Below, piece after piece: positions 1 to 64,000 of a DNA stretch of 64,000 nucleotides. Numbering within the stretch: the stretch's first letter is position 1; the number at the start of each line of letters is the position of its first letter. The translations under genes and the position numbers were made by a program. Where the stretch lies: the IMG/VR virus record IMGVR_UViG_3300027974_000033; one strand, given 5' to 3'. Below the pieces are notes generated by a model. It saw nothing but the letters and a program-made list of their open reading frames with translations, was not told the origin of the DNA and did no database searches. The stretch comes from an uncultured virus (IMG/VR IMGVR_UViG_3300027974_000033) (Duplodnaviria > Heunggongvirae > Uroviricota > Caudoviricetes).

Positions 1-587
1 GGCATGTCACGAACTGCAGATGTTTCAAGATCAAACAGTTCTAGTGTTGAAGCATCAAATGGTGCTTCATCTTTTGCCAATGGAATGATTGTGTAACTTG
101 TGTCTGTCTTTGTTCCAGAACGCTTTACACGCCACATCAAATTAGTGATGCTTCCCATTTCGCCAGCATATTCAATTAATGTTGGAGTAATTGTTTTACC
201 GCTTGAACCCTGAGAAAGAATAGCCACGTATGGATCTTCTTTGCCATCGTCAACAAGAACATTAATGTAAAGTCGTGAACGACCCTTCCATCCAGCCTTG
301 TAATCTTTACGGTGTTGTTCGCATCCGTAGCACTTGCCTTGGTCTTCCATTGTGCAAAGTCCTTTACGGCGATAATCTTTTGGATTTGTATGCTCTACGG
401 CAATAAATCCAAGCCCAGCCTTTTCGCTGTATGTTGGTGAGTCTGGATCAAGTTCTTGCAAGAAGCGAATCTTGACGCTCTCTGCATCTTCTAGCTTTAC
501 CCAGCGACCTTTTGTACCTTCGCCACCACTTGATTGTGGCTTGTCCATAACTTTATTAAGATCTTTTAGACCTTTTACTATTCCCAT
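1..587 (-). CDS. Single-stranded DNA-binding protein, T4 gp32-like (runs off the left edge)
   Basis: Not in the ORF track. Manual translation from ATG at 587 (SD AAAGGAG) gives MGIVKGLKDLNKVMDK...VKIRFLQE...EHT...LCTMEDQGKCYGCE, a gp32-like His/Cys Zn motif. It lies directly downstream of the primase. Confidence 0.75.
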   Translation of the reverse strand, partial: MGIVKGLKDLNKVMDKPQSSGGEGTKGRWVKLEDAESVKIRFLQELDPDSPTYSEKAGLGFIAVEHTNPKDYRRKGLCTMEDQGKCYGCEQHRKDYKAGWKGRSRLYINVLVDDGKEDPYVAILSQGSSGKTITPTLIEYAGEMGSITNLMWRVKRSGTKTDTSYTIIPLAKDEAPFDASTLELFDLETSAVRDM

Positions 588-629
588 ATTTTTCTCCTTT
601 GTAGTTGATGGTATAAATCCATCTGTTTA

Positions 630-1634
630 TTATTTTTGATGGGTCCAAGATTGATATTCAATATTGGAAACTGCGTTTTTAATACAGGCTTTAATTTCCT
701 CTTCGGTCAAATCGCCAGCATCTTTTGCATCATGTGGATATATCTTACCATATTCATACGAAGCCCACAAGAGGTCTTTATTCTTTAATCTAGATGCTAT
801 GCTGTTAGCAAGCTCACGCCCAGCATGGTCCGCATCGGTCATTAAGGTGACCTTATTAAAATATCTATTTATTAATGCCAAGTTTTCTGTGGATATATGG
901 CCACCAAGTGTTGCAATAACATTGGGGAACCCAGCCTGATGCACACGGATTGCATCAAAGCTAGACTCTACAATAATAACATTGTCACCTATTTTTTTAG
1001 CACGGTGAATGTTAAACATAGTTTTACTTCTTGGCAAATTAGTACTGTTCTTAAATTTCTTTTCTGATATTGATCGGCCAACAATACCAACTGCGAGTCC
1101 GTCTGGACTGTGTACTGGAACTGTAACCATGTCTTGTTTTGGAGAGTAGCCCAAAGAAAAATGAGCAATTGAAGACATATCAATGCCTCTAGACTTAAAA
1201 TAATTTTGTGCCTCTTGGCTAGAAACCAAATCATTATATAAACTCTTTAATATCTCTTCTGGGAATTCTACAAAGTCTGGCTTATCTTCCATCACATCGC
1301 TTAGCAGGTCGTCAAAATTTTCTAATGTCTCGGCTTCTTTTGAATAAACATATCTCATTGCTTCAAAATCATTCTTGTGTAAAACTCTTTTAACTATCTC
1401 TATCAATGATCCAGTTTCACCACATGCTGGATTAAAACACAACCATGCTCCAGTTGTTTTACTTATACTACAGCTTGCACTATGTCTGTTGGAATGAAAT
1501 GGGCAGTAGAAAGAGATCTCTATATCTGTTTCACCAGCTACCTGTAAGCCAAGGCTTTTTACAATTGCCTTTATATGCTGCTTAGAGTATTGCGTGGTAT
1601 CAGCTTTCCTTGCGTAATTGCTTCGTGCCGCCAT
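630..1634 (-). CDS. dnaG: DNA primase (CHC2 zinc finger + TOPRIM)
   Basis: Motifs CPFH...CFNPAC, IVESSFDA and MTDADHAG. The probable start is MAARSN at 1634; the track extends the ORF to 1685. Confidence 0.93.
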   Translation of the reverse strand: MAARSNYARKADTTQYSKQHIKAIVKSLGLQVAGETDIEISFYCPFHSNRHSASCSISKTTGAWLCFNPACGETGSLIEIVKRVLHKNDFEAMRYVYSKEAETLENFDDLLSDVMEDKPDFVEFPEEILKSLYNDLVSSQEAQNYFKSRGIDMSSIAHFSLGYSPKQDMVTVPVHSPDGLAVGIVGRSISEKKFKNSTNLPRSKTMFNIHRAKKIGDNVIIVESSFDAIRVHQAGFPNVIATLGGHISTENLALINRYFNKVTLMTDADHAGRELANSIASRLKNKDLLWASYEYGKIYPHDAKDAGDLTEEEIKACIKNAVSNIEYQSWTHQK

Positions 1635-1861
1635 GCCGTCTTCTTTCCTACATATGTTCCATAGAGTGTCATTAAGAACATCCATGTCGTGCCGTCAAAT
1701 TCTACCGAAAAATTAGTATCTATGTCAAGCACCCTAAGATACCCTTTGTCTCTCATTTGGTGCGTAAGCATGCTTTCATATTGATGCTTAATGCGAACCA
1801 TATCAGAGTCGTCAAGGAATTCAACTCTAACCTGGAATCTTTTTATCGGTTTGTGATTCAT
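1571..1861 (-). CDS. Hypothetical protein between helicase and primase
   Basis: Open frame overlapping both neighbours; probable start MNHKPIK at 1861. Confidence 0.6.
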   Translation of the reverse strand: MNHKPIKRFQVRVEFLDDSDMVRIKHQYESMLTHQMRDKGYLRVLDIDTNFSVEFDGTTWMFLMTLYGTYVGKKTAWRHEAITQGKLIPRNTLSSI

Positions 1862-3089
1862 TATTTTGGAACGGATTCTCATAAATCTCTTTGACGATAC
1901 CTTTGTTGATATCCCAATCTAAGTATAAACCAAATTCATGCCCATGTCGATTTTTTCTTGAGACAATCTCAATCATATTAGTGCCTGGGTATTTATGTAC
2001 TGCCATAGCCATATCGGCATCGTATTCAATAGCCTTTGACCAAGCAACCTGTGACATCATTGGTGGATTGTCTTGGTCTGAGACATCGTCCGCTGTCGCT
2101 GCAGTAATATCAATGATAGGAATGTTGTTTGATACTGCAAGCATCTTAAATTCACGAGAAACATTTCGGTTTCTTTCAACTTCAGAATTGCTTCTCTTGT
2201 TGTCGTTAAACAGCTGATGGTAGTCAAGGATAACTAGGTCTGGCTTATGCTGATCTATCTTGCCTTGAATAGTTGCTGGGGTAACTTCTGTATTGCCCTC
2301 GTTTGAAATAAGAATAAAACTATTTTTATCTGCAAACTTTTTTGTAGACCATGATCGGAAATCATCAATATTGATATCCCCCCTAGAGAAATCAGAAGCT
2401 TTAAATAAACCAGATCCAAGCATTGTGTAAATGCGATCACGCATATTTTCTGGTGACATCTCAAGAGAAACAATCATTGGTTTAAATCCTTGCTCCCAAG
2501 CTTTGCATGCAAGGTAAGAAGTGAACCAAGTCTTTCCACGACCTGGCCAACCAATTGCAACAATCAAATGTCCTGGGGCCATTCCAGTTGGGTATGCCAA
2601 ATCAATTGCCTCAAACCCTGTTTTAATTCCTGGTGAGCCACCCATTTCTGCGGAGCGCTCTCTCAACAATTCCATATATCTAATTGCAGACTCTGCATCT
2701 GTAATATCTAAGTCTCGAACGTTATTAGTAAACCTGCTTAATCCAGCTAATTGTGACTGCATGTTTTCAAGAACTCTTGATGCGGCATCTTCTTTGAGTG
2801 ATGATCCTGCACGAAGAATAATAGTCTTAAGTTTGTTAGAGATAAATTCATTCTTAAGTGTATCTAGGTAGTATCCAGTTTGTCCTTTAACATCTACTGG
2901 CTCAAAGTCTTTAAATTTTTCCTGTAAGATTCCAGCCTCTGGAACTGCTTTAAACTTATAGTAATAAGACTTTAGCCCATCCCAAATGTCTTTATGTGAT
3001 GTAAATAGGTCGTCTACGTTATCTGCAAGTAGTGTGCTTATATCTTTATTTTTACATACCGCTGAGATTAGTTCCGCTTCTGTATTCAC
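1827..3089 (-). CDS. dnaB: Replicative DnaB-like (SF4) helicase
   Basis: Walker A GWPGRGKT, SLEMS, Walker B VILDY, IEYDAD and KNRHG. Confidence 0.95.
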   Translation of the reverse strand: MNTEAELISAVCKNKDISTLLADNVDDLFTSHKDIWDGLKSYYYKFKAVPEAGILQEKFKDFEPVDVKGQTGYYLDTLKNEFISNKLKTIILRAGSSLKEDAASRVLENMQSQLAGLSRFTNNVRDLDITDAESAIRYMELLRERSAEMGGSPGIKTGFEAIDLAYPTGMAPGHLIVAIGWPGRGKTWFTSYLACKAWEQGFKPMIVSLEMSPENMRDRIYTMLGSGLFKASDFSRGDINIDDFRSWSTKKFADKNSFILISNEGNTEVTPATIQGKIDQHKPDLVILDYHQLFNDNKRSNSEVERNRNVSREFKMLAVSNNIPIIDITAATADDVSDQDNPPMMSQVAWSKAIEYDADMAMAVHKYPGTNMIEIVSRKNRHGHEFGLYLDWDINKGIVKEIYENPFQNNESQTDKKIPG

Positions 3090-3409
3090 TCTACTCCGCC
3101 TTGCTCTACCATCTTCTTCGTTTCTTCTAGTAACAAACGACGCTTCTCTTTATCTTTTTCAATTTCGGTTCTTACAATATCCATTTTATCAAAGTTGTAT
3201 AGAAAAAACTGTATAGTGTGGGCATGCTTTGTTAAATGAAAATAGTATTCAAGCAACTCTTTTGCACGGTTAAATCCTACACTATCAATGACATCTTGCA
3301 TAGCCCACTTTTCACGGAATTTGTTAATTGATGCTTCTTTGCCATATTTCTCTTTATATAAATTTTGAAATAAGCTAAGTAGGATATAGGGCTCTTTGCT
3401 ATTTGCCAC
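3086..3409 (-). CDS. Hypothetical protein (possible helicase loader/partner)
   Basis: 107-aa ORF translationally coupled to the helicase; function inferred from position only. Confidence 0.6.
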   Translation of the reverse strand: MANSKEPYILLSLFQNLYKEKYGKEASINKFREKWAMQDVIDSVGFNRAKELLEYYFHLTKHAHTIQFFLYNFDKMDIVRTEIEKDKEKRRLLLEETKKMVEQGGVE

Positions 3410-3602
3410 GCTTTAGCTCTTCCTCGACCTCTTCTGTTTTTTGAATTAATTTATTCTCAACAAAAGCATAGACTCGCTCTGTGGCTGCGTCTACAGTTTC
3501 TCCTTGTCTTACATCATCTTCAATGCCCACGCCAATTTTAATGCTCTCATAGTTACCAAGATTTCTAGTAAATGAAAGATCTACTTTTACTCTCGTTGTC
3601 AT
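3399..3602 (-). CDS. Hypothetical phage protein
   Basis: 67 aa with TRNLGNYESIK motif; RBS-like AAGGCGGA upstream; overlaps both neighbours. Confidence 0.7.
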   Translation of the reverse strand: MTTRVKVDLSFTRNLGNYESIKIGVGIEDDVRQGETVDAATERVYAFVENKLIQKTEEVEEELKRGK

Positions 3603-3712
3603 TTGTGTTCCGCCTTCTTATGTCTATTAAGTGTATCGCTAGCAAATATGCCCCAACGAACCTCTACGTCCCGATTACAGATATCGCAAGTAACTACTCT
3701 ACTTTTTTCCAT
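3599..3712 (-). CDS. 37-aa C2H2-type zinc-finger microprotein
   Basis: Below the track cutoff: MEKSRVVTCDICNRDVEVRWGIFASDTLNRHKKAEHK (CxxC...HxxxxH). Start and stop overlap the neighbouring genes; RBS-like AAGGCGGAG upstream. Confidence 0.7.
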   Translation of the reverse strand: MEKSRVVTCDICNRDVEVRWGIFASDTLNRHKKAEHK

Positions 3713-4197
3713 TACTCCGCCTTCCATACTGGAACAAATTTTCCGTCTTCGGTCTTAGTATACAACACTAAGTTGTTTTTGAGAAGAGCTTGAACCTCTG
3801 CTTTTGAAGGAATTTCTTTTGAGTGTCCTGAATCTAATATATGTTGATGTATGTCCAATATGTTCTTTTGATTAAACATATACTGAGACCAGTTTTCACT
3901 ATCTGGTTGTCCTATAGGATATATCTTTTGAGGGGTAGCAACCTTCTCATTCAATATATATTCTTGTATAGTTACCCTATGCTTATTAAGCATATAGGCA
4001 ACTTCTACAACAGTGTATGCAGTCTCCATATTCTTTTTAACTTGAGAATATGAATACATAACTCTCTTCTTGTCTGGGTAGCACCAAGCAATCATTTCAT
4101 CCTTTGATCTGGATGCTTTTAAAACCTTATGTATCTTATCGTTTAAGAAGAAATACCGTAAGCTTTTTGATTTGCCGTCTCTTTTAATTCCAGCCAT
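3712..4197 (-). CDS. Putative DNA-binding protein (MerR/excisionase-like HTH)
   Basis: YTVVEVAYMLNKHRVTIQEY fits a helix-turn-helix pattern. Confidence 0.6.
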   Translation of the reverse strand: MAGIKRDGKSKSLRYFFLNDKIHKVLKASRSKDEMIAWCYPDKKRVMYSYSQVKKNMETAYTVVEVAYMLNKHRVTIQEYILNEKVATPQKIYPIGQPDSENWSQYMFNQKNILDIHQHILDSGHSKEIPSKAEVQALLKNNLVLYTKTEDGKFVPVWKAE

Positions 4198-4328
4198 TTT
4201 CCGAAAGCACTCGTTTCTTTATTGCACATCCAGCGTTTGCCGCACATGATACAAAATAATTCCATATGTAGTTTTTGAGAAAAAACTCTATCTACAAAAA
4301 CTCTACCGTTGCATTTTCCACACCACAT
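4143..4328 (-). CDS. Small Zn-ribbon protein
   Basis: Probable start at 4328 (TAATG overlap with the upstream gene): MWCGKCNG...FCIMCGKRW, two CxxC pairs. Confidence 0.75.
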   Translation of the reverse strand: MWCGKCNGRVFVDRVFSQKLHMELFCIMCGKRWMCNKETSAFGKWLELKETANQKAYGISS

Positions 4329-5128
4329 TATAAAGTAAACAACTTTCCATCTACAACGCAGGAATAATCTGGTGCAATATGAATCATTTGAATATGTGGG
4401 TAGTCGTTGACGATATGTGCAACAGCAAATCCTTTTTGCCAATCATGGTGTTGACTATATTTCATTCCGTCACTCTTTTCATCACACATGTGTCCAATTT
4501 CATAGCCACGAAGAGTCTCTCCCTCGCCACCGTTTCTAAGTTCATATGTTACCATATGCGAAGCAATTCTGTGTGAGTGTCCACGAATAAGGGAAACCTG
4601 TAAGTCTTCCATGTCTTTTCTAACTGATCCTGATGCTGCAATTGAGAGGCCGTGGTGTACGTGGATGTCTCCGAAGCGTCGTTTAGGTAGTTCATTATAA
4701 TAAATGTATTCATATCCTAAAGAGTCTAAGCTCCACAAAGATTCTGGCGTAACCTCACTAATATATTCTGGAAGCTTGGCATCTACATAATTAAAAACTC
4801 TAATGTCATGATTACCCAATGCAGAAAATAGTTGAGCGTCTGGGAGCATCTCTCTTGTCTTTGCATAAAAATCTCTAGCGCCTTTTGCTTCGTGACGCAT
4901 CATTGGAACAATTAAATCACCGCTTTCAGTCTTATGATAATTTAAAAACTCTGCCGATCTTCCTTCTGTATACTTACTGTAACACGCCTGATCATCCGTA
5001 TCGCCTAGGTAATCAACAACGTCTGGCTTAAACCATTTCATTACTTTGAACCACAGGGCAATCATCTTATCATCTTGATACGGGAACTGCTGATCGGATG
5101 AAAGCATCCATTTTAAATCGTTGCTCAT
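4328..5128 (-). CDS. Calcineurin-like metallophosphoesterase
   Basis: Motifs SDQQ (variant of DxH), LGDTDD, GNHD, HHG and GHSH. Confidence 0.88.
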   Translation of the reverse strand: MSNDLKWMLSSDQQFPYQDDKMIALWFKVMKWFKPDVVDYLGDTDDQACYSKYTEGRSAEFLNYHKTESGDLIVPMMRHEAKGARDFYAKTREMLPDAQLFSALGNHDIRVFNYVDAKLPEYISEVTPESLWSLDSLGYEYIYYNELPKRRFGDIHVHHGLSIAASGSVRKDMEDLQVSLIRGHSHRIASHMVTYELRNGGEGETLRGYEIGHMCDEKSDGMKYSQHHDWQKGFAVAHIVNDYPHIQMIHIAPDYSCVVDGKLFTL

Positions 5129-5145
5129 TTTCTACCTTAATACGT

Positions 5146-5170
5146 AAAAAAGTCACGGGTACGTGACTTT
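5146..5170 (-). terminator. Intrinsic terminator/attenuator-like hairpin
   Basis: Minus strand AAAGTCACG-TACC-CGTGACTTT, continuing into a T run. Confidence 0.55.
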
Positions 5171-5182
5171 GATGTTACAGTA

Positions 5183-5210
5183 ATTGTAACATATTGGTAT
5201 GGCTTGTCAA
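5183..5210 (-). promoter_or_regulatory. Sigma70-type promoter upstream of the replication operon
   Basis: Minus strand TTGACA-N16-TACAAT with TG extended -10. Confidence 0.65.
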
Positions 5211-5219
5211 TAGGCTTAC

Positions 5220-5666
5220 TTAAGCCTGTGTGTTATTATCTACGTTTCCTACTGCAATCCATCTTATTACTAGGCCGTCGGTGCCAGTCATTAAAGATGA
5301 TGGTATAAGCAAACATTTAAAGCCTAGTTTTGTAGATTCAGTTAAATATACTGCATGCAGGGACTTAACACTGGCATTTGGATTTTCTATTTGTAGTGTA
5401 ACTGAAGGAATATCTGTGAATGTGACATTTTCGTAAGTCACTGTATAGGGAACAGTTTTTTTAGCTTCCGCTTTTGCCGTAAATGAACTATGCAAGGTTG
5501 TATTGGCTGATTTTAGTACAGATGTTCCAGTTGTATTTGAAATATTAATTACAGTAATTTTTTCTCCAAGAGCAACTTTAGCTATATTAGAGTTCATTCT
5601 TTGAATTACTTCAGCTGAAACTGGGTCTCCGTCATTAATTACTACTGGATCTATATTGATTGCCAT
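5220..5666 (-). CDS. Minor tail/fibre-associated protein (small beta-sandwich, lectin-like C-terminus)
   Basis: Last gene of the tail block; FTDIPSVT...GF...IRWIAVG resembles fibre tip domains. Confidence 0.6.
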   Translation of the reverse strand: MAINIDPVVINDGDPVSAEVIQRMNSNIAKVALGEKITVINISNTTGTSVLKSANTTLHSSFTAKAEAKKTVPYTVTYENVTFTDIPSVTLQIENPNASVKSLHAVYLTESTKLGFKCLLIPSSLMTGTDGLVIRWIAVGNVDNNTQA

Positions 5667-5821
5667 TATTTTTCCTTCTCAGTTGAATTTAATTTATTTG
5701 ATAATTCTGTAATTTCTGCACGAAGAACTGCAATGTGTATCTCATATTGTGAGACAATTTCTCCAATTCTTTGCTGAAGTGCTTGTGTGATTAGTTCTGT
5801 TTTTTCTATTGCATTGCTCAT
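5666..5821 (-). CDS. 51-aa coiled-coil protein
   Basis: Below the track cutoff: MSNAIEKTELITQALQQRIGEIVSQYEIHIAVLRAEITELSNKLNSTEKEK; TAATG coupling to the next gene. Confidence 0.7.
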   Translation of the reverse strand: MSNAIEKTELITQALQQRIGEIVSQYEIHIAVLRAEITELSNKLNSTEKEK

Positions 5822-5823
5822 GG

Positions 5824-6129
5824 CTATTCCTTTTCTTCAAAATATCTTTTCATAAGTAAAAAAGATTCATAGTTTATTCTGTGTTTAATAAAAGCTATGT
5901 CAGCATTATTTAATGCTTGCCCATAAATAATATCTATATCTTCTAGCAAAGATTGTTTTGATATTTGAATAAAATCAGCTAGATCATTTTCTGTTATTTG
6001 ATTTAAAATAGATTTAAATGACATTGGAGCTTTATCAAATAATACATTATTATCATCATAATAAACAATGGTTGGCCTATAAGACCCGTATGCGCTTGGG
6101 TCTATTTCAAACTCAATTTCTTTTTTCAT
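5824..6129 (-). CDS. Hypothetical protein with its own promoter
   Basis: Very AT-rich 101-aa ORF. Confidence 0.6.
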   Translation of the reverse strand: MKKEIEFEIDPSAYGSYRPTIVYYDDNNVLFDKAPMSFKSILNQITENDLADFIQISKQSLLEDIDIIYGQALNNADIAFIKHRINYESFLLMKRYFEEKE

Positions 6130-6135
6130 ATTTAC

Positions 6136-6164
6136 ATTATATCCTTTGGAATTAATTTAGTCAA
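6136..6164 (-). promoter_or_regulatory. Near-consensus promoter, leaderless transcript
   Basis: TTGACT-N17-TATAAT, 6 nt before the ATG at 6129. Confidence 0.75.
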
Positions 6165-6167
6165 GCA

Positions 6168-8657
6168 CTAAAACTGATTATTTGATGTATTAAGAGCTAT
6201 CCAATTTAAATACACTCCAGTAGAGCTAAATTGAAGACCTGCACGGTGGAACATTTCAACCGTTGCGGTAGTGCTGGTTCTACTTCTAACTGAGCATACA
6301 AGGTCATATGTTGGGTCTTCTGGGGTAACAACAATTGTACAGTTAGCATTTCCTAAATTATGAGTAATTGTTATTGTTCTTGTATTCTGATTTGAGAATG
6401 TAAATGGACCAGATCTTCCTCTATATATTGCTGCTGCATACAAGCCTTGAGTTAAATTAGTTCCAGTTGTTGGTGATATTGAAATAGAATTACCAGCTAT
6501 AAGGGTTAAATATTCTCCTCTCATTCTTATGCTATTTGTGTTTTTAGAAAAGTCAATATAGTTATAGGTCCAATCTGTTCCAACTTCCATATCGTTACTA
6601 CTATATGAAGCAACCCACCCAGCAACAGAGTGATCTTTTCCATAAACAAGAAGACCTGGCATATTAGATTGTCCAGTAACCGCACTTTGAGTTAATGCCA
6701 CTCCTCCATTTATAAAATTAAGTCCGTATGATGGATGATATCCTTGATAAATTTCTTTTCCATATATGTATGATGCAACTATATAGTCTGCCCCAACTGT
6801 TCCTTCAACAAGAAGGGAACCAGAAATTTTTGCAGTATTTGTAATGCCAAGAGATGCATTTATTTTTCCTATTATAGCTGCTGCACTAAATGATGTGCTA
6901 ATTTTATTGTCAACTGTATCTGAGGTAACTTTAGTATTTAAAGAATCTATTAAAGAAGCCATGCTACCGTAGCCAGTAATAGATGCACCACTTAATGCTC
7001 CAGAAAATGTTCCATTAGATTGCAAAGCATTATCTGCTTTTTGTTTTATATCTCCAATTGTTGAACCGTCCGAAAATGAAGATCCAATATCTATATTATT
7101 TAATGTTGCGCTTGTAGCATATAATTTTCCACCAGATGTTACTCTAAAAGCTGCAGTTGTGGGATCATTGCTTCCAATCCACATTCTGTATGTGTTTCCA
7201 TCTGAAGAAGATGTTTCTGATGATGACATTTTTATGATAGTTCCAACATTTGAGTTTCCAAGCTGTATGTATCCAGAGCTATCAAGCACAGCATTATTTT
7301 TAGAAATCTGAGTTCCACTTAAAGACCAATTACCGATGCTTCCAGCATTTGCAGTTATTGTTCCTGTTGCTGCATCCAATGTTACTGAGTTAGATCCATT
7401 TGCTACCTTAAGTCCAGTTGAATTAAGAGCAAAACCATTGCCTGCAAGTGTTCCATTTGGATTAATTGAACCATTGTAAATTGATGCCCCAGATGTAGAA
7501 AGATTAATATTACCACCAATGGTTGCAGTTCCTGTTGCACCTATGTTTCCATCTATGCTTAAAGTTTCGCCGTCCCATTTAATATAATTTGATGTCGGTC
7601 CACCAACTTTAAATTCTGCTGTGCTACCAGAATTTATATACCAATAATTACTTGAGTTAAATAAAAGACCACGTTTTCCGCTTACAACCCCATCACCAAA
7701 TTTAAATGCACCAGCAGATATGTATCCGTTCATTACTGGTGTTCCTGGAATTTCTAGTGTGCCACCAGAAACATAACCAGACGTTGTGTTATTGTATTGA
7801 TCATATGTTGCAACTGCAAACTCGTATGTTACTCCAACACCAAGTCCTTCTAGCTTGTATGATGTGCCAGAACCAGGAGAATCGGCATATGAATATACAG
7901 AGCCTCCGACAGGCTTAAATCTTATTCTGTACCCTCGAATGTCGCCAGATGTAACCGCACCCCAGTTTATGTTTGCATAGCCATTAAACCCAAGATATGC
8001 GTCAGGATCAATTCCACCACTAACTGATGCAGATCCAACTGCTGGGGGGCCAGTTATATCAACAACAATAGGATCCACTGGTTTTATTGGACCCCTAATT
8101 ACAAATTTATTTGCGCTAGTTGTATTTGAATGAAAAAATTTATCTCTATGTAATATTTTAATATATCTATCTGCTGTGCTTGATGCAAGAATGTTAGCCT
8201 GTGTTCCAGTTCCAGTCCAAACTACTGGCTCGGAGCCATTAAAGGAACTTGATGTGCCTTCCCATATTATAGTATCCGTATAGTTTGTCCATACTGGCTT
8301 GTCCCATGTAACCTGATATGACAGAACTCCGCCTGTTGCTACAACATTTGTTGGTGCTTCTGTATAGTCAGGGATTGCTGCTGCAACTTGAGCTTGTGTT
8401 ACAACAAATCGTGGTGATGGTGGACCAACTACAATTGTAGTATCTTGAGGATCATCATTAGACAATATATAAGAAAATACAAAACCATAATCTTTATATA
8501 AATTTAAATCTATATTTTCTATTATAACTTCATAAGAATTTTGAGACCCAGATACAACTGCATTGGCAGCTTGTACAGCGGTAATTGAAAGGTCTGGGGC
8601 AGCAACTTGTTGTGAAGGCTGGTATCCTCCTGAATCTAGGTAGTCAGGTAAACGCAT
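6168..8657 (-). CDS. Minor tail/central fibre protein with FN3 domains
   Basis: FN3 pattern W...GYRIRFKP...YKLEGLGVGVTYEFAVAT; Gly/Ser-rich beta repeats; C-terminal ITHNLG...WIA domain. Confidence 0.75.
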   Translation of the reverse strand: MRLPDYLDSGGYQPSQQVAAPDLSITAVQAANAVVSGSQNSYEVIIENIDLNLYKDYGFVFSYILSNDDPQDTTIVVGPPSPRFVVTQAQVAAAIPDYTEAPTNVVATGGVLSYQVTWDKPVWTNYTDTIIWEGTSSSFNGSEPVVWTGTGTQANILASSTADRYIKILHRDKFFHSNTTSANKFVIRGPIKPVDPIVVDITGPPAVGSASVSGGIDPDAYLGFNGYANINWGAVTSGDIRGYRIRFKPVGGSVYSYADSPGSGTSYKLEGLGVGVTYEFAVATYDQYNNTTSGYVSGGTLEIPGTPVMNGYISAGAFKFGDGVVSGKRGLLFNSSNYWYINSGSTAEFKVGGPTSNYIKWDGETLSIDGNIGATGTATIGGNINLSTSGASIYNGSINPNGTLAGNGFALNSTGLKVANGSNSVTLDAATGTITANAGSIGNWSLSGTQISKNNAVLDSSGYIQLGNSNVGTIIKMSSSETSSSDGNTYRMWIGSNDPTTAAFRVTSGGKLYATSATLNNIDIGSSFSDGSTIGDIKQKADNALQSNGTFSGALSGASITGYGSMASLIDSLNTKVTSDTVDNKISTSFSAAAIIGKINASLGITNTAKISGSLLVEGTVGADYIVASYIYGKEIYQGYHPSYGLNFINGGVALTQSAVTGQSNMPGLLVYGKDHSVAGWVASYSSNDMEVGTDWTYNYIDFSKNTNSIRMRGEYLTLIAGNSISISPTTGTNLTQGLYAAAIYRGRSGPFTFSNQNTRTITITHNLGNANCTIVVTPEDPTYDLVCSVRSRTSTTATVEMFHRAGLQFSSTGVYLNWIALNTSNNQF

Positions 8658-9635
8658 TTAGAAACTAAGTCCAAGCTTATACTCTATATCCATTTGTTTT
8701 CCAGAAACTTTTGTTATAGGAGAAGATAAAACTGATCTGCTTATTAATCCGTATATTGGATCAAAGGAATCTTCATCATTAATTTTTAGACCATCCATGT
8801 AAACAGTAGTTCCAGATATTGTTTTTGATTTTGCCCCAACTAGTATTTTATTAATTGAAGTTGCATCGGGTGTACCAGACTTATACAAAGATCCAAAAAG
8901 TTCTGACAGCGAGTTACTTTTAATTTTATTTGGGCTTTCTGGTGATGTTATTGAAGAATCACCAATAATTCTAGTCTCAAAGTAATCAGTATTACCACTA
9001 TAAAATCTAATATAAATATAATCTAAATTAGTATCCGCTTGTCTAAATGCTAAAGTTAAACTGTCATAGATACTGTACCCAGATAAATCAAAGCTAGCAT
9101 TAAACCAATATTCTTTTGTAGAATAAGTTGATGGAGAAGTGACTACTGGTGTAGTCAATTTAAATAGAGATGCTCCTAGTCTTGGCTCTGGTGTTGTTAC
9201 AAGAACTGGATTATCTCCTAATGAATCAACCCAAGGCAAAGCATTTTCAAATGAGCTTATGTATCTGTCTGAATAATCTTTTTTATTTGTTGATTGTGAT
9301 GGAAATAATCCAACTTCTTTAATTAAACCAACAACATCATTTGGTAAAGATGTTTTATATATAACAGAATATGTAGTTATTCCAGTAATTGAATTTGTCT
9401 CTATATTTGGAGAGTTTACTTCTACGGGTGCTTTATAAAATTCAAAATCAAGTCTTGTATCATCTACTGTTGCTTCATTTGATCCTATTCCTATAGCAAT
9501 AGCTTTGCTTGTAAATCCTAATGTGCCAGCTAAATAGTTTGTTAAAAATCTTTTTCCAAATTTAGTTAAAATATTATTTTGTCTATGAACTTCTACGCCG
9601 TCTTCATAAAATATATACGTTCCTTTTAATTCCAT
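8658..9635 (-). CDS. Minor tail/baseplate protein
   Basis: Motifs NILTKFG...IAIGIG...IKEVGLF; lies within the tail tip block. Confidence 0.7.
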   Translation of the reverse strand: MELKGTYIFYEDGVEVHRQNNILTKFGKRFLTNYLAGTLGFTSKAIAIGIGSNEATVDDTRLDFEFYKAPVEVNSPNIETNSITGITTYSVIYKTSLPNDVVGLIKEVGLFPSQSTNKKDYSDRYISSFENALPWVDSLGDNPVLVTTPEPRLGASLFKLTTPVVTSPSTYSTKEYWFNASFDLSGYSIYDSLTLAFRQADTNLDYIYIRFYSGNTDYFETRIIGDSSITSPESPNKIKSNSLSELFGSLYKSGTPDATSINKILVGAKSKTISGTTVYMDGLKINDEDSFDPIYGLISRSVLSSPITKVSGKQMDIEYKLGLSF

Positions 9636-10015
9636 TATCCACCAACTCCTTTGACGCCACGAACTGCATCAGCTGCATTATTTTTTACTGTAAATTTAAA
9701 TCTTATTTTTGAACTTTTATTTATGTCTTGATATATTTCTATATTTTTTAAGCTTATGTCTGATAATGTAGGGAATGGTCTTTGATCTGATGTGTCATCA
9801 GTAATTAGAATATCTTCACCTTTTGAGTAATTGCTAGAGCCTGATTTGCTATTTGGTAGAGTTAAAATAACGCTTCCATCTAACTGTGCTGTAATAACTA
9901 AATCATAGTACTGGCTTTTTAATATGCCTACAAGGGGATCATCTGCGGGAAGTTGAATTTTTTGCTTAGTAGTAAAACCACTAAACTTTATCTTATTATT
10001 ATCTACAGTTGCCAT
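9635..10015 (-). CDS. Hypothetical tail-region protein
   Basis: 126 aa, coupled to the next gene; preceded by TGG-TAGAAT-N6-ATG. Confidence 0.6.
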   Translation of the reverse strand: MATVDNNKIKFSGFTTKQKIQLPADDPLVGILKSQYYDLVITAQLDGSVILTLPNSKSGSSNYSKGEDILITDDTSDQRPFPTLSDISLKNIEIYQDINKSSKIRFKFTVKNNAADAVRGVKGVGG

Positions 10016-10032
10016 TTTATTATTCTACCATT

Positions 10033-13000
10033 TCATCCAGTATAAATCGACCTACATCTTACTGAGGTAGATAAACCACTATCCCAGGAATGCCCTACAT
10101 CTAATATAACATATTTACTTGCATATTTACCAGATGGAATAGTATCATCTGACGAGTATATGGAATTAAATGGGTATGATATTTCAACCATATCTCCTAC
10201 TTGAATTAATGGGTTTGGGAAACATTGTATATCTATTGCTGTTTGTTGTCTAGACCATTGATCTTTCATCCATGTAGATAACTCTTTTGCTTCCCGCTCT
10301 TTTTGTATCCAAGTTGAATCAAAACCAATAATTTCAATATCTTTTAATTTTGCAATTTCTGGATCAATGTACTCGAATGGGTCTGTGGCAACAATCTGAT
10401 CTCCTATGACCTGGAAGCTTCTTGTTTGCCCATCTGCTAATGGAACAAACGTTCCTGCATTATTTAATACATATGCCTCTAGCCCAAAAGAATTTGTAGA
10501 TGAACCCAATAAGGTAACAAAAGGATTTAAAGTTATTTGTGCAAATCTAGGTTGTCCAGGCCTTTGTGCATATTTGGCATTTATATACTTTAGCTCTCTT
10601 GCTACTGGGCCAAATTCTTTAAAGAAAGTCGGTGCCGAAACTTTAGATCCTTTAGTTAAAACAAAATCTCCAAAAGATTGAGAGAGATATGATTGTGATC
10701 CCAGCATTCCACTATAAGGGTTATAAGTAGTTGTTGATGCAAACTGAGATTCTGATATAGCATTACTATATAAATAGTCGTAGCTAATAGATCCCTTTTG
10801 TGAAAATAGCCCAACCTTTTCTGTTATTGGAAGAACATAACTAGAACCATTATCTGTAGCTACAATAGTTGTATTGTCAAAATTAATTTTGAATGTTCTT
10901 CTAGATGTGTCATAGTTTACTTTAACATCAAGATTATATAGCTGCCCGCCAGAAACACCAGTCACGGTTGTTGAATCTCCTTTTTGAGAGTCAGTTATAG
11001 CAACCTGATACGGTTTTGCACCCTTCTTAAATCTCCAAAGAGTAATATTTTTATCAGTAAGCTTTCCAGTTGCAGTAGTTTGTTCTGTTTTAATTTCAAT
11101 ATAATAGCCTGTTGCACCATTATCTGAAAGGCAAATAGCAAGTCCACCAATTACTTGATCTGCCCCAGTAAGTCTTCCATATGAATCTTTTGTTAAAGGA
11201 AAATAAAAGCTTGTTCCTACACAAAAATTTTTAGTAGTTGCATCAATAAATTTTGCATTAGTTGTTGCAACAGTATAATTTTTATTTAATGACACAGTTC
11301 CTGGTTGTGATACCGTAAGCATGGATCTTGCAACATTTTTACCAGAACTATCTGATGCTTCTATTGATATTTTAGAATTGTCTATTGTTGGAGTTCCTGT
11401 AGTTTGTGTTGCTTCAGTTAGCATCCGTACTTCAAAATCTGTTTTGTATCCAGCAATATCTATAGTGTGAGCAGATACAGTAGTTCCAAATGCGCCCCTA
11501 GCTTTAATTCTATATTCTCCTGTCGGTTTAAAACTATTTACTTGTCCTAAAGCTTGATATTTTTGAAGGTCTACATCTGATTCAATCCATTGGCTTTGAG
11601 GTGTACCTGCAGTGTCTATATACGAATATCTAATTGCATCGTATTCTATGACCTCATCATTAAGAACAAGAAATCCAGTTTTATTAAGAGCTCTTAAATC
11701 AAGCCCATCCATTGTTGTTATTAGATTAATCCAAAGAGATGATCCCGCTAATGCTGTTGATTCTAAATTTTTTACTAATGCACCAGCTCCAAGAGAATAA
11801 ACTGGGGACTGCCAAAGTAAATCTGAACTAGCATTGTATGATGAGCTCATTTGTGGCCTATAAAGAATTTTAACTCCCTGAACTGAAGGGAGGTCCTCTT
11901 TAGACATAGATATAATATTTGCTTCTTCTTGTGTAATGCCGCTAGATATTAGAGGGTCATATCTAAATGTAAAAGATTTAGTTTTGTTTTTATTATAAAT
12001 CCACTCTCTTGTATAAAATTGAAGTACATTATCTTCATCAAATGTAGCTACCATTTGAGTATCTTTACAAAGATCTTGAATACACTCCCATACTGTTTTT
12101 GTGTCGTCTGTGTACCAGTAGTAAGGAGTTATTGCAGATTTATCTTTACCATCGGGAGACAAATTAAAATTGTAGTTTGTAAATCCTATGCCATCCAATA
12201 ACCTTTTAATAATTGCAGGTGATGGTGCATCTTTAATTAAAATATCTGGTGCTATTATTTTTTGCAGAAGTAGAGCTTGGTCTAATGCTTGAAGATCCAC
12301 TTGACCAAATTCATCCACATTCCAAGAATCAGCATAAAAATATCCTTGCTTTATTTTTTCTATAGTATTATCTGATTTTTTAATATTATAAAATGGCTTA
12401 AATAATACATTGTTGTAAAAATATGATTTTGTTTTATCAAAAGAAAATGTTTTATCGAATGATATCCCAGATCTATCTTCAAAAAATAAATTTGCATTTA
12501 AAGAATTTGCTGTTACATTTCCTACTGGAGTGAGGCCATTGGATGAATCAGATGCTCTTTTTTGAGTACTGAAAGATATTAAGTTATCCGTTAAATCTTT
12601 TACATATCTAGCGGATATTTCAATTACCCCAAGATAAGTATCTGCAACGTTAATTGAATTAATTTCAACTATTATTGAATCTATGTCTACGGGCGCTGCT
12701 GGTGAGGTGCTCCATTCCGTAGTAGACCATGTTGTTCCATTCCAATATAAATTAACAACACCATTTGAATCAACATTTCCATTAGTTAAAATTGTTGTAG
12801 TTGTTGCACCTTTTGTAATTTTTACTGTCCATGTTACTGGCTTTACATAAGTCATATCTGACCATACTTTTGATGTACCATTGTCTGAGACTAGGCTTCG
12901 CATCCCATATGAAGTTTCAAATTTAATGGCTATTTTATTTGCTACCGCATTTTTTTCAGAAGGATACGCAACGGTTAGTTTGCAGTTTGATAAAGAGGTT

Positions 13001-13389
13001 CCGCTTGATTTTGGCGTTACCCAATATTGATATTTATTTTTTGATCCAGCATAGTACATTCTATATGGCTCTTTTATCAAAGTATTGTATGGCAACAAAG
13101 CATTATAAGTAATGCCAGAATTACTTGTATTGTTAGATATAAAATATTTAATTCCAGCAGAAGATGGTCTTTTGGGGCTTATAATACTTGCAAGTGGGAA
13201 TAACTTTAAAAATGGTTTATACTCTACACCAGCTGCATCTTTTAATGTTACTGTTTCCCCACCTAAATTTGTAGCAGTAACTCCAGTTATTAAATCGTTC
13301 ATATTGTACTCTGCCCAAAGACCTGGGGACATTGATATGGTTGAAGACTTTTTAATTTGATCTAATACGTCTGTTGATGCACTTAACAT
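10033..13389 (-). CDS. Large minor tail (tail tip/hub, Tal-like) protein
   Basis: Second gene after the tape measure, with a C-terminal NPLIQVGDMVEI hub-type motif. Probable start at 13389 (TAATG overlap). Confidence 0.75.
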   Translation of the reverse strand: MLSASTDVLDQIKKSSTISMSPGLWAEYNMNDLITGVTATNLGGETVTLKDAAGVEYKPFLKLFPLASIISPKRPSSAGIKYFISNNTSNSGITYNALLPYNTLIKEPYRMYYAGSKNKYQYWVTPKSSGTSLSNCKLTVAYPSEKNAVANKIAIKFETSYGMRSLVSDNGTSKVWSDMTYVKPVTWTVKITKGATTTTILTNGNVDSNGVVNLYWNGTTWSTTEWSTSPAAPVDIDSIIVEINSINVADTYLGVIEISARYVKDLTDNLISFSTQKRASDSSNGLTPVGNVTANSLNANLFFEDRSGISFDKTFSFDKTKSYFYNNVLFKPFYNIKKSDNTIEKIKQGYFYADSWNVDEFGQVDLQALDQALLLQKIIAPDILIKDAPSPAIIKRLLDGIGFTNYNFNLSPDGKDKSAITPYYWYTDDTKTVWECIQDLCKDTQMVATFDEDNVLQFYTREWIYNKNKTKSFTFRYDPLISSGITQEEANIISMSKEDLPSVQGVKILYRPQMSSSYNASSDLLWQSPVYSLGAGALVKNLESTALAGSSLWINLITTMDGLDLRALNKTGFLVLNDEVIEYDAIRYSYIDTAGTPQSQWIESDVDLQKYQALGQVNSFKPTGEYRIKARGAFGTTVSAHTIDIAGYKTDFEVRMLTEATQTTGTPTIDNSKISIEASDSSGKNVARSMLTVSQPGTVSLNKNYTVATTNAKFIDATTKNFCVGTSFYFPLTKDSYGRLTGADQVIGGLAICLSDNGATGYYIEIKTEQTTATGKLTDKNITLWRFKKGAKPYQVAITDSQKGDSTTVTGVSGGQLYNLDVKVNYDTSRRTFKINFDNTTIVATDNGSSYVLPITEKVGLFSQKGSISYDYLYSNAISESQFASTTTYNPYSGMLGSQSYLSQSFGDFVLTKGSKVSAPTFFKEFGPVARELKYINAKYAQRPGQPRFAQITLNPFVTLLGSSTNSFGLEAYVLNNAGTFVPLADGQTRSFQVIGDQIVATDPFEYIDPEIAKLKDIEIIGFDSTWIQKEREAKELSTWMKDQWSRQQTAIDIQCFPNPLIQVGDMVEISYPFNSIYSSDDTIPSGKYASKYVILDVGHSWDSGLSTSVRCRSIYTG

Positions 13390-13850
13390 TATACCTGTTC
13401 CAGTGTTAGACTTACATCCCAAAATTCTTGTGGATCTACTCCGCTTACCATTTTGACATTTCTCTTATTAACAGTAAAGCTGCAGTTTGTTATCATTACA
13501 GAAATTATTTCATCTCTTGCAGAAATTCCGTTATAAGATATTTTTAATTTAAATGCGCCAGTTCCTTTACCTTTATAAAAAGACCTAATCTGCTCTGCAC
13601 CGTAACCGCCATCTACTGTCATTGTATCTGTTGATGGAAGTAAAGTCCATGAAACTTGAACTGATGATTTATCTGCAATAAATATTTTACGCATTGTGCC
13701 ATTAGCCATGCGCTCTGATCTTTCAATTCTATTTGAATCTATTGATACTGGCTGTCTATTATGCTCAGACAACTTGGTCCAGGTGGGAGTAATTGCATTT
13801 GTACCTGTGTCTATAAATAGTAGTGAGCCTACTGGTAAAGTTAGTGCCAT
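13389..13850 (-). CDS. Distal tail (Dit-like) protein
   Basis: Immediately follows the tape measure; RMANGTMR...VSW...WDVSLTLEQV. Confidence 0.7.
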   Translation of the reverse strand: MALTLPVGSLLFIDTGTNAITPTWTKLSEHNRQPVSIDSNRIERSERMANGTMRKIFIADKSSVQVSWTLLPSTDTMTVDGGYGAEQIRSFYKGKGTGAFKLKISYNGISARDEIISVMITNCSFTVNKRNVKMVSGVDPQEFWDVSLTLEQV

Positions 13851-16800
13851 TATGTTCTCTTTACTCCTACCATTTTTTCATTTTGCTTTAGCGTAGCCTG
13901 CAAAAATTCAACTGCAGCAACCTTTGCTTTAGTTATTAATTGAGCTTCATTCATTCCTGGGGAAGCATGGATATGTTGTGTGTAATTAATTATACCTTGT
14001 CCTGCATTTGCATCACGCATTGGCTCAAACATTTTTGCTGCTTGATTAACATCGTATCTTGGAGATGCATATGGAATCTTTGCCATGTTTGGAATAACCA
14101 TTCCGCCAAATGCCATTTCTGGGCCACGATCTCCAACAATTGTAGGAACCTTTGGATCAAGTCTCATTGTTCCATATCCAGCTTTTTTAGTAATAGATAG
14201 TCCAGCTCTTCCGCCATCACCAGAGACTACCCATTTTTTACCATCTTTATCCAAAAACTCTACGCCAACCCAAGTGCTGCTTCTACCAGATGCATCCATC
14301 TTTTGAGTTGCTCCAGCTTTTTGAAGTTCTTGTGGCTGAATAAATGTAGAGCCAGAGTATGCTCCATTTCCTGCTGGTATTGTGGTTGGTACCGTTGAAA
14401 GTTTTGCCATTCCAGTTGTTTTGCCCATATCAATCTTTTTGCCATTAACTATTAAATCACCGTTTAAAGTAATTCCAGATTTTTCTAAAGCAGCTTCAAT
14501 TCCAGGAGCAACTTTATCAAATAATTCTTGTCCTGCTTTTATGCCAAGATTTCCATCTTTGTCTTTACTTAATCCTGTTGTATCAACTTTAGCTGCAGTT
14601 GCTGCTGCAGTTATAGCTGCAAGCATACCTCTATATTCATCTGTTGTTTTCCATTTAGCTAAATCATCTTTATGTTTGGTTATAGCCATTTGATAAGCAG
14701 TAATTGCTTTATTAAATGCATTCATTGGTGTTTCTAGCTTATCAATTTCCTTAGTAAGGTCTCCCATTTTTTCGCCAGCCAAAGCAGCAGCATCTCCCAT
14801 GGCCTGCTGTTTATTACTAATAGCCTCAGCTTGTTTTTTAAGTGGTTCTATATCTGCTTTTGCTTTTGCATCAATAGCTTTAATTTGTTGATCATATTGT
14901 TGCCCTTTAACAAGACCTTCTAAATCTAACCTTGCCTGTTGTGCGCCAGCAGTATTGCCAGTTGCTTCAGCATTTTGCAATTCAAGCTTTTTAGCTTCAA
15001 TTGCTCTTCCAGTATCCTCGGTATTCTTTTTATCTTCAAGGGCTTTTTTTCTAGCATCAGCAAGTTTATTAATTGCATCAATTTGTTTATTAATTGCGGC
15101 AAGTCTATCTCTATCTGAAATTTGAGCTGCTACTGATTGGCCTTTCATGGCCTTTGTATATTTTTCTTGCAAAGCTTTAAGTTTATCTAATGAATCATAT
15201 TGTTTTTTTAGAAGACCAACTCTATTTTGTCCCTCAACATTTGCTGCAACTGCTTCCGCCATCTTATAAAGTGCTGCTGTTTGCTGTGCATTTAATGCAG
15301 AAAGGTCTCCAGTATATCCTCTTGCTTCAAGTCTAGTTTTTTGCCATAGACTTAATACAGTATCTTGAGTAGTTGCAATTTTTCTAATCTCTGGATTTTC
15401 TTTTGCTAGTTCGTCAATTGTTTCTTTTGTTAAAGTTCCCTGTGTTTTAAGCTTTCCATTAATAGCATCAAGAGTTTGAGATTCCGCATCTAATTTCATT
15501 TGATCTAATTCACCAGTACTAATAAATGAAGGTTTTGTTTTATCCTTTTTTCTTGCTTTTAGCATTTCATTATATTTAGTTGATATTGCTGTGTCTGTGC
15601 CCATCAATGCGGTATTTAATGCATTAGCCTGCTCAGTTGCATCTCTATTTGTTGAAGCCGCCTTATCGTATGTTCCAATTGCTCCTACTGCTCCAGTAAC
15701 TGCATCTTTTCTATTTACAAATCGGCTATTGCCAAATGTATATAGTGAGGCAGAGGCTGCTTTATTTGAAAGCTTATACATAGTATAAATTTTTGCTGTG
15801 GCTTGTTCTGCTGACATTCCCATGGCAATAAATTGTTCTTTAAGTCTTACTGCTAAATCTGCCTGATCTTTTCCACTTGTTTTATTAATTAAAGCAATTT
15901 GATCTTTGTATGTAGACTTAACTTCAGTTTTTAATTTTTTGTATTGCTCAATAGTTAATTTAAGTGGGGTGCCAGATGTTGTCATGCTTTCATAAAGCAT
16001 TTTATTATGCTCAATAACAGACTTAGCATCTGTTACTACATCTTTCATTTTGCCATTAAAATCAGTAAATTTAAGTCCAGCTTTTTGTGCAGCTTCTGCA
16101 GTCATGCCGTATCCAAGTGCATTTAATCTCATACTTTCGTTATGAGCTTTCCATACCTTAATTCCAATTGTTATTGCAGTCACTGCACCAAATGCAATCA
16201 AATTAAATCTTGTCATAGCAAGACCAAGCTTTCCAATAATTCCTTGGAATCTTTTTCCGCTAGAAGCCATTTCTGTCATTGCAGTTCCATATTTAGTAAG
16301 TCCACCAGTTTTTCCAGATATTACCCCAACTGGTGTTGTCATAGAGGCTGGCAACTTAGACATTAATCTTCCGCCTTTACCACCTTGTCCTAATGTTGCA
16401 GACTGCATCATCATTGGCAACATAAATCCTAATTGTTGCACTATCATTGATGCTATTGGGTTTGCAATCTTACTTGCAATCATTCCTGCTCCAACCATTG
16501 CTGCAATACTTCCAGCAATTTGTCCGCCAGCGCCATATTTATTTGGAATAATTCCTCCAGCATTTCTAGGAACAAATAACTCTGGGCCTTTTTCTCCAAC
16601 AACATAAGGCTGTCCAGCATTAACTGGTCCGCCCTTTTCTCTTCCTTCTAAACCAAAGATAATCTTTTTTAGAGATTCTGTAAGAGGAGTATCTTTTTTA
16701 GATTCCCAATTTAAATACTTATTTCTTAAAATGTCTTTGTCTATTGGTGATAGTTGTTTTAATACAGACCTATCTCCAATCAAATCTGATGCGGCTGATC

Positions 16801-19800
16801 TTACAACTGAGTCTAGGATGTCTGGTTCTAGTGCATTTTTTAATGAACCTTTTGCATCTTTGACATAACCATAAGGCTTTTCTTTTGCAAGAGCTGCTGC
16901 AAATTTATCGTAGAATAATTTTTGAGTATGCTTTCTTAATCCAGTATTTGCAAATAAAGTATTGGCCATTTCAATAGAAAGTGAATTTACACCCCATGGC
17001 GCTGACTCATACATACTTGGCTTTGGTGCACCTGTTGGTCCAAATCCTGCACCTATTCTATGCATTGCTTTACCCTTTAATACGTTACCAATCATTCCAC
17101 CAATTGCAAATCCATTTGCTGAAGATTTAAATCCAGCATCAGATAGGCTAACAATATGGCCAGACTGTCTTCTTTTTAATTCTTCTGCCGCTGCAATTTT
17201 AGCAAGGGCTGCTGGTGTAAGATTTGTTTCTTTTGATGCAACAACTGCTGAGTGTACGCCATGAAGTTTATTCCAATTAACATCTCTTGCATCTTCTAAT
17301 CTTTGAATCATCTTTGCGTAAATAACTTTTTCTTCTTGATTTAGATCAAAACTTCCAATAGTCTTTTTTAATCTTGGCAAAGTTGTTTCAATTTCTGAAA
17401 GCATTCTTGAGTGATACGCATCCGCTGTCATTCCAGCAGGAATATCCATTGTTGATTCAGCAAAGAATTTCTTTGCTCCGCTTCCCTTTACTCCAAGCAA
17501 ATTAATCATAGCTTGATTGCCAACAGATGGCATCATTGCTGAATAGTCTCTTACGCCAGAAGCAGTTGAAAATACCCCAGCTGTTCCAACATCTGCTAAA
17601 ACATTTCCAGATAAATTACCTCTGCCTAAATCTTTATCCCCACGAAGTGATGAAGCAAGCAGCTGTCTAAAATATTGATCTGTTGTAAATTTGCCATCTT
17701 GGACTGTGAGTGCCTTATCAAATTGTGATTCAAGAACAAGAAGCTTTCTTAATCCCTTTGGATCAGTTGGATCACGCATTACATTAACGCTTTGTTTTGG
17801 AGCCTTTAGCCCATGTGCTTCACGAGCAATTTGTGTTGCTCTCATTTCAGCAAGTGCAGCTTTTTCGTCAAGCATTGGTTTAACAAAAACCTTTTCGCCA
17901 TTTCTTGTATAAACTCCGCCAATTCCAGGAACTGGGAAACTTCTTCCAGATGTAGGCTCTAATAAATCTCCATACTCTGTTACTGGGTGCCTTGCAAATC
18001 TAGAATCTTTTACTGCAAGATCTGCTTTCTCCATTGCTGCTTTCATTGCTCTTTGTTGTTCTACCTGCTTAATTGTTTTAGGTATACCAAGGAACATTGC
18101 TTTTCCTCCGCCAAATAATCTTTGTGCAAATGAACCAGGAATCTCTCCACCCGAATTTGCTGCAATTTCTCTTGTTAGCGGAAGGGCTCTACCTCTTGTA
18201 AGAAGAAGCCTCATCATCTGAGTAATCATATGACCTCTTTGAATTACAGGCATTCTTTTAATAAGGTTTTGTGCATTTCCATATTTAAGCTCTTTTGCTA
18301 GCAAGTCTGCAGTTTCTTTTGCAGCATTTCCAGTCAAAGGTACTCTATCTACAAATTTACCCTGTGTCATTGAGGCTAGCCAATTTGTAAAGCTATTAAC
18401 TTTACTGCTTCCTGCCATTGCCAAATATGCGTTTCCTCTTGTCCTATTACTCTTTAAATTTCCATTTTCTGTAGTAAAGAAATTTCTATCCTGATCTAAA
18501 TGCTCTGAAGCATAATCAAGTTTTCCATTTGATGTAAATGTATTCATTACTCTCTGTAAAGAAACTTGATCTATGTCTGCTCTGGCCATAAGAGCAGCAA
18601 CCAAACTTCTAGATGGCTGAACTCTTGAATTTGCCGAAGGCCTTCCACCAGGTTTTAGTTCTTCTGGTTTATCTTGCCATAATAAATCTTTATATTTTGC
18701 TTTTGAGGTTGAACCATCTTTATTTACTACTGTTCGTCCCATTCCCTGCATATCAATATACTCTTGCATGCGTCTGGACTGCTCTATTCTAAATCTATTA
18801 AAAGCTTTTCTATCTACCTGACCAGTTTTTGGATCTTTAGTTCTTTGCATAGCTTCTTCAAAATCTCTTTTTGCCATAGAGACTGCTTCGTCTTCACTAA
18901 ATCCTAAATGATTTAATACTGCTGCATCGTGTAATATGACTCTATTTTTTAAAGATGCGTCATAGCTAGGATCTGAATTTCTTGTTAGCCAGCCCTTTAA
19001 TCCAGTAAATAAGTTTTCTGAAAGTCCTCCTCCAAGATTTCTTCCAAGGCCAGATGTATTTCCAGGCCCACCATTTAATGCATGCATTAGTGGCATATTG
19101 TCTTGTGCAATATCTGCTGGAACGACTGCTTCGCCAGGTGTTAGAACTACTGGTACTTGACCTCCATCTGCAAATGTTGGGGTTCCGCCAAGAAGATTGC
19201 TTATGATTGGCATATTTTCTTGTGTTGATTTTTTATTAATTACAAATGATCCAGCCTCAGCTGTTGTATGGTATGTATCGCTATTTCCTGTTCCAGGGAC
19301 TATTCCTCCATCTGCAAACTTAGGTTTTGTTGTTTGAATATTATATCCTGCGCCTGATGTTCTAACTCCACCAAGTGCTCTTGCAATCTTATCAACAATA
19401 TCTTTTGTTGTTCCTTTATGGAACATTTCCTTCATGTTTGATTTTCCAGTTAAAGGGTCTACCACTGGTTGTGCTGTCAATGGGACTGTAGTTAGATTTG
19501 CAACTCTTCCCATGCCAGCTGCAGTCGCTGCTGCAGTTTCGGCAAGCATTGCTTCTACGGTTGCATTCATTGAAATAACTTTTGCTCTTGCCTGATCTAC
19601 CGTTATTTTGCTTGCTTGAAGTTCTGCAACAATTGCTTGTGTTTCAGCTGCTGCAAGTTGAGTAATCTCAGAAAATTGTGGAAGGAGTGCTTGATATGAT
19701 TCTGCCAAACTAGATGTAATTGTTCCAGTAGCCATGACTTCTGCTTTTAATGTTTTAATTTCTGCTTCTGACTGCATCGCTATTGCTGCTGTCATTGCAT

Positions 19801-22021
19801 GCCATTTTGCTGCTTCTTGTGCAACAATGCCAGTAGATGTTCCATTTACTGATGTGACACCAGGAATCTTTGGCATATCTTGATTCATATATGCTTGTGG
19901 GTTTTTTCCAATTCTTACATTAACTGGGCCTGCTCCAGGAACTGTTCCAAATATTGTTCCCATTTGTGGGCTTTGTGATGGTATGAGATGCGACATATCT
20001 CTTGAATATGGCTGTCCTACTAATGGGTTATTTTTATCTACAACTCTTTGGCCTGCTCCGCCAGAAGCAATTACTCCACCTGCTACGGTAGATATTGCTG
20101 GTTGGACTGCAACTTTTGCTGCATTTGCTTTAATCTCAAGATTATTAAATGATTCTGTTAAAGTATTTACTGCATTTGATAATACAATTGTTGCTTCTGA
20201 ATCTGAATAAAATGATGTTGCTAATCCTTTTGCTGCTGCTTCTGCAGCCATTATTTCTGGTGTTAGTAACTTGAACCCTTGTCCACCCTTTGCAAGTTGT
20301 CTTAAATGGAAAATTCCTTTTATAACATAACCAATAAAGTTACCCATAACACCAGCCAACATAATGAGTGGTCCAGCAATTGCTGTTATTCCACCTAATG
20401 CATTTAAAAATGTTTTAATTGGTCCTGGCAGGTGCTGGAAAAATTTAATAATAGAATCAACAACTTTTAATACTTGTGTGCTTATTTTTAAGAACTGCTC
20501 ACCTGTTTGTGCTAAATCTGCTTGTACTGAAGCCCATGCTCTTTTAAACTGTCCAGAGGCTGACTCTGTCATAAGCTTTAATTCTCGCTCGGATATGCTT
20601 GCAAGGTCTACTGCACTTGCTTTCATTAGATCCATAACTTGAAGCGTTTGTGAGCCCTGTTTGCCTAAGTTTTCAAATAGTGCAGACATTCTTGCAAACT
20701 GAAACTTACCAAATAATTGTTCAATTGCTCTTGATTTATCTAATGGATTTAGTTTATCTAGTGCTGATTGCAGTGCCATGATGGTTCCCGTTAAATCACC
20801 AGCATTAGTATTTACTATACCCTTTAAATCAATTCCAAACGATGCAAACTGTTCTGTTGCAACTTTAGTTGGATTAATAAGTGATGCCATTGCTGACTTG
20901 ATTGCATTTGCACCTTCGGCAGCATTTACTCCACCTTCTTTCATTGCTGTAAGGTATAGTGCTAAATCTTTTACATCTCCGCCGAGTGCTTTAATTACTG
21001 GGCCAGCTTTTGGAATTGCTTCAGTTAAATCTGCAAGGCTTGTTGATGTCTGGTTTTCAACTGCGTTGAGGAAGTCAATTGATTGTGTTAATTCTTCTGT
21101 GTTTTGTTTAAATGCATTTTGAATAGCAAGAGTTGCTTTCATTGCATCTTGTCTATCAACTTCTCCAAGTACTGCAAGTCTTGTTGTTTGCTGTGTGGCC
21201 TGAAGTAAATCATTACCTTGTTTACCAGTTGCAGCAAGGTCTGCTGCTAGGGAGATTGTGTCTTTAAATGCAACACCATATGAACCAGCAATTTCTTTTG
21301 CTGTGTCAGAAACATCTTTTCTAACTTTTGCAAGTTCTTGAGATGAAACTGCTGACAGCCCACCATAAACTTTTGTAAGTCTTACTAATTCTTGATCAGC
21401 TTCTTTAAATGCTTTTTGTGCAGCCATTCCAAATGCTGCAAGGGGTACAGTTAATCCAACTGTTAATTGGCGACCAGCCCACTGCGTGTTTTTACCCCAG
21501 TTAATAAGTTGGTTAGATCCATCAAGCATAACCTTATTCATGATTGCTGCTTCTTGGCGAGCAAGTGCCATCTTATTTTTTACTTCATCAAGACCTTTTG
21601 CAACCATTACGTTATACTGCATTAAGCCCTGTGCATTTTTACCAACAGGTTGAACTATTGCTTGCTGCAGCATTACCTGCTGTTTTGCAAGATCTTTAAT
21701 TAAATTGCTAGTCTTTTTTGTATGGCCATTCCAAGCATTATAATAATCGTTGAGCTTTAAACGGCCTCTATCTAAGTTCTTTCCGAACTTGTCTACGTCT
21801 GAAGATAGTGATACAAAGTGTGAGGAGAACTGGCCAGTTGAGCGCATCGTTTCTGCAAACGATTTGTTCATTACTGCAATTTGATTTGCAAGCTTAGCGT
21901 TAGTTCCCGCTGTTGTTTCTTGTAATTTTACGAGTTGGGCAGTAACCGCAGCTAGCTGAGTTCTTAAACTCGTAAAGTCTGCGTGGGCGGTAATATTGGT
22001 CGTGATTAAATTATCTGCCAT
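13850..22021 (-). CDS. Tape measure protein with inserted cargo domains
   Basis: 2723 aa, Ala-rich and helical, with a TP901-like core (LTVGLTVPL...AVENQTSTSLADL), hydrophobic segments and a GEKGPE motif. It follows the tail chaperones. Confidence 0.93.
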   Translation of the reverse strand: MADNLITTNITAHADFTSLRTQLAAVTAQLVKLQETTAGTNAKLANQIAVMNKSFAETMRSTGQFSSHFVSLSSDVDKFGKNLDRGRLKLNDYYNAWNGHTKKTSNLIKDLAKQQVMLQQAIVQPVGKNAQGLMQYNVMVAKGLDEVKNKMALARQEAAIMNKVMLDGSNQLINWGKNTQWAGRQLTVGLTVPLAAFGMAAQKAFKEADQELVRLTKVYGGLSAVSSQELAKVRKDVSDTAKEIAGSYGVAFKDTISLAADLAATGKQGNDLLQATQQTTRLAVLGEVDRQDAMKATLAIQNAFKQNTEELTQSIDFLNAVENQTSTSLADLTEAIPKAGPVIKALGGDVKDLALYLTAMKEGGVNAAEGANAIKSAMASLINPTKVATEQFASFGIDLKGIVNTNAGDLTGTIMALQSALDKLNPLDKSRAIEQLFGKFQFARMSALFENLGKQGSQTLQVMDLMKASAVDLASISERELKLMTESASGQFKRAWASVQADLAQTGEQFLKISTQVLKVVDSIIKFFQHLPGPIKTFLNALGGITAIAGPLIMLAGVMGNFIGYVIKGIFHLRQLAKGGQGFKLLTPEIMAAEAAAKGLATSFYSDSEATIVLSNAVNTLTESFNNLEIKANAAKVAVQPAISTVAGGVIASGGAGQRVVDKNNPLVGQPYSRDMSHLIPSQSPQMGTIFGTVPGAGPVNVRIGKNPQAYMNQDMPKIPGVTSVNGTSTGIVAQEAAKWHAMTAAIAMQSEAEIKTLKAEVMATGTITSSLAESYQALLPQFSEITQLAAAETQAIVAELQASKITVDQARAKVISMNATVEAMLAETAAATAAGMGRVANLTTVPLTAQPVVDPLTGKSNMKEMFHKGTTKDIVDKIARALGGVRTSGAGYNIQTTKPKFADGGIVPGTGNSDTYHTTAEAGSFVINKKSTQENMPIISNLLGGTPTFADGGQVPVVLTPGEAVVPADIAQDNMPLMHALNGGPGNTSGLGRNLGGGLSENLFTGLKGWLTRNSDPSYDASLKNRVILHDAAVLNHLGFSEDEAVSMAKRDFEEAMQRTKDPKTGQVDRKAFNRFRIEQSRRMQEYIDMQGMGRTVVNKDGSTSKAKYKDLLWQDKPEELKPGGRPSANSRVQPSRSLVAALMARADIDQVSLQRVMNTFTSNGKLDYASEHLDQDRNFFTTENGNLKSNRTRGNAYLAMAGSSKVNSFTNWLASMTQGKFVDRVPLTGNAAKETADLLAKELKYGNAQNLIKRMPVIQRGHMITQMMRLLLTRGRALPLTREIAANSGGEIPGSFAQRLFGGGKAMFLGIPKTIKQVEQQRAMKAAMEKADLAVKDSRFARHPVTEYGDLLEPTSGRSFPVPGIGGVYTRNGEKVFVKPMLDEKAALAEMRATQIAREAHGLKAPKQSVNVMRDPTDPKGLRKLLVLESQFDKALTVQDGKFTTDQYFRQLLASSLRGDKDLGRGNLSGNVLADVGTAGVFSTASGVRDYSAMMPSVGNQAMINLLGVKGSGAKKFFAESTMDIPAGMTADAYHSRMLSEIETTLPRLKKTIGSFDLNQEEKVIYAKMIQRLEDARDVNWNKLHGVHSAVVASKETNLTPAALAKIAAAEELKRRQSGHIVSLSDAGFKSSANGFAIGGMIGNVLKGKAMHRIGAGFGPTGAPKPSMYESAPWGVNSLSIEMANTLFANTGLRKHTQKLFYDKFAAALAKEKPYGYVKDAKGSLKNALEPDILDSVVRSAASDLIGDRSVLKQLSPIDKDILRNKYLNWESKKDTPLTESLKKIIFGLEGREKGGPVNAGQPYVVGEKGPELFVPRNAGGIIPNKYGAGGQIAGSIAAMVGAGMIASKIANPIASMIVQQLGFMLPMMMQSATLGQGGKGGRLMSKLPASMTTPVGVISGKTGGLTKYGTAMTEMASSGKRFQGIIGKLGLAMTRFNLIAFGAVTAITIGIKVWKAHNESMRLNALGYGMTAEAAQKAGLKFTDFNGKMKDVVTDAKSVIEHNKMLYESMTTSGTPLKLTIEQYKKLKTEVKSTYKDQIALINKTSGKDQADLAVRLKEQFIAMGMSAEQATAKIYTMYKLSNKAASASLYTFGNSRFVNRKDAVTGAVGAIGTYDKAASTNRDATEQANALNTALMGTDTAISTKYNEMLKARKKDKTKPSFISTGELDQMKLDAESQTLDAINGKLKTQGTLTKETIDELAKENPEIRKIATTQDTVLSLWQKTRLEARGYTGDLSALNAQQTAALYKMAEAVAANVEGQNRVGLLKKQYDSLDKLKALQEKYTKAMKGQSVAAQISDRDRLAAINKQIDAINKLADARKKALEDKKNTEDTGRAIEAKKLELQNAEATGNTAGAQQARLDLEGLVKGQQYDQQIKAIDAKAKADIEPLKKQAEAISNKQQAMGDAAALAGEKMGDLTKEIDKLETPMNAFNKAITAYQMAITKHKDDLAKWKTTDEYRGMLAAITAAATAAKVDTTGLSKDKDGNLGIKAGQELFDKVAPGIEAALEKSGITLNGDLIVNGKKIDMGKTTGMAKLSTVPTTIPAGNGAYSGSTFIQPQELQKAGATQKMDASGRSSTWVGVEFLDKDGKKWVVSGDGGRAGLSITKKAGYGTMRLDPKVPTIVGDRGPEMAFGGMVIPNMAKIPYASPRYDVNQAAKMFEPMRDANAGQGIINYTQHIHASPGMNEAQLITKAKVAAVEFLQATLKQNEKMVGVKRT

Positions 22022-22030
22022 ATACTTATG

Positions 22031-22405
22031 TTACTCTATAGAGTATCCTAATCCTGCTCCGATACCAAAACCAGCTTCGCTGGCAAAGGCCCCTTGTAGT
22101 GAAACTACATCATCTGCTGATGCATTTATACCAAGTGCTCTTCTTTTAATATCTTCGAAGGTTGATTCCCCCTCATTTTGATTACTGCTTTCATTTAAAT
22201 CTACACCCTGAATTGAAGCTAAGAATTTTCTTTTCTCCGACTCAGACTTTTGCATTGATTTAAAAGTCTGGATTAACTCTGGCATTGAAAGATTATCTTC
22301 TAGTTGTTCGTAATTTATCCAATTACCAAGAAGAAAAACTTCCCCTTCTAAAGCGGCTAGATCTAGTTCTGACCAGCCAGTACTGCTGCCGCTAGTAGGT
22401 TTGGG
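22031..22405 (-). CDS. Tail assembly chaperone, frameshifted C-terminal (gpT-like) part
   Basis: The -1 frame is open from the slippery site (PTSGSSTGWSELDLAALEGEVFLLGNW...LSMPEL) into the track ORF 22031-22285. Confidence 0.8.
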   Translation of the reverse strand, partial: PKPTSGSSTGWSELDLAALEGEVFLLGNWINYEQLEDNLSMPELIQTFKSMQKSESEKRKFLASIQGVDLNESSNQNEGESTFEDIKRRALGINASADDVVSLQGAFASEAGFGIGAGLGYSIE

Positions 22406-22695
22406 TCGTCCATCTTAATTCCTCCGCAAACTTCTAGAATGCGATTGATAGTTGGAACGTCAAGTGTGTCTTCAAATGCGTCTTTATCTGCTACTAGGTC
22501 TGGCAGTTGCTTTTTTAGTGCCACTCCACATGCCTCAATAAGAATTGTTAATGTCTCATCTTCTGATGTTACTTCTTGTGTTCTTTGAATGACCTTCATA
22601 AACTCACGAAGCTCTTTAATTGTTAAAGGCTTGAGTTTAACTGTTGCGCCATTTTGTAGTTGAATTTCTTCAACATCATATACTGTAGTTGCCAA
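22363..22695 (-). CDS. Tail assembly chaperone (gpG-like)
   Basis: Lies between the major tail and tape measure genes; TTG start with SD AGGAGG; LKPLTIKELR motif. Confidence 0.85.
   Translation of the reverse strand: MATTVYDVEEIQLQNGATVKLKPLTIKELREFMKVIQRTQEVTSEDETLTILIEACGVALKKQLPDLVADKDAFEDTLDVPTINRILEVCGGIKMDDPNLLAAAVLAGQN
22399..22405 (-). promoter_or_regulatory. -1 programmed ribosomal frameshift site C CCA AAC
   Basis: X XXY YYZ heptamer in codons GAC CCA AAC, in the correct phase to join the downstream ORF. Confidence 0.8.
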
Positions 22696-22756
22696 TTTAA
22701 TCCTCCTAGGATTCTGTCTTAATTATTGTATCATATTCAAAATATCATAGCAATAG

Positions 22757-22780
22757 AAAACCCCCCAATTTCTTGGGGGG
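22757..22780 (-). terminator. Intrinsic terminator after the major tail gene
   Basis: CCCCCCAA/TTGGGGGG stem followed by TTTT on the minus strand. Confidence 0.75.
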
Positions 22781-22803
22781 CATCTATTAATTAATTAAAT
22801 TAA

Positions 22804-23541
22804 TTATGCTGAAAGAACACGGTCTACAATGAAACCATATTCTGCACCTGAGTGAGCTGAGTCACCAGATGGAAGCAAACGGAATGTTACTGGGAATGTT
22901 GATGCTGCGTTACGAGCCAAAGAGAACTGTGACTGTTGTACAGAAAGAACACGACGTGCATAGTATACACGCTCAGTCTTAGGATCTGATTCTGAAGTTG
23001 GTGCTTGACCAACTGCAATAAGCTGACGCTCTGTTGGTGCTTCACCAAGAGCTCCACCTGCAAGACCTAGCTTTTTGCCAGAGTCTGTAAGTGTAGTTGA
23101 TGCCTGACCAAATACAGCAAGAACGTTCTCAAGAGTACCTTCTGCCATTTCTGTTGCGATCATAACTTCCATTGTCTCCTTGAATAGCTTTGCTGAGTCA
23201 AGAAGCTGATCTACTGTTACTGAACCGTATGATGGGTTGTATGTAACCTGAAGACCGTTGTTTGTGTAACCTACGTTACGATAAAATGCACCCTTTGTGT
23301 CAAGCGCTGGTGAAATTGCACCAGTTGCTGCTGTTGCAGTATCAATCTTGTTCAAAGAATCTGTATAAGACTCTCCAGTTTTAAATGCTGGAACTGTCTT
23401 GTTCTTGTTTGCTGTGAATGCATTGAGTGTACCAGCTGGTGCTGATGTCACGTAATCTGGGCTAGTGATGTCATTTACTGAAAGAAACAGTGGTGACGCA
23501 CCAACGAGAATATTTCTAGCATTACCTGTATTTTGTGCCAT
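22804..23541 (-). CDS. Major tail tube protein
   Basis: VGYTNNGLQVTYNP...VDQL motif; strong SD AGGAGG; followed by a terminator; typical position. Confidence 0.88.
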   Translation of the reverse strand: MAQNTGNARNILVGASPLFLSVNDITSPDYVTSAPAGTLNAFTANKNKTVPAFKTGESYTDSLNKIDTATAATGAISPALDTKGAFYRNVGYTNNGLQVTYNPSYGSVTVDQLLDSAKLFKETMEVMIATEMAEGTLENVLAVFGQASTTLTDSGKKLGLAGGALGEAPTERQLIAVGQAPTSESDPKTERVYYARRVLSVQQSQFSLARNAASTFPVTFRLLPSGDSAHSGAEYGFIVDRVLSA

Positions 23542-23663
23542 GTTGTAAAACCTCCTGTTAAATAAATATATATATATTGACTTACATTTTAAATCTAATC
23601 AAAGCTGGCTAGGCTCTCTTTTTCCTCTTAGCTAATTTTACTGGATAACTAGACTAAAAGCAA

Positions 23664-24173
23664 CTAGTTAAATCGACCCTCGGAATCTGTAGTTCTTGAA
23701 TATTTGACCTCTAGGATTACATCTGTGGACATAAAGCCCTTAAGTTCTGCTGAAGGCTCTATGGGTGATGTCTCGACTACATGAATGCTGTGGAAAATTA
23801 GTTTATTCGTGTCCCTAACTGCATTTGCATCTCTGGCAGACTCGTCCATTCTGCGGAACAAGTCCATCATAAGGTTTCTTATTTCATAGACCTCTGTGAT
23901 GTCTGTCGAGTAAATTGTAAATAGGACTTTTTCGCAGCATATCAACCAAATGTCTTCATATGACATTCCGATCTTGTCATAAACAATATGCTTTTTACCA
24001 TTTAGAAATTGATCCATTTCTGGTGATTGCTGTACTGGTATGATTGGGATTATCTCTGTTCCAAGATTATCTGAATAGTAATTATAGGGATCAAATATTC
24101 CCGCATCTTTTAACTCTTTCCACAAAAATTTACGAAGCTCGAACATTGCGTCTATTTTATAATCTACCGTCAT
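23664..24173 (-). CDS. Tail terminator-like protein
   Basis: Size and position directly before the major tail gene. Confidence 0.6.
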   Translation of the reverse strand: MTVDYKIDAMFELRKFLWKELKDAGIFDPYNYYSDNLGTEIIPIIPVQQSPEMDQFLNGKKHIVYDKIGMSYEDIWLICCEKVLFTIYSTDITEVYEIRNLMMDLFRRMDESARDANAVRDTNKLIFHSIHVVETSPIEPSAELKGFMSTDVILEVKYSRTTDSEGRFN

Positions 24174-24958
24174 AGTGAGCCTCCAAATGCTGCCTGTAGT
24201 GATGCGTCCGCCTGTGTTCTTATTTTACCAGGGCTGAAGCTATATTGCACCTTCTTTATATTCATTGGAAGATTTAGTGCTTTTGTCATTTTTGAATTAA
24301 ATATTCTTTGTAGTCCAGATGATTTTATTGATGAGTTTACCAACTGCCCACCAAAAAATCTTCCATATGACAATGAGAATTGATTTGTGGCCTGTGCTCC
24401 ACCAGGCCTCTTAACGGTCACTGACGTACCTTTGGGCATGAAGACAGTTTCACCATCTAGCTCGAATACTAGGCGCTCAGCCGACCTTGGACGGATTACT
24501 ATGGGCATTCCAGTTTCCATCACAAGAGCTTTGTTTGCAAATATATATTTCTTTTTTTGTTTTTTATTTTTAGACGGCACGGATGACTTAGATAATTTAA
24601 AGTCATAGTTTATTTTAAATGATAAGCCATCTAGATCTAGTCTTGAAAGTTTAAATAGTCTTGCGGTTGGTACTCCAACCTTATTCCATTCGTATACATG
24701 ATGTAAAGATCTTGGCTTTACTCTTGACTGCGAATCAATATAGTCGCCAAAGTCTTTTTCTATTTGATTAAATATTGTTGTTTTAAATAAATTCTTAAAC
24801 TCAGCATTTGTTGTTAGCTTAGAAAGGACTGCTGCTTCATAATATAAAAATGCAGAAACTTGTGCTACTGTGCTATCCCTAAGAATTCCTGGGGCTGATC
24901 CAGCCATTAATCTTTCAAGTCCGCTGGCAGTTTGAATTAACGCTACGCTAGAATCCAA
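24170..24958 (-). CDS. Neck/tail-completion region protein
   Basis: Basic protein in the head-tail block; probable TTG start at 24958 (track extends to 25012). Confidence 0.55.
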   Translation of the reverse strand: MDSSVALIQTASGLERLMAGSAPGILRDSTVAQVSAFLYYEAAVLSKLTTNAEFKNLFKTTIFNQIEKDFGDYIDSQSRVKPRSLHHVYEWNKVGVPTARLFKLSRLDLDGLSFKINYDFKLSKSSVPSKNKKQKKKYIFANKALVMETGMPIVIRPRSAERLVFELDGETVFMPKGTSVTVKRPGGAQATNQFSLSYGRFFGGQLVNSSIKSSGLQRIFNSKMTKALNLPMNIKKVQYSFSPGKIRTQADASLQAAFGGSL

Positions 24959-25373
24959 TTTCCTGGTTCTCCGATCTCTTTGCAACAGAGTTGTATGCAA
25001 GAACATTACCAAATGGATCGGTAATCGGGGTAGAGCTTATGACTTCAAATACTGTTGGTGTATTATTTGGGTAGTTAATTTCTTTCCAAACAACGTTACC
25101 AGACATATCTCTAACATTGGTAATCTTTTCTCTATATGTTATTTGATCAGGTGTTCTGATTTCAAGCATTTGTTCATTTGAATACTTATTGTTAAATATC
25201 TGCTTGTCGCCGCTTCTTCCAGAACCAGAATTTGAAATTATTCCTTTTGCCGCACATGGGACAGACCTAGTAAAAATCCATTCTTTTTTAATGGCTCCAG
25301 TATTTTCATCTTGAGTGTCTAATTGAAGATAGATATCTAGCTTCATTGGCATTAATGAAGTTGCTAGGCTCAT
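24948..25373 (-). CDS. Head closure (stopper) protein
   Basis: QDENTGAIKKEW motif, 141 aa, follows the adaptor. Confidence 0.7.
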   Translation of the reverse strand: MSLATSLMPMKLDIYLQLDTQDENTGAIKKEWIFTRSVPCAAKGIISNSGSGRSGDKQIFNNKYSNEQMLEIRTPDQITYREKITNVRDMSGNVVWKEINYPNNTPTVFEVISSTPITDPFGNVLAYNSVAKRSENQEIGF

Positions 25374-25374
25374 T

Positions 25375-26361
25375 TTAGAACGCTACCATTCCGTTCAATA
25401 CATACGGTGCAAGTAGTTGGTCTGCATACAAGTTTCCAGTTCCTCTATGTGCATCCTGCAAGAATTCAAACTTCCAGTCAAATGTACTAATGTTCTTAAC
25501 ATACTTATCTTTCCATGCACGATCCTGATCAAAGTATTGCTTAATTAATACTATGCATGCCTCTTCAACATTATCTGGTATTGAGGACCATCCAAATCTT
25601 CCTTGAACAGAATATCTGCGATCTTTTTTAAATGCAGCGGAAAATCCTTGGTCGTTAATTGTTGGCTGGACCATTCCGTTTGCAGAATAAATCATGTCGT
25701 CCATCATCTGCTGCCTGTTGACTCTGATTCCAAATCCCGATTCAGAAATCATTGGTTCGTATATCCAGTTTTTAACATTGTTTATATTATCAATTAAAAG
25801 GACATCGTTTTCATATACCTCATGAATTTCATTAAGTTTAAATGGCATAGGCAAAATGTCTGAGCCTGAGCCATAAACAATCTGCTTATCATCGTATAAA
25901 TGAAAAATCTGATTTGTATAAATTTCAATAAGTTTTCTGGCATACTTTTCAGCCATCTGTAGCTCGTGATATGATTTATAGTTAGGGTCAGAAGGATCTG
26001 TTCCAAAGTTTAAATCATCAATGATGTCTGATAGATTTGCATATGGTGTTACTACGTCTGTAAAGTATATGTGTGAGGCCTGATTATTATTGACCGTGTA
26101 CCGCCACTCTACTTTAAATTTTCTATTTCTTCTGCATAAAGATAACGGCAAAACAACCTGATACGTTCCCATATCAGTTTCTAGTTTTGTAGCAGTAAAT
26201 GTTCCTACTGGAACTGTTGGGCTAACTGCTGGGGATACTGTATTGTCTTCGGTAATATCGTATATAACCGCTGTAACAGATCCATCTGCATCTACTAGTT
26301 CTCCACCCCAAAATATTTTTGTTTTAATTGGTGAAGTTTGATCTTTGTATATTTCTGCCAT
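25375..26361 (-). CDS. Head-to-tail adaptor with N-terminal Ig-like domain
   Basis: Motifs YANLSD...AEKYARKLIEIYT...GRFGWSSIPDNVEEA...ADQLLAPY. Confidence 0.75.
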   Translation of the reverse strand: MAEIYKDQTSPIKTKIFWGGELVDADGSVTAVIYDITEDNTVSPAVSPTVPVGTFTATKLETDMGTYQVVLPLSLCRRNRKFKVEWRYTVNNNQASHIYFTDVVTPYANLSDIIDDLNFGTDPSDPNYKSYHELQMAEKYARKLIEIYTNQIFHLYDDKQIVYGSGSDILPMPFKLNEIHEVYENDVLLIDNINNVKNWIYEPMISESGFGIRVNRQQMMDDMIYSANGMVQPTINDQGFSAAFKKDRRYSVQGRFGWSSIPDNVEEACIVLIKQYFDQDRAWKDKYVKNISTFDWKFEFLQDAHRGTGNLYADQLLAPYVLNGMVAF

Positions 26362-26377
26362 TAACTTATGTTAACGT

Positions 26378-26770
26378 TTAGTTGTAGAAGTCCTGAACTT
26401 CCTTTGGTGTCGCTAAACGAAAACCCTCCTCTGTATCAAAGATATTTTGAGCATCTTCTTCAGACATTGCTACAAAAGGATGATCTTTTGTAAAAGTATA
26501 TCCGTGGATATCGTATCTGTGATTGTCTCTTGTCATTCTTACAAGTAGGGTATCTTCTGCCTGAGCTTTTGGATCAAACTTTGGAAGAACTTCAATTTCT
26601 TCTGTGTCTCTTTCAATTGCTTCTAACGTGCTTTGATATACACTCCAAGTAACGCCTTCTTCTGCTAGAGCTGCAATAATGTCTTTTTTATTTTTTAGGC
26701 CTTCTGAATCAACTGCAAAATCTGTTGCAATTACTTTTAACTCAGCCACTTTTAATGTGTCAAACGACAT
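26378..26770 (-). CDS. Hypothetical protein with Rho-N/HeH-like N-terminus
   Basis: LKVAELKVIA...KKDIIAAL; C-terminal FRLATPKEVQDFY; SD AAGGAG. Confidence 0.65.
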   Translation of the reverse strand: MSFDTLKVAELKVIATDFAVDSEGLKNKKDIIAALAEEGVTWSVYQSTLEAIERDTEEIEVLPKFDPKAQAEDTLLVRMTRDNHRYDIHGYTFTKDHPFVAMSEEDAQNIFDTEEGFRLATPKEVQDFYN

Positions 26771-26825
26771 ATTTTATTTCTCCTTTTTCTAGGTCCTTTA
26801 ATTATAGCATTGTTAAATTTAAATG

Positions 26826-26855
26826 AAAAGCCCCCAAAATTAATTGGGGGCCTTT
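26826..26855 (-). terminator. Intrinsic terminator after the major capsid gene
   Basis: GCCCCCAA/TTGGGGGC stem followed by TTTT on the minus strand. Confidence 0.8.
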
Positions 26856-26877
26856 CTGTAGTCTAATTCTTAATTAA

Positions 26878-27927
26878 TTAAGAAGCAACCTTAACGTTCT
26901 TTACAACTACCCAAGCGTCTGCCTGCTCGATTTGAACGCCAACACGAGTATACATTGTGTACTCGATTGAGTCCTTACGTGGCCAGAAGAATCGGTAAAC
27001 AGTAACATCACGCTTGATACCAATAACAACGTTATTTGGGAATGTCAAGTGGATATCTCCGTGTGAACCTGATGGGCTTGCATATGTACCTGTCTGTGTC
27101 TCAGGAAGCAATGGAACTTCAACGATTGGAATACCAAATGCGTATGGAGCTACATATCCTGCTGGACCTCCAAGAACTGGAACATCACCACGGATGATGC
27201 CTGAAGCAATATCCTGTGGAGTAACGTTCTGGATGTTCTGTGAGTTAGAGTATAAGTAATCCTGGATCAAGTTTGATCCTGAAAGGAAGCGAAGGTCTGT
27301 ACGACGTTGCTTGTACTTACGTGGAAGAGCCTTTAGAGCTGAGTTAAATACTGCACGAGAAATTCCCGCACCTGCAGCATCGACAACACGTCCGTGTGTC
27401 TTTGCCTTCTTAACTACACCGTCAAAAGACTTGTATAGTGCATCGCTTGAAAGAGATGAGTCACCGTTAAGAAGAAGATCTTCGATGTCATTTCCTGCTT
27501 GTGTTGCCATCATACGTGCAATGTGATCTTCTAGATCTGCACCTTCAATGTTGTCTTCTAGAGACTCTGTTGAAAGCTCCCAGTCCATGCGGAGTTTCTT
27601 TGTTGAAAGAGAAATTTTTGAGAAAGTAACACCGCTGTTAGCAGCTGTGTTTTCGCCTTCGGATGCAAGCTTTACAAGCTTTTCTCCTACGGACATACGA
27701 TCAATTTCTGTTGTGTCGGATTTCATTCGGACTGTACGTGCAACCTTACCAATTACGGTAGCATCGAACATATAGTCCAAGAATCGTGCTGATTGTTCTG
27801 GGTTTAGAAGTCCACCGTTGCCATTTTCTGAAGCAACATGAACGCCTGAACCACCTGTTGAAGAACCGAACCCAGTTGATACTGTTGCACCAGCTGCTGC
27901 GGCCTTTTCTAATAATTCATTACTCAT
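26878..27927 (-). CDS. Major capsid protein (HK97 fold)
   Basis: GGLLNPEQSARFLD...ESLEDNIEG...GNDIEDLLLNGD; follows the protease; strongly biased codon usage. Confidence 0.92.
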   Translation of the reverse strand: MSNELLEKAAAAGATVSTGFGSSTGGSGVHVASENGNGGLLNPEQSARFLDYMFDATVIGKVARTVRMKSDTTEIDRMSVGEKLVKLASEGENTAANSGVTFSKISLSTKKLRMDWELSTESLEDNIEGADLEDHIARMMATQAGNDIEDLLLNGDSSLSSDALYKSFDGVVKKAKTHGRVVDAAGAGISRAVFNSALKALPRKYKQRRTDLRFLSGSNLIQDYLYSNSQNIQNVTPQDIASGIIRGDVPVLGGPAGYVAPYAFGIPIVEVPLLPETQTGTYASPSGSHGDIHLTFPNNVVIGIKRDVTVYRFFWPRKDSIEYTMYTRVGVQIEQADAWVVVKNVKVAS

Positions 27928-27948
27928 TTTTATTTCACCTACCTTATT

Positions 27949-29313
27949 TTAGTTAAAGATTTCATTTACGGAACCGAGGAAAGCTCCAGACCATTTTGAT
28001 TTTGATTTAGTAAATACCTCAGACCCGCCAAGGTCAGAGGACTTCTTAATTGCGGTATCGCCTTCTACGGCATCTACCTGCTTTTGAACACCTTCGATGG
28101 TGCCCTTTATTTCTGACACAGCATCACTAAGTGCGCTGTGCTTTTCTGCCAACTCAAGAATTCTAGCATCGACATTTTTGCTGAAGGCTTCGACAGATGT
28201 TTTAATTTCTGTAACCTGTGCAGCAGATGCCTCTGTAGCCTTTGTGAGTGTATCGGAGAAAAAGCCTTTTAGATCGCCTAACATTTTTGCAAAATCAGGT
28301 TCATCAACCATAACTTCTACTGTATCGGCTGCTTTTTCAACGTTGTCGGCAGAGGTATCTTCAACTGTAGAATCTACAGCTTCCAATGATTTGTCAAAAA
28401 GATTGACGTTTGAGTCATTGTTAGCTTCCGCTACAACTGTCTCAACTTCTGGAGTAACTTCGGCTGGCGCTTCAACAACTGCTTCTGCAGCTACTTCAAC
28501 ATCATTACCTACATTAAGTTTTTCCATGTCATTACCTCCTTCTACGTTTGCCTGTTTTGCTAATTGTGTTTCAGGCAACGGTAATCTTGACTTCTTGAAT
28601 GAAGCAAGAATTTTATCTATTTCTTTTGACTTGTTAATGTCTGAACTTTCTACCCAACCGATTAGCGCAGCTGGTTTTCCAGATATTGGTGAATCAAAAG
28701 TTTTTTCTGTGGACATAAACACTGAGTCGCTGTCTTCGCAATAAAAAATATTTTCTGTTACTACACTTGTAGCAAGGCCTTTGTAAATCATTTGCCCATT
28801 AACTTTTTCGATTGACAAAATATTACATAGCTCATTTGCTGGTGAGTCAACAATTGAAAGTTCAACAAGATCATAGTCTTTAATAAATCTAACTGCTTCT
28901 CCTGTTGCCTTGTTAACCTCATTGTCTGATTCTTTAATCTTTCCGCCGATTGAAAAACCAGAAAGAGTGCCATCAAGAACTTTCTCCCAAGTATCTTGTG
29001 CACCCTTTGAAATGTATGAAGTTACATAAACTCCATTGTAAAAAGTTTGAGACTTTTGGTCATAGTATGTTTCTGGCTTAAATGAAACAACTTTACCAAC
29101 TGCATTTGACTGATGCATCTCACGAAGGTTGCCTCTAAAGTTTTCAAAAGCTTTTACGCTTGCTTCTGCTGTGACAACATCTCCTGTTTGGTCAACATTA
29201 TCTAATGTTGCAAAACCAGATACAGTTCTATTTTCTCGATTAACCTTAGTGAAAGGAATCGACAAATGTAGGTTTTCGCCATTACTAGACCAATGGCCTT
29301 TTTCAATGTTCAT
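27949..29313 (-). CDS. Prohead protease fused to scaffold domain
   Basis: VSGFAT...VDQTGD, REMH, GFSIGG and ELSIVDSPAN, followed by an acidic linker and a coiled coil. Confidence 0.9.
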   Translation of the reverse strand: MNIEKGHWSSNGENLHLSIPFTKVNRENRTVSGFATLDNVDQTGDVVTAEASVKAFENFRGNLREMHQSNAVGKVVSFKPETYYDQKSQTFYNGVYVTSYISKGAQDTWEKVLDGTLSGFSIGGKIKESDNEVNKATGEAVRFIKDYDLVELSIVDSPANELCNILSIEKVNGQMIYKGLATSVVTENIFYCEDSDSVFMSTEKTFDSPISGKPAALIGWVESSDINKSKEIDKILASFKKSRLPLPETQLAKQANVEGGNDMEKLNVGNDVEVAAEAVVEAPAEVTPEVETVVAEANNDSNVNLFDKSLEAVDSTVEDTSADNVEKAADTVEVMVDEPDFAKMLGDLKGFFSDTLTKATEASAAQVTEIKTSVEAFSKNVDARILELAEKHSALSDAVSEIKGTIEGVQKQVDAVEGDTAIKKSSDLGGSEVFTKSKSKWSGAFLGSVNEIFN

Positions 29314-29366
29314 ATGGTCAATTTTAGTGGTTTATCTACTATAACGCAAATAACAGTTGATTAAAC

Positions 29367-30956
29367 TTATTTGACTTTTGGACCGTCGCCCTTTGGATTT
29401 CTAGCTTCTCCGCTTTTATCTGGGGCATTTGCGGATCTTTGCTGATCTCGCTTTTTATTGCCCGTCGACTTTGCTTTTTGATCGGCTACTTGCTGGGGCT
29501 TTAAATCCACCATTTCGTCTCCGCCTTCAACAGTTGTCATATTCTTTCTAAGACGAACTTCGTTAGGGGTAATAACCTGCATTCTCAAATAAATTTCATC
29601 AATACGGCTTTGAGTTTCCTCATCAGTAAGACTTAATTCGTTAAACTTTAATTGCACAACATCTGTCTTTTCTGCAATTAAATAATTCAATTTCTTTTCA
29701 AGTCTATCTTGTGATGGACGGCAAACCTGCTCTTTAAATGTCTTATCAGCATCCCTGGCAGCGGCTAAATTGATTCCTTCTGGAATACCAATTTTGCTAA
29801 TTGGAACACGATGAGCTAACAGAATTTCATCTCTATTAGACTTACGATAGATATTAAATGAGGACTCTTGTTCTCCTGCTTCAATTGGCTCCATCTTAAA
29901 TTCAGTTTTTGAATCTGGAGTGTCTGCTGGAAGTGGGATATAAAGAGATCTATGATTCTTTCCCTTTAATCCGACCTGGAAAAATTCAAGAAGTTTTCTT
30001 TCTGATTCTGGGGAAAGCTTTGCTCCCTTTACTGTAATAATATATCTTGGGACCGCCTTATTTTCAAAGTAGTCTAAGTTATATCTACCAGCAAATTCGT
30101 TTCCTGCCAGGGCTTGCTGTGCTGCAATAATATCTGGTACTCCGTAGTAGTTATTCATTGGAGTGTATTTCTTTAAATGAATAATCTCATTTGGTCTATC
30201 TTCTTGACCAGCAATTGGACTTGGAGTTTCAAGATCACCAAAGTTGCGGAAGTAAACTGCCTTTCCATAAAGTAGCTGAATAAATCCGTCACGGAATCTA
30301 CGTACACGCATCGTTTTAGCTGGTATATGGCCTATATAGCCTATATCTCCAGCAGTGGTACGTCCTATCTCTATGTACCCGTTTCCAGTCGCCTCAAGGT
30401 CTGTGTAGGCTTTTATAAGGGTCTCTGTAAATGATTCTTCTTCATTGCAATCATCTAGCCATTTGTCTAGCTGAGTTTTAATTCTATCAATTTTTGAACG
30501 AGCTCTATCTGCCTGTTTTTGATCAGTTATAGCATCCATTGCATCTTTTGCTTTAGATGTTTCTGTAAACATATATCCTAGGCCAACAATATTTGAAACC
30601 TTAGCATTGATGGCTGCATAGTTATAAGTAGAGACTTCATAAATTTTTGAAAGGTATTCTAAGTTATATGTTGGCTCTACGAGATCAAATAATGCATATC
30701 CGCTAATTGCTTGCTGAAGAAGATTCTGTTGTGTGCCTACGCCAGATGTTCCAACAAATGCTTTTGAAAAATCACGATTAATTTTACGTTTAAAATTTGT
30801 TCCAAGGCCTCTTAATTTTTTAATTTCTTCTAGACCTATTTTAAATGGATCTTCTGACTCTTCTGCTTTTTGAAAATGAAACCAGTCAGATGTATTTGAA
30901 ATATCTATTGTATTTGATGAATTGTCATCTTCTAAAAATTCTATGTTGCGTGTCAT
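29367..30956 (-). CDS. Portal protein
   Basis: DLEATGNGYIE, NEIIHLK...YYGVPD, YFENKAVP and ITPNEVR. Confidence 0.93.
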   Translation of the reverse strand: MTRNIEFLEDDNSSNTIDISNTSDWFHFQKAEESEDPFKIGLEEIKKLRGLGTNFKRKINRDFSKAFVGTSGVGTQQNLLQQAISGYALFDLVEPTYNLEYLSKIYEVSTYNYAAINAKVSNIVGLGYMFTETSKAKDAMDAITDQKQADRARSKIDRIKTQLDKWLDDCNEEESFTETLIKAYTDLEATGNGYIEIGRTTAGDIGYIGHIPAKTMRVRRFRDGFIQLLYGKAVYFRNFGDLETPSPIAGQEDRPNEIIHLKKYTPMNNYYGVPDIIAAQQALAGNEFAGRYNLDYFENKAVPRYIITVKGAKLSPESERKLLEFFQVGLKGKNHRSLYIPLPADTPDSKTEFKMEPIEAGEQESSFNIYRKSNRDEILLAHRVPISKIGIPEGINLAAARDADKTFKEQVCRPSQDRLEKKLNYLIAEKTDVVQLKFNELSLTDEETQSRIDEIYLRMQVITPNEVRLRKNMTTVEGGDEMVDLKPQQVADQKAKSTGNKKRDQQRSANAPDKSGEARNPKGDGPKVK

Positions 30957-31291
30957 TGTACTTTACCGCCTCTTAGTACAGAGTCTTTATAGACTCCGAT
31001 ATCGTATGGGTCTGGTGGGAGTCCCCATTTAAGTCGTTGTTCTTGTTCTGCAAGCTCTTCGTCATCAATCTTTCTGCGCCCAGATAAAAATTTGGGTTCA
31101 CCCTCATAAATACCATATGAGCGAACTTCTCTAGCCAAAGCATCGATTCTGGATCTATTGCCTTTGATTGACGTGATCGAAAGAAAATTCCCATCGTCAT
31201 CTCCAATCCATCTGCCGTCTGGCATCATCCATACGTATATGCCTAGGGTTGTCTCTTCGACAATCTTAGTATTTTTCTTTAAGATATCCAT
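30953..31291 (-). CDS. Hypothetical protein upstream of portal
   Basis: 112 aa, ATGA overlap with the portal gene. Confidence 0.7.
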   Translation of the reverse strand: MDILKKNTKIVEETTLGIYVWMMPDGRWIGDDDGNFLSITSIKGNRSRIDALAREVRSYGIYEGEPKFLSGRRKIDDEELAEQEQRLKWGLPPDPYDIGVYKDSVLRGGKVQ

Positions 31292-31349
31292 AGACCATAA
31301 TCATACCATTATCTAGTGCCAAAGTCCAGATTTTGTACCAACAATTACA

Positions 31350-33179
31350 CTAAATGGTTATATTTGAACCAGCTAATTCAATAGAATAAATAGAGTAGGG
31401 CAATGAGTCATTACCAGATGCAGACTCTGATATCGATAGTCCTTCTGACCCAACTGAGTTAGACCAGTTGCCAATATAATAATTATAATGGTTTGTTATT
31501 TGGCTTAAAGTTAAGGCTGTTGGATATATGGCAATATTATTATAGTTTGATCCTAGGCCGTACGACGTGCCAGCAACATTTTGATTAATTTTAATTAAGC
31601 CAGAAGTAACGCTTGAAAGAACTAAGACTACGTGATGTGGGAACCCTACTGTAAAGTAACTTGAGCAGTTTGTTTGGGAAGTCACATCTTTCCCATTTAC
31701 GTATACACTTGTAATCCCACTCTTATTTATGGTGCCGTCTGTGAGCCATTCAAATATTTTTGATCCATTTGAAAATAAAACATTTTTGCCCGATCCTGGG
31801 GTATATATCATTTCAATAGACCTAGAGGGTGATGCTGCTTCTATATTGAAACCTCCAGATTCATGCATTGATAATCCATTATATCTGCTATATGAAAGTA
31901 TTCTTTCGTTATACCTAGACAAATCATAGTCTTGGTCTGAGTATATTCTGTCTCCAGAGTTATCTGCATAGTAGTCCATATTATTAAAAAAATCAATTGA
32001 AACGGACTCTATTTTTGGAATATCAAATGATGTATCGGATGAGGACATTGTTGTTCTTACATAAACACGTTCATATGTAGTTAAATTATTTTTTGTAAAA
32101 TAAGGCAATGATTTATTATTGTAACAAGTTTGCCATCCAGATAATCCGTCTAAACTTATTTCAAATAATATATTTTCAAAGTCTGGTTCATACTTTAGTT
32201 GTGAACTGTTTATTCCAATTCCAGATGGAACAATTATCTCTTGTGTAAAATTAAAACTGGCTGGGGATGCGGTGTCAGTTTTAGCAAATGTAACATAGTC
32301 ATGATCTATAGATAGAACTGCATCTCCATTAATTAGATCTGACCATTTAATTGCAGATGGGTAGTAGTATTGTTTTACTGGCATTATTTTTGAATGATTC
32401 AATGTAAATAAAACTCCACCGTCTGGTTCTACTATCTGTAGGTGATTCAGCTCGTATGAGCCAGCAGTGTAATGATTTTGTATTTTACTTTCAGAAAGAG
32501 AATATCTGTAGAATGCAACACAATCAATTACAAATGGTTCAGATTCATTAGAAGGACCACTCATAAATGAAACTGTTAGGTTGCTAAACGGGTACGGCTC
32601 GGAAATAGATTTAGTTGATTTACTTACTCCATTAACATATAATATAATTGAAGATCCATTGTATACGGCAGAAATGTAAGAAGCGGATGTTTTTTCTATT
32701 TTGGCAACTGCAACCGACGAACCTATTTTAAATAAAACATTTCCATTTTTATAAGTTAAGCCAATTAAATTTGTTGTGTCAAATGCTAAAGGTATTTCAT
32801 TGGTGGATGTTTGTGGCGGTTTAAACCATAAGTCTATAGAAAATGGATTATTTTTGTATGTTGATGTTGCCATTCCTGGAGTTATGTATATAATTTTTGT
32901 ATCTGAATTCATTTTTGTTCCAGCTATCGATCCAGGAACTAATGGCATTAATACTGCATTTGATGAGTTAAACGATACTCCATTATTACTATTTCCAGAA
33001 TAATCATATATTACCGACCCTCCGAGATTGGCATAAGAAATACCATTATCTCTTAAATCAGCGTATGTAGCATATTGTGTTTTAAGGGCATCATATGAAA
33101 CTGTGGTGCCAGATATTACTTCATCTAATAAATAAAATGATGTTGGGTGGTCATTTAAGACTACGCTTTTGTATGACAT
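31350..33179 (-). CDS. LamG/concanavalin A-like virion protein
   Basis: YDYSGNSNNG, FSIDLWFKP, YNGSSIILYVNG and IDCVAFYRYSLS...IQNHY, plus a second degenerate LamG domain at the C-terminus. Confidence 0.8.
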   Translation of the reverse strand: MSYKSVVLNDHPTSFYLLDEVISGTTVSYDALKTQYATYADLRDNGISYANLGGSVIYDYSGNSNNGVSFNSSNAVLMPLVPGSIAGTKMNSDTKIIYITPGMATSTYKNNPFSIDLWFKPPQTSTNEIPLAFDTTNLIGLTYKNGNVLFKIGSSVAVAKIEKTSASYISAVYNGSSIILYVNGVSKSTKSISEPYPFSNLTVSFMSGPSNESEPFVIDCVAFYRYSLSESKIQNHYTAGSYELNHLQIVEPDGGVLFTLNHSKIMPVKQYYYPSAIKWSDLINGDAVLSIDHDYVTFAKTDTASPASFNFTQEIIVPSGIGINSSQLKYEPDFENILFEISLDGLSGWQTCYNNKSLPYFTKNNLTTYERVYVRTTMSSSDTSFDIPKIESVSIDFFNNMDYYADNSGDRIYSDQDYDLSRYNERILSYSRYNGLSMHESGGFNIEAASPSRSIEMIYTPGSGKNVLFSNGSKIFEWLTDGTINKSGITSVYVNGKDVTSQTNCSSYFTVGFPHHVVLVLSSVTSGLIKINQNVAGTSYGLGSNYNNIAIYPTALTLSQITNHYNYYIGNWSNSVGSEGLSISESASGNDSLPYSIYSIELAGSNITI

Positions 33180-33186
33180 CCCAAAC

Positions 33187-34290
33187 CTACTTTTCTTCTA
33201 GTGATTTTACTCTTGCTGTAAGTTCTTGTACCGCTTTAATTAATGGAGAAATAAATTCTTCGTATCTTAATGCTTGTTGTCCTTCTGCATCATTCACATC
33301 AGAAATTACCCAGCCGCCGAAGTCAGCAATATTGACTTCATCTAAGACAGACTTTACCTCTTGTGCAATTAATCCGTAATGTGTTCTATCTCCACCAATT
33401 TTATTATATTTAACTGGGTTTAATTTATTAATAAAATTTAATCCAAGGTCAGATGTCAATATATTTTCTTTTGTTCTTTCATCTGATATAACAGTTGCTG
33501 CTGAGTTTAAATATATGTTTTTCCATCCTCTAGTTACGTTATCTGTTCCAGAGTTAATTGGACCAAGCAAACCTAAAGTAAATGTATTTGTTGATAGTGG
33601 ATACCAGGCAGAGTTGACTCCAGTTGTAGATGTTGCTGTTGTTTGTAGCGCAATTCTTGTTGCAATTGGATCAATAACAGCATTTGATCCTGCTGCGCCA
33701 GTTGCGCCAGTTGCACCAGTTGCGCCAGTATCTCCACGAGGAATTGTAAAATTTAAAATAACATTGCTAGATGTTCCAGTATTTGTAACAATAGCGTTTG
33801 TTCCTGCTGCACCTGTAGTTACTGGGCTAGCAATAGTAATTGTTGCTGCTGCATCACCTTTTGGACCAGTTGCTCCAGTTGCTCCAGTTGCTCCAGTTTC
33901 TCCAGTTGGTAAAACTAAATTTAAAACTTGAGATGGAGATGTGCCAGTAATTGTTGCAGAAGCTAGTGCGCCAGATACAACTGTTCCAATTGTTAAAACA
34001 TTTGATGGACCAGGGCCACCAATTACTCCATCTTGACCTTTTGGAATATTAAATGTTAAAGATTGTGATGGAGATGTTCCGCTAATAGTTACCGAAGCAT
34101 TTTGACCAGCATTTATTGTATTTGTTGAAGCAATGGTTAAAACGTTTGAAGGGCCTGTTGCTCCTTGGGGTCCAGGATGAGCAGCAATATATGTAGCAAT
34201 ATCATTACCTAAAATACCAAGATCTCTAGGTACATCGGGAGAATCCGAGTAACTTGGGAAGTGCCATCCATTAACGCCTGTAGTTGCCAT
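33187..34290 (-). CDS. Collagen-repeat fibre with C-terminal peptidase S74 intramolecular chaperone
   Basis: G-X-Y repeats; ISDERTKENI...LNPVKY...YGLIAQEV...LIKAVQEL. Confidence 0.85.
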   Translation of the reverse strand: MATTGVNGWHFPSYSDSPDVPRDLGILGNDIATYIAAHPGPQGATGPSNVLTIASTNTINAGQNASVTISGTSPSQSLTFNIPKGQDGVIGGPGPSNVLTIGTVVSGALASATITGTSPSQVLNLVLPTGETGATGATGATGPKGDAAATITIASPVTTGAAGTNAIVTNTGTSSNVILNFTIPRGDTGATGATGATGAAGSNAVIDPIATRIALQTTATSTTGVNSAWYPLSTNTFTLGLLGPINSGTDNVTRGWKNIYLNSAATVISDERTKENILTSDLGLNFINKLNPVKYNKIGGDRTHYGLIAQEVKSVLDEVNIADFGGWVISDVNDAEGQQALRYEEFISPLIKAVQELTARVKSLEEK

Positions 34291-34297
34291 TTTTTAA

Positions 34298-34969
34298 TTA
34301 TACCATTAAGCCTTTATACACAGAAAGGTGTGAGGTATATCTTTTGCCAGACAAAACTTCATTTACCTTATGAAGATACGGCTCTTGACTTGGAAATATT
34401 ATTAGGCTGCCCTCTTGTGGCTTTATTGACAAGCCTTGGTTTGGAAACTCTATCTCGCCACCCTCATAGTCATCATTCAGATAAGCTATCATTGAGAATG
34501 CTAGTGTTGTATGTCCGTCATAGTTATCACAATGTGGCCCCATGCCAGAACCTGCTGCCCATTCTCTAATTGGAATTTCTCCCATTGGAAGTATATAATT
34601 TTTTCCGTCAATATTTCTTGACTTTAAATAATTATCAAGACACATTTCAAATGCCATTTTTAAACTATTACTTATGTAAAGAATTTTTTGATCTAGTCTG
34701 GAACCAGAATTATTTTCTTTTATGCTATTAGTTAAAACATTTTTATTTTTTCCGTATACAACATTGACATCATCACTTGCTGTCCATGGGCTCCACTGTG
34801 TTATTTTTGAATAACTATCTTGGCTTTCATCGACCTCATTGATAAAATCAACTAGTTCTTTTGGATAGCTTAAAACATTTTTAAAATGCCATATGCCATC
34901 TTCTAAAGCATTTGGTATGAACATGTGATACATGTCATTTGGATTAAAATCTTTTTTATCTTCTATCAT
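34298..34969 (-). CDS. 2OG-Fe(II) oxygenase (prolyl 4-hydroxylase-like)
   Basis: HCD, YLNDDYEGGEI, H...RY. Confidence 0.88.
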   Translation of the reverse strand: MIEDKKDFNPNDMYHMFIPNALEDGIWHFKNVLSYPKELVDFINEVDESQDSYSKITQWSPWTASDDVNVVYGKNKNVLTNSIKENNSGSRLDQKILYISNSLKMAFEMCLDNYLKSRNIDGKNYILPMGEIPIREWAAGSGMGPHCDNYDGHTTLAFSMIAYLNDDYEGGEIEFPNQGLSIKPQEGSLIIFPSQEPYLHKVNEVLSGKRYTSHLSVYKGLMV

Positions 34970-35727
34970 TAGATATTCTCTACTTCTGAGGCTGGGACTG
35001 GTGCTCCGTACGGAGTTAGTCTTAATCCTTTGTCACGGATTTCTTTCCATTCTTCTTGCTCGCCTTTTTGATGTGCTCTGACTTTAGCTAACTCGTCTGC
35101 CCATTCATCTCTAATTTCTTGAGGATAATCAGACTCTTCTCTATCGTCCCAAAAAGATCCAAGCGTATATCTTGGCGCTCCTTTTACTACGGTAACCTCA
35201 TGCATGTTTTTATGACCACCATGAAATATTAAAAATGACCCAGCTTTTGGAATAACTTCAAGTGGGGTTTTTCCATGTCTTGCATCAAACTTTAATGTTC
35301 CGCCTTCAAAATCATCATTTAAATATAAAAAACCAGCATATCTACTTCGTGTAAACGCACCCATTTTTCCTTCTGAGTCGCTGTTGTCTGAGTGCTTTGG
35401 TGCAAAAGCTCCTGGAAGCCATCTTTGCACATGAAAGCTAATCTGAGACATGTCTTCGAAAGACTTATTTGCTACATCTGCAGCAGCCTGTCTAAATCTA
35501 TTTTTAAGATCAGTAAACCATGTAGGGCTTAAATTAAATTCAGCAAGCACTGCTTCACCATCAAATGGGTATCTGGCAGAGTATGACTCATAAAAAGATA
35601 TTCCCTTCCAGTAGTCATCGTCAGTCTCAGCAAGTTTTTCTAGCAGCCCAATGACAGATTTGCATTCTTCTTTTGATATAAAATCTTCATAGAGATCTAT
35701 ATCTTCTGTTAGTTTAGTAAGCTTCAT
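34969..35727 (-). CDS. 2OG-Fe(II) oxygenase (prolyl 4-hydroxylase-like)
   Basis: HSD, YLNDDFEGG, MHEV...RY. Confidence 0.88.
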   Translation of the reverse strand: MKLTKLTEDIDLYEDFISKEECKSVIGLLEKLAETDDDYWKGISFYESYSARYPFDGEAVLAEFNLSPTWFTDLKNRFRQAAADVANKSFEDMSQISFHVQRWLPGAFAPKHSDNSDSEGKMGAFTRSRYAGFLYLNDDFEGGTLKFDARHGKTPLEVIPKAGSFLIFHGGHKNMHEVTVVKGAPRYTLGSFWDDREESDYPQEIRDEWADELAKVRAHQKGEQEEWKEIRDKGLRLTPYGAPVPASEVENI

Positions 35728-36548
35728 TACATACCCCCTGGCCCAGATTTATCTCCAGATAGATCATCATATTTGGTCGGAACCCCATCCTGTAAGTATC
35801 TCATGTTTCTAGGATTGTCGTGCTTTAATCTTTCAAATTCTTTTTTCATCCAATTAGCGGCTCCTAATTTCTTTTGATTTTCGAGCCATTCTGGGTGTCC
35901 GTCGTAAGGGTACATAACAAAATTTCTTACAAAGAATTTTTCTCCATTATATATTGTTTTTACGCCATGAAAATATGGTTCATCTGATGGAAAGACAAGG
36001 ATGTCTCCAGCCTGTGGTTTATGATTTACCCTATCCCCATTAACAAAAAATTCAATATCTCCGCCGTCGTAATTATCATTTATATACATTGTGCAGGTTA
36101 ATTGAAATTTAGATCCTGGCATGTCTCTTTCTGAAATAATAAAATCTGTGTGATATTGCATAGTCATTTTATTATCTAGGACATCAACTTGATCCGTATA
36201 CTTTGAAAAAGAACATCCGCTAAAATGCCAATTAGGTTTTAATTCAATGCCGTGCCTATTAATATAATCAAGCAATACTGCATCATAGGCGGACTGAATT
36301 TGATCCACAAAATCTTTTTCTTCTATAAACATTGGGTCGGACTTTTGAGTATCATCTACTTCTAATGAATTTTTTGCTTGGGAATAGGTGCCAAAATGTG
36401 CCCAAGGGTCCCAAGTCTTTAAAAGGTACTTGCCTTCAGATGTCTGCTCTGATTTTTTCATTGTCTCATACAGGGCCTGCGGATCTTTCAAAACATTTCT
36501 GTACACATCCACTTTTGGATATAGCTCTACGTATTCTAAATTTGTCAT
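35727..36548 (-). CDS. 2OG-Fe(II) oxygenase (prolyl 4-hydroxylase-like)
   Basis: HTD, YINDNYDGG, FHGV...KF; probable start at 36548 (ATGA overlap). Confidence 0.88.
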   Translation of the reverse strand: MTNLEYVELYPKVDVYRNVLKDPQALYETMKKSEQTSEGKYLLKTWDPWAHFGTYSQAKNSLEVDDTQKSDPMFIEEKDFVDQIQSAYDAVLLDYINRHGIELKPNWHFSGCSFSKYTDQVDVLDNKMTMQYHTDFIISERDMPGSKFQLTCTMYINDNYDGGDIEFFVNGDRVNHKPQAGDILVFPSDEPYFHGVKTIYNGEKFFVRNFVMYPYDGHPEWLENQKKLGAANWMKKEFERLKHDNPRNMRYLQDGVPTKYDDLSGDKSGPGGM

Positions 36549-37222
36549 GGCTGTCTTTCTCCTGTGTGTTTCATTATCGTCCAAAAAAATGGCGAAGTAA
36601 ATCTATTTCCTGCTGTTACTGGTCTTACCCCGTGTGTGTAGTGCATGTCTCCTGGGAAGAAATATGCTGCGCCTGCTTTTGGCTTAAATTCAATTCCGTG
36701 CTGTGGGAAGTATAGCTCTCCGCCTTCATAGTCATCATTAAAATAAAATAGTCCTGCTAAGTCATACCATGGAAAATCATTTGGTCTTCCCTTTTCTATT
36801 CCAGTGTGAAACTCTTTGTCTGCGTGTGGTTCTTGTCTTGCCCCAACTGGCCATCTAACAATTGCTGGGCCTGTCTCTTGAGCATCAACAGAAAAAAATT
36901 TATCCACTTCAATTTTAAGTCTTGCTATCATTGAGTTAATTAATTCTAATATTGTTGGGTCAGACTCCATTAAAGAGTTGTGAGTGCAAACCCTATCTTT
37001 CCATATATTTGCATCATACAAAACTAATCCGTCTTCATCAACATGAGTTTCGGTTTGATCCCAAACTTTATTGTTTAAAGCAAAACTTATAAGCCTTTGC
37101 CTTTCATCTTCAGTCAAAAAATTTTCTAGCTCTATAATATTATCTGAGGATGAGCCAAAGAAACCTGAAGGCGTTATTGACTTCGGTGCATATAGCTGTA
37201 TGTCTTTATTTGCAATTTTCAT
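36545..37222 (-). CDS. 2OG-Fe(II) oxygenase (prolyl 4-hydroxylase-like)
   Basis: HAD, YFNDDYEGGEL, THGV...RF. Confidence 0.88.
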   Translation of the reverse strand: MKIANKDIQLYAPKSITPSGFFGSSSDNIIELENFLTEDERQRLISFALNNKVWDQTETHVDEDGLVLYDANIWKDRVCTHNSLMESDPTILELINSMIARLKIEVDKFFSVDAQETGPAIVRWPVGARQEPHADKEFHTGIEKGRPNDFPWYDLAGLFYFNDDYEGGELYFPQHGIEFKPKAGAAYFFPGDMHYTHGVRPVTAGNRFTSPFFWTIMKHTGERQP

Positions 37223-37266
37223 TAGTTCTCTTTCTGTTAATACTACAATATAATTTTACCATGCTA

Positions 37267-37971
37267 TTAATCTTTATTATCAATGACTTTTAATCTTATT
37301 GCTTTTACTTGGTGCTTCCCTAAAGATACTCCAAGGTGGTCTGTAGCATTACGGTAAAAATTAGTCCATTTCCCAACCGCATTTGATTCCGACCCAGCTT
37401 TGCTATATTCTTTAGAATCAAATGTTCTTTCTGGCATTTTTGAAGAGTCAAAAAACTCTATTTCGGAATCCTGCAAAGCTTCAAGGTTTATTGGCATTAT
37501 TGAAAATATGGGCGTGTTAGCTTTTATTGTTATTTCAACATTTGGCCTAGTTACTCGGATCGCACAAGATAAATCTCCACTATAAAAAGAAGAACTCATT
37601 ATTGTTGTAAATGGCTCATACCCGTCTACAAAATTATTAGGGACTGGCATAGTGAGGAGGCTGTGGTTTTCATCTGTTTTAAATGTTATGCCAGTGTTAA
37701 AACTTACCGTAGCATTTGATCTTTCGGCATAAGCATATTTATCTCCAGATAATATTTTTACGTGATCTGGTGTGGAATCAGATATTCCGTCCCATATAAA
37801 AGTTATATCTTCTGGGAATGAGATAGACCAGCCCATTTGATTTGGTAATCCAACTGGAAAACATTTATATGCGTGAGCTTCCCAAGTTTCATCCATCCAA
37901 TCTCTTTTTACTGATAAGGGGAGGACTGTGGCTGAAATATCTTTTGCTCTATAGGCTTTGAGTTTTACCAT
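37267..37971 (-). CDS. DUF6065-like protein
   Basis: RDWMD...AYKCFP...NQMGW pattern, recalled from DUF6065-type proteins; not verified by search. Confidence 0.6.
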   Translation of the reverse strand: MVKLKAYRAKDISATVLPLSVKRDWMDETWEAHAYKCFPVGLPNQMGWSISFPEDITFIWDGISDSTPDHVKILSGDKYAYAERSNATVSFNTGITFKTDENHSLLTMPVPNNFVDGYEPFTTIMSSSFYSGDLSCAIRVTRPNVEITIKANTPIFSIMPINLEALQDSEIEFFDSSKMPERTFDSKEYSKAGSESNAVGKWTNFYRNATDHLGVSLGKHQVKAIRLKVIDNKD

Positions 37972-38623
37972 CGTTTAATCTTTTTTCTACAAGTGCACGA
38001 TACTCATCATTATGAGTGTTATCGTTATAATCTAGCATTGTAACTATAGAATATTTTTTGCCTTCTTCTACTGGCATTGCAACATGAGAATAGATATATG
38101 TGGACGGGAATATGTATAAGTCACCAGCTTTTGGCTTAATTTTTAAGTCTAATTTTGGGAACCATAGCTCTCCGCCAGTGTAATCATCATTTGGATACGC
38201 TACCAGAGACACCGTTGCTGTATAAGAAAACCCGTGGTCGGCATGCTCTTGAAAATGTTGTCCTGGACCATAAGAAATAAAATTCATTACTTCCCAAAAA
38301 TCCATTCTTACGCTATGAAATGAACAATAGTCTTCTGCTGCTGGCCCCTGTGTATCTTTGGCATCTTGCCATATATCATTTATTCGTCTATCAAAATCAT
38401 TTCTTATTGTTGGCACTGGGCCTATCTTTACATCTTGGCAATCTCTATAGCTTGGCCTTGTTTCATCATAGCCAACTGTTGCGCCTCTCCAGTTGTACTG
38501 CCCATTGCTTTCATTAACAACAGAGACAAGCCTTTCCATTAAATTTAGTTCTGGCTTAACTACGTCTCTATATACCCATAACCCAGGAAATAGGATTTCT
38601 TTGCTTGACCAAGTTTGATTCAT
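37949..38623 (-). CDS. 2OG-Fe(II) oxygenase (prolyl 4-hydroxylase-like)
   Basis: HAD, YPNDDYTGGEL, SHVA...KY. Confidence 0.88.
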   Translation of the reverse strand: MNQTWSSKEILFPGLWVYRDVVKPELNLMERLVSVVNESNGQYNWRGATVGYDETRPSYRDCQDVKIGPVPTIRNDFDRRINDIWQDAKDTQGPAAEDYCSFHSVRMDFWEVMNFISYGPGQHFQEHADHGFSYTATVSLVAYPNDDYTGGELWFPKLDLKIKPKAGDLYIFPSTYIYSHVAMPVEEGKKYSIVTMLDYNDNTHNDEYRALVEKRLNDGKTQSL

Positions 38624-38636
38624 TTTTCTCTTTCTC

Positions 38637-39215
38637 TCATATATAGTTTATCATATCATCTGGTAATATGTCAATAATTAAATGCACTCTATCAAAATCA
38701 GTTGGGTTAGAAACGGAGTGTGGCATTTGATTATTAATTTCATACCATCCGCCCTCTTCCATATGTATTGTATTGTCCATTACAGTAAATGTTATTAAAT
38801 CTTTTGTTATTATGGGTACATGAACTCTTCTAGAATAGTGAAGCAGGGCTCCACCATCAACATGCTTTGGTATATAAGAATTAGAATTTAATTTAACAAA
38901 TTCACACCTTATTATTTTGCCAGAATAGTATGACTCTAAATCAATAAAAATTTTTTTAAGCTCTTGATCTGATAGACTATTTTTAAGAAGATTTACATAA
39001 TTGGTTTCAACTGGGTCGCCAACAATCCAATCGTAATCTGTTTCACAAATTCTAAACATCTGTGTGCTTTTGTGAGTATACCCTTTTTCTTGCCTGCTTT
39101 GATCAATCAGCCATTCATTTGAAAAATTAGAAATTTCATCTTTAATATGATTTATTTCAAAATGACCTAGGTGAAGTATTGACCACTCAGTATTCTTTTT
39201 TAATCTTTTGTACAT
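38637..39215 (-). CDS. Aspartyl/asparaginyl beta-hydroxylase-like 2OG oxygenase
   Basis: IPKHVD, RVHVPIIT, EINNQMPHSVSN and RVHLIID. Confidence 0.85.
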   Translation of the reverse strand: MYKRLKKNTEWSILHLGHFEINHIKDEISNFSNEWLIDQSRQEKGYTHKSTQMFRICETDYDWIVGDPVETNYVNLLKNSLSDQELKKIFIDLESYYSGKIIRCEFVKLNSNSYIPKHVDGGALLHYSRRVHVPIITKDLITFTVMDNTIHMEEGGWYEINNQMPHSVSNPTDFDRVHLIIDILPDDMINYI

Positions 39216-39894
39216 ATTCGTATACCTCCATGTCCAATAAATTAATTTCTTCTATTCTATTTATATGTCTTTTATCAAATTTAATTCCTATATCATAAGA
39301 GGAATTTGCTTTGTCGGAATGTTTAAATGTTGAAAATCCAAATTGTTTTAATAAGCTTTTATTTAAATCTATTTTAAATAAATCTAGTTCTTCTAGCGTA
39401 TAAGCTTTCATTTTTTCAAGACTTGAAATTACATTTTTTATATCTAATTTATATCCTTCTAAATACCAACCGCTGCTAACTGTATTTTGAAATTGTAATA
39501 TATCCTGATTAAATTTTTCTATATTTAATTTACCAGTTAAAAATTTTGACTGCAGGTTGGATTGCATTTCGCATTCTTCCCCATAAAGCCATCTATCTAA
39601 TTTTTCTTCAGCTTCTTTTCCCGCTCTTATTGGTCCTGTTGTATATTTAAAATAGCTTATAAATCTTTCTACTGGGTCTCTAACTATTGTAAAAATTTCT
39701 GGACTGTCCATATAATCTAAAGGCATTAAGCCAAAATGACCACCAACAAACCTACTTTTTTTTATTTTTTCTACATCTATTTTATTCCTATTGGATATAC
39801 AATGCTCTACCCCATTTGATATCAAATGGGGTATTACATTATTCTTTATGTATATACCAGATGTTCTTGGAATATGCAGATGGTATATTGACAC
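39187..39894 (-). CDS. Sulfotransferase (family 2-like)
   Basis: PAPS-binding motifs HLHIPRTSG and VRDPVERFIS. Confidence 0.82.
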   Translation of the reverse strand: MSIYHLHIPRTSGIYIKNNVIPHLISNGVEHCISNRNKIDVEKIKKSRFVGGHFGLMPLDYMDSPEIFTIVRDPVERFISYFKYTTGPIRAGKEAEEKLDRWLYGEECEMQSNLQSKFLTGKLNIEKFNQDILQFQNTVSSGWYLEGYKLDIKNVISSLEKMKAYTLEELDLFKIDLNKSLLKQFGFSTFKHSDKANSSYDIGIKFDKRHINRIEEINLLDMEVYEYVQKIKKEY

Positions 39895-41186
39895 TAAAAA
39901 GCTTTACGGTTGTGTACTACTAGATCTCCCGCAATTAAAATATCATTTGGAGAAGCATCAAATTCATAAACGGTTCTTTCTTCATTTATAATTTTTGTTG
40001 ATTCTACTACTACCTCTTCAAAAATATTTTCATTATTTTTTACAAATATTGAATCTCCTGGTTCAAGAATTCCTGTTGTGCTAAAGAAATATGTGTCATT
40101 TTTCTTTGCAAGAATTGTTTGTTCTAGTGAGAATCTCTTAGAAGAGTCATCATTAATAATCATAGTTGCATCTTTTATAGAAGGCTTTACGGCTCTAATT
40201 TCAGTTTTTACTAGATGTATATTATTAATTGAATCTGTAGACCATGTATAAGGATCGATTTCAAATTCATCAAGCAATCCATCCCATGTTGCTGACCATA
40301 CTTGGTCACCTACTTGAATTTCTTTTGCTTTTTTAAATTCTACTGTGTCATTTGGACCCACTGTCATTACAAGAGTGTCTTGATCAATGCAATAGAACCC
40401 TGGTGGGGCAAAGAACCCTGGTGGGGCAAAGAACCCTGGTGGGGCAAAGAACCCTGGTGGGGCAAAGAACCCTGGTGGGGCAAAGAATGATGGTGGTGCG
40501 AAGAACCCTGGTGGGGCAAAGAACCCTGGTGGGGCGAAGAATGATGGTGGTGCGAAGAACCCTGGTGGGGCAAAGAAGCTTGGCGGGAAGAACGGTGCCA
40601 ATGTTGTAACAGAATTTGATGATGCTGAATATGAAGAGTCTCCGTTACCATTTGTAGCAAGTACTTGATATGACTGTGCAGTGTTTGCTGTTTCTGGTAC
40701 AGTGTGGCTTACTCCAGCTATTGAATATATTGGGCCATCGCTTGACTTAAGCTTGTATCCAGTTATTGCTTTTCCTCCATCAGCTGGTGCAGACCAGGTA
40801 ACATAGTCTTGGTTAATCTGTGCTGTAGCTGTTGGTGCTCCTGGGGTAGAAGGAACGGTTGTTGCGGTAACTGAGGCTGAAGCGGTTGATGGCTCGGAAT
40901 CTCCAAATGTATTTTTTGCAACAACTGTATAGGTGTAAGGTGTATTAGAAAGAAGACCAGTGACTGTAATAGGAGAAGAAGTTCCTGTTCCAGTTCGACC
41001 TCCTGGGCTAGCTGTTACAACATACTCTGTTGCTGCGTATGGCCCATCTGGTGTAAACGATACTGTTGCTGCTCCATCATTAAATGGACGGTTGGTTCCA
41101 ACATCTGTTGCGCTTACATTGATTGGCTTAAATGGCATCAGGAAGTCATTCGAGCCCTGGCTCATTCTACCTACTTGTTTTGACAT
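39894..41186 (-). CDS. FN3-FN3-(FFAPPG/S)10-Hint domain protein
   Basis: Two FN3 domains (TGLLSNTPYTYTVVAKN; WSAPADGGKAITGY), a Pro/Phe repeat, then a Hint domain from CIDQDTLV to VYEF...LVVHN. Confidence 0.82.
   Translation of the reverse strand: MSKQVGRMSQGSNDFLMPFKPINVSATDVGTNRPFNDGAATVSFTPDGPYAATEYVVTASPGGRTGTGTSSPITVTGLLSNTPYTYTVVAKNTFGDSEPSTASASVTATTVPSTPGAPTATAQINQDYVTWSAPADGGKAITGYKLKSSDGPIYSIAGVSHTVPETANTAQSYQVLATNGNGDSSYSASSNSVTTLAPFFPPSFFAPPGFFAPPSFFAPPGFFAPPGFFAPPSFFAPPGFFAPPGFFAPPGFFAPPGFFAPPGFYCIDQDTLVMTVGPNDTVEFKKAKEIQVGDQVWSATWDGLLDEFEIDPYTWSTDSINNIHLVKTEIRAVKPSIKDATMIINDDSSKRFSLEQTILAKKNDTYFFSTTGILEPGDSIFVKNNENIFEEVVVESTKIINEERTVYEFDASPNDILIAGDLVVHNRKAF
40398..40577 (-). repeat. 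Coding tandem repeat, 10 x 18 bp
   Basis: Plus-strand unit ccctggtggggcaaagaa (8 copies, one with a synonymous change) and tgatggtggtgcgaagaa (2 copies), encoding FFAPPG and FFAPPS. Confidence 0.97.
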
Positions 41187-41209
41187 GGTTATTCTCCTTT
41201 AATTTTTGA

Positions 41210-43843
41210 TTAAGCTGTTAGGTCTCCGAAGATTAACCATCCAGTTGAAATTTTTAGTGCAGTTACAACTGAATTGTTAGCTCTGAATTTGCGTCCTGGT
41301 GTTCCAATTACTCCATTTGTATCTGCAAACGAAGCTCCTGTTCCAGTTTTTTGCCAGAAGTCAATTGATTGACCAGTTGAATATCCTGTTGCAGGAAGTG
41401 TTACAACAACTGCTCCTGATAGTGGAATAAACTTATCTTGTTCTCCAGCTCCAAGTGTTACAGAAGAAACAACTTCTGTTGCAATTGTTGTGATAGATGG
41501 TACACCTGCCCGTGCCTGTGTGCCATCAGAGAATACGATTCCTGCTGCTGGTAGAGTTACTGTTCCAGTAAATGTTGGAGAAGCAAGTGGGGCAAATCCT
41601 GCAATGCTTGCTCCTGCTGGTATTGTAACTGTTCCTGTGAATGTTGGGGAAGCAATAGGTGACTTTGTTGCAATTGAGTTTGTAACTGTTGTTGAGAATG
41701 ATGCGTCATTTCCAAGTGCAGATGCTAACTCGTTAAGAGTATCAAGTGCTGCTGGTGATGCTGCTACTAGATTTGAAACAGCTGTTCCTACGAATGCTGT
41801 AGTTGCAACCTGTGTAGTATTTGTACCAGCTGCTGCTGTTGGTGCAGTTGGTGTACCAGTAAGTGCTGGTGAAGCAAGCGGCGCCCGTAGGGCAATTGAT
41901 GCAGCTTGTGCTGTTGAAACTGGCTTATCTGCATCTGCAGTGTTATCAACAGATCCAAGTCCTACCATTGTCTTTGTAATTCCAGACACAGTACCTGTAA
42001 ATGTTGGTGAAGCAAGATTTGCTTTAAGCGCTAATCCTGAATTAACAGTTGCAGTTAATGCAAGTGCTGAGGTGTCTGCAATTCCATGAATATTTGTTGT
42101 ATCTGCTTCGTGTGATGCAAGTGATGCAGATGAAGCTTTTGTATTTACAGATGTTTGTAATGTTGCTGCAGCAGTATTTATTGCTGTAACATCTGACTGC
42201 AATCCTGTAATTGCATTTTCTGCTGTATTCAAGTCTGTTGTCAGAGTTGAAGTATCGGTAAACAATGTTGCTATTGATGAGTCGTAGCTTGTAACCTTTG
42301 CAGCTAATGCATTTGATACAGTATTAATCTGGTACTGTATTCCAGAAGTAACTCCATTTACATATCCAAGCTCTGTTGCGCTTACATCACCAATTGTGGT
42401 GTCTGTTGGAAGGACAACTGATCCTGTGAATGTTGGAGAAATCTTTGGTGCTTTTCCTGCAAGATCGCCAGTCAAATTTGCAATCTTTGATTGTGCAATT
42501 TCTGCATAATCATTAACGTCTGCGTTGACTATTGTGCCATCTAAAATCATTCCAGCTGTTACTGTTCCAGATGGAAGAGTTACTGTACCTGTGAATGTCG
42601 GTGATGCTTTTGGAGCATATGTTCCTTCTGCTACAGTTGTAGAAAGCTTTGCATCAATTTGAGACTGGATACCGCTTGTTACACCTGCTAAACGCTGTAT
42701 TTCTGCATTTACTACAGAACCAACTCTTAATGAATCTGCGACGAGGCCGCCAACTTCAAGTGAGTCTTTTGTGTATGTTGTAAAGTCAACAACTGTTGTA
42801 GGCTCTGCTGTTACGCCAGAGAATAGTTTCCATACGCCATCTGAGGCATCTCTTACAAGGCCTGAGTGCTGGTATGTACCGTTATTGAATGCTCCAACTA
42901 CACCAAGATCAAGAACGTTTGACTGGTTGTTTTCACCAATATAAATCATTGGATCATCAATTGTAACGTTAGTTGAATTTACAGAAGTTGTTGTTCCATT
43001 AACTGTTAGGTTTCCTGAAACTGTAAGCGCTCCAAGAGTTGCTGTGTCTGCCTGTACTTGATCTACTTGAACAAGAGGTCCAGTAAATTTAGTTGTTGCT
43101 GTGATTGTTGGGGACAATGAAAGTATGATGTCTAGGTTATCTGTTGCATCTGTCTTTACTATTCCACCTTGTGCTCTAATTGCTGCAGAAACAACTTCTT
43201 TGCTTGTTGCGTTATCCCATGTTGAGCTAACTCCTCGTCCAGAAGTAACTGTTGAATCAATTAATGATGTAACTGTATTTGTAATATCTAGCTCTGAAGC
43301 TGGAATTTTACCTGAGTTATTTAATGAAGCAACTCCGCCAGCATTTCCTCTGTCTGCTAAAGGAATGTAGTCTAGGTCTACTGTATTTCCAAGTGCTGAT
43401 ACAGCTGAATCTACGTAGCCTTTGTTTGCTATGATTGATGTGTCAACAGAAACTGTTAGCTGGTTTGTTCCGTCATTGTATGACTTAGAAATACCATTTC
43501 CTGCTACAAGAGCTGTATTAACTGCATCCTGTGCCATTTCTGTAAAATATGAATCTGCTACTGCTATTGTAATAGTATTTGCGCCATCGTTGTATGTCTT
43601 TGTGAGACCATCTCCTACAACAAGGGCAGCGTTAATTGCATCTTGGGAAATTTCACCAATTGCTACGTCTGAATTATTTGCATATGCAAGGGCAGTCCAT
43701 GTAGAAGATCCGTTACCGAATTTAAATAGGTTTGTGTCTGACTCGACACCCATTTCTCCTGCTGCCAAAATTGGATTTACTGAGGTCCACTGTGAAGCGG
43801 TTCCTCTTCTTACTTGAATTCTTACTGTTGACATATTTGCCAC
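41210..43843 (-). CDS. Fibre protein with Mtd_N-like N-terminal domain
   Basis: RIQVRRGTASQWTSVNPILAAGEMGVESDT; repeated SPTFTG; ALDTLNELASALGND. Confidence 0.75.
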   Translation of the reverse strand: MANMSTVRIQVRRGTASQWTSVNPILAAGEMGVESDTNLFKFGNGSSTWTALAYANNSDVAIGEISQDAINAALVVGDGLTKTYNDGANTITIAVADSYFTEMAQDAVNTALVAGNGISKSYNDGTNQLTVSVDTSIIANKGYVDSAVSALGNTVDLDYIPLADRGNAGGVASLNNSGKIPASELDITNTVTSLIDSTVTSGRGVSSTWDNATSKEVVSAAIRAQGGIVKTDATDNLDIILSLSPTITATTKFTGPLVQVDQVQADTATLGALTVSGNLTVNGTTTSVNSTNVTIDDPMIYIGENNQSNVLDLGVVGAFNNGTYQHSGLVRDASDGVWKLFSGVTAEPTTVVDFTTYTKDSLEVGGLVADSLRVGSVVNAEIQRLAGVTSGIQSQIDAKLSTTVAEGTYAPKASPTFTGTVTLPSGTVTAGMILDGTIVNADVNDYAEIAQSKIANLTGDLAGKAPKISPTFTGSVVLPTDTTIGDVSATELGYVNGVTSGIQYQINTVSNALAAKVTSYDSSIATLFTDTSTLTTDLNTAENAITGLQSDVTAINTAAATLQTSVNTKASSASLASHEADTTNIHGIADTSALALTATVNSGLALKANLASPTFTGTVSGITKTMVGLGSVDNTADADKPVSTAQAASIALRAPLASPALTGTPTAPTAAAGTNTTQVATTAFVGTAVSNLVAASPAALDTLNELASALGNDASFSTTVTNSIATKSPIASPTFTGTVTIPAGASIAGFAPLASPTFTGTVTLPAAGIVFSDGTQARAGVPSITTIATEVVSSVTLGAGEQDKFIPLSGAVVVTLPATGYSTGQSIDFWQKTGTGASFADTNGVIGTPGRKFRANNSVVTALKISTGWLIFGDLTA

Positions 43844-43895
43844 CCCTTATTTAGACTTATTTGGTAATTATAGCATTACAATAATTCCAAAACAA

Positions 43896-44267
43896 TTAGC
43901 TAATTGTTCCAGAATCAAAGGTCATGCTGTATGTATCTGTGGAATGATTTCCACCATCCGCAAATTTTGTAGCTGTAGTATTTACTCCATTTGCAAAAAC
44001 TGTATATACTGGCTGGCCGTCATAATCTATTGCCAGTCCTATATCCATAAATGTTAAAGCTCCTAGATCTTCTGCCGCATCTGTAAGGAGGGCAATTTCC
44101 TTCCAAGCACCATTAATCTGGATCTTTAATCTTCCAGTTGATGAGTCGAAGGCAAGGGGGGTTGAATTTAAGACTAAGTTGTCTACATTTACTGCTGCAT
44201 CAAATGTTGCAGGTCCTGCTACGTTAAGGCCATTTTTAACCTTGAAGTTTTTATTTACTATTGCCAT
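43896..44267 (-). CDS. Small virion/fibre-associated protein
   Basis: Shares the N-terminus MAIVNKNFxVKNGL with the upstream gene product. Confidence 0.65.
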   Translation of the reverse strand: MAIVNKNFKVKNGLNVAGPATFDAAVNVDNLVLNSTPLAFDSSTGRLKIQINGAWKEIALLTDAAEDLGALTFMDIGLAIDYDGQPVYTVFANGVNTTATKFADGGNHSTDTYSMTFDSGTIS

Positions 44268-44295
44268 TTAAGTTCACATATCCCCTAATTGTTTT

Positions 44296-44326
44296 GGTGG
44301 GGTTTTGGAAGGACCCCATACCTTTT
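44296..44326 (-). terminator. Probable terminator/hairpin after the Ala-rich fibre gene
   Basis: Imperfect GGTGGGGT...ACCCCATACC inverted repeat. Confidence 0.45.
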
Positions 44327-44331
44327 ATTAA

Positions 44332-45873
44332 TTATTTAATTAGTGTTGCATAAACCATTACATCTGTTGATGCGTAGGTTGTTGTTACTGATATTGAAAC
44401 GCTACCTGAAGCATATGCTGCTGATACTGTTCCTAGGTCGGTTCCAGTTGTAATTGAACCAAATTCTGTTATTGCTACGTTATTGCTTGTATCAAGTGTT
44501 AGGAGAACTTCAGAAACCTGAGTGTTTACTCCATTCTTAAACTTAACAAGTGCCTTTGCTGTACGGTAGTCAGATCCTGACCATGTTAGAGCATTTACAG
44601 TTCCAGCTGAAGAAACTGTTGTGGTTGCTGCCCGTACTGCTGCCACATCATTTACATTAACTACTGTAAATGGTGTTGTACCATTCTTTACGGCTGTAAG
44701 AGCGCTAGCTGCTGTGGCTTCCGCTGAAGCCTGTGCTGCAGACTGTGCAGTTGCAATTGCTGAGTTACGATCTGTAACTTCACCTGAAATTGCTGTTGAA
44801 ATTGCTGAATTACGAGCTGTAGCTTCTGCTGCAACTTTAGCTGTAGCGTCTGCTGCTGCTGTGGCTTCTGCTGCTGCTTTGGCAGCGTTGGCTTTTGTAG
44901 TTGCATCTGTTGCTGCTGCAGCTTGTGCTGCGTTAGCCTTTGAAGTAGCATCTGTTGCTGCAGTTGTGACTGCTGAAGCAATATCTGTTGCAACCTGTGT
45001 AGAGTTAGCTTTTGTTGCTAATGCTGTTGTAATAGTAGTTGTGTAATTAGCATCATCATTAATTGCTGCTGCTAATTCATTTAGAGTATCAAGTAAAGCT
45101 GGTGCTCCGTCTACTACTGCTGAAACTGCTGTTGAAATTGCTGTGTTACGATTTGAAACTTCTGTTGAGATTGCTGCGGTAAGTGCTGCTGCTGCTGTAG
45201 CCTCTGCTGCTGACCGTGCTGCGTTAGCTTTTGTAGTTGCATCTGTTGCTGCTGCAGATATTGCTGCAGACTGTGCTGCGTTAGCCTTAGATGTAGCGTC
45301 TGTTGCTGCTGCAGACTGCGCTGCGTTAGCCTTTGAAGTAGCATCAGCGGCTGCTGTAGCTTCTGCTGCAGTCTTTGCTGTTGCAATTGCAGTATTTCTA
45401 TCAGCAACTTCTGTTGCAATTGCTGATGCAATTGCTGAGTTACGTGCTGTGGCTTCTGCTGCTACTTTAGCTGTGGCATCTGTTGCTGCATTTGCCTGTG
45501 CGCTTGATGCTGCACCTGCTGCATCGTATGCTGCTGCTGTTGCAGCTAATGCACGAGCATTTGTGAAATATAGATTTGATCCTTCTGCAAGATCTCCAGT
45601 ATCATGGTTTGAAAGACTTGAAACTGTTCCTGTTACGTTACCAGTTAAGTTACCAACAATGTTTGCTGTAATTGTGCCTGCTGCAAAGTTTCCTGAGCCG
45701 TCACGCTTTACTACAGTATTAGGAGTGTTGGCTGTATCTGCTGATCCGCCGACTGTGCTGATGATAAAGGCTGTTGATGCCTCTGTTAATACGTTATATC
45801 CGTTTACCGTTGCGACGGAACCGTCGACGATAAGACCATTTTTTACTCTAAAGTTTTTATTTACTATTGCCAT
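44332..45873 (-). CDS. Ala-rich coiled-coil fibre protein
   Basis: Repeats DATSKANAAQ and TEVxxRNTAI; LAEGSNLYFTNARA; LDTLNELAAAINDD; C-terminal beta domain. Confidence 0.75.
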   Translation of the reverse strand: MAIVNKNFRVKNGLIVDGSVATVNGYNVLTEASTAFIISTVGGSADTANTPNTVVKRDGSGNFAAGTITANIVGNLTGNVTGTVSSLSNHDTGDLAEGSNLYFTNARALAATAAAYDAAGAASSAQANAATDATAKVAAEATARNSAIASAIATEVADRNTAIATAKTAAEATAAADATSKANAAQSAAATDATSKANAAQSAAISAAATDATTKANAARSAAEATAAAALTAAISTEVSNRNTAISTAVSAVVDGAPALLDTLNELAAAINDDANYTTTITTALATKANSTQVATDIASAVTTAATDATSKANAAQAAAATDATTKANAAKAAAEATAAADATAKVAAEATARNSAISTAISGEVTDRNSAIATAQSAAQASAEATAASALTAVKNGTTPFTVVNVNDVAAVRAATTTVSSAGTVNALTWSGSDYRTAKALVKFKNGVNTQVSEVLLTLDTSNNVAITEFGSITTGTDLGTVSAAYASGSVSISVTTTYASTDVMVYATLIK

Positions 45874-45896
45874 AATTTATGACTCCTCTTACTGCT

Positions 45897-46451
45897 TTAT
45901 TTTAACGCTGTTCTGAAATACCTTACAGTTACTTCGCCTGATACTGGTGTGACTGTTAAACTAATTATACCATTCGCAGATTCAAAAGCTGTCGTTGCAA
46001 TTGATGAATTAGCGTTTGTTACAATGTTAGACTCTGATACATATATGTCAGAAGATCCTCTTAATGCGGTTATGTTGGAAAAATATGATTCTCCAGTGGA
46101 TGCCTTTACAATTTGTAGAGCATATGATGCCGTACGATAATCTGCTGAGGCATATGAGTCTATAGTCGTCTTGTTTTGAATTCCTGCGATTGTTAGATCG
46201 TTATTTCCTTCTAGGCCCATCAAGGTTTCGATGCTTGCCGATGTATTAGCAAGTGTTGCCACTGAAGTTGATAGCGAATTGATTTTATATGTCAACGAGC
46301 CTGAATCTGTGGAGTTTGTTACACCAACCACATTTTCTAATGCTTCAATTGCGTCATTTGCGTTAGCATGTTGTGCTGCATGTCCAGATAATTCATCCGT
46401 AGATGCTGGATTTGTGAGATTGTCTTTGCTTACTGGAAAGTTACTTGCCAC
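45897..46451 (-). CDS. Virion fibre-associated protein
   Basis: NFPVSKDNLTNP...HANANDAIEALE; the C-terminal domain (DYRTA...) is paralogous to that of 44332-45873. Confidence 0.65.
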   Translation of the reverse strand: MASNFPVSKDNLTNPASTDELSGHAAQHANANDAIEALENVVGVTNSTDSGSLTYKINSLSTSVATLANTSASIETLMGLEGNNDLTIAGIQNKTTIDSYASADYRTASYALQIVKASTGESYFSNITALRGSSDIYVSESNIVTNANSSIATTAFESANGIISLTVTPVSGEVTVRYFRTALK

Positions 46452-46514
46452 TATGTCCTCCTGGCGGTATTGCCTTAGATAATTATACCGTATGTTTTTT
46501 ATTCAAATAAAGAA

Positions 46515-46745
46515 TTACCATTTTTTAAGTGGGCACTCAGCTCTTAAAAGTTTTGTTTTTAATGGCATAAAACATCCGCATTGTTTACACTGTTTTGTTA
46601 AATCTATTAGTTCTGGGCAGGCCTTGCAAATGTCATATCTTCTTTCAGATTCTGATTCCTCGGCATATTCGGTATTAGGATTTAATAGATCCCAAGGCCT
46701 TGTTTCCCCTAATTTTTCTTTGTACTGCTGCCATCTACTTGTCAT
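46515..46745 (-). CDS. Small Cys-rich protein (DUF6171-like)
   Basis: RYDICKACP...QCKQCGCFM...CPLKKW. Confidence 0.75.
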   Translation of the reverse strand: MTSRWQQYKEKLGETRPWDLLNPNTEYAEESESERRYDICKACPELIDLTKQCKQCGCFMPLKTKLLRAECPLKKW

Positions 46746-47116
46746 TCATAAACTCCTGGAATTATGAATTGACCTCCTTGATATAGCCAGCCAGGTTCTG
46801 CTCTGTCTGCATGCCTCTGGACATCTAAAGTTACATGTACAATAATTGGGTCTGAAACCATAATTGAATATGTTTTTTCATTTGCCATTACAGTTTCACC
46901 ATCCATATGAAATTCAAATACTTCTGGATCTACTTCTCCAATATCGGTTATAGAAGATAAATTTAAAAATTTTTCTGCTAGATCTGGTCTAACTCCAATA
47001 AAATCAACAATTGCTCCGTCTATAATTAAAGCTAGCTGTTTAGCTGTATTGCCAGATGCAATTTGTCTAGACTTTACTCCTTCAAGAAACCAGTCTTCTT
47101 CATTTAAATTAATCAT
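46742..47116 (-). CDS. Hypothetical protein
   Basis: 124 aa ending in GWLYQGGQF; leaderless -10 element upstream. Confidence 0.65.
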   Translation of the reverse strand: MINLNEEDWFLEGVKSRQIASGNTAKQLALIIDGAIVDFIGVRPDLAEKFLNLSSITDIGEVDPEVFEFHMDGETVMANEKTYSIMVSDPIIVHVTLDVQRHADRAEPGWLYQGGQFIIPGVYE

Positions 47117-47154
47117 AGTTTATTATACCTTTCAATACAGATGGTGTCAATATG

Positions 47155-48705
47155 TTATGCATAACAAGTGTCTCTTGATCCGTCTGAGTTATATCGAGCA
47201 TCGCAAGCACCTACGCTATAGCATGTTGAATAGTTTGTACTTGCTGAGTTTGTTACATCGTATGACTTGCAAGCATATTTTCCAGTAGCAGTTTTAGTAA
47301 CATTTGGACAATTAGCATTTGTAGTTGTTCCGCTTAGTGAACCAGCTCTTGTAGATCCTCCTGGACAGGACTCTGGTGCAAAGTGATAGCTCATTGTAGG
47401 TGTTGTTGTGTAATTACATACACATGCAACATAAGTACATGCTCGTGACTGATAGAATGGACCTTGTTCTGTTATAAGTGCTGTTGAGCAGTCTGCATAC
47501 CGATAAGTTCTTGTTCTTCCAGCGGAAGTTCCGCCTTCTAATGAATTACTTCCACAAACGCCAGACCACGAAACATTATATGTGTAGTCCGCATCTACCC
47601 AACCTGCAGTACATGTAGGAACACAATATCTTGATGTTGAATATGAACCATATTCCATTATATTATCTTGAGTACAATCTGCATATCGATACAGTCTGTA
47701 TCTCCAGCTATAAGTTCCAGACTCTGAATTGTTTGAGCAGGTTCCGCTCCAAGTTGCTCCACCGTATGTCCAGTCTGCATCTACCCATGCAGCAGTGCAT
47801 CCTAAAGTAACAGTAGCAGTACCAGGTGAACCAGTTTTATTAGATGTCATTACAGATGTTTGTACTCCATAGCCTTGATAAAGGGTAGATCTTGGATAAA
47901 CAGTAAAATAATTTCCTTCATTTCCAGTAAGAATTGACCATGTGTAATTTAGCTGTGTTGAGGGAACGTTTATTGTTGTAGTCTCATTATTTCCATATTT
48001 AACAACGTCATAAGAAACGGCTCCAGGTGCTGCCGTCCAATACATGTAGACTTGCTTGTTTGTATTTATTGGAGTTACTGTTACAGTAGCACTGCCAGAT
48101 GTTCCAGTTCCAGTAAATGCTCTGTTTCCCTGATCTGTAACTGATCCATTGTTTGTTGTTACAGAATATGTTGTTGCATTTGACGATGCCGTCCAAGAAC
48201 CGCTATATGAAAATCCAGAATTTGAAATGCTTACAGATGGCTGTGTCGGAGTTGCAGTTGTTTCTGATGCCGTCATTGTTGATACAACTGGAAGAACTAT
48301 AGTTCCAATATCTCCAGTTACAGAAACATTTCCTCTACCATTAATTGCAGTGACTGTGCAACTTAAAATTTGATCAATGTCTGCTACTGCTGCTGTATAC
48401 GTTTGTGATGTTGCTCCAGATATTGGTGAAGAACCACGCTTCCATTGATATGTATAAGAAGCTGGGGCGTATGCTGGTTCTGATTTCCATAAAGAGCTAA
48501 CAGTTAAAACGGCACCAACTTGACCTCTATATGTGGTGCCAGTATGTGTAAATGTTGGTGTTCCTAATGATTGTGGTAAATTTGGATATGCAAGTTGCCA
48601 GCCATTATTATAAACATAGGCTTTTTTAGCAGCAACAAATTGTGATCCAGTATTTATTTTTAGATCTTTTGCCTCTTGCCAATTTGAGCCATCATTTATT
48701 TTCAT
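47155..48705 (-). CDS. Ig-like plus Cys-rich repeat virion protein
   Basis: YTYQWKRG...SCTVTA Ig motif; two CTAxWVDAD...WSGxC...YRYADC repeats; Cys-rich tail. Confidence 0.7.
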   Translation of the reverse strand: MKINDGSNWQEAKDLKINTGSQFVAAKKAYVYNNGWQLAYPNLPQSLGTPTFTHTGTTYRGQVGAVLTVSSLWKSEPAYAPASYTYQWKRGSSPISGATSQTYTAAVADIDQILSCTVTAINGRGNVSVTGDIGTIVLPVVSTMTASETTATPTQPSVSISNSGFSYSGSWTASSNATTYSVTTNNGSVTDQGNRAFTGTGTSGSATVTVTPINTNKQVYMYWTAAPGAVSYDVVKYGNNETTTINVPSTQLNYTWSILTGNEGNYFTVYPRSTLYQGYGVQTSVMTSNKTGSPGTATVTLGCTAAWVDADWTYGGATWSGTCSNNSESGTYSWRYRLYRYADCTQDNIMEYGSYSTSRYCVPTCTAGWVDADYTYNVSWSGVCGSNSLEGGTSAGRTRTYRYADCSTALITEQGPFYQSRACTYVACVCNYTTTPTMSYHFAPESCPGGSTRAGSLSGTTTNANCPNVTKTATGKYACKSYDVTNSASTNYSTCYSVGACDARYNSDGSRDTCYA

Positions 48706-48712
48706 TTATATC

Positions 48713-50884
48713 CTAATATTGTATATAAATATCTCCAGCAACCATGCCTGTAGTAGGAAGTGTGCCAGTATTATTATAGAATGTTTTTGCTCCTGCTGAT
48801 ATTGTTGTTGAGCCTCCAAGTGCTACTGCCGTTCCATTTATAGTAATAGATGAATTTGCTAACTTATTGTTGGCTATTGAGCCAGCAAGCATTGTATTTG
48901 TTACAGTTGCAGAATCTAAAAGTGTAACTGCTGTTCCAGATATTTTAGATTTATCAATTGCTGCTGAAGCACTGATATCTGAATTAACAATAGTTCCATC
49001 AGCAATCATTGTTGATGTTATTGTTCCAGAAGGAGCAGAAAATGTTCCAGTAAATGATGCATTATTAATTGGTGCATAGGCTGCTAAATTAAGAGTTGCC
49101 CACGATGGAGATGTACCATCAGTCATTAAATATTTTCCAGCATTGTTAAGTTGTGCTGGGAGAATTGAAATACCAGATACTGTTGCACCAGAAAAATCTA
49201 CTGTTCCAGTAAATACTGGTGAAATCTTTGGTGCATAAGTTGATGATGCTGTTGATATAGATAATTTAGTATCTAATGCGGATTGTGTAGCAGTTGATAT
49301 TGGTTTTGATTCATCAGTTGTATTATCTACATTACCAAGACCAATCATTGTTTTTGTAATACCATTTACTGTTCCAGTAAATGTTGGGGAAGCAATTGGT
49401 GCATATGTAGATGCGGCAGTTGCAGAAGATAATTTAGTTCCAACTAATGTTGTTAATGCTGTCCCTGCAGATTGATCTGTTGATATGTAATCTGCTATTT
49501 CTTTAAGTGTATCAAATGAAGATGGTGCTCCATTTACAACATTTGCTATAGCTGTGGTTATGTCAGATGTTCTTGCAATTGTTGAAGGTATAACTGTATC
49601 TAGTATTTTTCCACTAGATAATCCAATTTTTGCATATCCTCCTGGCAGATCAGCATCTGCTTCAGAAACATATGCATCTAATGTATTACCAAGTCCTGCT
49701 GATGTTAAGAAATGTGAATTTGCATATGCTAATAAATCATCGTTAGCTTGATTTAAATTAACATATACATCTGTAAATCTTTGGTTAGTAGCTGAGATTG
49801 CTCTTGCATCTGTGAAATAAAGATTATTTGAGCCTTCTGTTATTGCATCTGTTGTCCCAGAAAATGTTGAACTTCCTGAACCAGCTGGACCCTGTGGACC
49901 AGTTGCGCCAGTTAATCCTCGTTCACCTTGTGGGCCTGTTGCGCCAGTGTCGCCTTTTAATCCCTGTGGACCAGTTGCACCAGTTGCGCCAGTGTCGCCT
50001 TTTAATCCCTGTGGACCAGTTGCGCCAGTTGCGCCAGTTGCCCCAGTAGCACCAGTGTCACCTCTTAATCCTTGTGGGCCTACGTCTCCACGAGGAATTG
50101 TAAAATTAAATAACGGTGCAGTTGGTGTTCCAGTATTTGTAATAGAAACAGATGTTCCTGGGTTTCCAGTTGAAACTGTTCCAAGCGTAATTGTAGATGA
50201 TGCTCCACCTGAAGACAGTCCAGAAACAGCTGCATTAATTGCAGTATTCCTATTTGTAATTTCAGTTGATATTGCTGTATTTATTGCAGTATTTCTATTA
50301 GATATTTCTAATGCAATTTTATTATCTGTATAAACATTTGCTGATGAGGTTGCTAATGTTACTGCTGCTTCGTCTTTAGAATCTGCTGAGGTTCCTGCCG
50401 CTGCTAAAGTTTCTATTTTTACTGCAGAAGTTTTGCTACTTGCATCGGCTGCTGCTGTTGCAATAGCTTCTGATTTGGCAGCAGATATAGCTGTATTTCT
50501 ATTTGTAACTTCCGTTGCAATTGCTGCAGATATTGATGATGCTACTGCATCTATTGCTCTTTGGTTTGTAAAATATTTATTGCTACCTTCTGATACAGAG
50601 GTTGTTGATAGCGTTGCAATTGCTGTTGCTAAATCTGCAGATACGGACATTGAGTCTGGAAGTTGTGAGGTGGGTATTTTACCAAGAGCATTTAGTGTTG
50701 CTACTCCATTGGCCTCTCCAGCTTTAAATGCATAGGAAGTTGTTGCATTCCATCTTGAGCCATTACCAATTTTAAACTTTAGGCTGTCTGTCTCAATTCC
50801 TAGTTCACCTGATAATAGTATTGGGTTGTTGGACACCCAGTTTGCTGCTGTGTCTCTTCTAAGTTGTATTCTTAATGATGCCAT
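48713..50884 (-). CDS. Collagen-containing fibre protein with Mtd_N-like N-terminus
   Basis: [32 protein letters not shown] run; probable start at 50884 with SD GGAGG. Confidence 0.78.
49888..50092 (-). repeat. Collagen-like G-X-Y coding repeats
   Basis: [15 protein letters not shown] units; near-identical DNA repeats such as ccagtgtcgccttttaatccctgtggaccagttgc. Confidence 0.9.
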
Positions 50885-50885
50885 T

Positions 50886-51344
50886 TTATGAACCTCCTGC
50901 ATCAACAATTATACCATCGTTGTCTGCAGAACTTCCTCCTTCTAAAACTTCGTCTTGTACTACTGTAACGCTGCCTTCTGGGTTTCCGCCATCAAGCAAT
51001 GTTTGGTTTTCAAATGTTCCGCCTTGGTTTGATGTTGAAGGACTTTGTCCGTCGTATCCAATTACAAGTGGTAATACTAGATCGGGAGAATCTGAAGTAT
51101 TTGTTTCCTTAAATGTAATCTTATTCTGAACATCAATTGTATGAACATTTCCATCAAATGTGTGAGTATGCATATAAAATGGTGTTGGGTCTGTGCTCGG
51201 CGGGGTAAGCTCTACCCAAACCATACCATTGTATATTCTTAAATTCTTACTTACTACATTGAAGTATATATCTCCAACAGTGGCTATGTCGGGGTTCTCC
51301 ATAGAAGTAAGAAGATTAAGTGCAACCTTCATTTGTCTGGACAT
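50886..51344 (-). CDS. Small virion protein
   Basis: GDIYFN...LRIYNGMVW motif; C-terminal LDGG/LEGG/DAGG repeats. Confidence 0.6.
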
Positions 51345-51348
51345 TTTA

Positions 51349-52548
51349 TTATCCTACAACTACTACTTTATATTCTCCAGCTGACGGGGCTATTGCAAAG
51401 TCTACTGTTACTGTATTTGAGCTAGTTCTTTTTACATCAGCTTCAACTTGTGCAAACGGTGATGCTGCTTCAAATATTTGAACAGTTACATCAGTTGTTC
51501 CTAAGTTGTGTGTTATTGTATAAGATGTGGCAGACGCACCAAGTGTTTCTGCATACTTTCTAGCAATTGCATGATAAGCTGTTCCGTTATTTGTTAATGT
51601 CCAGTTGTCTGATGTTTCATTCCATAGAATTTCTACATCTGTCTCTAGTCCACGTTCTACTGTTATTCCAGCATCTGTCGTTGGTGTACCAGCAAAATTG
51701 CTATTTAGCTTTACCTTATTATCTTCAATATTAATCTGTGTTGTATTTACAGAGTTAACGGTTCCAATAACATTTAAGTTTCCGCCAACTTGCAAGTTTC
51801 CAGTAATTTCTACGTTGTCTGGAAGTCCTACAGTTACAGCTGCGTTATGTCCGCTATTTGGAGAAACAGTAATTTCATTTGCTGTTCCAACAATAGTTGC
51901 TACATAATCTCCTGTTGTTTGTGAATCTAAATTAATATCTTTTACAGATACTACGCCTGCATTTACATTAAAGTCTGCTGCGTCAAAAGAAGCAACACCT
52001 TTATTTGTTGTAGATGCATCTTCACCAGAAATTGTAATTGCATTATTTGTTACTGCAACATCAATTCCTTCTCCACCATTTACAGTTAATCCTTCTGTTA
52101 GAAGTGATATTGCTGTTGTTCCAGTGTCTCCAGTTATTGAAAGTTCGGTTGCAACATCAACTTGACCAGCTGCTGTTAATCTACCTTGCTGATCTACTGT
52201 GAATGTTGGTATTTTTGTTTGTGAACCATATGAACCAGTGGTTACTGCTGTATCATTTAATTTAATCGATAATGTATTTGCTGGGTCATTATATGTTGCT
52301 GTTAAACCTGTGCCACCAGATATTAAATTACCAACAATGTCTTGTACAACTTCTCCAGATGCAGACATTGGCATCCATGGACCATTAGGTGAACTAAGTC
52401 CATTGTAATAGTACATAACATTGTCGCCACTGTTATAGTAAACTTGACCGATGACTGGATTAGATGGGGCTGTGCCCAAATTTTGAATTCTAGCATTTAA
52501 GAGCTCATTTTTATTGAGATCAATGCTAACTAAAAACTTTTTTGCCAT
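51349..52548 (-). CDS. Virion structural/fibre protein
   Basis: IDLNKNELLNARIQNL, VDQQGRLTAA and a C-terminal ITHNLGT domain. Confidence 0.7.
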   Translation of the reverse strand: MAKKFLVSIDLNKNELLNARIQNLGTAPSNPVIGQVYYNSGDNVMYYYNGLSSPNGPWMPMSASGEVVQDIVGNLISGGTGLTATYNDPANTLSIKLNDTAVTTGSYGSQTKIPTFTVDQQGRLTAAGQVDVATELSITGDTGTTAISLLTEGLTVNGGEGIDVAVTNNAITISGEDASTTNKGVASFDAADFNVNAGVVSVKDINLDSQTTGDYVATIVGTANEITVSPNSGHNAAVTVGLPDNVEITGNLQVGGNLNVIGTVNSVNTTQINIEDNKVKLNSNFAGTPTTDAGITVERGLETDVEILWNETSDNWTLTNNGTAYHAIARKYAETLGASATSYTITHNLGTTDVTVQIFEAASPFAQVEADVKRTSSNTVTVDFAIAPSAGEYKVVVVG

Positions 52549-52560
52549 TTTCTTTCTCCC

Positions 52561-52998
52561 TTATGACAGATATGCTGTCCCTGAAAACGGTTGTGCCATA
52601 GTCAGTGTTAATATGTTTATACTATTATAGTCTATCCCAGTTTCTAATATATCCCCAGCACTTGACTTAACAGTCACATTGGGGTGGAACCCAAGGTTAT
52701 GTGTTATTGGCAACGAGTAAATTCCATTTACTGGACCAACTATCTGTGCTAGTTCCCAAGAATGAGTCAGTGATATCTGCTTATCTAGAATGAAACTTTG
52801 TGCTATATTCCACGTATTTGTCTGTGTGTCTTTTGGACCCCAGAATCTTGTTGTATTTGTATCAAAATAAAAATCTCCAGGAACTCCAAGAGCATTATTT
52901 GGATTTCCTTGTCCGCTTATAATTGTGCGCCCTGGCGCACCAGTAGATCTTACAACTACTAGGGGATTATTTTCGGTTACTATTAAACGTGTTGCCAT
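52561..52998 (-). CDS. Virion structural protein
   Basis: GVPGDFYFDT...GPK; ITHNLGFHPNVTV. Confidence 0.65.
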   Translation of the reverse strand: MATRLIVTENNPLVVVRSTGAPGRTIISGQGNPNNALGVPGDFYFDTNTTRFWGPKDTQTNTWNIAQSFILDKQISLTHSWELAQIVGPVNGIYSLPITHNLGFHPNVTVKSSAGDILETGIDYNSINILTLTMAQPFSGTAYLS

Positions 52999-53342
52999 TA
53001 TACCGTTACTGACCTATTTAGAGTCATGTACCCTTCTAATAATCTTGTCTTATTAACGCTTGGATCAACTATAACTAGGTCGTATGCAGATTTTGGATAA
53101 AACATTTTATTTGTTCTGTCTGAAGAAATAGAGATCTTTAACTTTCCTTCAGTTGGGCTAATGTTTATTCCATCTTGCTCTGTTAAAGTAAATGCTAATT
53201 TTTTACCACCTTGGGTGTCTCTAACTTGAAGTTTGGCGGTGTGAAAGTTTAATTGAATTGGGGTTTGGTCTTCGTCCAAATACTGAACTTCAAACGTAAA
53301 AGTTGTATTTTGGTCTACTTCAAAATTTTTTTGCGCTGCCAC
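52998..53342 (-). CDS. BppU-like Ig-fold structural protein
   Basis: QNTTF...AKLQVR...YDLVI...RLLEG pattern. Confidence 0.65.
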   Translation of the reverse strand: MAAQKNFEVDQNTTFTFEVQYLDEDQTPIQLNFHTAKLQVRDTQGGKKLAFTLTEQDGINISPTEGKLKISISSDRTNKMFYPKSAYDLVIVDPSVNKTRLLEGYMTLNRSVTV

Positions 53343-53410
53343 ATTTACCCCTAAATTAGAAAAGCCCTTATGCCAATTTTAGCATAAGGGCGTTCCCAAT
53401 CAACTATAAG

Positions 53411-53650
53411 TTAGGCTTTGTTAACAAATCCAAAACTCTTGTCATTTGGATTTAATGCCTTTAAAATTACGGGTGCTACTGCTGCGACTCCGCCAAGTAA
53501 TAAATCTTTAGGATTTGTATTACCTGTCATATATAAGGCTAGTGCTGCTGAAAGAAATGCTCTTCCGTAGCTTGCTAGCGCTGCTAGGATCTGTTCTTGC
53601 ATGCTGACCTTTCCATCTTTGTTTAAATCTGCTTTTGCAAATTTAGCCAT
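53411..53650 (-). CDS. Holin-like membrane protein with N-terminal EF-hand motif
   Basis: Two hydrophobic segments; SYGRAF...ALNPNDKSFG; DLNKDGKVSMQE; SD AAGGAG. Confidence 0.65.
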   Translation of the reverse strand: MAKFAKADLNKDGKVSMQEQILAALASYGRAFLSAALALYMTGNTNPKDLLLGGVAAVAPVILKALNPNDKSFGFVNKA

Positions 53651-53720
53651 TTTATTATCTCCTTGTTGGGCAATTTGCCCCTGGAATTTTCGGCCTTAGC
53701 CGAATACTATAATTCTACCA

Positions 53721-55655
53721 CTATGCTGAAATATCTACAAGCTCGCAATTACCGTCTGAGCTACAAGCAAGCGTGGCATTTATGGAAGTACCATCTTCTG
53801 TCTCATAAAAAGACAAATCTTCCCAACGAATACTTTTAGGCATTTTTGCCGCTAAGTCCTCGTACTCTTTTTCTGAAATTTCTTGATATGGTGCCTGTTT
53901 ATATGTATGCTCTGAATGAGGAAGGAATGATATACCAGACACTTCATCAAAGTTTTTGTAAACCCAGGCCCCTACTTCCATCCATTCGTCTTCTTTAACT
54001 GATACGGTAATGGAGGGCTTATGTTCACACCATGCACGTTGATATACCAGCCAAATATTTAAATGATCAATAGCTGTTAAATCACTTCTAACAATTGCAC
54101 CCTCTGGCGCTTTAATTGGAAATGAGAATACGTATGTATCGTTTGGCTTCATAACATCATCTTCTACTGGAATTCCAACTTCCTTCAAAAATGTAGAGAT
54201 TGGATCTCCCTTTGCTCCACGAACTGTACGAATGTAATATGGCGAATGCCAAGCATGCATTCCTGAAGATACCCCGACCAATTGAGATACTGTTCCTGAC
54301 GGCTTTACGCATGTAATAGCGGCAGACTCAGGAATCCCAATTTTTCCAGCCTCATCTTTATTTTTTGCTCTTGCTAATTCTCTAAGCGTCATTAAAAAAG
54401 CTTCTAGTGAAACAAGGTCTTCTTTACCTGACATAAACTTGTGTCCAAATTGTCCAGTTAGAGAAACACCTAATAAGCGCTCTTCTTCTGTATTGTCTTT
54501 CCATATCTTGCGAAGATATTTAAAGTCTGTAAGAGTTGACTGCCACGTCCCAAGGATAGTTGCAAGTTCAACCTTACGTTCAATTTCTTTCTTTGTATCA
54601 TTCTCACGTAGTACCACTTCTGAAAGGTTACAAAACTGATAAGGACGTAGGATAATCTCTGAGCACGGGTTAGTTCCATAGTGTATATCTGGATCTCTTC
54701 TTCCATACTTGGCTGCTTGGGCTTGAGCTGCGGCCACATTGTATATGCCTCGTTCTCCTGATTTTGAATCATATAGAGATTTCCATTCTGCAATAAATTG
54801 CTCCATCTCTGGCTTGCGTGAGTAAGCAACAGAGTTATTAGATAAAGCACGTTGCGTATTAGCTTCCCACCAGTTACCTGACTTAGCCTGTGCCATTTCA
54901 ATATCGTTAATGTTAGAAAGAGAAATCATTGCTGATCGGCGAACTCCGCCTACAACAACTACCTCACCAATCTTGCACATAATATCGTGGCATTCAATTG
55001 GTTTAAGGTTTCTTCCTGTGGCGCTTTTGAACTTTGCAATTGTAAAATCAAATAGATTAACAAGTGGTTGTGGACCTGATGATCTTCCACCCATTGTCTT
55101 AAGTCTTGCACCTGCTGGCCTTACCTTAGAAACATCAATTGCTGGAATCTGTCCAGACCAAAGTAATGCTAGCAACTCACGGTATGCTTTAGCCCAACCT
55201 TGCTTAGAATCTTCTACTGTAATTACTGTAGTTGACTTCTCCAGTAACTCTGGGACGGCAGGAAGTTTATTAATGTACTTGTACTCAACAGAGAATCCAA
55301 CGCCAGTGCCACACATGAGAATATACATTGTCTCGTCAAATGAACGTGGTGAATCAACTGGAAGAAAAGCACAATTGTATCCTGCTACATTATCTCTTTC
55401 TAATGCTGGTCCTGAAGTCATTACTGATCTCATTGATGGCATTACATTTCGTTCAAATACAAACTCTTTTAATTCCGCAACTAGCTTTTCATTTGGAATA
55501 TAATTATGGTTTACCTTTAAATGGTTAGTCATAAACTCAAAATATCTATCTACTGTTTCTCCCCATGTTTCTCTACGGCCTTCTGCCTGTACCCATTTTG
55601 CATATCTGGATAAAGCAATAAAGTTTTCATAAGGATTTTCAATAGTTTGTGACAT
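53721..55655 (-). CDS. nrdJ: Class II (adenosylcobalamin-dependent) ribonucleotide reductase
   Basis: YNCAF, GTGVGF, VGGVRRSA, TNPCSEI, FCNLSE, TCVKPSGT and C-terminal CSSDGNC; no NrdB/NrdF partner in the window. Confidence 0.93.
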   Translation of the reverse strand: MSQTIENPYENFIALSRYAKWVQAEGRRETWGETVDRYFEFMTNHLKVNHNYIPNEKLVAELKEFVFERNVMPSMRSVMTSGPALERDNVAGYNCAFLPVDSPRSFDETMYILMCGTGVGFSVEYKYINKLPAVPELLEKSTTVITVEDSKQGWAKAYRELLALLWSGQIPAIDVSKVRPAGARLKTMGGRSSGPQPLVNLFDFTIAKFKSATGRNLKPIECHDIMCKIGEVVVVGGVRRSAMISLSNINDIEMAQAKSGNWWEANTQRALSNNSVAYSRKPEMEQFIAEWKSLYDSKSGERGIYNVAAAQAQAAKYGRRDPDIHYGTNPCSEIILRPYQFCNLSEVVLRENDTKKEIERKVELATILGTWQSTLTDFKYLRKIWKDNTEEERLLGVSLTGQFGHKFMSGKEDLVSLEAFLMTLRELARAKNKDEAGKIGIPESAAITCVKPSGTVSQLVGVSSGMHAWHSPYYIRTVRGAKGDPISTFLKEVGIPVEDDVMKPNDTYVFSFPIKAPEGAIVRSDLTAIDHLNIWLVYQRAWCEHKPSITVSVKEDEWMEVGAWVYKNFDEVSGISFLPHSEHTYKQAPYQEISEKEYEDLAAKMPKSIRWEDLSFYETEDGTSINATLACSSDGNCELVDISA

Positions 55656-55794
55656 TTATTATACGACCTTCTCTCCGCCTTGCGGTGTTAATTTTAAGTG
55701 AAGTCCTAGTGTATCAAACTTTTATTTATCAGTCTATGGGTAAAAATATTTTTTATTTATCTCATTATGTAAGATAGCATCTTGGTTGACTAAC

Positions 55795-55824
55795 TTGACA
55801 GTTGTTTATATTTAATGCTATTCT
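55795..55824 (+). promoter_or_regulatory. Promoter for the transglycosylase operon
   Basis: TTGACA-N18-TATTCT with TG extended -10; SD AGGAGG at about 55844. Confidence 0.55.
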
Positions 55825-55851
55825 TATAGTTCGTTATCTCTATAGGAGGAA

Positions 55852-56400
55852 ATGCCAATGGAGAATATAAAGCAACAGTTTAGCGATTTGGTTCGTGACT
55901 GGACAATAATAGCAGTAACAATGTTATTTTTGTTTGGCAACTCAGCAAACGCTTTAACTGTAGTAGCACCTTTAGTGAAAACTGAAGCCCAATTAAAGCA
56001 AGAAGTCTTAGATAGTTTTAGTAAAGAGATTTACAAGCCATCTGAGATGCTTACAGACAAAGAGTTAAAACTATTACTTGAGACTGTAGGATTCGAAGGG
56101 TCAGGCCTTAAAAAAGCTTGGTCTATAGCAAAGCGTGAATCTAATGGAAGACCGCTTGCATATAACGGGAATAGGAATACAGGAGATAGTTCTTACGGAT
56201 TATTTCAGATAAATATGATTGGAAATCTTGGTCCGCAAAGACTTGAGAAATTTGATCTACAGAGTAACAAAGAGTTATTCGACCCAGTAACAAACGCAGA
56301 GATAACGTACTATATGACCGATGGCGGCAATGATTGGTCAAGCTGGAAGGGTATGACCCCAAAAGCTAAGGAATTTTTATTAAAATTTCCGACAAAGTAA
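55852..56400 (+). CDS. Lytic transglycosylase/lysozyme-like protein with signal-peptide-like N-terminus
   Basis: Catalytic KRESNG, GDSSYGLFQIN, LFDPVTNA and WSSW; hydrophobic N-terminus ending in ANA. Confidence 0.85.
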   Translation: MPMENIKQQFSDLVRDWTIIAVTMLFLFGNSANALTVVAPLVKTEAQLKQEVLDSFSKEIYKPSEMLTDKELKLLLETVGFEGSGLKKAWSIAKRESNGRPLAYNGNRNTGDSSYGLFQINMIGNLGPQRLEKFDLQSNKELFDPVTNAEITYYMTDGGNDWSSWKGMTPKAKEFLLKFPTK

Positions 56401-56410
56401 AGGAGATGGG

Positions 56411-56626
56411 ATGAGGATACAGTATGTATCAACTTACATCTCCATGTCAGAAGAAGGATTGGTTGAAAAGCTTTTATGCCCAGTAGACCAATCCATTCTT
56501 TTTTCTAATCAAAGCCTTTTAGATGAAATATACTTATATTGCTTAGAGTGCGATTATAAAAAGGCTCTTGGAACGGCAAGCTATCAAAAAATAGTTGATG
56601 AGGTGAATAAACACAAAAATGTGTAA
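56411..56626 (+). CDS. Small Zn-finger-like protein
   Basis: CPVD...CLEC; SD AAGGAG. Confidence 0.7.
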   Translation: MRIQYVSTYISMSEEGLVEKLLCPVDQSILFSNQSLLDEIYLYCLECDYKKALGTASYQKIVDEVNKHKNV

Positions 56627-56729
56627 AGAAAATTGTATTTGTAATTTAGAAAATGATTCGGTTCCGATACAGGTAACTGACGCAATGGGTAGAGAGGTTT
56701 TTTGGTTAGATGCAGGAAGGCCAGAATAA
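56619..56729 (+). CDS. 36-aa hypothetical protein
   Basis: MCKENCICNLENDSVPIQVTDAMGREVFWLDAGRPE fills the gap between co-oriented genes. Confidence 0.5.
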   Translation: MCKENCICNLENDSVPIQVTDAMGREVFWLDAGRPE

Positions 56730-56925
56730 TCAAATTTCAAATGATTTAGAAGATAATTTGCCTATGGTAAATTACATAATGCTTCATAGAATATATGACA
56801 TGCTTAGCCTTATAGCAAAGGGATCGGTTGGGCAGGAAGAAGTAAGCAAAATGATTGCTTACCACGAACAGGGATATTTATTGGGCCCATCTCCAGCCTT
56901 TACCCCAGGAGATCAAAATGATTGA
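56710..56925 (+). CDS. Hypothetical protein
   Basis: YIMLHRIYDML...HEQGYLLGPSP. Confidence 0.7.
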   Translation: MQEGQNNQISNDLEDNLPMVNYIMLHRIYDMLSLIAKGSVGQEEVSKMIAYHEQGYLLGPSPAFTPGDQND

Positions 56926-57121
56926 TCCATTAAAACAAAGAATGATATTAAAAGATATGCACAAAAAGTTTCAAGATTTAAGTACTGATCTTGCTAAACT
57001 TAATGGCCTTTCTTTAGAAGAAGCTAATATATATGCAGACAACTCAAAAGAATCAACATTTTGGCTTTTAGATAAAGTACTTCAAGACATGGTAGAAAAA
57101 AAATATATAAAATTTGATTGA
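56918..57121 (+). CDS. Hypothetical protein
   Basis: Probable start at 56918 after SD CAGGAG. Confidence 0.55.
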   Translation: MIDPLKQRMILKDMHKKFQDLSTDLAKLNGLSLEEANIYADNSKESTFWLLDKVLQDMVEKKYIKFD

Positions 57122-57146
57122 CTATTATAGATTCTTGTAATATAAT
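57118..57146 (+). promoter_or_regulatory. Near-consensus promoter
   Basis: TTGACT-N17-TATAAT. Confidence 0.8.
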
Positions 57147-57151
57147 TAAAA

Positions 57152-57214
57152 CTCAGGTTGAGTTATGCTCCCTGTTAAAACCCTAGTCGGATCCGCCTCT
57201 GACTAGGGTTTTTT
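57152..57214 (+). ncRNA. Candidate ~62-nt small RNA
   Basis: Promoter, then hairpin CAGG..GAGT-TAT-GCTC-CCTG, then an 11-bp terminator stem with loop UCCGCC and U6. No ORF; the next gene has its own -10 (TGATACAAT at about 57228). Confidence 0.6.
57177..57214 (+). terminator. Intrinsic terminator
   Basis: CCCTAGTCGGA-TCCGCC-TCTGACTAGGG-TTTTTT. Confidence 0.85.
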
Positions 57215-57263
57215 AATACCATAGCCGTGATACAATTAGGTTATATTATCAATGGAGGCAAAA

Positions 57264-58109
57264 ATGTATTTTTATGACAGACCAGATTGTATAAAACTTT
57301 CAAGCTACACCGACGCTTATGGAACCCCAAGCGGTATATTTTTGTTTAAAAACATACTGCCCGAAGAATTAATGTTAGACCTTGAAAACGAGCTGGACTC
57401 AATAGACTACCGAGACACCTTTAAATATTCAGGAACACTTATTAGCTGGTATGAGAATAAGATGGCCCCTAGACCAAAAAAACTATTAGAGTTTTGGGAA
57501 TTTATTAGTGAGCTTCTTTATCCACATTATGTTATTCACCCTTCACAATCAATCTTAAATATAAGACCTGGGGACGGTGGAATGTTTACACATTCAGATA
57601 GTCCTGGAAAGGGTGCTTGCCATCTTTTATCTCAAGACGACAAATATGCAACATGCTGTGTAATTGACTACGGTCTAGTTGCTTATTTTGGACACTTTAC
57701 TGGCGGAGAAATATTTTATCCAGACATCAACCCAGATGGAACTATAAAAACTGATGACAACAGACAAGCAGGTCAATACGAATACCTTCCTCAGCGTGGA
57801 GACATACTTATTCACAGCGCTTTTGATCCATACAGCCACGGAGTAAAAGAAGTTGAATCTGGTGTAAGGTATGCGTTTTCAAACTTCTGTTTAAAGACAG
57901 AAGACAATCCAGGAACATTCTACAATTACAAAACTCCAGAGTATTACGAACAAATAGGAAATGGAACAGAGGATGAGCTTGATAAGTGGATGCAGCCATT
58001 AAGAGAAAATCCACAGTTCTCAAAAGATAGAATTGCAATTATGCAAGCATCAGGCCTTGAAGGTAAAGAATTAGCATCTACATTTATGTCCGAATTCAAA
58101 GAGCATTAA
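57264..58109 (+). CDS. 2OG-Fe(II) oxygenase
   Basis: THSD, FTGGEIFYP, SHGV...RY; start at 57264 after GGAGG. Confidence 0.85.
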   Translation: MYFYDRPDCIKLSSYTDAYGTPSGIFLFKNILPEELMLDLENELDSIDYRDTFKYSGTLISWYENKMAPRPKKLLEFWEFISELLYPHYVIHPSQSILNIRPGDGGMFTHSDSPGKGACHLLSQDDKYATCCVIDYGLVAYFGHFTGGEIFYPDINPDGTIKTDDNRQAGQYEYLPQRGDILIHSAFDPYSHGVKEVESGVRYAFSNFCLKTEDNPGTFYNYKTPEYYEQIGNGTEDELDKWMQPLRENPQFSKDRIAIMQASGLEGKELASTFMSEFKEH

Positions 58110-58178
58110 GATCATTTAGTGCAAAAGTGAAAAAATTGAAGTGCGGCGGCGGTAGAAGATACCATTTGGAGGATATGA

Positions 58179-58337
58179 ATGCCTAGAGACCATTTTAGTA
58201 AGATGATGAAGAGCCCATACTTCCAAACAGATCATTTTAAAAATGAATCCCATGAAGCTTTACTTGAAGCAAAAATAGAAAATGCTATATTTAAATTCTT
58301 TAATAGATTTAAACTTAAGCGATACAGGGCCAAATAA
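58179..58337 (+). CDS. 52-aa hypothetical protein
   Basis: SD GGAGG 6 nt upstream; MPRDHFSKMMKSPYFQ... Confidence 0.6.
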   Translation: MPRDHFSKMMKSPYFQTDHFKNESHEALLEAKIENAIFKFFNRFKLKRYRAK

Positions 58338-58530
58338 GGCTCTTTGAGTAAAGTTCTACCAGTTACACTGGTTAAATTCTCTGATGGCCTTCTGAGCCAT
58401 TATAAGACCCATTCTGACAGAATCTGACAGTAGACAATATGAATATATTCTAGTCAACTAGGATATATATACACATACTGCATATATAGATATCAATACC
58501 CATGAACATATGATTACAGTCTTATAGAAC

Positions 58531-58674
58531 TTAGAGCTGATCATTGTCTATATCCTCATTTAGGTCAAAATCAAAGATTTCTTCTTTACCCGCCCAATTT
58601 AAAAATCTAGACAATGCAACTCCTGAAAGGATTGCTGTCGCAATTAGACTTACCAATGCCCATATCTTTTTCAT
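58531..58674 (-). CDS. 47-aa single-pass membrane protein
   Basis: MKKIWALVSLIATAILSGVALSRFLNWAGKEEIFDFDLNEDIDNDQL; ATGA coupling to the upstream ORF. Confidence 0.6.
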   Translation of the reverse strand: MKKIWALVSLIATAILSGVALSRFLNWAGKEEIFDFDLNEDIDNDQL

Positions 58675-58748
58675 TTAATATCATCCCAAAATGCAATAAT
58701 AGCAATAACTATTGGTCCAAATATAATTGATGCTTGAAGCCAGTTCAT
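58671..58748 (-). CDS. 25-aa hydrophobic peptide
   Basis: MNWLQASIIFGPIVIAIIAFWDDIK; ATGA overlaps at both ends. Confidence 0.55.
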   Translation of the reverse strand: MNWLQASIIFGPIVIAIIAFWDDIK

Positions 58749-59380
58749 AGGTCATACCCAAATGTATGAAATTCCCATGCCCATTCATATGATATATTCT
58801 CCATCTGCTCTTCTGAAAACACATCTTTTGCAGTTATTTCTTTTGGTCTATGAGCTTTTTGATATACATTTAAATCTAAATGCAATCCTTTGGGCTCTAA
58901 AATTTTATTAATTCCTGGCTCAATTCCATCCTCATATTTAATAACATTTTTAACCTGAATAACACCATCTTTGGAGTATAACCCTTTTGTACTTTTTAAC
59001 CACCCACGCCATTCTTCTCTTAAAGTGTTTTCAAAATATCTATTTACAAAATTAGATCTATCTCCAGATAAATAGTTTTGCATATTACCTGTATACTCTA
59101 GCTGCAAAAAGAAATCTGACATGACTGTATCGTATGGGTTTCTGACCACAACGCATGAGTCTACTTCAGATAAATTTTCAATCAGTGTTTCTAATTCTGA
59201 GTATGGGATATGATTAAAAAACTTTTCATCATTTCTTGGACTATGTCTTTCATCTATTGGATGTACTGGAGTTACAACAGCATCATCGTCCATTATTTGA
59301 GATAAACAAATTTCAGTTGAAGACCCTCCAACTTTTTTATTTTTTAAATATAAAAAATTATATTTTTTTGAATATATCAT
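58745..59380 (-). CDS. Sulfotransferase (family 2-like)
   Basis: FLYLKNKKVGGSS, VRNPYDTVMS and IKYED; SD GGAGG. Confidence 0.82.
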   Translation of the reverse strand: MIYSKKYNFLYLKNKKVGGSSTEICLSQIMDDDAVVTPVHPIDERHSPRNDEKFFNHIPYSELETLIENLSEVDSCVVVRNPYDTVMSDFFLQLEYTGNMQNYLSGDRSNFVNRYFENTLREEWRGWLKSTKGLYSKDGVIQVKNVIKYEDGIEPGINKILEPKGLHLDLNVYQKAHRPKEITAKDVFSEEQMENISYEWAWEFHTFGYDL

Positions 59381-59393
59381 TTAATGCCTCCAG

Positions 59394-59468
59394 TAGGGAT
59401 ACTGGGATTTGAACCCAGAATCTATTGTATATAAGACAAGTGCTTTAACCAGATTAAGCTATATCCCC
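59394..59468 (-). tRNA. tRNA-Ile (anticodon UAU)
   Basis: Cloverleaf with acceptor GGGGATA/TATCCCT, D arm GCTT/AAGC, anticodon loop CT-TAT-AT, T arm CTGGG-TTCAAAT-CCCAG and discriminator A; no encoded CCA. Confidence 0.9.
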
Positions 59469-59474
59469 TAGGGA

Positions 59475-59591
59475 CTAGCGTATTCGGCTTGCTACTAGCT
59501 TTTCAATGCAAGATGTGCAAAAGTTTTCAAGTATGCCTTTAGCGTTTATACGCTCTACATACTTTGGGTTTTCACAAAAATCACATTTCAT
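59475..59591 (-). CDS. 38-aa C4 zinc-finger microprotein
   Basis: MKCDFCENPK...NFCTSCIEKL; TGG-TATACT-N6-ATG leaderless promoter that would also transcribe the tRNA. Confidence 0.7.
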   Translation of the reverse strand: MKCDFCENPKYVERINAKGILENFCTSCIEKLVASRIR

Positions 59592-59611
59592 AGTATTAGT
59601 ATACCATAATT

Positions 59612-60211
59612 TTAGTTGACTGCAATTTTATATTTGTATTCCCAATATCTATCATAGGTCTGCTTGACAATGTCGCTTGATTCAACCGCAGCTTTTAATA
59701 TTGGTTTTTCTGGTGTTCCTATATTTCTATTTCTTCTAGCAAGTGGATAATTTACATCAGAAAGGTTTGCAACTAACTTTTCATCTACCCATTTATCAGT
59801 TACATCAAAATCTACAATAGGTATATTAAACTTATCAGAAATCTTTTGTACTAGATCCATTGGATTATTTCTCATATCTTCATACACATAAATTAATACG
59901 TTGTCCCTTTCAAAATCATCCATGAAAACGTTGTATAGCGTATTATAATATTTTATTTTTAGTTTTAATGTATCTGAATTAGATATTTCAAATTCCCGCA
60001 AATCTGGAGAATCTATGCCTTGAAAATGTCTTTCTAAGCCTGAGACTATTGCGTAATATGGATCTCTAAGTATGTATACCTGATTTCCGCCTTCTGTTAG
60101 CAGATGCGGCTGATGTGTTGTTTGAAACCATTTTCCAAAAGCTTTTTGTAAAATAGTGCTACAATAAGTTGTACCTGATCCTGGGGCTGAGTTTATAATT
60201 AAGTCATCCAT
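59612..60211 (-). CDS. Sulfotransferase-like P-loop protein
   Basis: NSAPGSGTTY, ILRDPYYAIVS and YEDMRNNP. Confidence 0.75.
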   Translation of the reverse strand: MDDLIINSAPGSGTTYCSTILQKAFGKWFQTTHQPHLLTEGGNQVYILRDPYYAIVSGLERHFQGIDSPDLREFEISNSDTLKLKIKYYNTLYNVFMDDFERDNVLIYVYEDMRNNPMDLVQKISDKFNIPIVDFDVTDKWVDEKLVANLSDVNYPLARRNRNIGTPEKPILKAAVESSDIVKQTYDRYWEYKYKIAVN

Positions 60212-61505
60212 TTATATTTTCCTTTTCTATTTGTTTTTTATACTCCAAAAATAATTCTTTCATTGGCTCATATTCACGTATTCTATTATTAATAAGGCTC
60301 CTTAAAGGATTTATTTTTTTTGGAATTCTTTTTTCAGCAAACTTATCATTTTTCATTTTATTAATAATAATTTCTTGAATTAAATTTGAATCAAAATCTT
60401 TTAGTTTAGCATTAAATTTATTAGAAAATTTATTTAAAAAGTTTTCTGGTGTTTTTGTTAAAAACTCAAATGTGCACAATAAAGCATGACTACTTTCTTC
60501 TTTATTTAATTGATTTAAAAAATACCTATAATCTTTTATACATCTTTCAAACATATCATCTAATATAAATCTATCAAATTTTATTTGATTCATAAATCTA
60601 GCATTCTCGAGATAGTTAAGTGAACTTGAGTTTTTACTTAAATCAAGTTCTATACAAGATGCTATTGATTCGTATGGATCTCTTATTATTGATACATCAA
60701 AAATATTTTTATTAAAAGATGTGTAGTCGTGGTGCTGCGATTCGTACCTGGAGTCTTCAACATATTCATGTAGTAAATTTTCAGCAAAAGTATTTCCACA
60801 TCCTGGTGGTGATATCAGACTGAACTGAACAGTTTTAATCAAAGATGCTTTTTTAATAAATAAATCATATATCTTGCTCCAATATTCTCTCTTTAAAGAA
60901 TCTTGTGGATGAGGGGCCCATGTTGCAGTATCTTCTGGGGTAAATTCAGATAGTCCAACTGCCTCTCTAATTTCTAATTGAGTTATCGGTTTAAGCATAT
61001 TATGATCTCTAACATACTTGTTAAGAGTGCTTATAAATATGCCATTAATTTTTCTTCTTTCTTCGTAAGTATAGCTTGGAGAAATCCCATCATACTTTAG
61101 AAGCATTTCAGTGAATTGCGGAAGTGGTTCTATTAACTGTATTGTTGAGCCCTTAAAGTATTCTCTAACACGGTCTAAATACTCTATAACTGTTTGCTCT
61201 GTATTTTGATGTTTTGGTAGCCACTGTCTAATGTCTACATATCCCAGCCATAACATAACTATGTCTGAATCTTTAAATTCGTTAAATGGTCTTACCCAGT
61301 AATCTCTTTGCTTTACACAATAATCGCTTCCGCTTTCTATTCCACTGGATTCCGCTTTTTCTTCCTCAAGTTTTTTTGGATCAAATGCCCATGCTGTCAT
61401 ACCAGCAACTCCCCAGACCTTAAAATCTACTGGGCAATCTTCTGGATTCCAATGCTCCCATATTCTGGTTGAGTGGCAATCTCCTATAAGGTTTACTGAT
61501 CTCAT
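60204..61505 (-). CDS. SGNH/GDSL-like domain fused to sulfotransferase-like domain
   Basis: N-terminal IGDCHS...WLGYVDIR...PLP; C-terminal SPPGCGNTF, IRDPYESIAS and FEFLTKTP. Confidence 0.65.
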   Translation of the reverse strand: MRSVNLIGDCHSTRIWEHWNPEDCPVDFKVWGVAGMTAWAFDPKKLEEEKAESSGIESGSDYCVKQRDYWVRPFNEFKDSDIVMLWLGYVDIRQWLPKHQNTEQTVIEYLDRVREYFKGSTIQLIEPLPQFTEMLLKYDGISPSYTYEERRKINGIFISTLNKYVRDHNMLKPITQLEIREAVGLSEFTPEDTATWAPHPQDSLKREYWSKIYDLFIKKASLIKTVQFSLISPPGCGNTFAENLLHEYVEDSRYESQHHDYTSFNKNIFDVSIIRDPYESIASCIELDLSKNSSSLNYLENARFMNQIKFDRFILDDMFERCIKDYRYFLNQLNKEESSHALLCTFEFLTKTPENFLNKFSNKFNAKLKDFDSNLIQEIIINKMKNDKFAEKRIPKKINPLRSLINNRIREYEPMKELFLEYKKQIEKENING

Positions 61506-61610
61506 ACTTTATTGTATCATTCTATGTATCACTTGATCTTAGGTCTTAGGTCTTATATATTTAATATTTATTATTTATTGATTTACTGACCCCCCGACCC
61601 CCCTATTGGA

Positions 61611-61638
61611 AGTATACTAAATGAAAATTCTATGTCAA
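61611..61638 (-). promoter_or_regulatory. Promoter upstream of a G6-TC-G6 tract
   Basis: TTGACA-N16-TATACT on the minus strand. Confidence 0.55.
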
Positions 61639-62285
61639 GGCATTACGGAAACATTACCAACACGATCAATCCCAAATAATAAAATATTTTTTTGAGATCC
61701 TTTTTTAAAAGTAATTACTGGCATATATAAATTTTGTGTATCTTCTGGTATATAGTACGCATTGTCTGGTATGTCCGCTTTAAACTCTTTGCAGCTGAAG
61801 TCCATGTCACAACTTAGAAATATTGGAGTATCTCGATCTTGATACCAAGAAAACTTAGCTCCAGGGTTTACATGGTTTTTTGCTATCTGATTATAAAATT
61901 GATATAGCCTTAATGTAGACTTATCTGTATAGTCATCATGTGGAGAATCATCTAGAAATATCGTATCATACGTCCCAAGGCCATTTAAAGCCTTTTGCCA
62001 AGATCCTTCTACAATTATGACTCTATGCCTTTGTTCTCCCGCCCACTTACGAGCCTTCTGAAGTACCTCTGGGCTACTTTCAATGATGGTGTGTGACTCT
62101 ATGTCATGCATCTGTATTTCAGTGGCTGAAAACCCCATTCCAAAGCCGATTTCCAAAACATGACCTTTGGGATTTAAATTTTTAATAATAGCTTGCATAT
62201 ACGGCTTTTCCCATTCCATCATTACCTGGAAATTATTTTTATCAATTAAAATATCTTTGTCGTACTGATCTTTTCCGTATTCCAT
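61635..62285 (-). CDS. Class I SAM-dependent methyltransferase (GAMT/Rmt2-like)
   Basis: VMMEWEKPYM, VLEIGFGMG, HTIIE and GSWQ...YDTIFLD. Confidence 0.85.
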   Translation of the reverse strand: MEYGKDQYDKDILIDKNNFQVMMEWEKPYMQAIIKNLNPKGHVLEIGFGMGFSATEIQMHDIESHTIIESSPEVLQKARKWAGEQRHRVIIVEGSWQKALNGLGTYDTIFLDDSPHDDYTDKSTLRLYQFYNQIAKNHVNPGAKFSWYQDRDTPIFLSCDMDFSCKEFKADIPDNAYYIPEDTQNLYMPVITFKKGSQKNILLFGIDRVGNVSVMP

Positions 62286-62421
62286 ATCTTAATTGTAGCA
62301 TTTGTATTTTAGTCGACTGCTATTTCATATTTCTAAAAATGTTAATATATTTTTATTATGTATGATACATACCTAAAAACAAAACGGACATTTGGGATAG
62401 ACCGCACATATTAAGCGTGAA

Positions 62422-62507
62422 TGTGTCCTATCTCACAGGATAATTCTAAGATTTATTCCGACACGCCGAGAGATAACTTGATAAATGTCAGTCCCCTAGT
62501 GTAGAGT
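62422..62507 (+). promoter_or_regulatory. Putative early promoter 1 (CRP-like box + ATGTCAG-N10-TAGAGT)
   Basis: TGTGT-N6-TCACA at 62422-62437; TTGATA at 62478; ATGTCAG at 62485; -10 at 62502. Confidence 0.6.
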
Positions 62508-62540
62508 TATCTTATAACAACAAACGAAAGGAGTCACACA

Positions 62541-62717
62541 ATGACTCAACTTACAGAAACACTATACAGCACTATTGTGCACGACTTCCATAATGGTGGG
62601 GTCAAGTCCTCTTATGGACTCAATGCCTATACACGCAAGGCTCTATTGCGTGACCTACTCTCTAGCAAGGCTTGCTATTGCATAGAGTGCGTGTGTGAGG
62701 TAACTCACACCGCATAA
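62541..62717 (+). CDS. 58-aa hypothetical protein
   Basis: SD GAAAGGAG; MTQLTETLYSTIVHDFHNGG...CYCIECVC. Confidence 0.7.
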   Translation: MTQLTETLYSTIVHDFHNGGVKSSYGLNAYTRKALLRDLLSSKACYCIECVCEVTHTA

Positions 62718-62769
62718 GGCTCACGCTACGGCGTGTCGCCTTGATAATGTCAGCCCACTAGGCTACAAT
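62694..62769 (+). promoter_or_regulatory. Putative early promoter 2
   Basis: TGTGA-N6-TCACA at 62694-62709; TTGATA-N17-TACAAT with ATGTCAG at 62747. Confidence 0.65.
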
Positions 62770-62807
62770 ACTTACTATAACTACTAACGAAAAGGATAGA
62801 AAATAAA

Positions 62808-62960
62808 ATGAAGATAACTTACTCACTATGGGACGGCGCTCAACTACTAGGCGTGGATTTCACCGCTAATAGCGCAGACGAAATGAATAAGGTCGTAGCA
62901 GACCTAATGAAAGTTTCTCGTAATGTCGTAGCACATATGCGAAAGGTAGAGCAGAACTAA
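62808..62960 (+). CDS. 50-aa hypothetical protein
   Basis: MKITYSLWDGAQLLGVDF...; TAATG-coupled to the next gene. Confidence 0.7.
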   Translation: MKITYSLWDGAQLLGVDFTANSADEMNKVVADLMKVSRNVVAHMRKVEQN

Positions 62961-63142
62961 TGTCATACGCATACTCATACCAAACTAACTCAATAGATAA
63001 ATATAACTCTATTCAATCAGATGTCGCAGACGCATACGCATACCTTGATGAAGAAGAAACAGAGCAACCCCCTGTTGATGATTTTGATGATGTAGATGAT
63101 GAAGAATTGGCGCAAGTATTCGCACTAAGTTGGGATAACTAA
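62960..63142 (+). CDS. Acidic 60-aa protein
   Basis: D/E-rich (DEEETEQPPVDDFDDVDDEE); TAATG coupling on both sides. Confidence 0.7.
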   Translation: MSYAYSYQTNSIDKYNSIQSDVADAYAYLDEEETEQPPVDDFDDVDDEELAQVFALSWDN

Positions 63143-63279
63143 TGAACTTAGAACTAAACGGATATGGTCTATGCCTAGATAGCGATTGGTTCTATGTCGC
63201 ACTAGATTGGAAACTAATAACACTAACCGCCCTAGTGGTAATCGCCTATAAGATTTATAAGAGAAAGAAGAATAAGTAA
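63142..63279 (+). CDS. 45-aa membrane protein
   Basis: ...WKLITLTALVVIAYKIYKRKKNK; TAATG coupling. Confidence 0.65.
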   Translation: MNLELNGYGLCLDSDWFYVALDWKLITLTALVVIAYKIYKRKKNK

Positions 63280-63389
63280 TGACTACTAATCGCCTACTAA
63301 CTACCCTAGTGCAACTGGGTATTGGTATCCCCGCCCTGCTTATGCTACGCCTTGCTATAAAAGACTTCTTAGAGAATGGACTAGATTAA
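63279..63389 (+). CDS. 36-aa membrane peptide
   Basis: MTTNRLLTTLVQLGIGIPALLMLRLAIKDFLENGLD; TAATG coupling. Confidence 0.6.
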   Translation: MTTNRLLTTLVQLGIGIPALLMLRLAIKDFLENGLD

Positions 63390-63583
63390 TGAAATCGGAA
63401 TTAGAGAGAGATTTAGAAATCAAAGAAAGTTTTATTGATTTACTAAATGATGTTTATCCTACTGTAAAAATCGGTTACTCTACATTCACACCCGCCGAGA
63501 TTTTGGAGTGTTGCGATCCTATCGCTTTTTCTATCGGACTAATTGAGCACCAAGATTATTTAGAAGAATTAGAAGAAGAATAA
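63389..63583 (+). CDS. 64-aa hypothetical phage protein
   Basis: FIDLLNDVYPTVKIG...ILECCDPIAF. Confidence 0.75.
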   Translation: MKSELERDLEIKESFIDLLNDVYPTVKIGYSTFTPAEILECCDPIAFSIGLIEHQDYLEELEEE

Positions 63584-63673
63584 CGGCGTGTCGGCTTGAC
63601 AATGTCAAGCTGGCCCGCAAAGGCACGGGGTCGGGCGTGTCGTTACGGGCTTTGCATAGAACCCCTAGAATTT

Positions 63674-63759
63674 TGTGATTTTTATCACATAGGTTGAGCG
63701 TCTCAGTATTTGGATTTACTGGCTAGTAATTATCTTATGTCAGTGGGTTCGTGTATAAT
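63674..63759 (+). promoter_or_regulatory. Putative early promoter 3
   Basis: TGTGA-N6-TCACA at 63674-63689; ATGTCAG at 63737; TATAAT at 63754. Confidence 0.65.
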
Positions 63760-63793
63760 GTCTACTATAACAACAACGAAAGAAGGTCAATTC

Positions 63794-63913
63794 ATGAACC
63801 TAGATGAATTCAAGGCGCATGTTATCGCCACCCGTCAAGCAAGCAAGGCAGAAGCCTTGTCAGTGCTATCTGCTACAATGTCAGTATCAACAACAACGAA
63901 AGAAGGAAAGTAA
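63794..63913 (+). CDS. 39-aa hypothetical protein containing an internal promoter
   Basis: Start at 63794 after GAAAGAAGG; contains TTGTCAG-N10-TACAAT at 63857-63879. Confidence 0.55.
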   Translation: MNLDEFKAHVIATRQASKAEALSVLSATMSVSTTTKEGK

Positions 63914-64000
63914 TGTCAGCAAATGTTTACAATGTAACCGATTTACTAATCGGAAAAACTTATCGCTCAAATTCCGTAACTGGAGAAATTATCTCAGCGG
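63913..64000 (+). CDS. Hypothetical protein (runs off the right edge)
   Basis: MSANVYNVTDLLIGKTYRSNSVTGEIISA...; GAAAGAAGG upstream and TAATG coupling. Confidence 0.6.
   Translation, partial: MSANVYNVTDLLIGKTYRSNSVTGEIISA

What the first reader, a model, noticed from the sequence alone, without database searches (positions are those of the whole stretch)
34298..41186. Candidate phage protein-tailoring system: self-processing (FFAPPG)n-Hint substrate co-transcribed with six 2OG-Fe(II) oxygenases and a sulfotransferase
Seen: inside the structural block, a gene encoding FN3-FN3-FFPPS-(FFAPP[G/S])x10-FY-Hint is followed in transcription order by eight tightly packed genes. They encode a sulfotransferase, an AspH-like hydroxylase, a P4H-like oxygenase, a DUF6065-like protein and four more P4H-like oxygenases. 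All six oxygenases keep HxD...H and a basic 2OG-binding residue (Lys in two of them). Known: Pro-Pro-Gly is the canonical prolyl 4-hydroxylase substrate, and sulfotransferases act on hydroxyl groups. Inference: the repeat is the dedicated substrate, hydroxylated by divergent paralogues and then sulfated or otherwise decorated. The product could be a modified virion surface filament or, in RiPP-like fashion, multiple copies of a modified peptide. I know of no described phage system with this layout.
Basis: partly seen in the sequence, partly recalled or inferred. Interest (0 to 1): 0.92.

Follow-up and report, generated by a model that had tools for sequence, protein, structure and literature searches.

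The report
Phage Phe-Pro repeat protein with hydroxylases
An uncultured lake phage encodes a fibre-region protein ending in a phenylalanine-proline repeat with a self-cutting cap, followed by collagen-type hydroxylase-like enzymes and a sulfotransferase that probably decorate that repeat, though no chemistry has been shown.

Summary
All nine genes, their order, the FN3-FN3-FFPPS-(FFAPP[G/S])x10-FY-Hint architecture and the HxD...H plus Lys/Arg motifs are as described.

- Starting from the repeat protein, 64 of 64 loci with enough downstream DNA carry the enzyme array.
- Starting from DUF6065, 42 of 42 loci with enough upstream DNA carry a Phe/Pro-Pro repeat protein.

There is also a natural control. 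Sister phages whose protein at the same position has single-Pro repeats (FGFSP type) lack the array.

New details:
- The "AspH-like" gene is closest to a solved proline cis-4-hydroxylase.
- It travels with the sulfotransferase as an optional two-gene module.
- The same slot holds a PF11397 (GlcNAc) glycosyltransferase-like gene in one relative; three others carry one behind a second repeat paralogue.
- DUF6065 has a dUTPase-like fold.

Weaknesses:
- All evidence is genomic association in one lineage.
- This genome has about seven to nine further oxygenase-like genes elsewhere and a second Pro-Pro repeat protein.
- The RiPP reading is unlikely.

This scan flagged the same system earlier in related phage genomes. 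I found no description in print; the nearest is an in-silico prediction (Iyer 2010).

The parts
39894..41186 (-). 430-aa repeat protein: N-terminal conserved segment, FN3, FN3, Phe/Pro repeat, Hint domain
   Evidence: ORF. Pfam fn3. AF2 model. 212 relatives in IMG/VR.
40602..41123 (-). Two FN3 domains (residues 22-108 and 119-195)
   Evidence: pLDDT above 90. Foldseek matches to tandem FnIII domains, 3lpw E 1.3e-10. VIA Z 15.2.
40392..40592 (-). Repeat tract FFPPS-(FFAPP[G/S])x10-FY (residues 199-265)
   Evidence: Sequence. TRF period 18, 10.4 copies. pLDDT below 50, so predicted disordered as a monomer. F-F and P-P are invariant across 32 aligned relatives.
39897..40391 (-). C-terminal Hint (intein/BIL/Hedgehog-type) domain: Cys266 ... 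His425-Asn426, then RKAF and the stop
   Evidence: VIA Z 16.8-17.0 to intein, BIL and Hedgehog domains. Profile hits to inteins, 5.3e-7. Intein_splicing matched in 11 of 24 members.
39187..39894 (-). Sulfotransferase (Sulfotransfer_2), 235 aa
   Evidence: Pfam 27 bits against a cut-off of 22. Profile hit to heparan sulfate 6-O-sulfotransferase 5t03, 1.1e-5. HIPRTSG is conserved and the Arg, Pro, Arg, Ser positions of RDPVERFIS are invariant. It is the only such gene in the genome.
38637..39215 (-). PF05118 (Asp_Arg_Hydrox family) 2OG oxygenase, 192 aa
   Evidence: Pfam 4.4e-11. The best solved relative is L-proline cis-4-hydroxylase 4p7w, 1.5e-6. H118, D120 and H166 are invariant.
37949..38623 (-). 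ox1: P4H-type 2OG-Fe(II) oxygenase, 224 aa
   Evidence: Pfam 1.6e-12. Profile hits to B. anthracis P4H 1.7e-7, LH3 about 2e-3 and PBCV-1 P4H 3.8e-3. H127, D129, H180 and K190 are invariant.
37267..37971 (-). DUF6065 protein with a dUTPase-like fold and an invariant Cys37, 234 aa
   Evidence: Pfam 2.1e-26. AF2 pLDDT 82.5. Foldseek matches to dUTPases, 2.6e-4. VIA Z 11.0, with the top 8 (and 13 of the top 14) being dUTPases. Invariant columns.
36545..37222 (-). ox2: P4H-type 2OG-Fe(II) oxygenase, 225 aa
   Evidence: Pfam 4.6e-9. HAD...H...R motif.
35727..36584 (-). ox3: P4H-type 2OG-Fe(II) oxygenase, 285 aa (start TTG 36584 or ATG 36548)
   Evidence: Pfam 3.2e-9. HTD...H...K motif read from the sequence.
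34969..35727 (-). ox4: P4H-type 2OG-Fe(II) oxygenase, 252 aa
   Evidence: Pfam 5.9e-10. HSD...H...R motif.
34298..34969 (-). ox5: P4H-type 2OG-Fe(II) oxygenase, 223 aa
   Evidence: Pfam 3.3e-12. HCD...H...R motif. tblastn matches cyanophage 2OG oxygenases at 25-55% identity.

Best explanation
This is a conserved late-gene cassette of a roughly 116-kb lake phage, probably of Actinobacteria.

Shown:
- The first gene encodes a fibre-region protein with two FN3 domains and an aromatic-aromatic-(x)-Pro-Pro repeat tail.
- The tail is capped by a genuine Hint domain.
- The gene association described in the For line.

Inferred:
1. The Hint cuts itself off at Cys266, through an N-S acyl shift followed by hydrolysis or transfer. 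This leaves the FN3-FN3-repeat protein ending in ...PPGFY.
2. The five divergent P4H-type oxygenases hydroxylate the Pro-Pro (X-Pro-Gly) sites of the tail, perhaps at different ring positions or different residues. DUF6065 is an accessory factor of unknown role.
3. The PF05118 hydroxylase and the sulfotransferase form an optional second-step module: hydroxylate, then O-sulfate. One relative has a PF11397 (GlcNAc) glycosyltransferase-like gene in the same slot.
4. The product would be a hydroxyproline-rich, negatively charged or glycosylated filament on the virion.
For: Architecture and fold.

Association, starting from the repeat protein:
- In 79 of 79 loci with at least 700 nt downstream, the first recognised downstream gene is the sulfotransferase (27) or ox1 (52).
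- In 64 of 64 loci with at least 6.5 kb downstream, ox1, DUF6065, ox2, ox4 and ox5 are present. ox3 is present in 60 of 64. Each locus has 5 to 9 oxygenases.

Converse, starting from DUF6065:
- 42 of 80 loci had at least 4.5 kb upstream.
- 34 of the 42 have an FFxPPx run.
- The other 8 have a homologue with FFPP or [YH]FPP repeats, so 42 of 42 carry a Pro-Pro repeat protein.

Natural control:
- L244, L245 and L246 encode one protein with FxVFGFSP/FSFTP repeats and no Pro-Pro. L243 has FGFSP repeats with some TPP units.
- All four lack ox1, DUF6065 and ox3-5.
- The 71-kb record behind L244 has 1 PF13640 match. A 76-kb FFxPPx-type record has 6, and complete genomes have 11 and 13.

Substrate motif: 8 of the 10 PPG motifs in the 165 predicted proteins lie in this protein. 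The collagen-like fibres nearby have GPQ/GAT triplets and no X-Pro-Gly.

Enzyme kinship: B. anthracis P4H 1.7e-7, collagen lysyl hydroxylase LH3, PBCV-1 P4H. Proline cis-4-hydroxylase for the PF05118 gene.

Variable slot after the substrate gene:
- PF11397 GlcNAc transferase-like gene in L042 (1.1e-15).
- The same family after a second FFxPPx-Hint paralogue in L060 (6.3e-42); equally sized ORFs sit at the same place in L065 and L072 but were not scanned.
- An extra oxygenase after the second paralogue in L038.

Hint cleavage: natural Hint-less variants end at the predicted cleavage point...FFAPPGFWD (L036-L041).

Precedent: an in-print in-silico prediction of a hydroxylate-then-sulfate pathway on co-encoded collagen-like or tail-collar proteins (PMC2938197, passages read).
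Against: - No chemistry is shown anywhere.
- All association comes from one phage lineage with generally conserved gene order, so the counts are not independent events. The natural control rests on two independent sequences.
- The same genome has another island of 2 JmjC-like genes, 5 PF13640 genes and a glutathione peroxidase. It also has a DUF6065 paralogue with a further oxygenase. None of these is next to a repeat gene.
- A second Pro-Pro repeat protein, (VEPPV/EEPPA) x about 22, lies at C1:91567-94257.
- In cyanophage Syn9 a ten-dioxygenase array follows the fibre genes without any Pro-rich protein.
- The only solved relative of the sulfotransferase acts on a sugar.
- Ser content of the repeat does not track sulfotransferase presence.
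- The block-B His of the Hint is Gln here (S-L-E-Q), so cleavage efficiency is uncertain.
Confidence: 0.55

Rival explanations
1. The oxygenases act on other or several virion proteins, such as the neighbouring tail fibres or the 896-aa EPP-repeat protein. They sit beside the repeat gene only because all of these are late structural genes.
For: - The cassette is embedded between fibre genes.
- Syn9 has a dioxygenase array right after its fibre genes and no Pro-rich protein there.
- The genome has a second Pro-Pro repeat protein and oxygenase islands elsewhere.
- Iyer 2010 proposed tail-collar and collagen-like proteins as substrates.
Against: - The collagen-like fibres here lack X-Pro-Gly.
- The array is absent in sister phages that keep the fibre genes, g112 and portal but have a repeat without Pro-Pro.
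- 8 of the 10 PPG motifs in the proteome are in the repeat protein.
Confidence: 0.15
2. The enzymes are not protein-tailoring enzymes. They might modify host envelope glycans or lipids, nucleic acids or small molecules. Alternatively they might consume 2-oxoglutarate as auxiliary metabolic genes, as proposed for cyanophage homologues.
For: - Homologues in cyanophages have been discussed as 2OG/N-stress or DNA-repair genes (PMC3037559, passages read).
- PHROG labels include 'DNA endonuclease'.
- The sulfotransferase resembles a carbohydrate sulfotransferase.
- Many oxygenase genes in this genome lie in non-structural regions.
- Iyer 2010 suggested secondary-metabolite roles for the Syn9 array.
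Against: - The best solved relatives are peptidyl prolyl and lysyl hydroxylases, not TET/AlkB enzymes.
- There is strict two-way linkage with a Pro-Pro repeat protein, and the array is lost where Pro-Pro is lost.
- A PF11397 glycosyltransferase-like gene occupies the same slot in one relative and follows a second repeat paralogue in another. The link of that family to polypeptide hydroxyproline/Thr GlcNAc transferases is partly recalled.
Confidence: 0.17
3. RiPP-like reading: the repeat is a multi-core precursor, and modified FFAPPG peptides are released as small products.
For: The units are short, identical and tandem, and they are followed by tailoring enzymes.
Against: - There are no protease recognition sites between units, and the cassette has no protease or exporter gene.
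- The tandem FN3 domains and the N-terminal segment are conserved, as in structural proteins.
- The same tail is fused to other large fibre-like N-termini.
- Units degenerate to FFPP and [YH]FPP, and the x positions vary freely.
Confidence: 0.03

Closest known systems
Chlorovirus PBCV-1 prolyl 4-hydroxylase and that virus's Pro-rich repeat peptides (PDB 5c5t; the substrate work by Eriksson et al. 1999 is recalled, not read here)
   Same: A virus-encoded collagen-type P4H whose likely substrates are the virus's own proline-rich short repeats. The ox1 profile matches 5c5t at 3.8e-3.
   Different: - PBCV-1 is a eukaryotic virus with a single enzyme.
- Here a bacteriophage has five divergent paralogues plus DUF6065.
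- The substrate is an aromatic Pro-Pro repeat with a Hint cap.
- There are optional sulfotransferase or glycosyltransferase modules.
Bacillus anthracis prolyl 4-hydroxylase (PDB 3itq, 5hv0)
   Same: It is the best solved sequence relative of ox1 (1.7e-7). It belongs to the PF13640 family and has the HxD...H motif.
   Different: It matches over only about 90 residues. It is a cellular enzyme. No activity is known for the phage proteins.
Predicted bacterial beta-hydroxylase + sulfotransferase operons with collagen-like or phage tail-collar proteins, and the Syn9 ten-dioxygenase array (Iyer, Abhiman, de Souza, Aravind 2010, PMC2938197; passages read)
   Same: - The logic is the same: hydroxylate a co-encoded fibrous protein, then sulfate the hydroxyl.
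[quoted passage not shown] This fits DUF6065 (the hhalign match to gp43 is weak, 30% probability).
   Different: - Those are in-silico predictions for bacteria and a T4-like cyanophage.
- They involve no Phe/Pro repeat, no Hint cap and no FN3 protein.
- The Syn9 array was interpreted as secondary-metabolite synthesis.
Bacterial intein-like (BIL) domains and Hedgehog/Hog autoprocessing domains (PDB 2lwy, 6tmm, 1at0; type definitions recalled from Amitai 2003 and Dassa 2004)
   Same: The Hint fold (Z 16.8-16.9). Cys1. A terminal His-Asn. No +1 nucleophile, so cleavage or transfer is expected rather than splicing.
   Different: It sits at the extreme C-terminus directly after a low-complexity repeat. 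The block-B His is Gln in this protein. The family caps many repeat flavours in uncultured sequences.
Skp1 prolyl-hydroxylation and glycosylation pathway (PhyA/P4H1, then the Gnt1 GT60 enzyme; PMC6939170, passage read), and plant hydroxyproline-rich glycoproteins (recalled)
   Same: A P4H-type enzyme followed by a transferase that decorates the new hydroxyl. One relative carries a PF11397 'GlcNAc' glycosyltransferase-like gene in the slot held here by the sulfotransferase pair, and another carries one behind a second repeat paralogue.
   Different: - Those are eukaryotic cytoplasmic or secretory pathways.
- The PF11397-to-Gnt1 link is recalled, not tested.
- This window has no such transferase (which had no positive control).
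C-terminal intramolecular chaperone of endosialidase-type tail fibres (Peptidase_S74)
   Same: A self-removing C-terminal cap on a phage fibre protein. One is present on the neighbouring 367-aa fibre.
   Different: The fold and chemistry are unrelated (a serine-lysine protease against a Hint thioester).

Membership tests
Hint superfamily (intein / BIL / Hedgehog autoprocessing) | Hint fold | tested here: met
   VIA Z 17.0 (4o1r, rmsd 2.1, 137 aligned), 16.9 (6tmm), 16.9 (1at0), 16.8 (2lwy) over residues 263-430. Profile hits to inteins, 5.3e-7.
Hint superfamily (intein / BIL / Hedgehog autoprocessing) | N-terminal nucleophile (Cys, Ser or Thr at position 1) | tested here: met
   Cys266 comes directly after ...PPGFY. 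In 32 aligned relatives this position is Cys, or Ser in the KSVG subtype.
Hint superfamily (intein / BIL / Hedgehog autoprocessing) | Block-B Thr-x-x-His (motif recalled) | tested here: not met
   The window has S-L-E-Q at the aligned position. His is present in the L015 and L018 types. Residue equivalence is inferred from the alignment, not from a structural superposition.
Canonical splicing intein | C-terminal His-Asn followed by a Cys, Ser or Thr +1 nucleophile and a C-extein | tested here: not met
   His425-Asn426 are present, but they are followed by RKAF and the stop codon. Relatives end in HNK or HNxKx[FY]. It is therefore not a splicing intein.
Hint superfamily (intein / BIL / Hedgehog autoprocessing) | Actual self-cleavage at the N-terminal junction | not testable with these tools
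   Indirect evidence only: Hint-less natural variants end at ...FFAPPGFWD (L036-L041).
Collagen-type prolyl 4-hydroxylase (PF13640, 2OG-FeII_Oxy_3) | Family profile above the curated cut-off | tested here: met
   Five genes score 37.5-48.6 bits against a cut-off of 27. The ox1 profile matches B. anthracis P4H at 1.7e-7.
Collagen-type prolyl 4-hydroxylase (PF13640, 2OG-FeII_Oxy_3) | HxD...H iron triad and a basic 2OG-binding residue | tested here: met
   HAD/HAD/HTD/HSD/HCD ... H ... K/R/K/R/R.
Collagen-type prolyl 4-hydroxylase (PF13640, 2OG-FeII_Oxy_3) | Peptidyl-proline 4-hydroxylation activity on X-Pro-Gly | not testable with these tools
   Only the motif is present in the neighbour protein: 8 PPG.
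Sulfotransferase (PF03567, Sulfotransfer_2) | Family profile above the cut-off, and PAPS-binding 5'-PSB and 3'-PB motifs (motif names recalled) | tested here: met
   27 bits against a cut-off of 22. In 14 sequences HIPRTSG is conserved and the Arg, Pro, Arg, Ser positions of RDPVERFIS are invariant. HS 6-O-sulfotransferase 5t03 matches at 1.1e-5.
Aspartyl/asparaginyl beta-hydroxylase family (PF05118) | Family profile above the cut-off, and the iron triad | tested here: met
   43.3 bits against a cut-off of 22.6. H118, D120 and H166 are invariant.
Aspartyl/asparaginyl beta-hydroxylase family (PF05118) | Specificity for Asp/Asn in EGF-like domains (AspH proper) | tested here: inconclusive
   The best solved relative is L-proline cis-4-hydroxylase 4p7w (1.5e-6). 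A 'beta-hydroxylase', 7v4f, scores only 0.62. No EGF-like domain was seen in the cassette.
DUF6065 (PF19541) | Family profile above the cut-off | tested here: met
   93.3 bits against a cut-off of 26.6. The fold is dUTPase-like: Z 11.0, with the top 8 (and 13 of the top 14) being dUTPases. Function is unknown, and no paper holds the term.
Collagen triple helix (Gly-X-Y) | Gly at every third residue | tested here: not met
   In FFAPPG, Gly or Ser recurs every sixth residue. The third position is A, S, G, N, T or V.
RiPP multi-core precursor | Leader or recognition sequence, cleavage sites between cores, and a dedicated protease or exporter | tested here: not met
   There are no inter-unit sites and no protease or transporter gene in the cassette. 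The N-terminus is a conserved pair of FN3 domains.

The most novel reading that the evidence does not exclude
The phage builds an extensin- or mucin-like filament on its virion. Five specialised hydroxylases convert an aromatic Pro-Pro polymer into a hydroxyproline-rich rod, which is then O-sulfated (or O-glycosylated in sister phages). The thioester generated by the Hint domain is not simply hydrolysed. Instead it is used to couple the finished filament covalently to another virion protein or to a host-surface nucleophile. This would be the first enzymatic post-translational 'materials chemistry' on a bacteriophage particle, and the first natural ligation role for a phage Hint domain.
Probability: 0.12. 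Interest if true: 0.92.

Novelty: new variant of a known kind. Interest (0 to 1): 0.78.

Why it matters
- 2OG-Fe(II) oxygenase genes are among the commonest 'orphan' genes of aquatic phages. The cyanophage literature offers only guesses at their role: 2OG or nitrogen-stress modulation, DNA repair, or secondary metabolites.
- This cassette gives such enzymes a concrete, cheaply testable protein substrate that sits next to them.
- If confirmed, it would be the first enzymatic hydroxylation and sulfation system for a bacteriophage structural protein.
- It would also give a function to a large family of Hint-capped repeat tails: 983 representatives at E <= 1e-10.
- It would provide a natural toolbox of proline-modifying enzymes matched to a simple hexapeptide.

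Tried and rejected
Searches and tests that led nowhere:
- **Complex prediction.** ox1 (alignment A4) with repeat residues 192-266 gave no verdict (ipSAE 0.00 in both runs; controls were not run). This is no evidence either way.
- **Annotated phages.** Megablast of the region, tblastn of the 430-aa protein and tblastn of DUF6065 all found nothing.
- **Single-sequence searches.** phmmer of the Hint part against PDB sequences gave nothing meaningful. NCBIfam gave nothing above its cut-offs.
- **Genome-contig scan with the DUF6065 profile.** Only 3 loci came back. All belong to the same phage family and sit in Bacteroidota MAG bins, so there is no independent cellular context.
- **Viral scan with a poly-Pro Hint protein (P0138).** No relative was found.
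- **Ser content of the repeat against sulfotransferase presence.** No clear difference: position x6 is Ser in 17% against 10%; position x3 in 27% against 35%; 20 against 34 proteins.
- **APS-kinase-like gene against sulfotransferase presence.** It is present in 2 of 2 sulfotransferase-positive complete genomes and in 2 of 4 sulfotransferase-negative ones. This is inconclusive.
- **Promoter and terminator scan.** Counts were near the shuffled expectation and uninformative.
- **PF11397 in the window's own genome.** No match, but the search had no positive control.
- **Syn9 gp43 against DUF6065.** hhalign gave only 30% probability, E 5.6e-4.
- **RNA libraries.** Contigs from three lake metatranscriptome runs cover parts of the repeat gene, the fibre gene and several oxygenase genes with 0 differences. 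DNA carry-over is not excluded, so this shows presence only. Gaps in cover are not evidence.

Readings considered and rejected:
- **Collagen-like triple helix.** Gly does not recur every third residue.
- **RiPP precursor.** See Rival explanations.
- **Streptomyces phage Muntaha** (portal 57% identical). It has no cassette upstream of its portal, so it is an outgroup only.

Full report
**1. What is there**

The window is the first 64 kb of a 116,155-bp IMG/VR virus record rated 100% complete by CheckV. All genes of the region lie on the minus strand.

They abut or overlap: rep/sulfotransferase share 1 nt; sulfotransferase/PF05118 overlap by 29 nt; ox1/DUF6065 by 23 nt; ox2/ox3 by up to 40 nt; ox3/ox4 and ox4/ox5 by 1 nt each.

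Pfam places them, all above the curated cut-offs, in fn3, Sulfotransfer_2, Asp_Arg_Hydrox, 2OG-FeII_Oxy_3 (five genes) and DUF6065.

Upstream is an 877-aa Mtd_N tail fibre. Downstream are a 367-aa collagen-like fibre with a Peptidase_S74 chaperone, a Laminin_G_3 protein, a small gene and the portal. The cassette is therefore inside the structural block.

The phage also carries a WhiB gene. Its portal is 57% identical to that of Streptomyces phages. A paper I read in passages calls whiB an indicator of actinophages (PMC10202952). The near-identical DNA occurs in runs labelled freshwater or lake metagenomes. A lake phage of Actinobacteria is the likely origin.

**2. The repeat protein**

- The sequence reads FFPPS-(FFAPP[G/S])x10-FY-Cys. 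The DNA repeat has period 18 and 10.4 copies.
- An AF2 model built on 32 relatives gives two confident beta-sandwich domains, a repeat with pLDDT below 50, and a confident C-terminal domain.
- Foldseek identifies the tandem FN3 pair.
- VIA-align against 48,161 chains puts inteins, two BIL domains and the Hedgehog autoprocessing domain at Z 16.8-17.0 over residues 263-430.
- A 24-sequence profile finds inteins and a BIL domain in PDB sequences at 5e-7 to 1e-5. 11 of the 24 members hit Pfam Intein_splicing individually.
- The domain starts with Cys266 and ends His425-Asn426-RKAF-stop. There is no +1 nucleophile, so it cannot splice in the canonical way.
- At the position that aligns with the block-B Thr-x-x-His motif (recalled), this protein has S-L-E-Q. 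Some relatives have His there.

**3. Relatives**

The search for related loci found 212 relatives in IMG/VR and kept 80 loci, at 36-100% identity. Across the unique proteins:

- The F-F and P-P positions are invariant and the x positions vary freely. Copy number ranges from 5 to 28.
- The tail, with or without the Hint, is portable. In 7 loci a second, much larger protein (853-1057 aa) with different N-terminal domains ends in the same repeat.
- Six loci (L036-L041) encode Hint-less forms that stop at ...FFAPPGFWD, just where cleavage is expected. They also lack the sulfotransferase and PF05118 genes. One deletion could explain all three losses, but the oxygenase array is kept.
- A search of 1.84 billion representatives with the Hint profile gave 4,530 hits at E <= 1e-3, 983 at <= 1e-10 and 86 at <= 1e-30. 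I examined 90 of the best 150. I dropped 60 that were fragments with fewer than about 50 residues before the Hint, or multi-stretch proteins.
- Of those 90, 22 have at least three aromatic-aromatic-(x)-Pro-Pro units just upstream. The rest carry FGFSP, FGFTP, YSFTP, poly-Pro, PT or other short repeats. This Hint type is therefore a general cap on low-complexity tails.

**4. Association test**

*From the repeat protein.*
- 79 of 80 loci have at least 700 nt downstream. In all 79 the first recognised downstream gene is the sulfotransferase (27) or ox1 (52). Unassigned small genes can lie between.
- 64 loci have at least 6.5 kb downstream. All 64 carry ox1, DUF6065, ox2, ox4 and ox5, and 60 carry ox3. 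The total is 5 to 9 oxygenases per locus.

*Conversely, from DUF6065.*
- DUF6065 has at least 577 relatives, of which 80 loci were kept. 42 of the 80 have at least 4.5 kb upstream.
- 34 of the 42 show an FFxPPx run. The other 8 have a homologue whose repeat has collapsed to FFPP or [YH]FPP.
- So 42 of 42 have a Pro-Pro repeat protein upstream.

These counts come from one lineage with conserved gene order and are not independent events.

*Natural control.*
- Using an FGFSP-type Hint protein as the query, I found sister phages with the same fibre-rep-...-g112-portal frame.
- L244, L245 and L246 encode one protein whose repeats have no Pro-Pro. L243 has FGFSP repeats with some TPP or APP units.
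- None of the four has ox1, DUF6065 or ox3-5. Downstream lie two unknown genes, a ribonucleotide reductase, one small PF13640 gene and a 1,200-aa protein.
- The 71-kb record behind L244 (64% complete) has 1 PF13640 match. A 76-kb FFxPPx-type record has 6. Complete genomes have 11 and 13.
- L243 keeps the sulfotransferase/PF05118 pair directly after its repeat gene although it has no array.

**5. The enzymes**

- **Paralogues.** The five PF13640 paralogues are 22-29% identical to ox1. Each has its own orthologue in relatives, which suggests distinct roles.
- **ox1.** Its profile matches B. anthracis P4H (1.7e-7), collagen lysyl hydroxylase LH3 (about 2e-3), PBCV-1 P4H (3.8e-3) and PiuC.
- **PF05118 gene.** Its profile matches L-proline cis-4-hydroxylase (1.5e-6) far better than the entry deposited as 'beta-hydroxylase' (0.62).
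- **Sulfotransferase.** It has conserved HIPRTSG, and the Arg, Pro, Arg, Ser positions of RDPVERFIS are invariant. Its one solved relative is heparan sulfate 6-O-sulfotransferase.
- **DUF6065.** It has no PDB sequence relative, but its model (pLDDT 82.5) has a dUTPase-like fold and an invariant Cys. [quoted passage not shown] The direct comparison with Syn9 gp43 is weak.
- **The variable slot after the repeat gene.**
  - This clade has the sulfotransferase plus PF05118 pair. L012 and L014 have the sulfotransferase alone.
  - L042 has an unknown gene plus a PF11397 'GlcNAc' glycosyltransferase-like gene (1.1e-15).
  - Ser1-type loci have other unknown genes there, and carry a short-chain dehydrogenase further along between ox4 and ox3.
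  - After the second paralogue, L060 carries PF11397 (6.3e-42); equally sized ORFs sit at the same place in L065 and L072 but were not scanned. L038 carries an extra oxygenase.
  - I recall, but did not test, that PF11397 is the family of Gnt1. That GT60 enzyme adds GlcNAc to hydroxyproline of Skp1 (function read in PMC6939170).

**6. Why the repeat is the best candidate**

- X-Pro-Gly is the classical collagen P4H motif (established knowledge).
- 8 of the 10 PPG motifs in the 165 predicted proteins of the genome are in this one protein.
- The two collagen-like fibres in the window use GPQ/GAT triplets and have no X-Pro-Gly.

**7. What weakens it**

- The genome has 13 PF13640 matches, 10 of them above the cut-off. 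Five are in this cassette.
- Elsewhere there are two JmjC-like genes, five PF13640 genes and a glutathione peroxidase at C1:76.9-81.6 kb. There is also a DUF6065 paralogue with another oxygenase near 110 kb. None is beside a repeat gene.
- Only one aromatic Pro-Pro protein exists in the genome. However, an 896-aa secreted-looking protein carries about 22 VEPPV/EEPPA units and is conserved in 245 relatives.
- In cyanophage Syn9 the dioxygenase array also follows the fibre genes, with glycine-rich but no proline-rich proteins nearby.
- The kinship of the sulfotransferase points to sugars, and Ser content does not track its presence.
- No experiment exists.

**8. Mechanism I commit to (confidence 0.55)**

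1. The Hint cap removes itself, or transfers the tail.
2. The P4H-type paralogues hydroxylate the Pro-Pro sites.
3. The PF05118 hydroxylase and the sulfotransferase act as a pair, hydroxylating and then sulfating.
4. The genome also holds a P-loop kinase whose N-terminal half matches APS kinases (Pfam 2.6e-15; all 19 PDB hits are APS kinases). This enzyme could supply PAPS.

What is shown is the architecture, the folds, the motifs and the gene association. Cleavage, every chemical step, the virion location and the PAPS link are inferred.

**9. Known or new**

- My searches found no paper describing hydroxylation of phage structural proteins, this repeat, or DUF6065.
- The closest in print is the in-silico work of Iyer et al. 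2010.
- Cyanophage 2OG oxygenases are discussed as 2OG/N-stress or repair genes (PMC3037559).
- Freshwater phages with cysC are known (PMC10914622, passages read).
- The PBCV-1 substrate study and the BIL-type papers are recalled, not read.
- This scan had already flagged the same system in more than ten related phage genomes. Their claims on the Hint fold, the Hint-less sisters and the link between array and proline content were re-tested here and hold.

Noticed in passing
L081:12934-17558 (own genome C1:76933-81557, outside the window): A second oxygenase island: two JmjC_2/cupin genes on the plus strand, then five 2OG-FeII_Oxy_3 genes and a glutathione peroxidase on the minus strand. No repeat protein is beside it.
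   Followed up: partly
L082:7571-10258 (own genome C1:91567-94257): An 896-aa protein with a hydrophobic, signal-peptide-like N-terminus (judged by eye), Ala/Thr-rich regions and about 22 VEPPV/EEPPA units. It is a second Pro-Pro repeat protein and a possible alternative hydroxylase substrate. It is conserved in 245 IMG/VR relatives, and many contigs break inside its repeat.
   Followed up: partly
L082:12020-12781 (own genome C1:96019-96780): A 253-aa P-loop kinase. Residues 2-85 match APS kinase (Pfam 2.6e-15; all 19 PDB hits are APS kinases or PAPS synthases). It could supply PAPS to the single sulfotransferase. It is present in 3 of 5 further near-complete relatives (92-100% by CheckV), once with an internal TAA in a genome that has lost the sulfotransferase.
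   Followed up: partly
L083:5704-7538 (own genome C1:109703-111537): A DUF6065 paralogue (hhalign probability 100%, 35% identity) lies next to another 2OG-FeII_Oxy_3 gene. DUF6065 therefore pairs with an oxygenase twice in one genome.
   Followed up: partly
L042:11891-12895; L060:4464-5645 (equally sized ORFs in L065 and L072 were not scanned): PF11397 'GlcNAc' glycosyltransferase-like genes sit directly after a Phe/Pro-repeat gene in relatives, in the slot held by the sulfotransferase pair in this window.
   Followed up: partly
L036-L041 (for example L036:10001-10801): Natural Hint-less versions of the repeat protein end in ...FFAPPGFWD. Larger paralogues in L036 and L038 end in ...FERYD and ...SEQYD. 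All Hint-less forms seen end in Asp.
   Followed up: partly
window 48713-50908 and 33187-34290: Two collagen-like tail-fibre proteins with GAT/GPQ triplets. The first has an Mtd_N N-terminus and the second a Peptidase_S74 self-cleaving chaperone. Neither has an X-Pro-Gly motif.
   Followed up: partly
L085, L086, L087: Contigs of this phage family are filed inside Bacteroidota MAG bins in the species-genome collection. This conflicts with the WhiB and portal evidence for an actinobacterial host and probably reflects mis-binning.
   Followed up: no
window 40423-40548: Contigs from RNA-library runs that match the window exactly stop on both sides of the repeat tract. Short-read assemblies evidently break at this repeat.
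   Followed up: no
window 13850-22021: A very long ORF of 2,723 aa lies on the minus strand in the tail region. Its size suggests a tape-measure or fibre protein. I did not examine it.
   Followed up: no
L243:5807-7152; L244:11331-12616: Two conserved genes of about 215-239 aa with no Pfam match follow the FGFSP-type repeat gene, where the hydroxylase array would otherwise be. They may be alternative tailoring enzymes.
   Followed up: no
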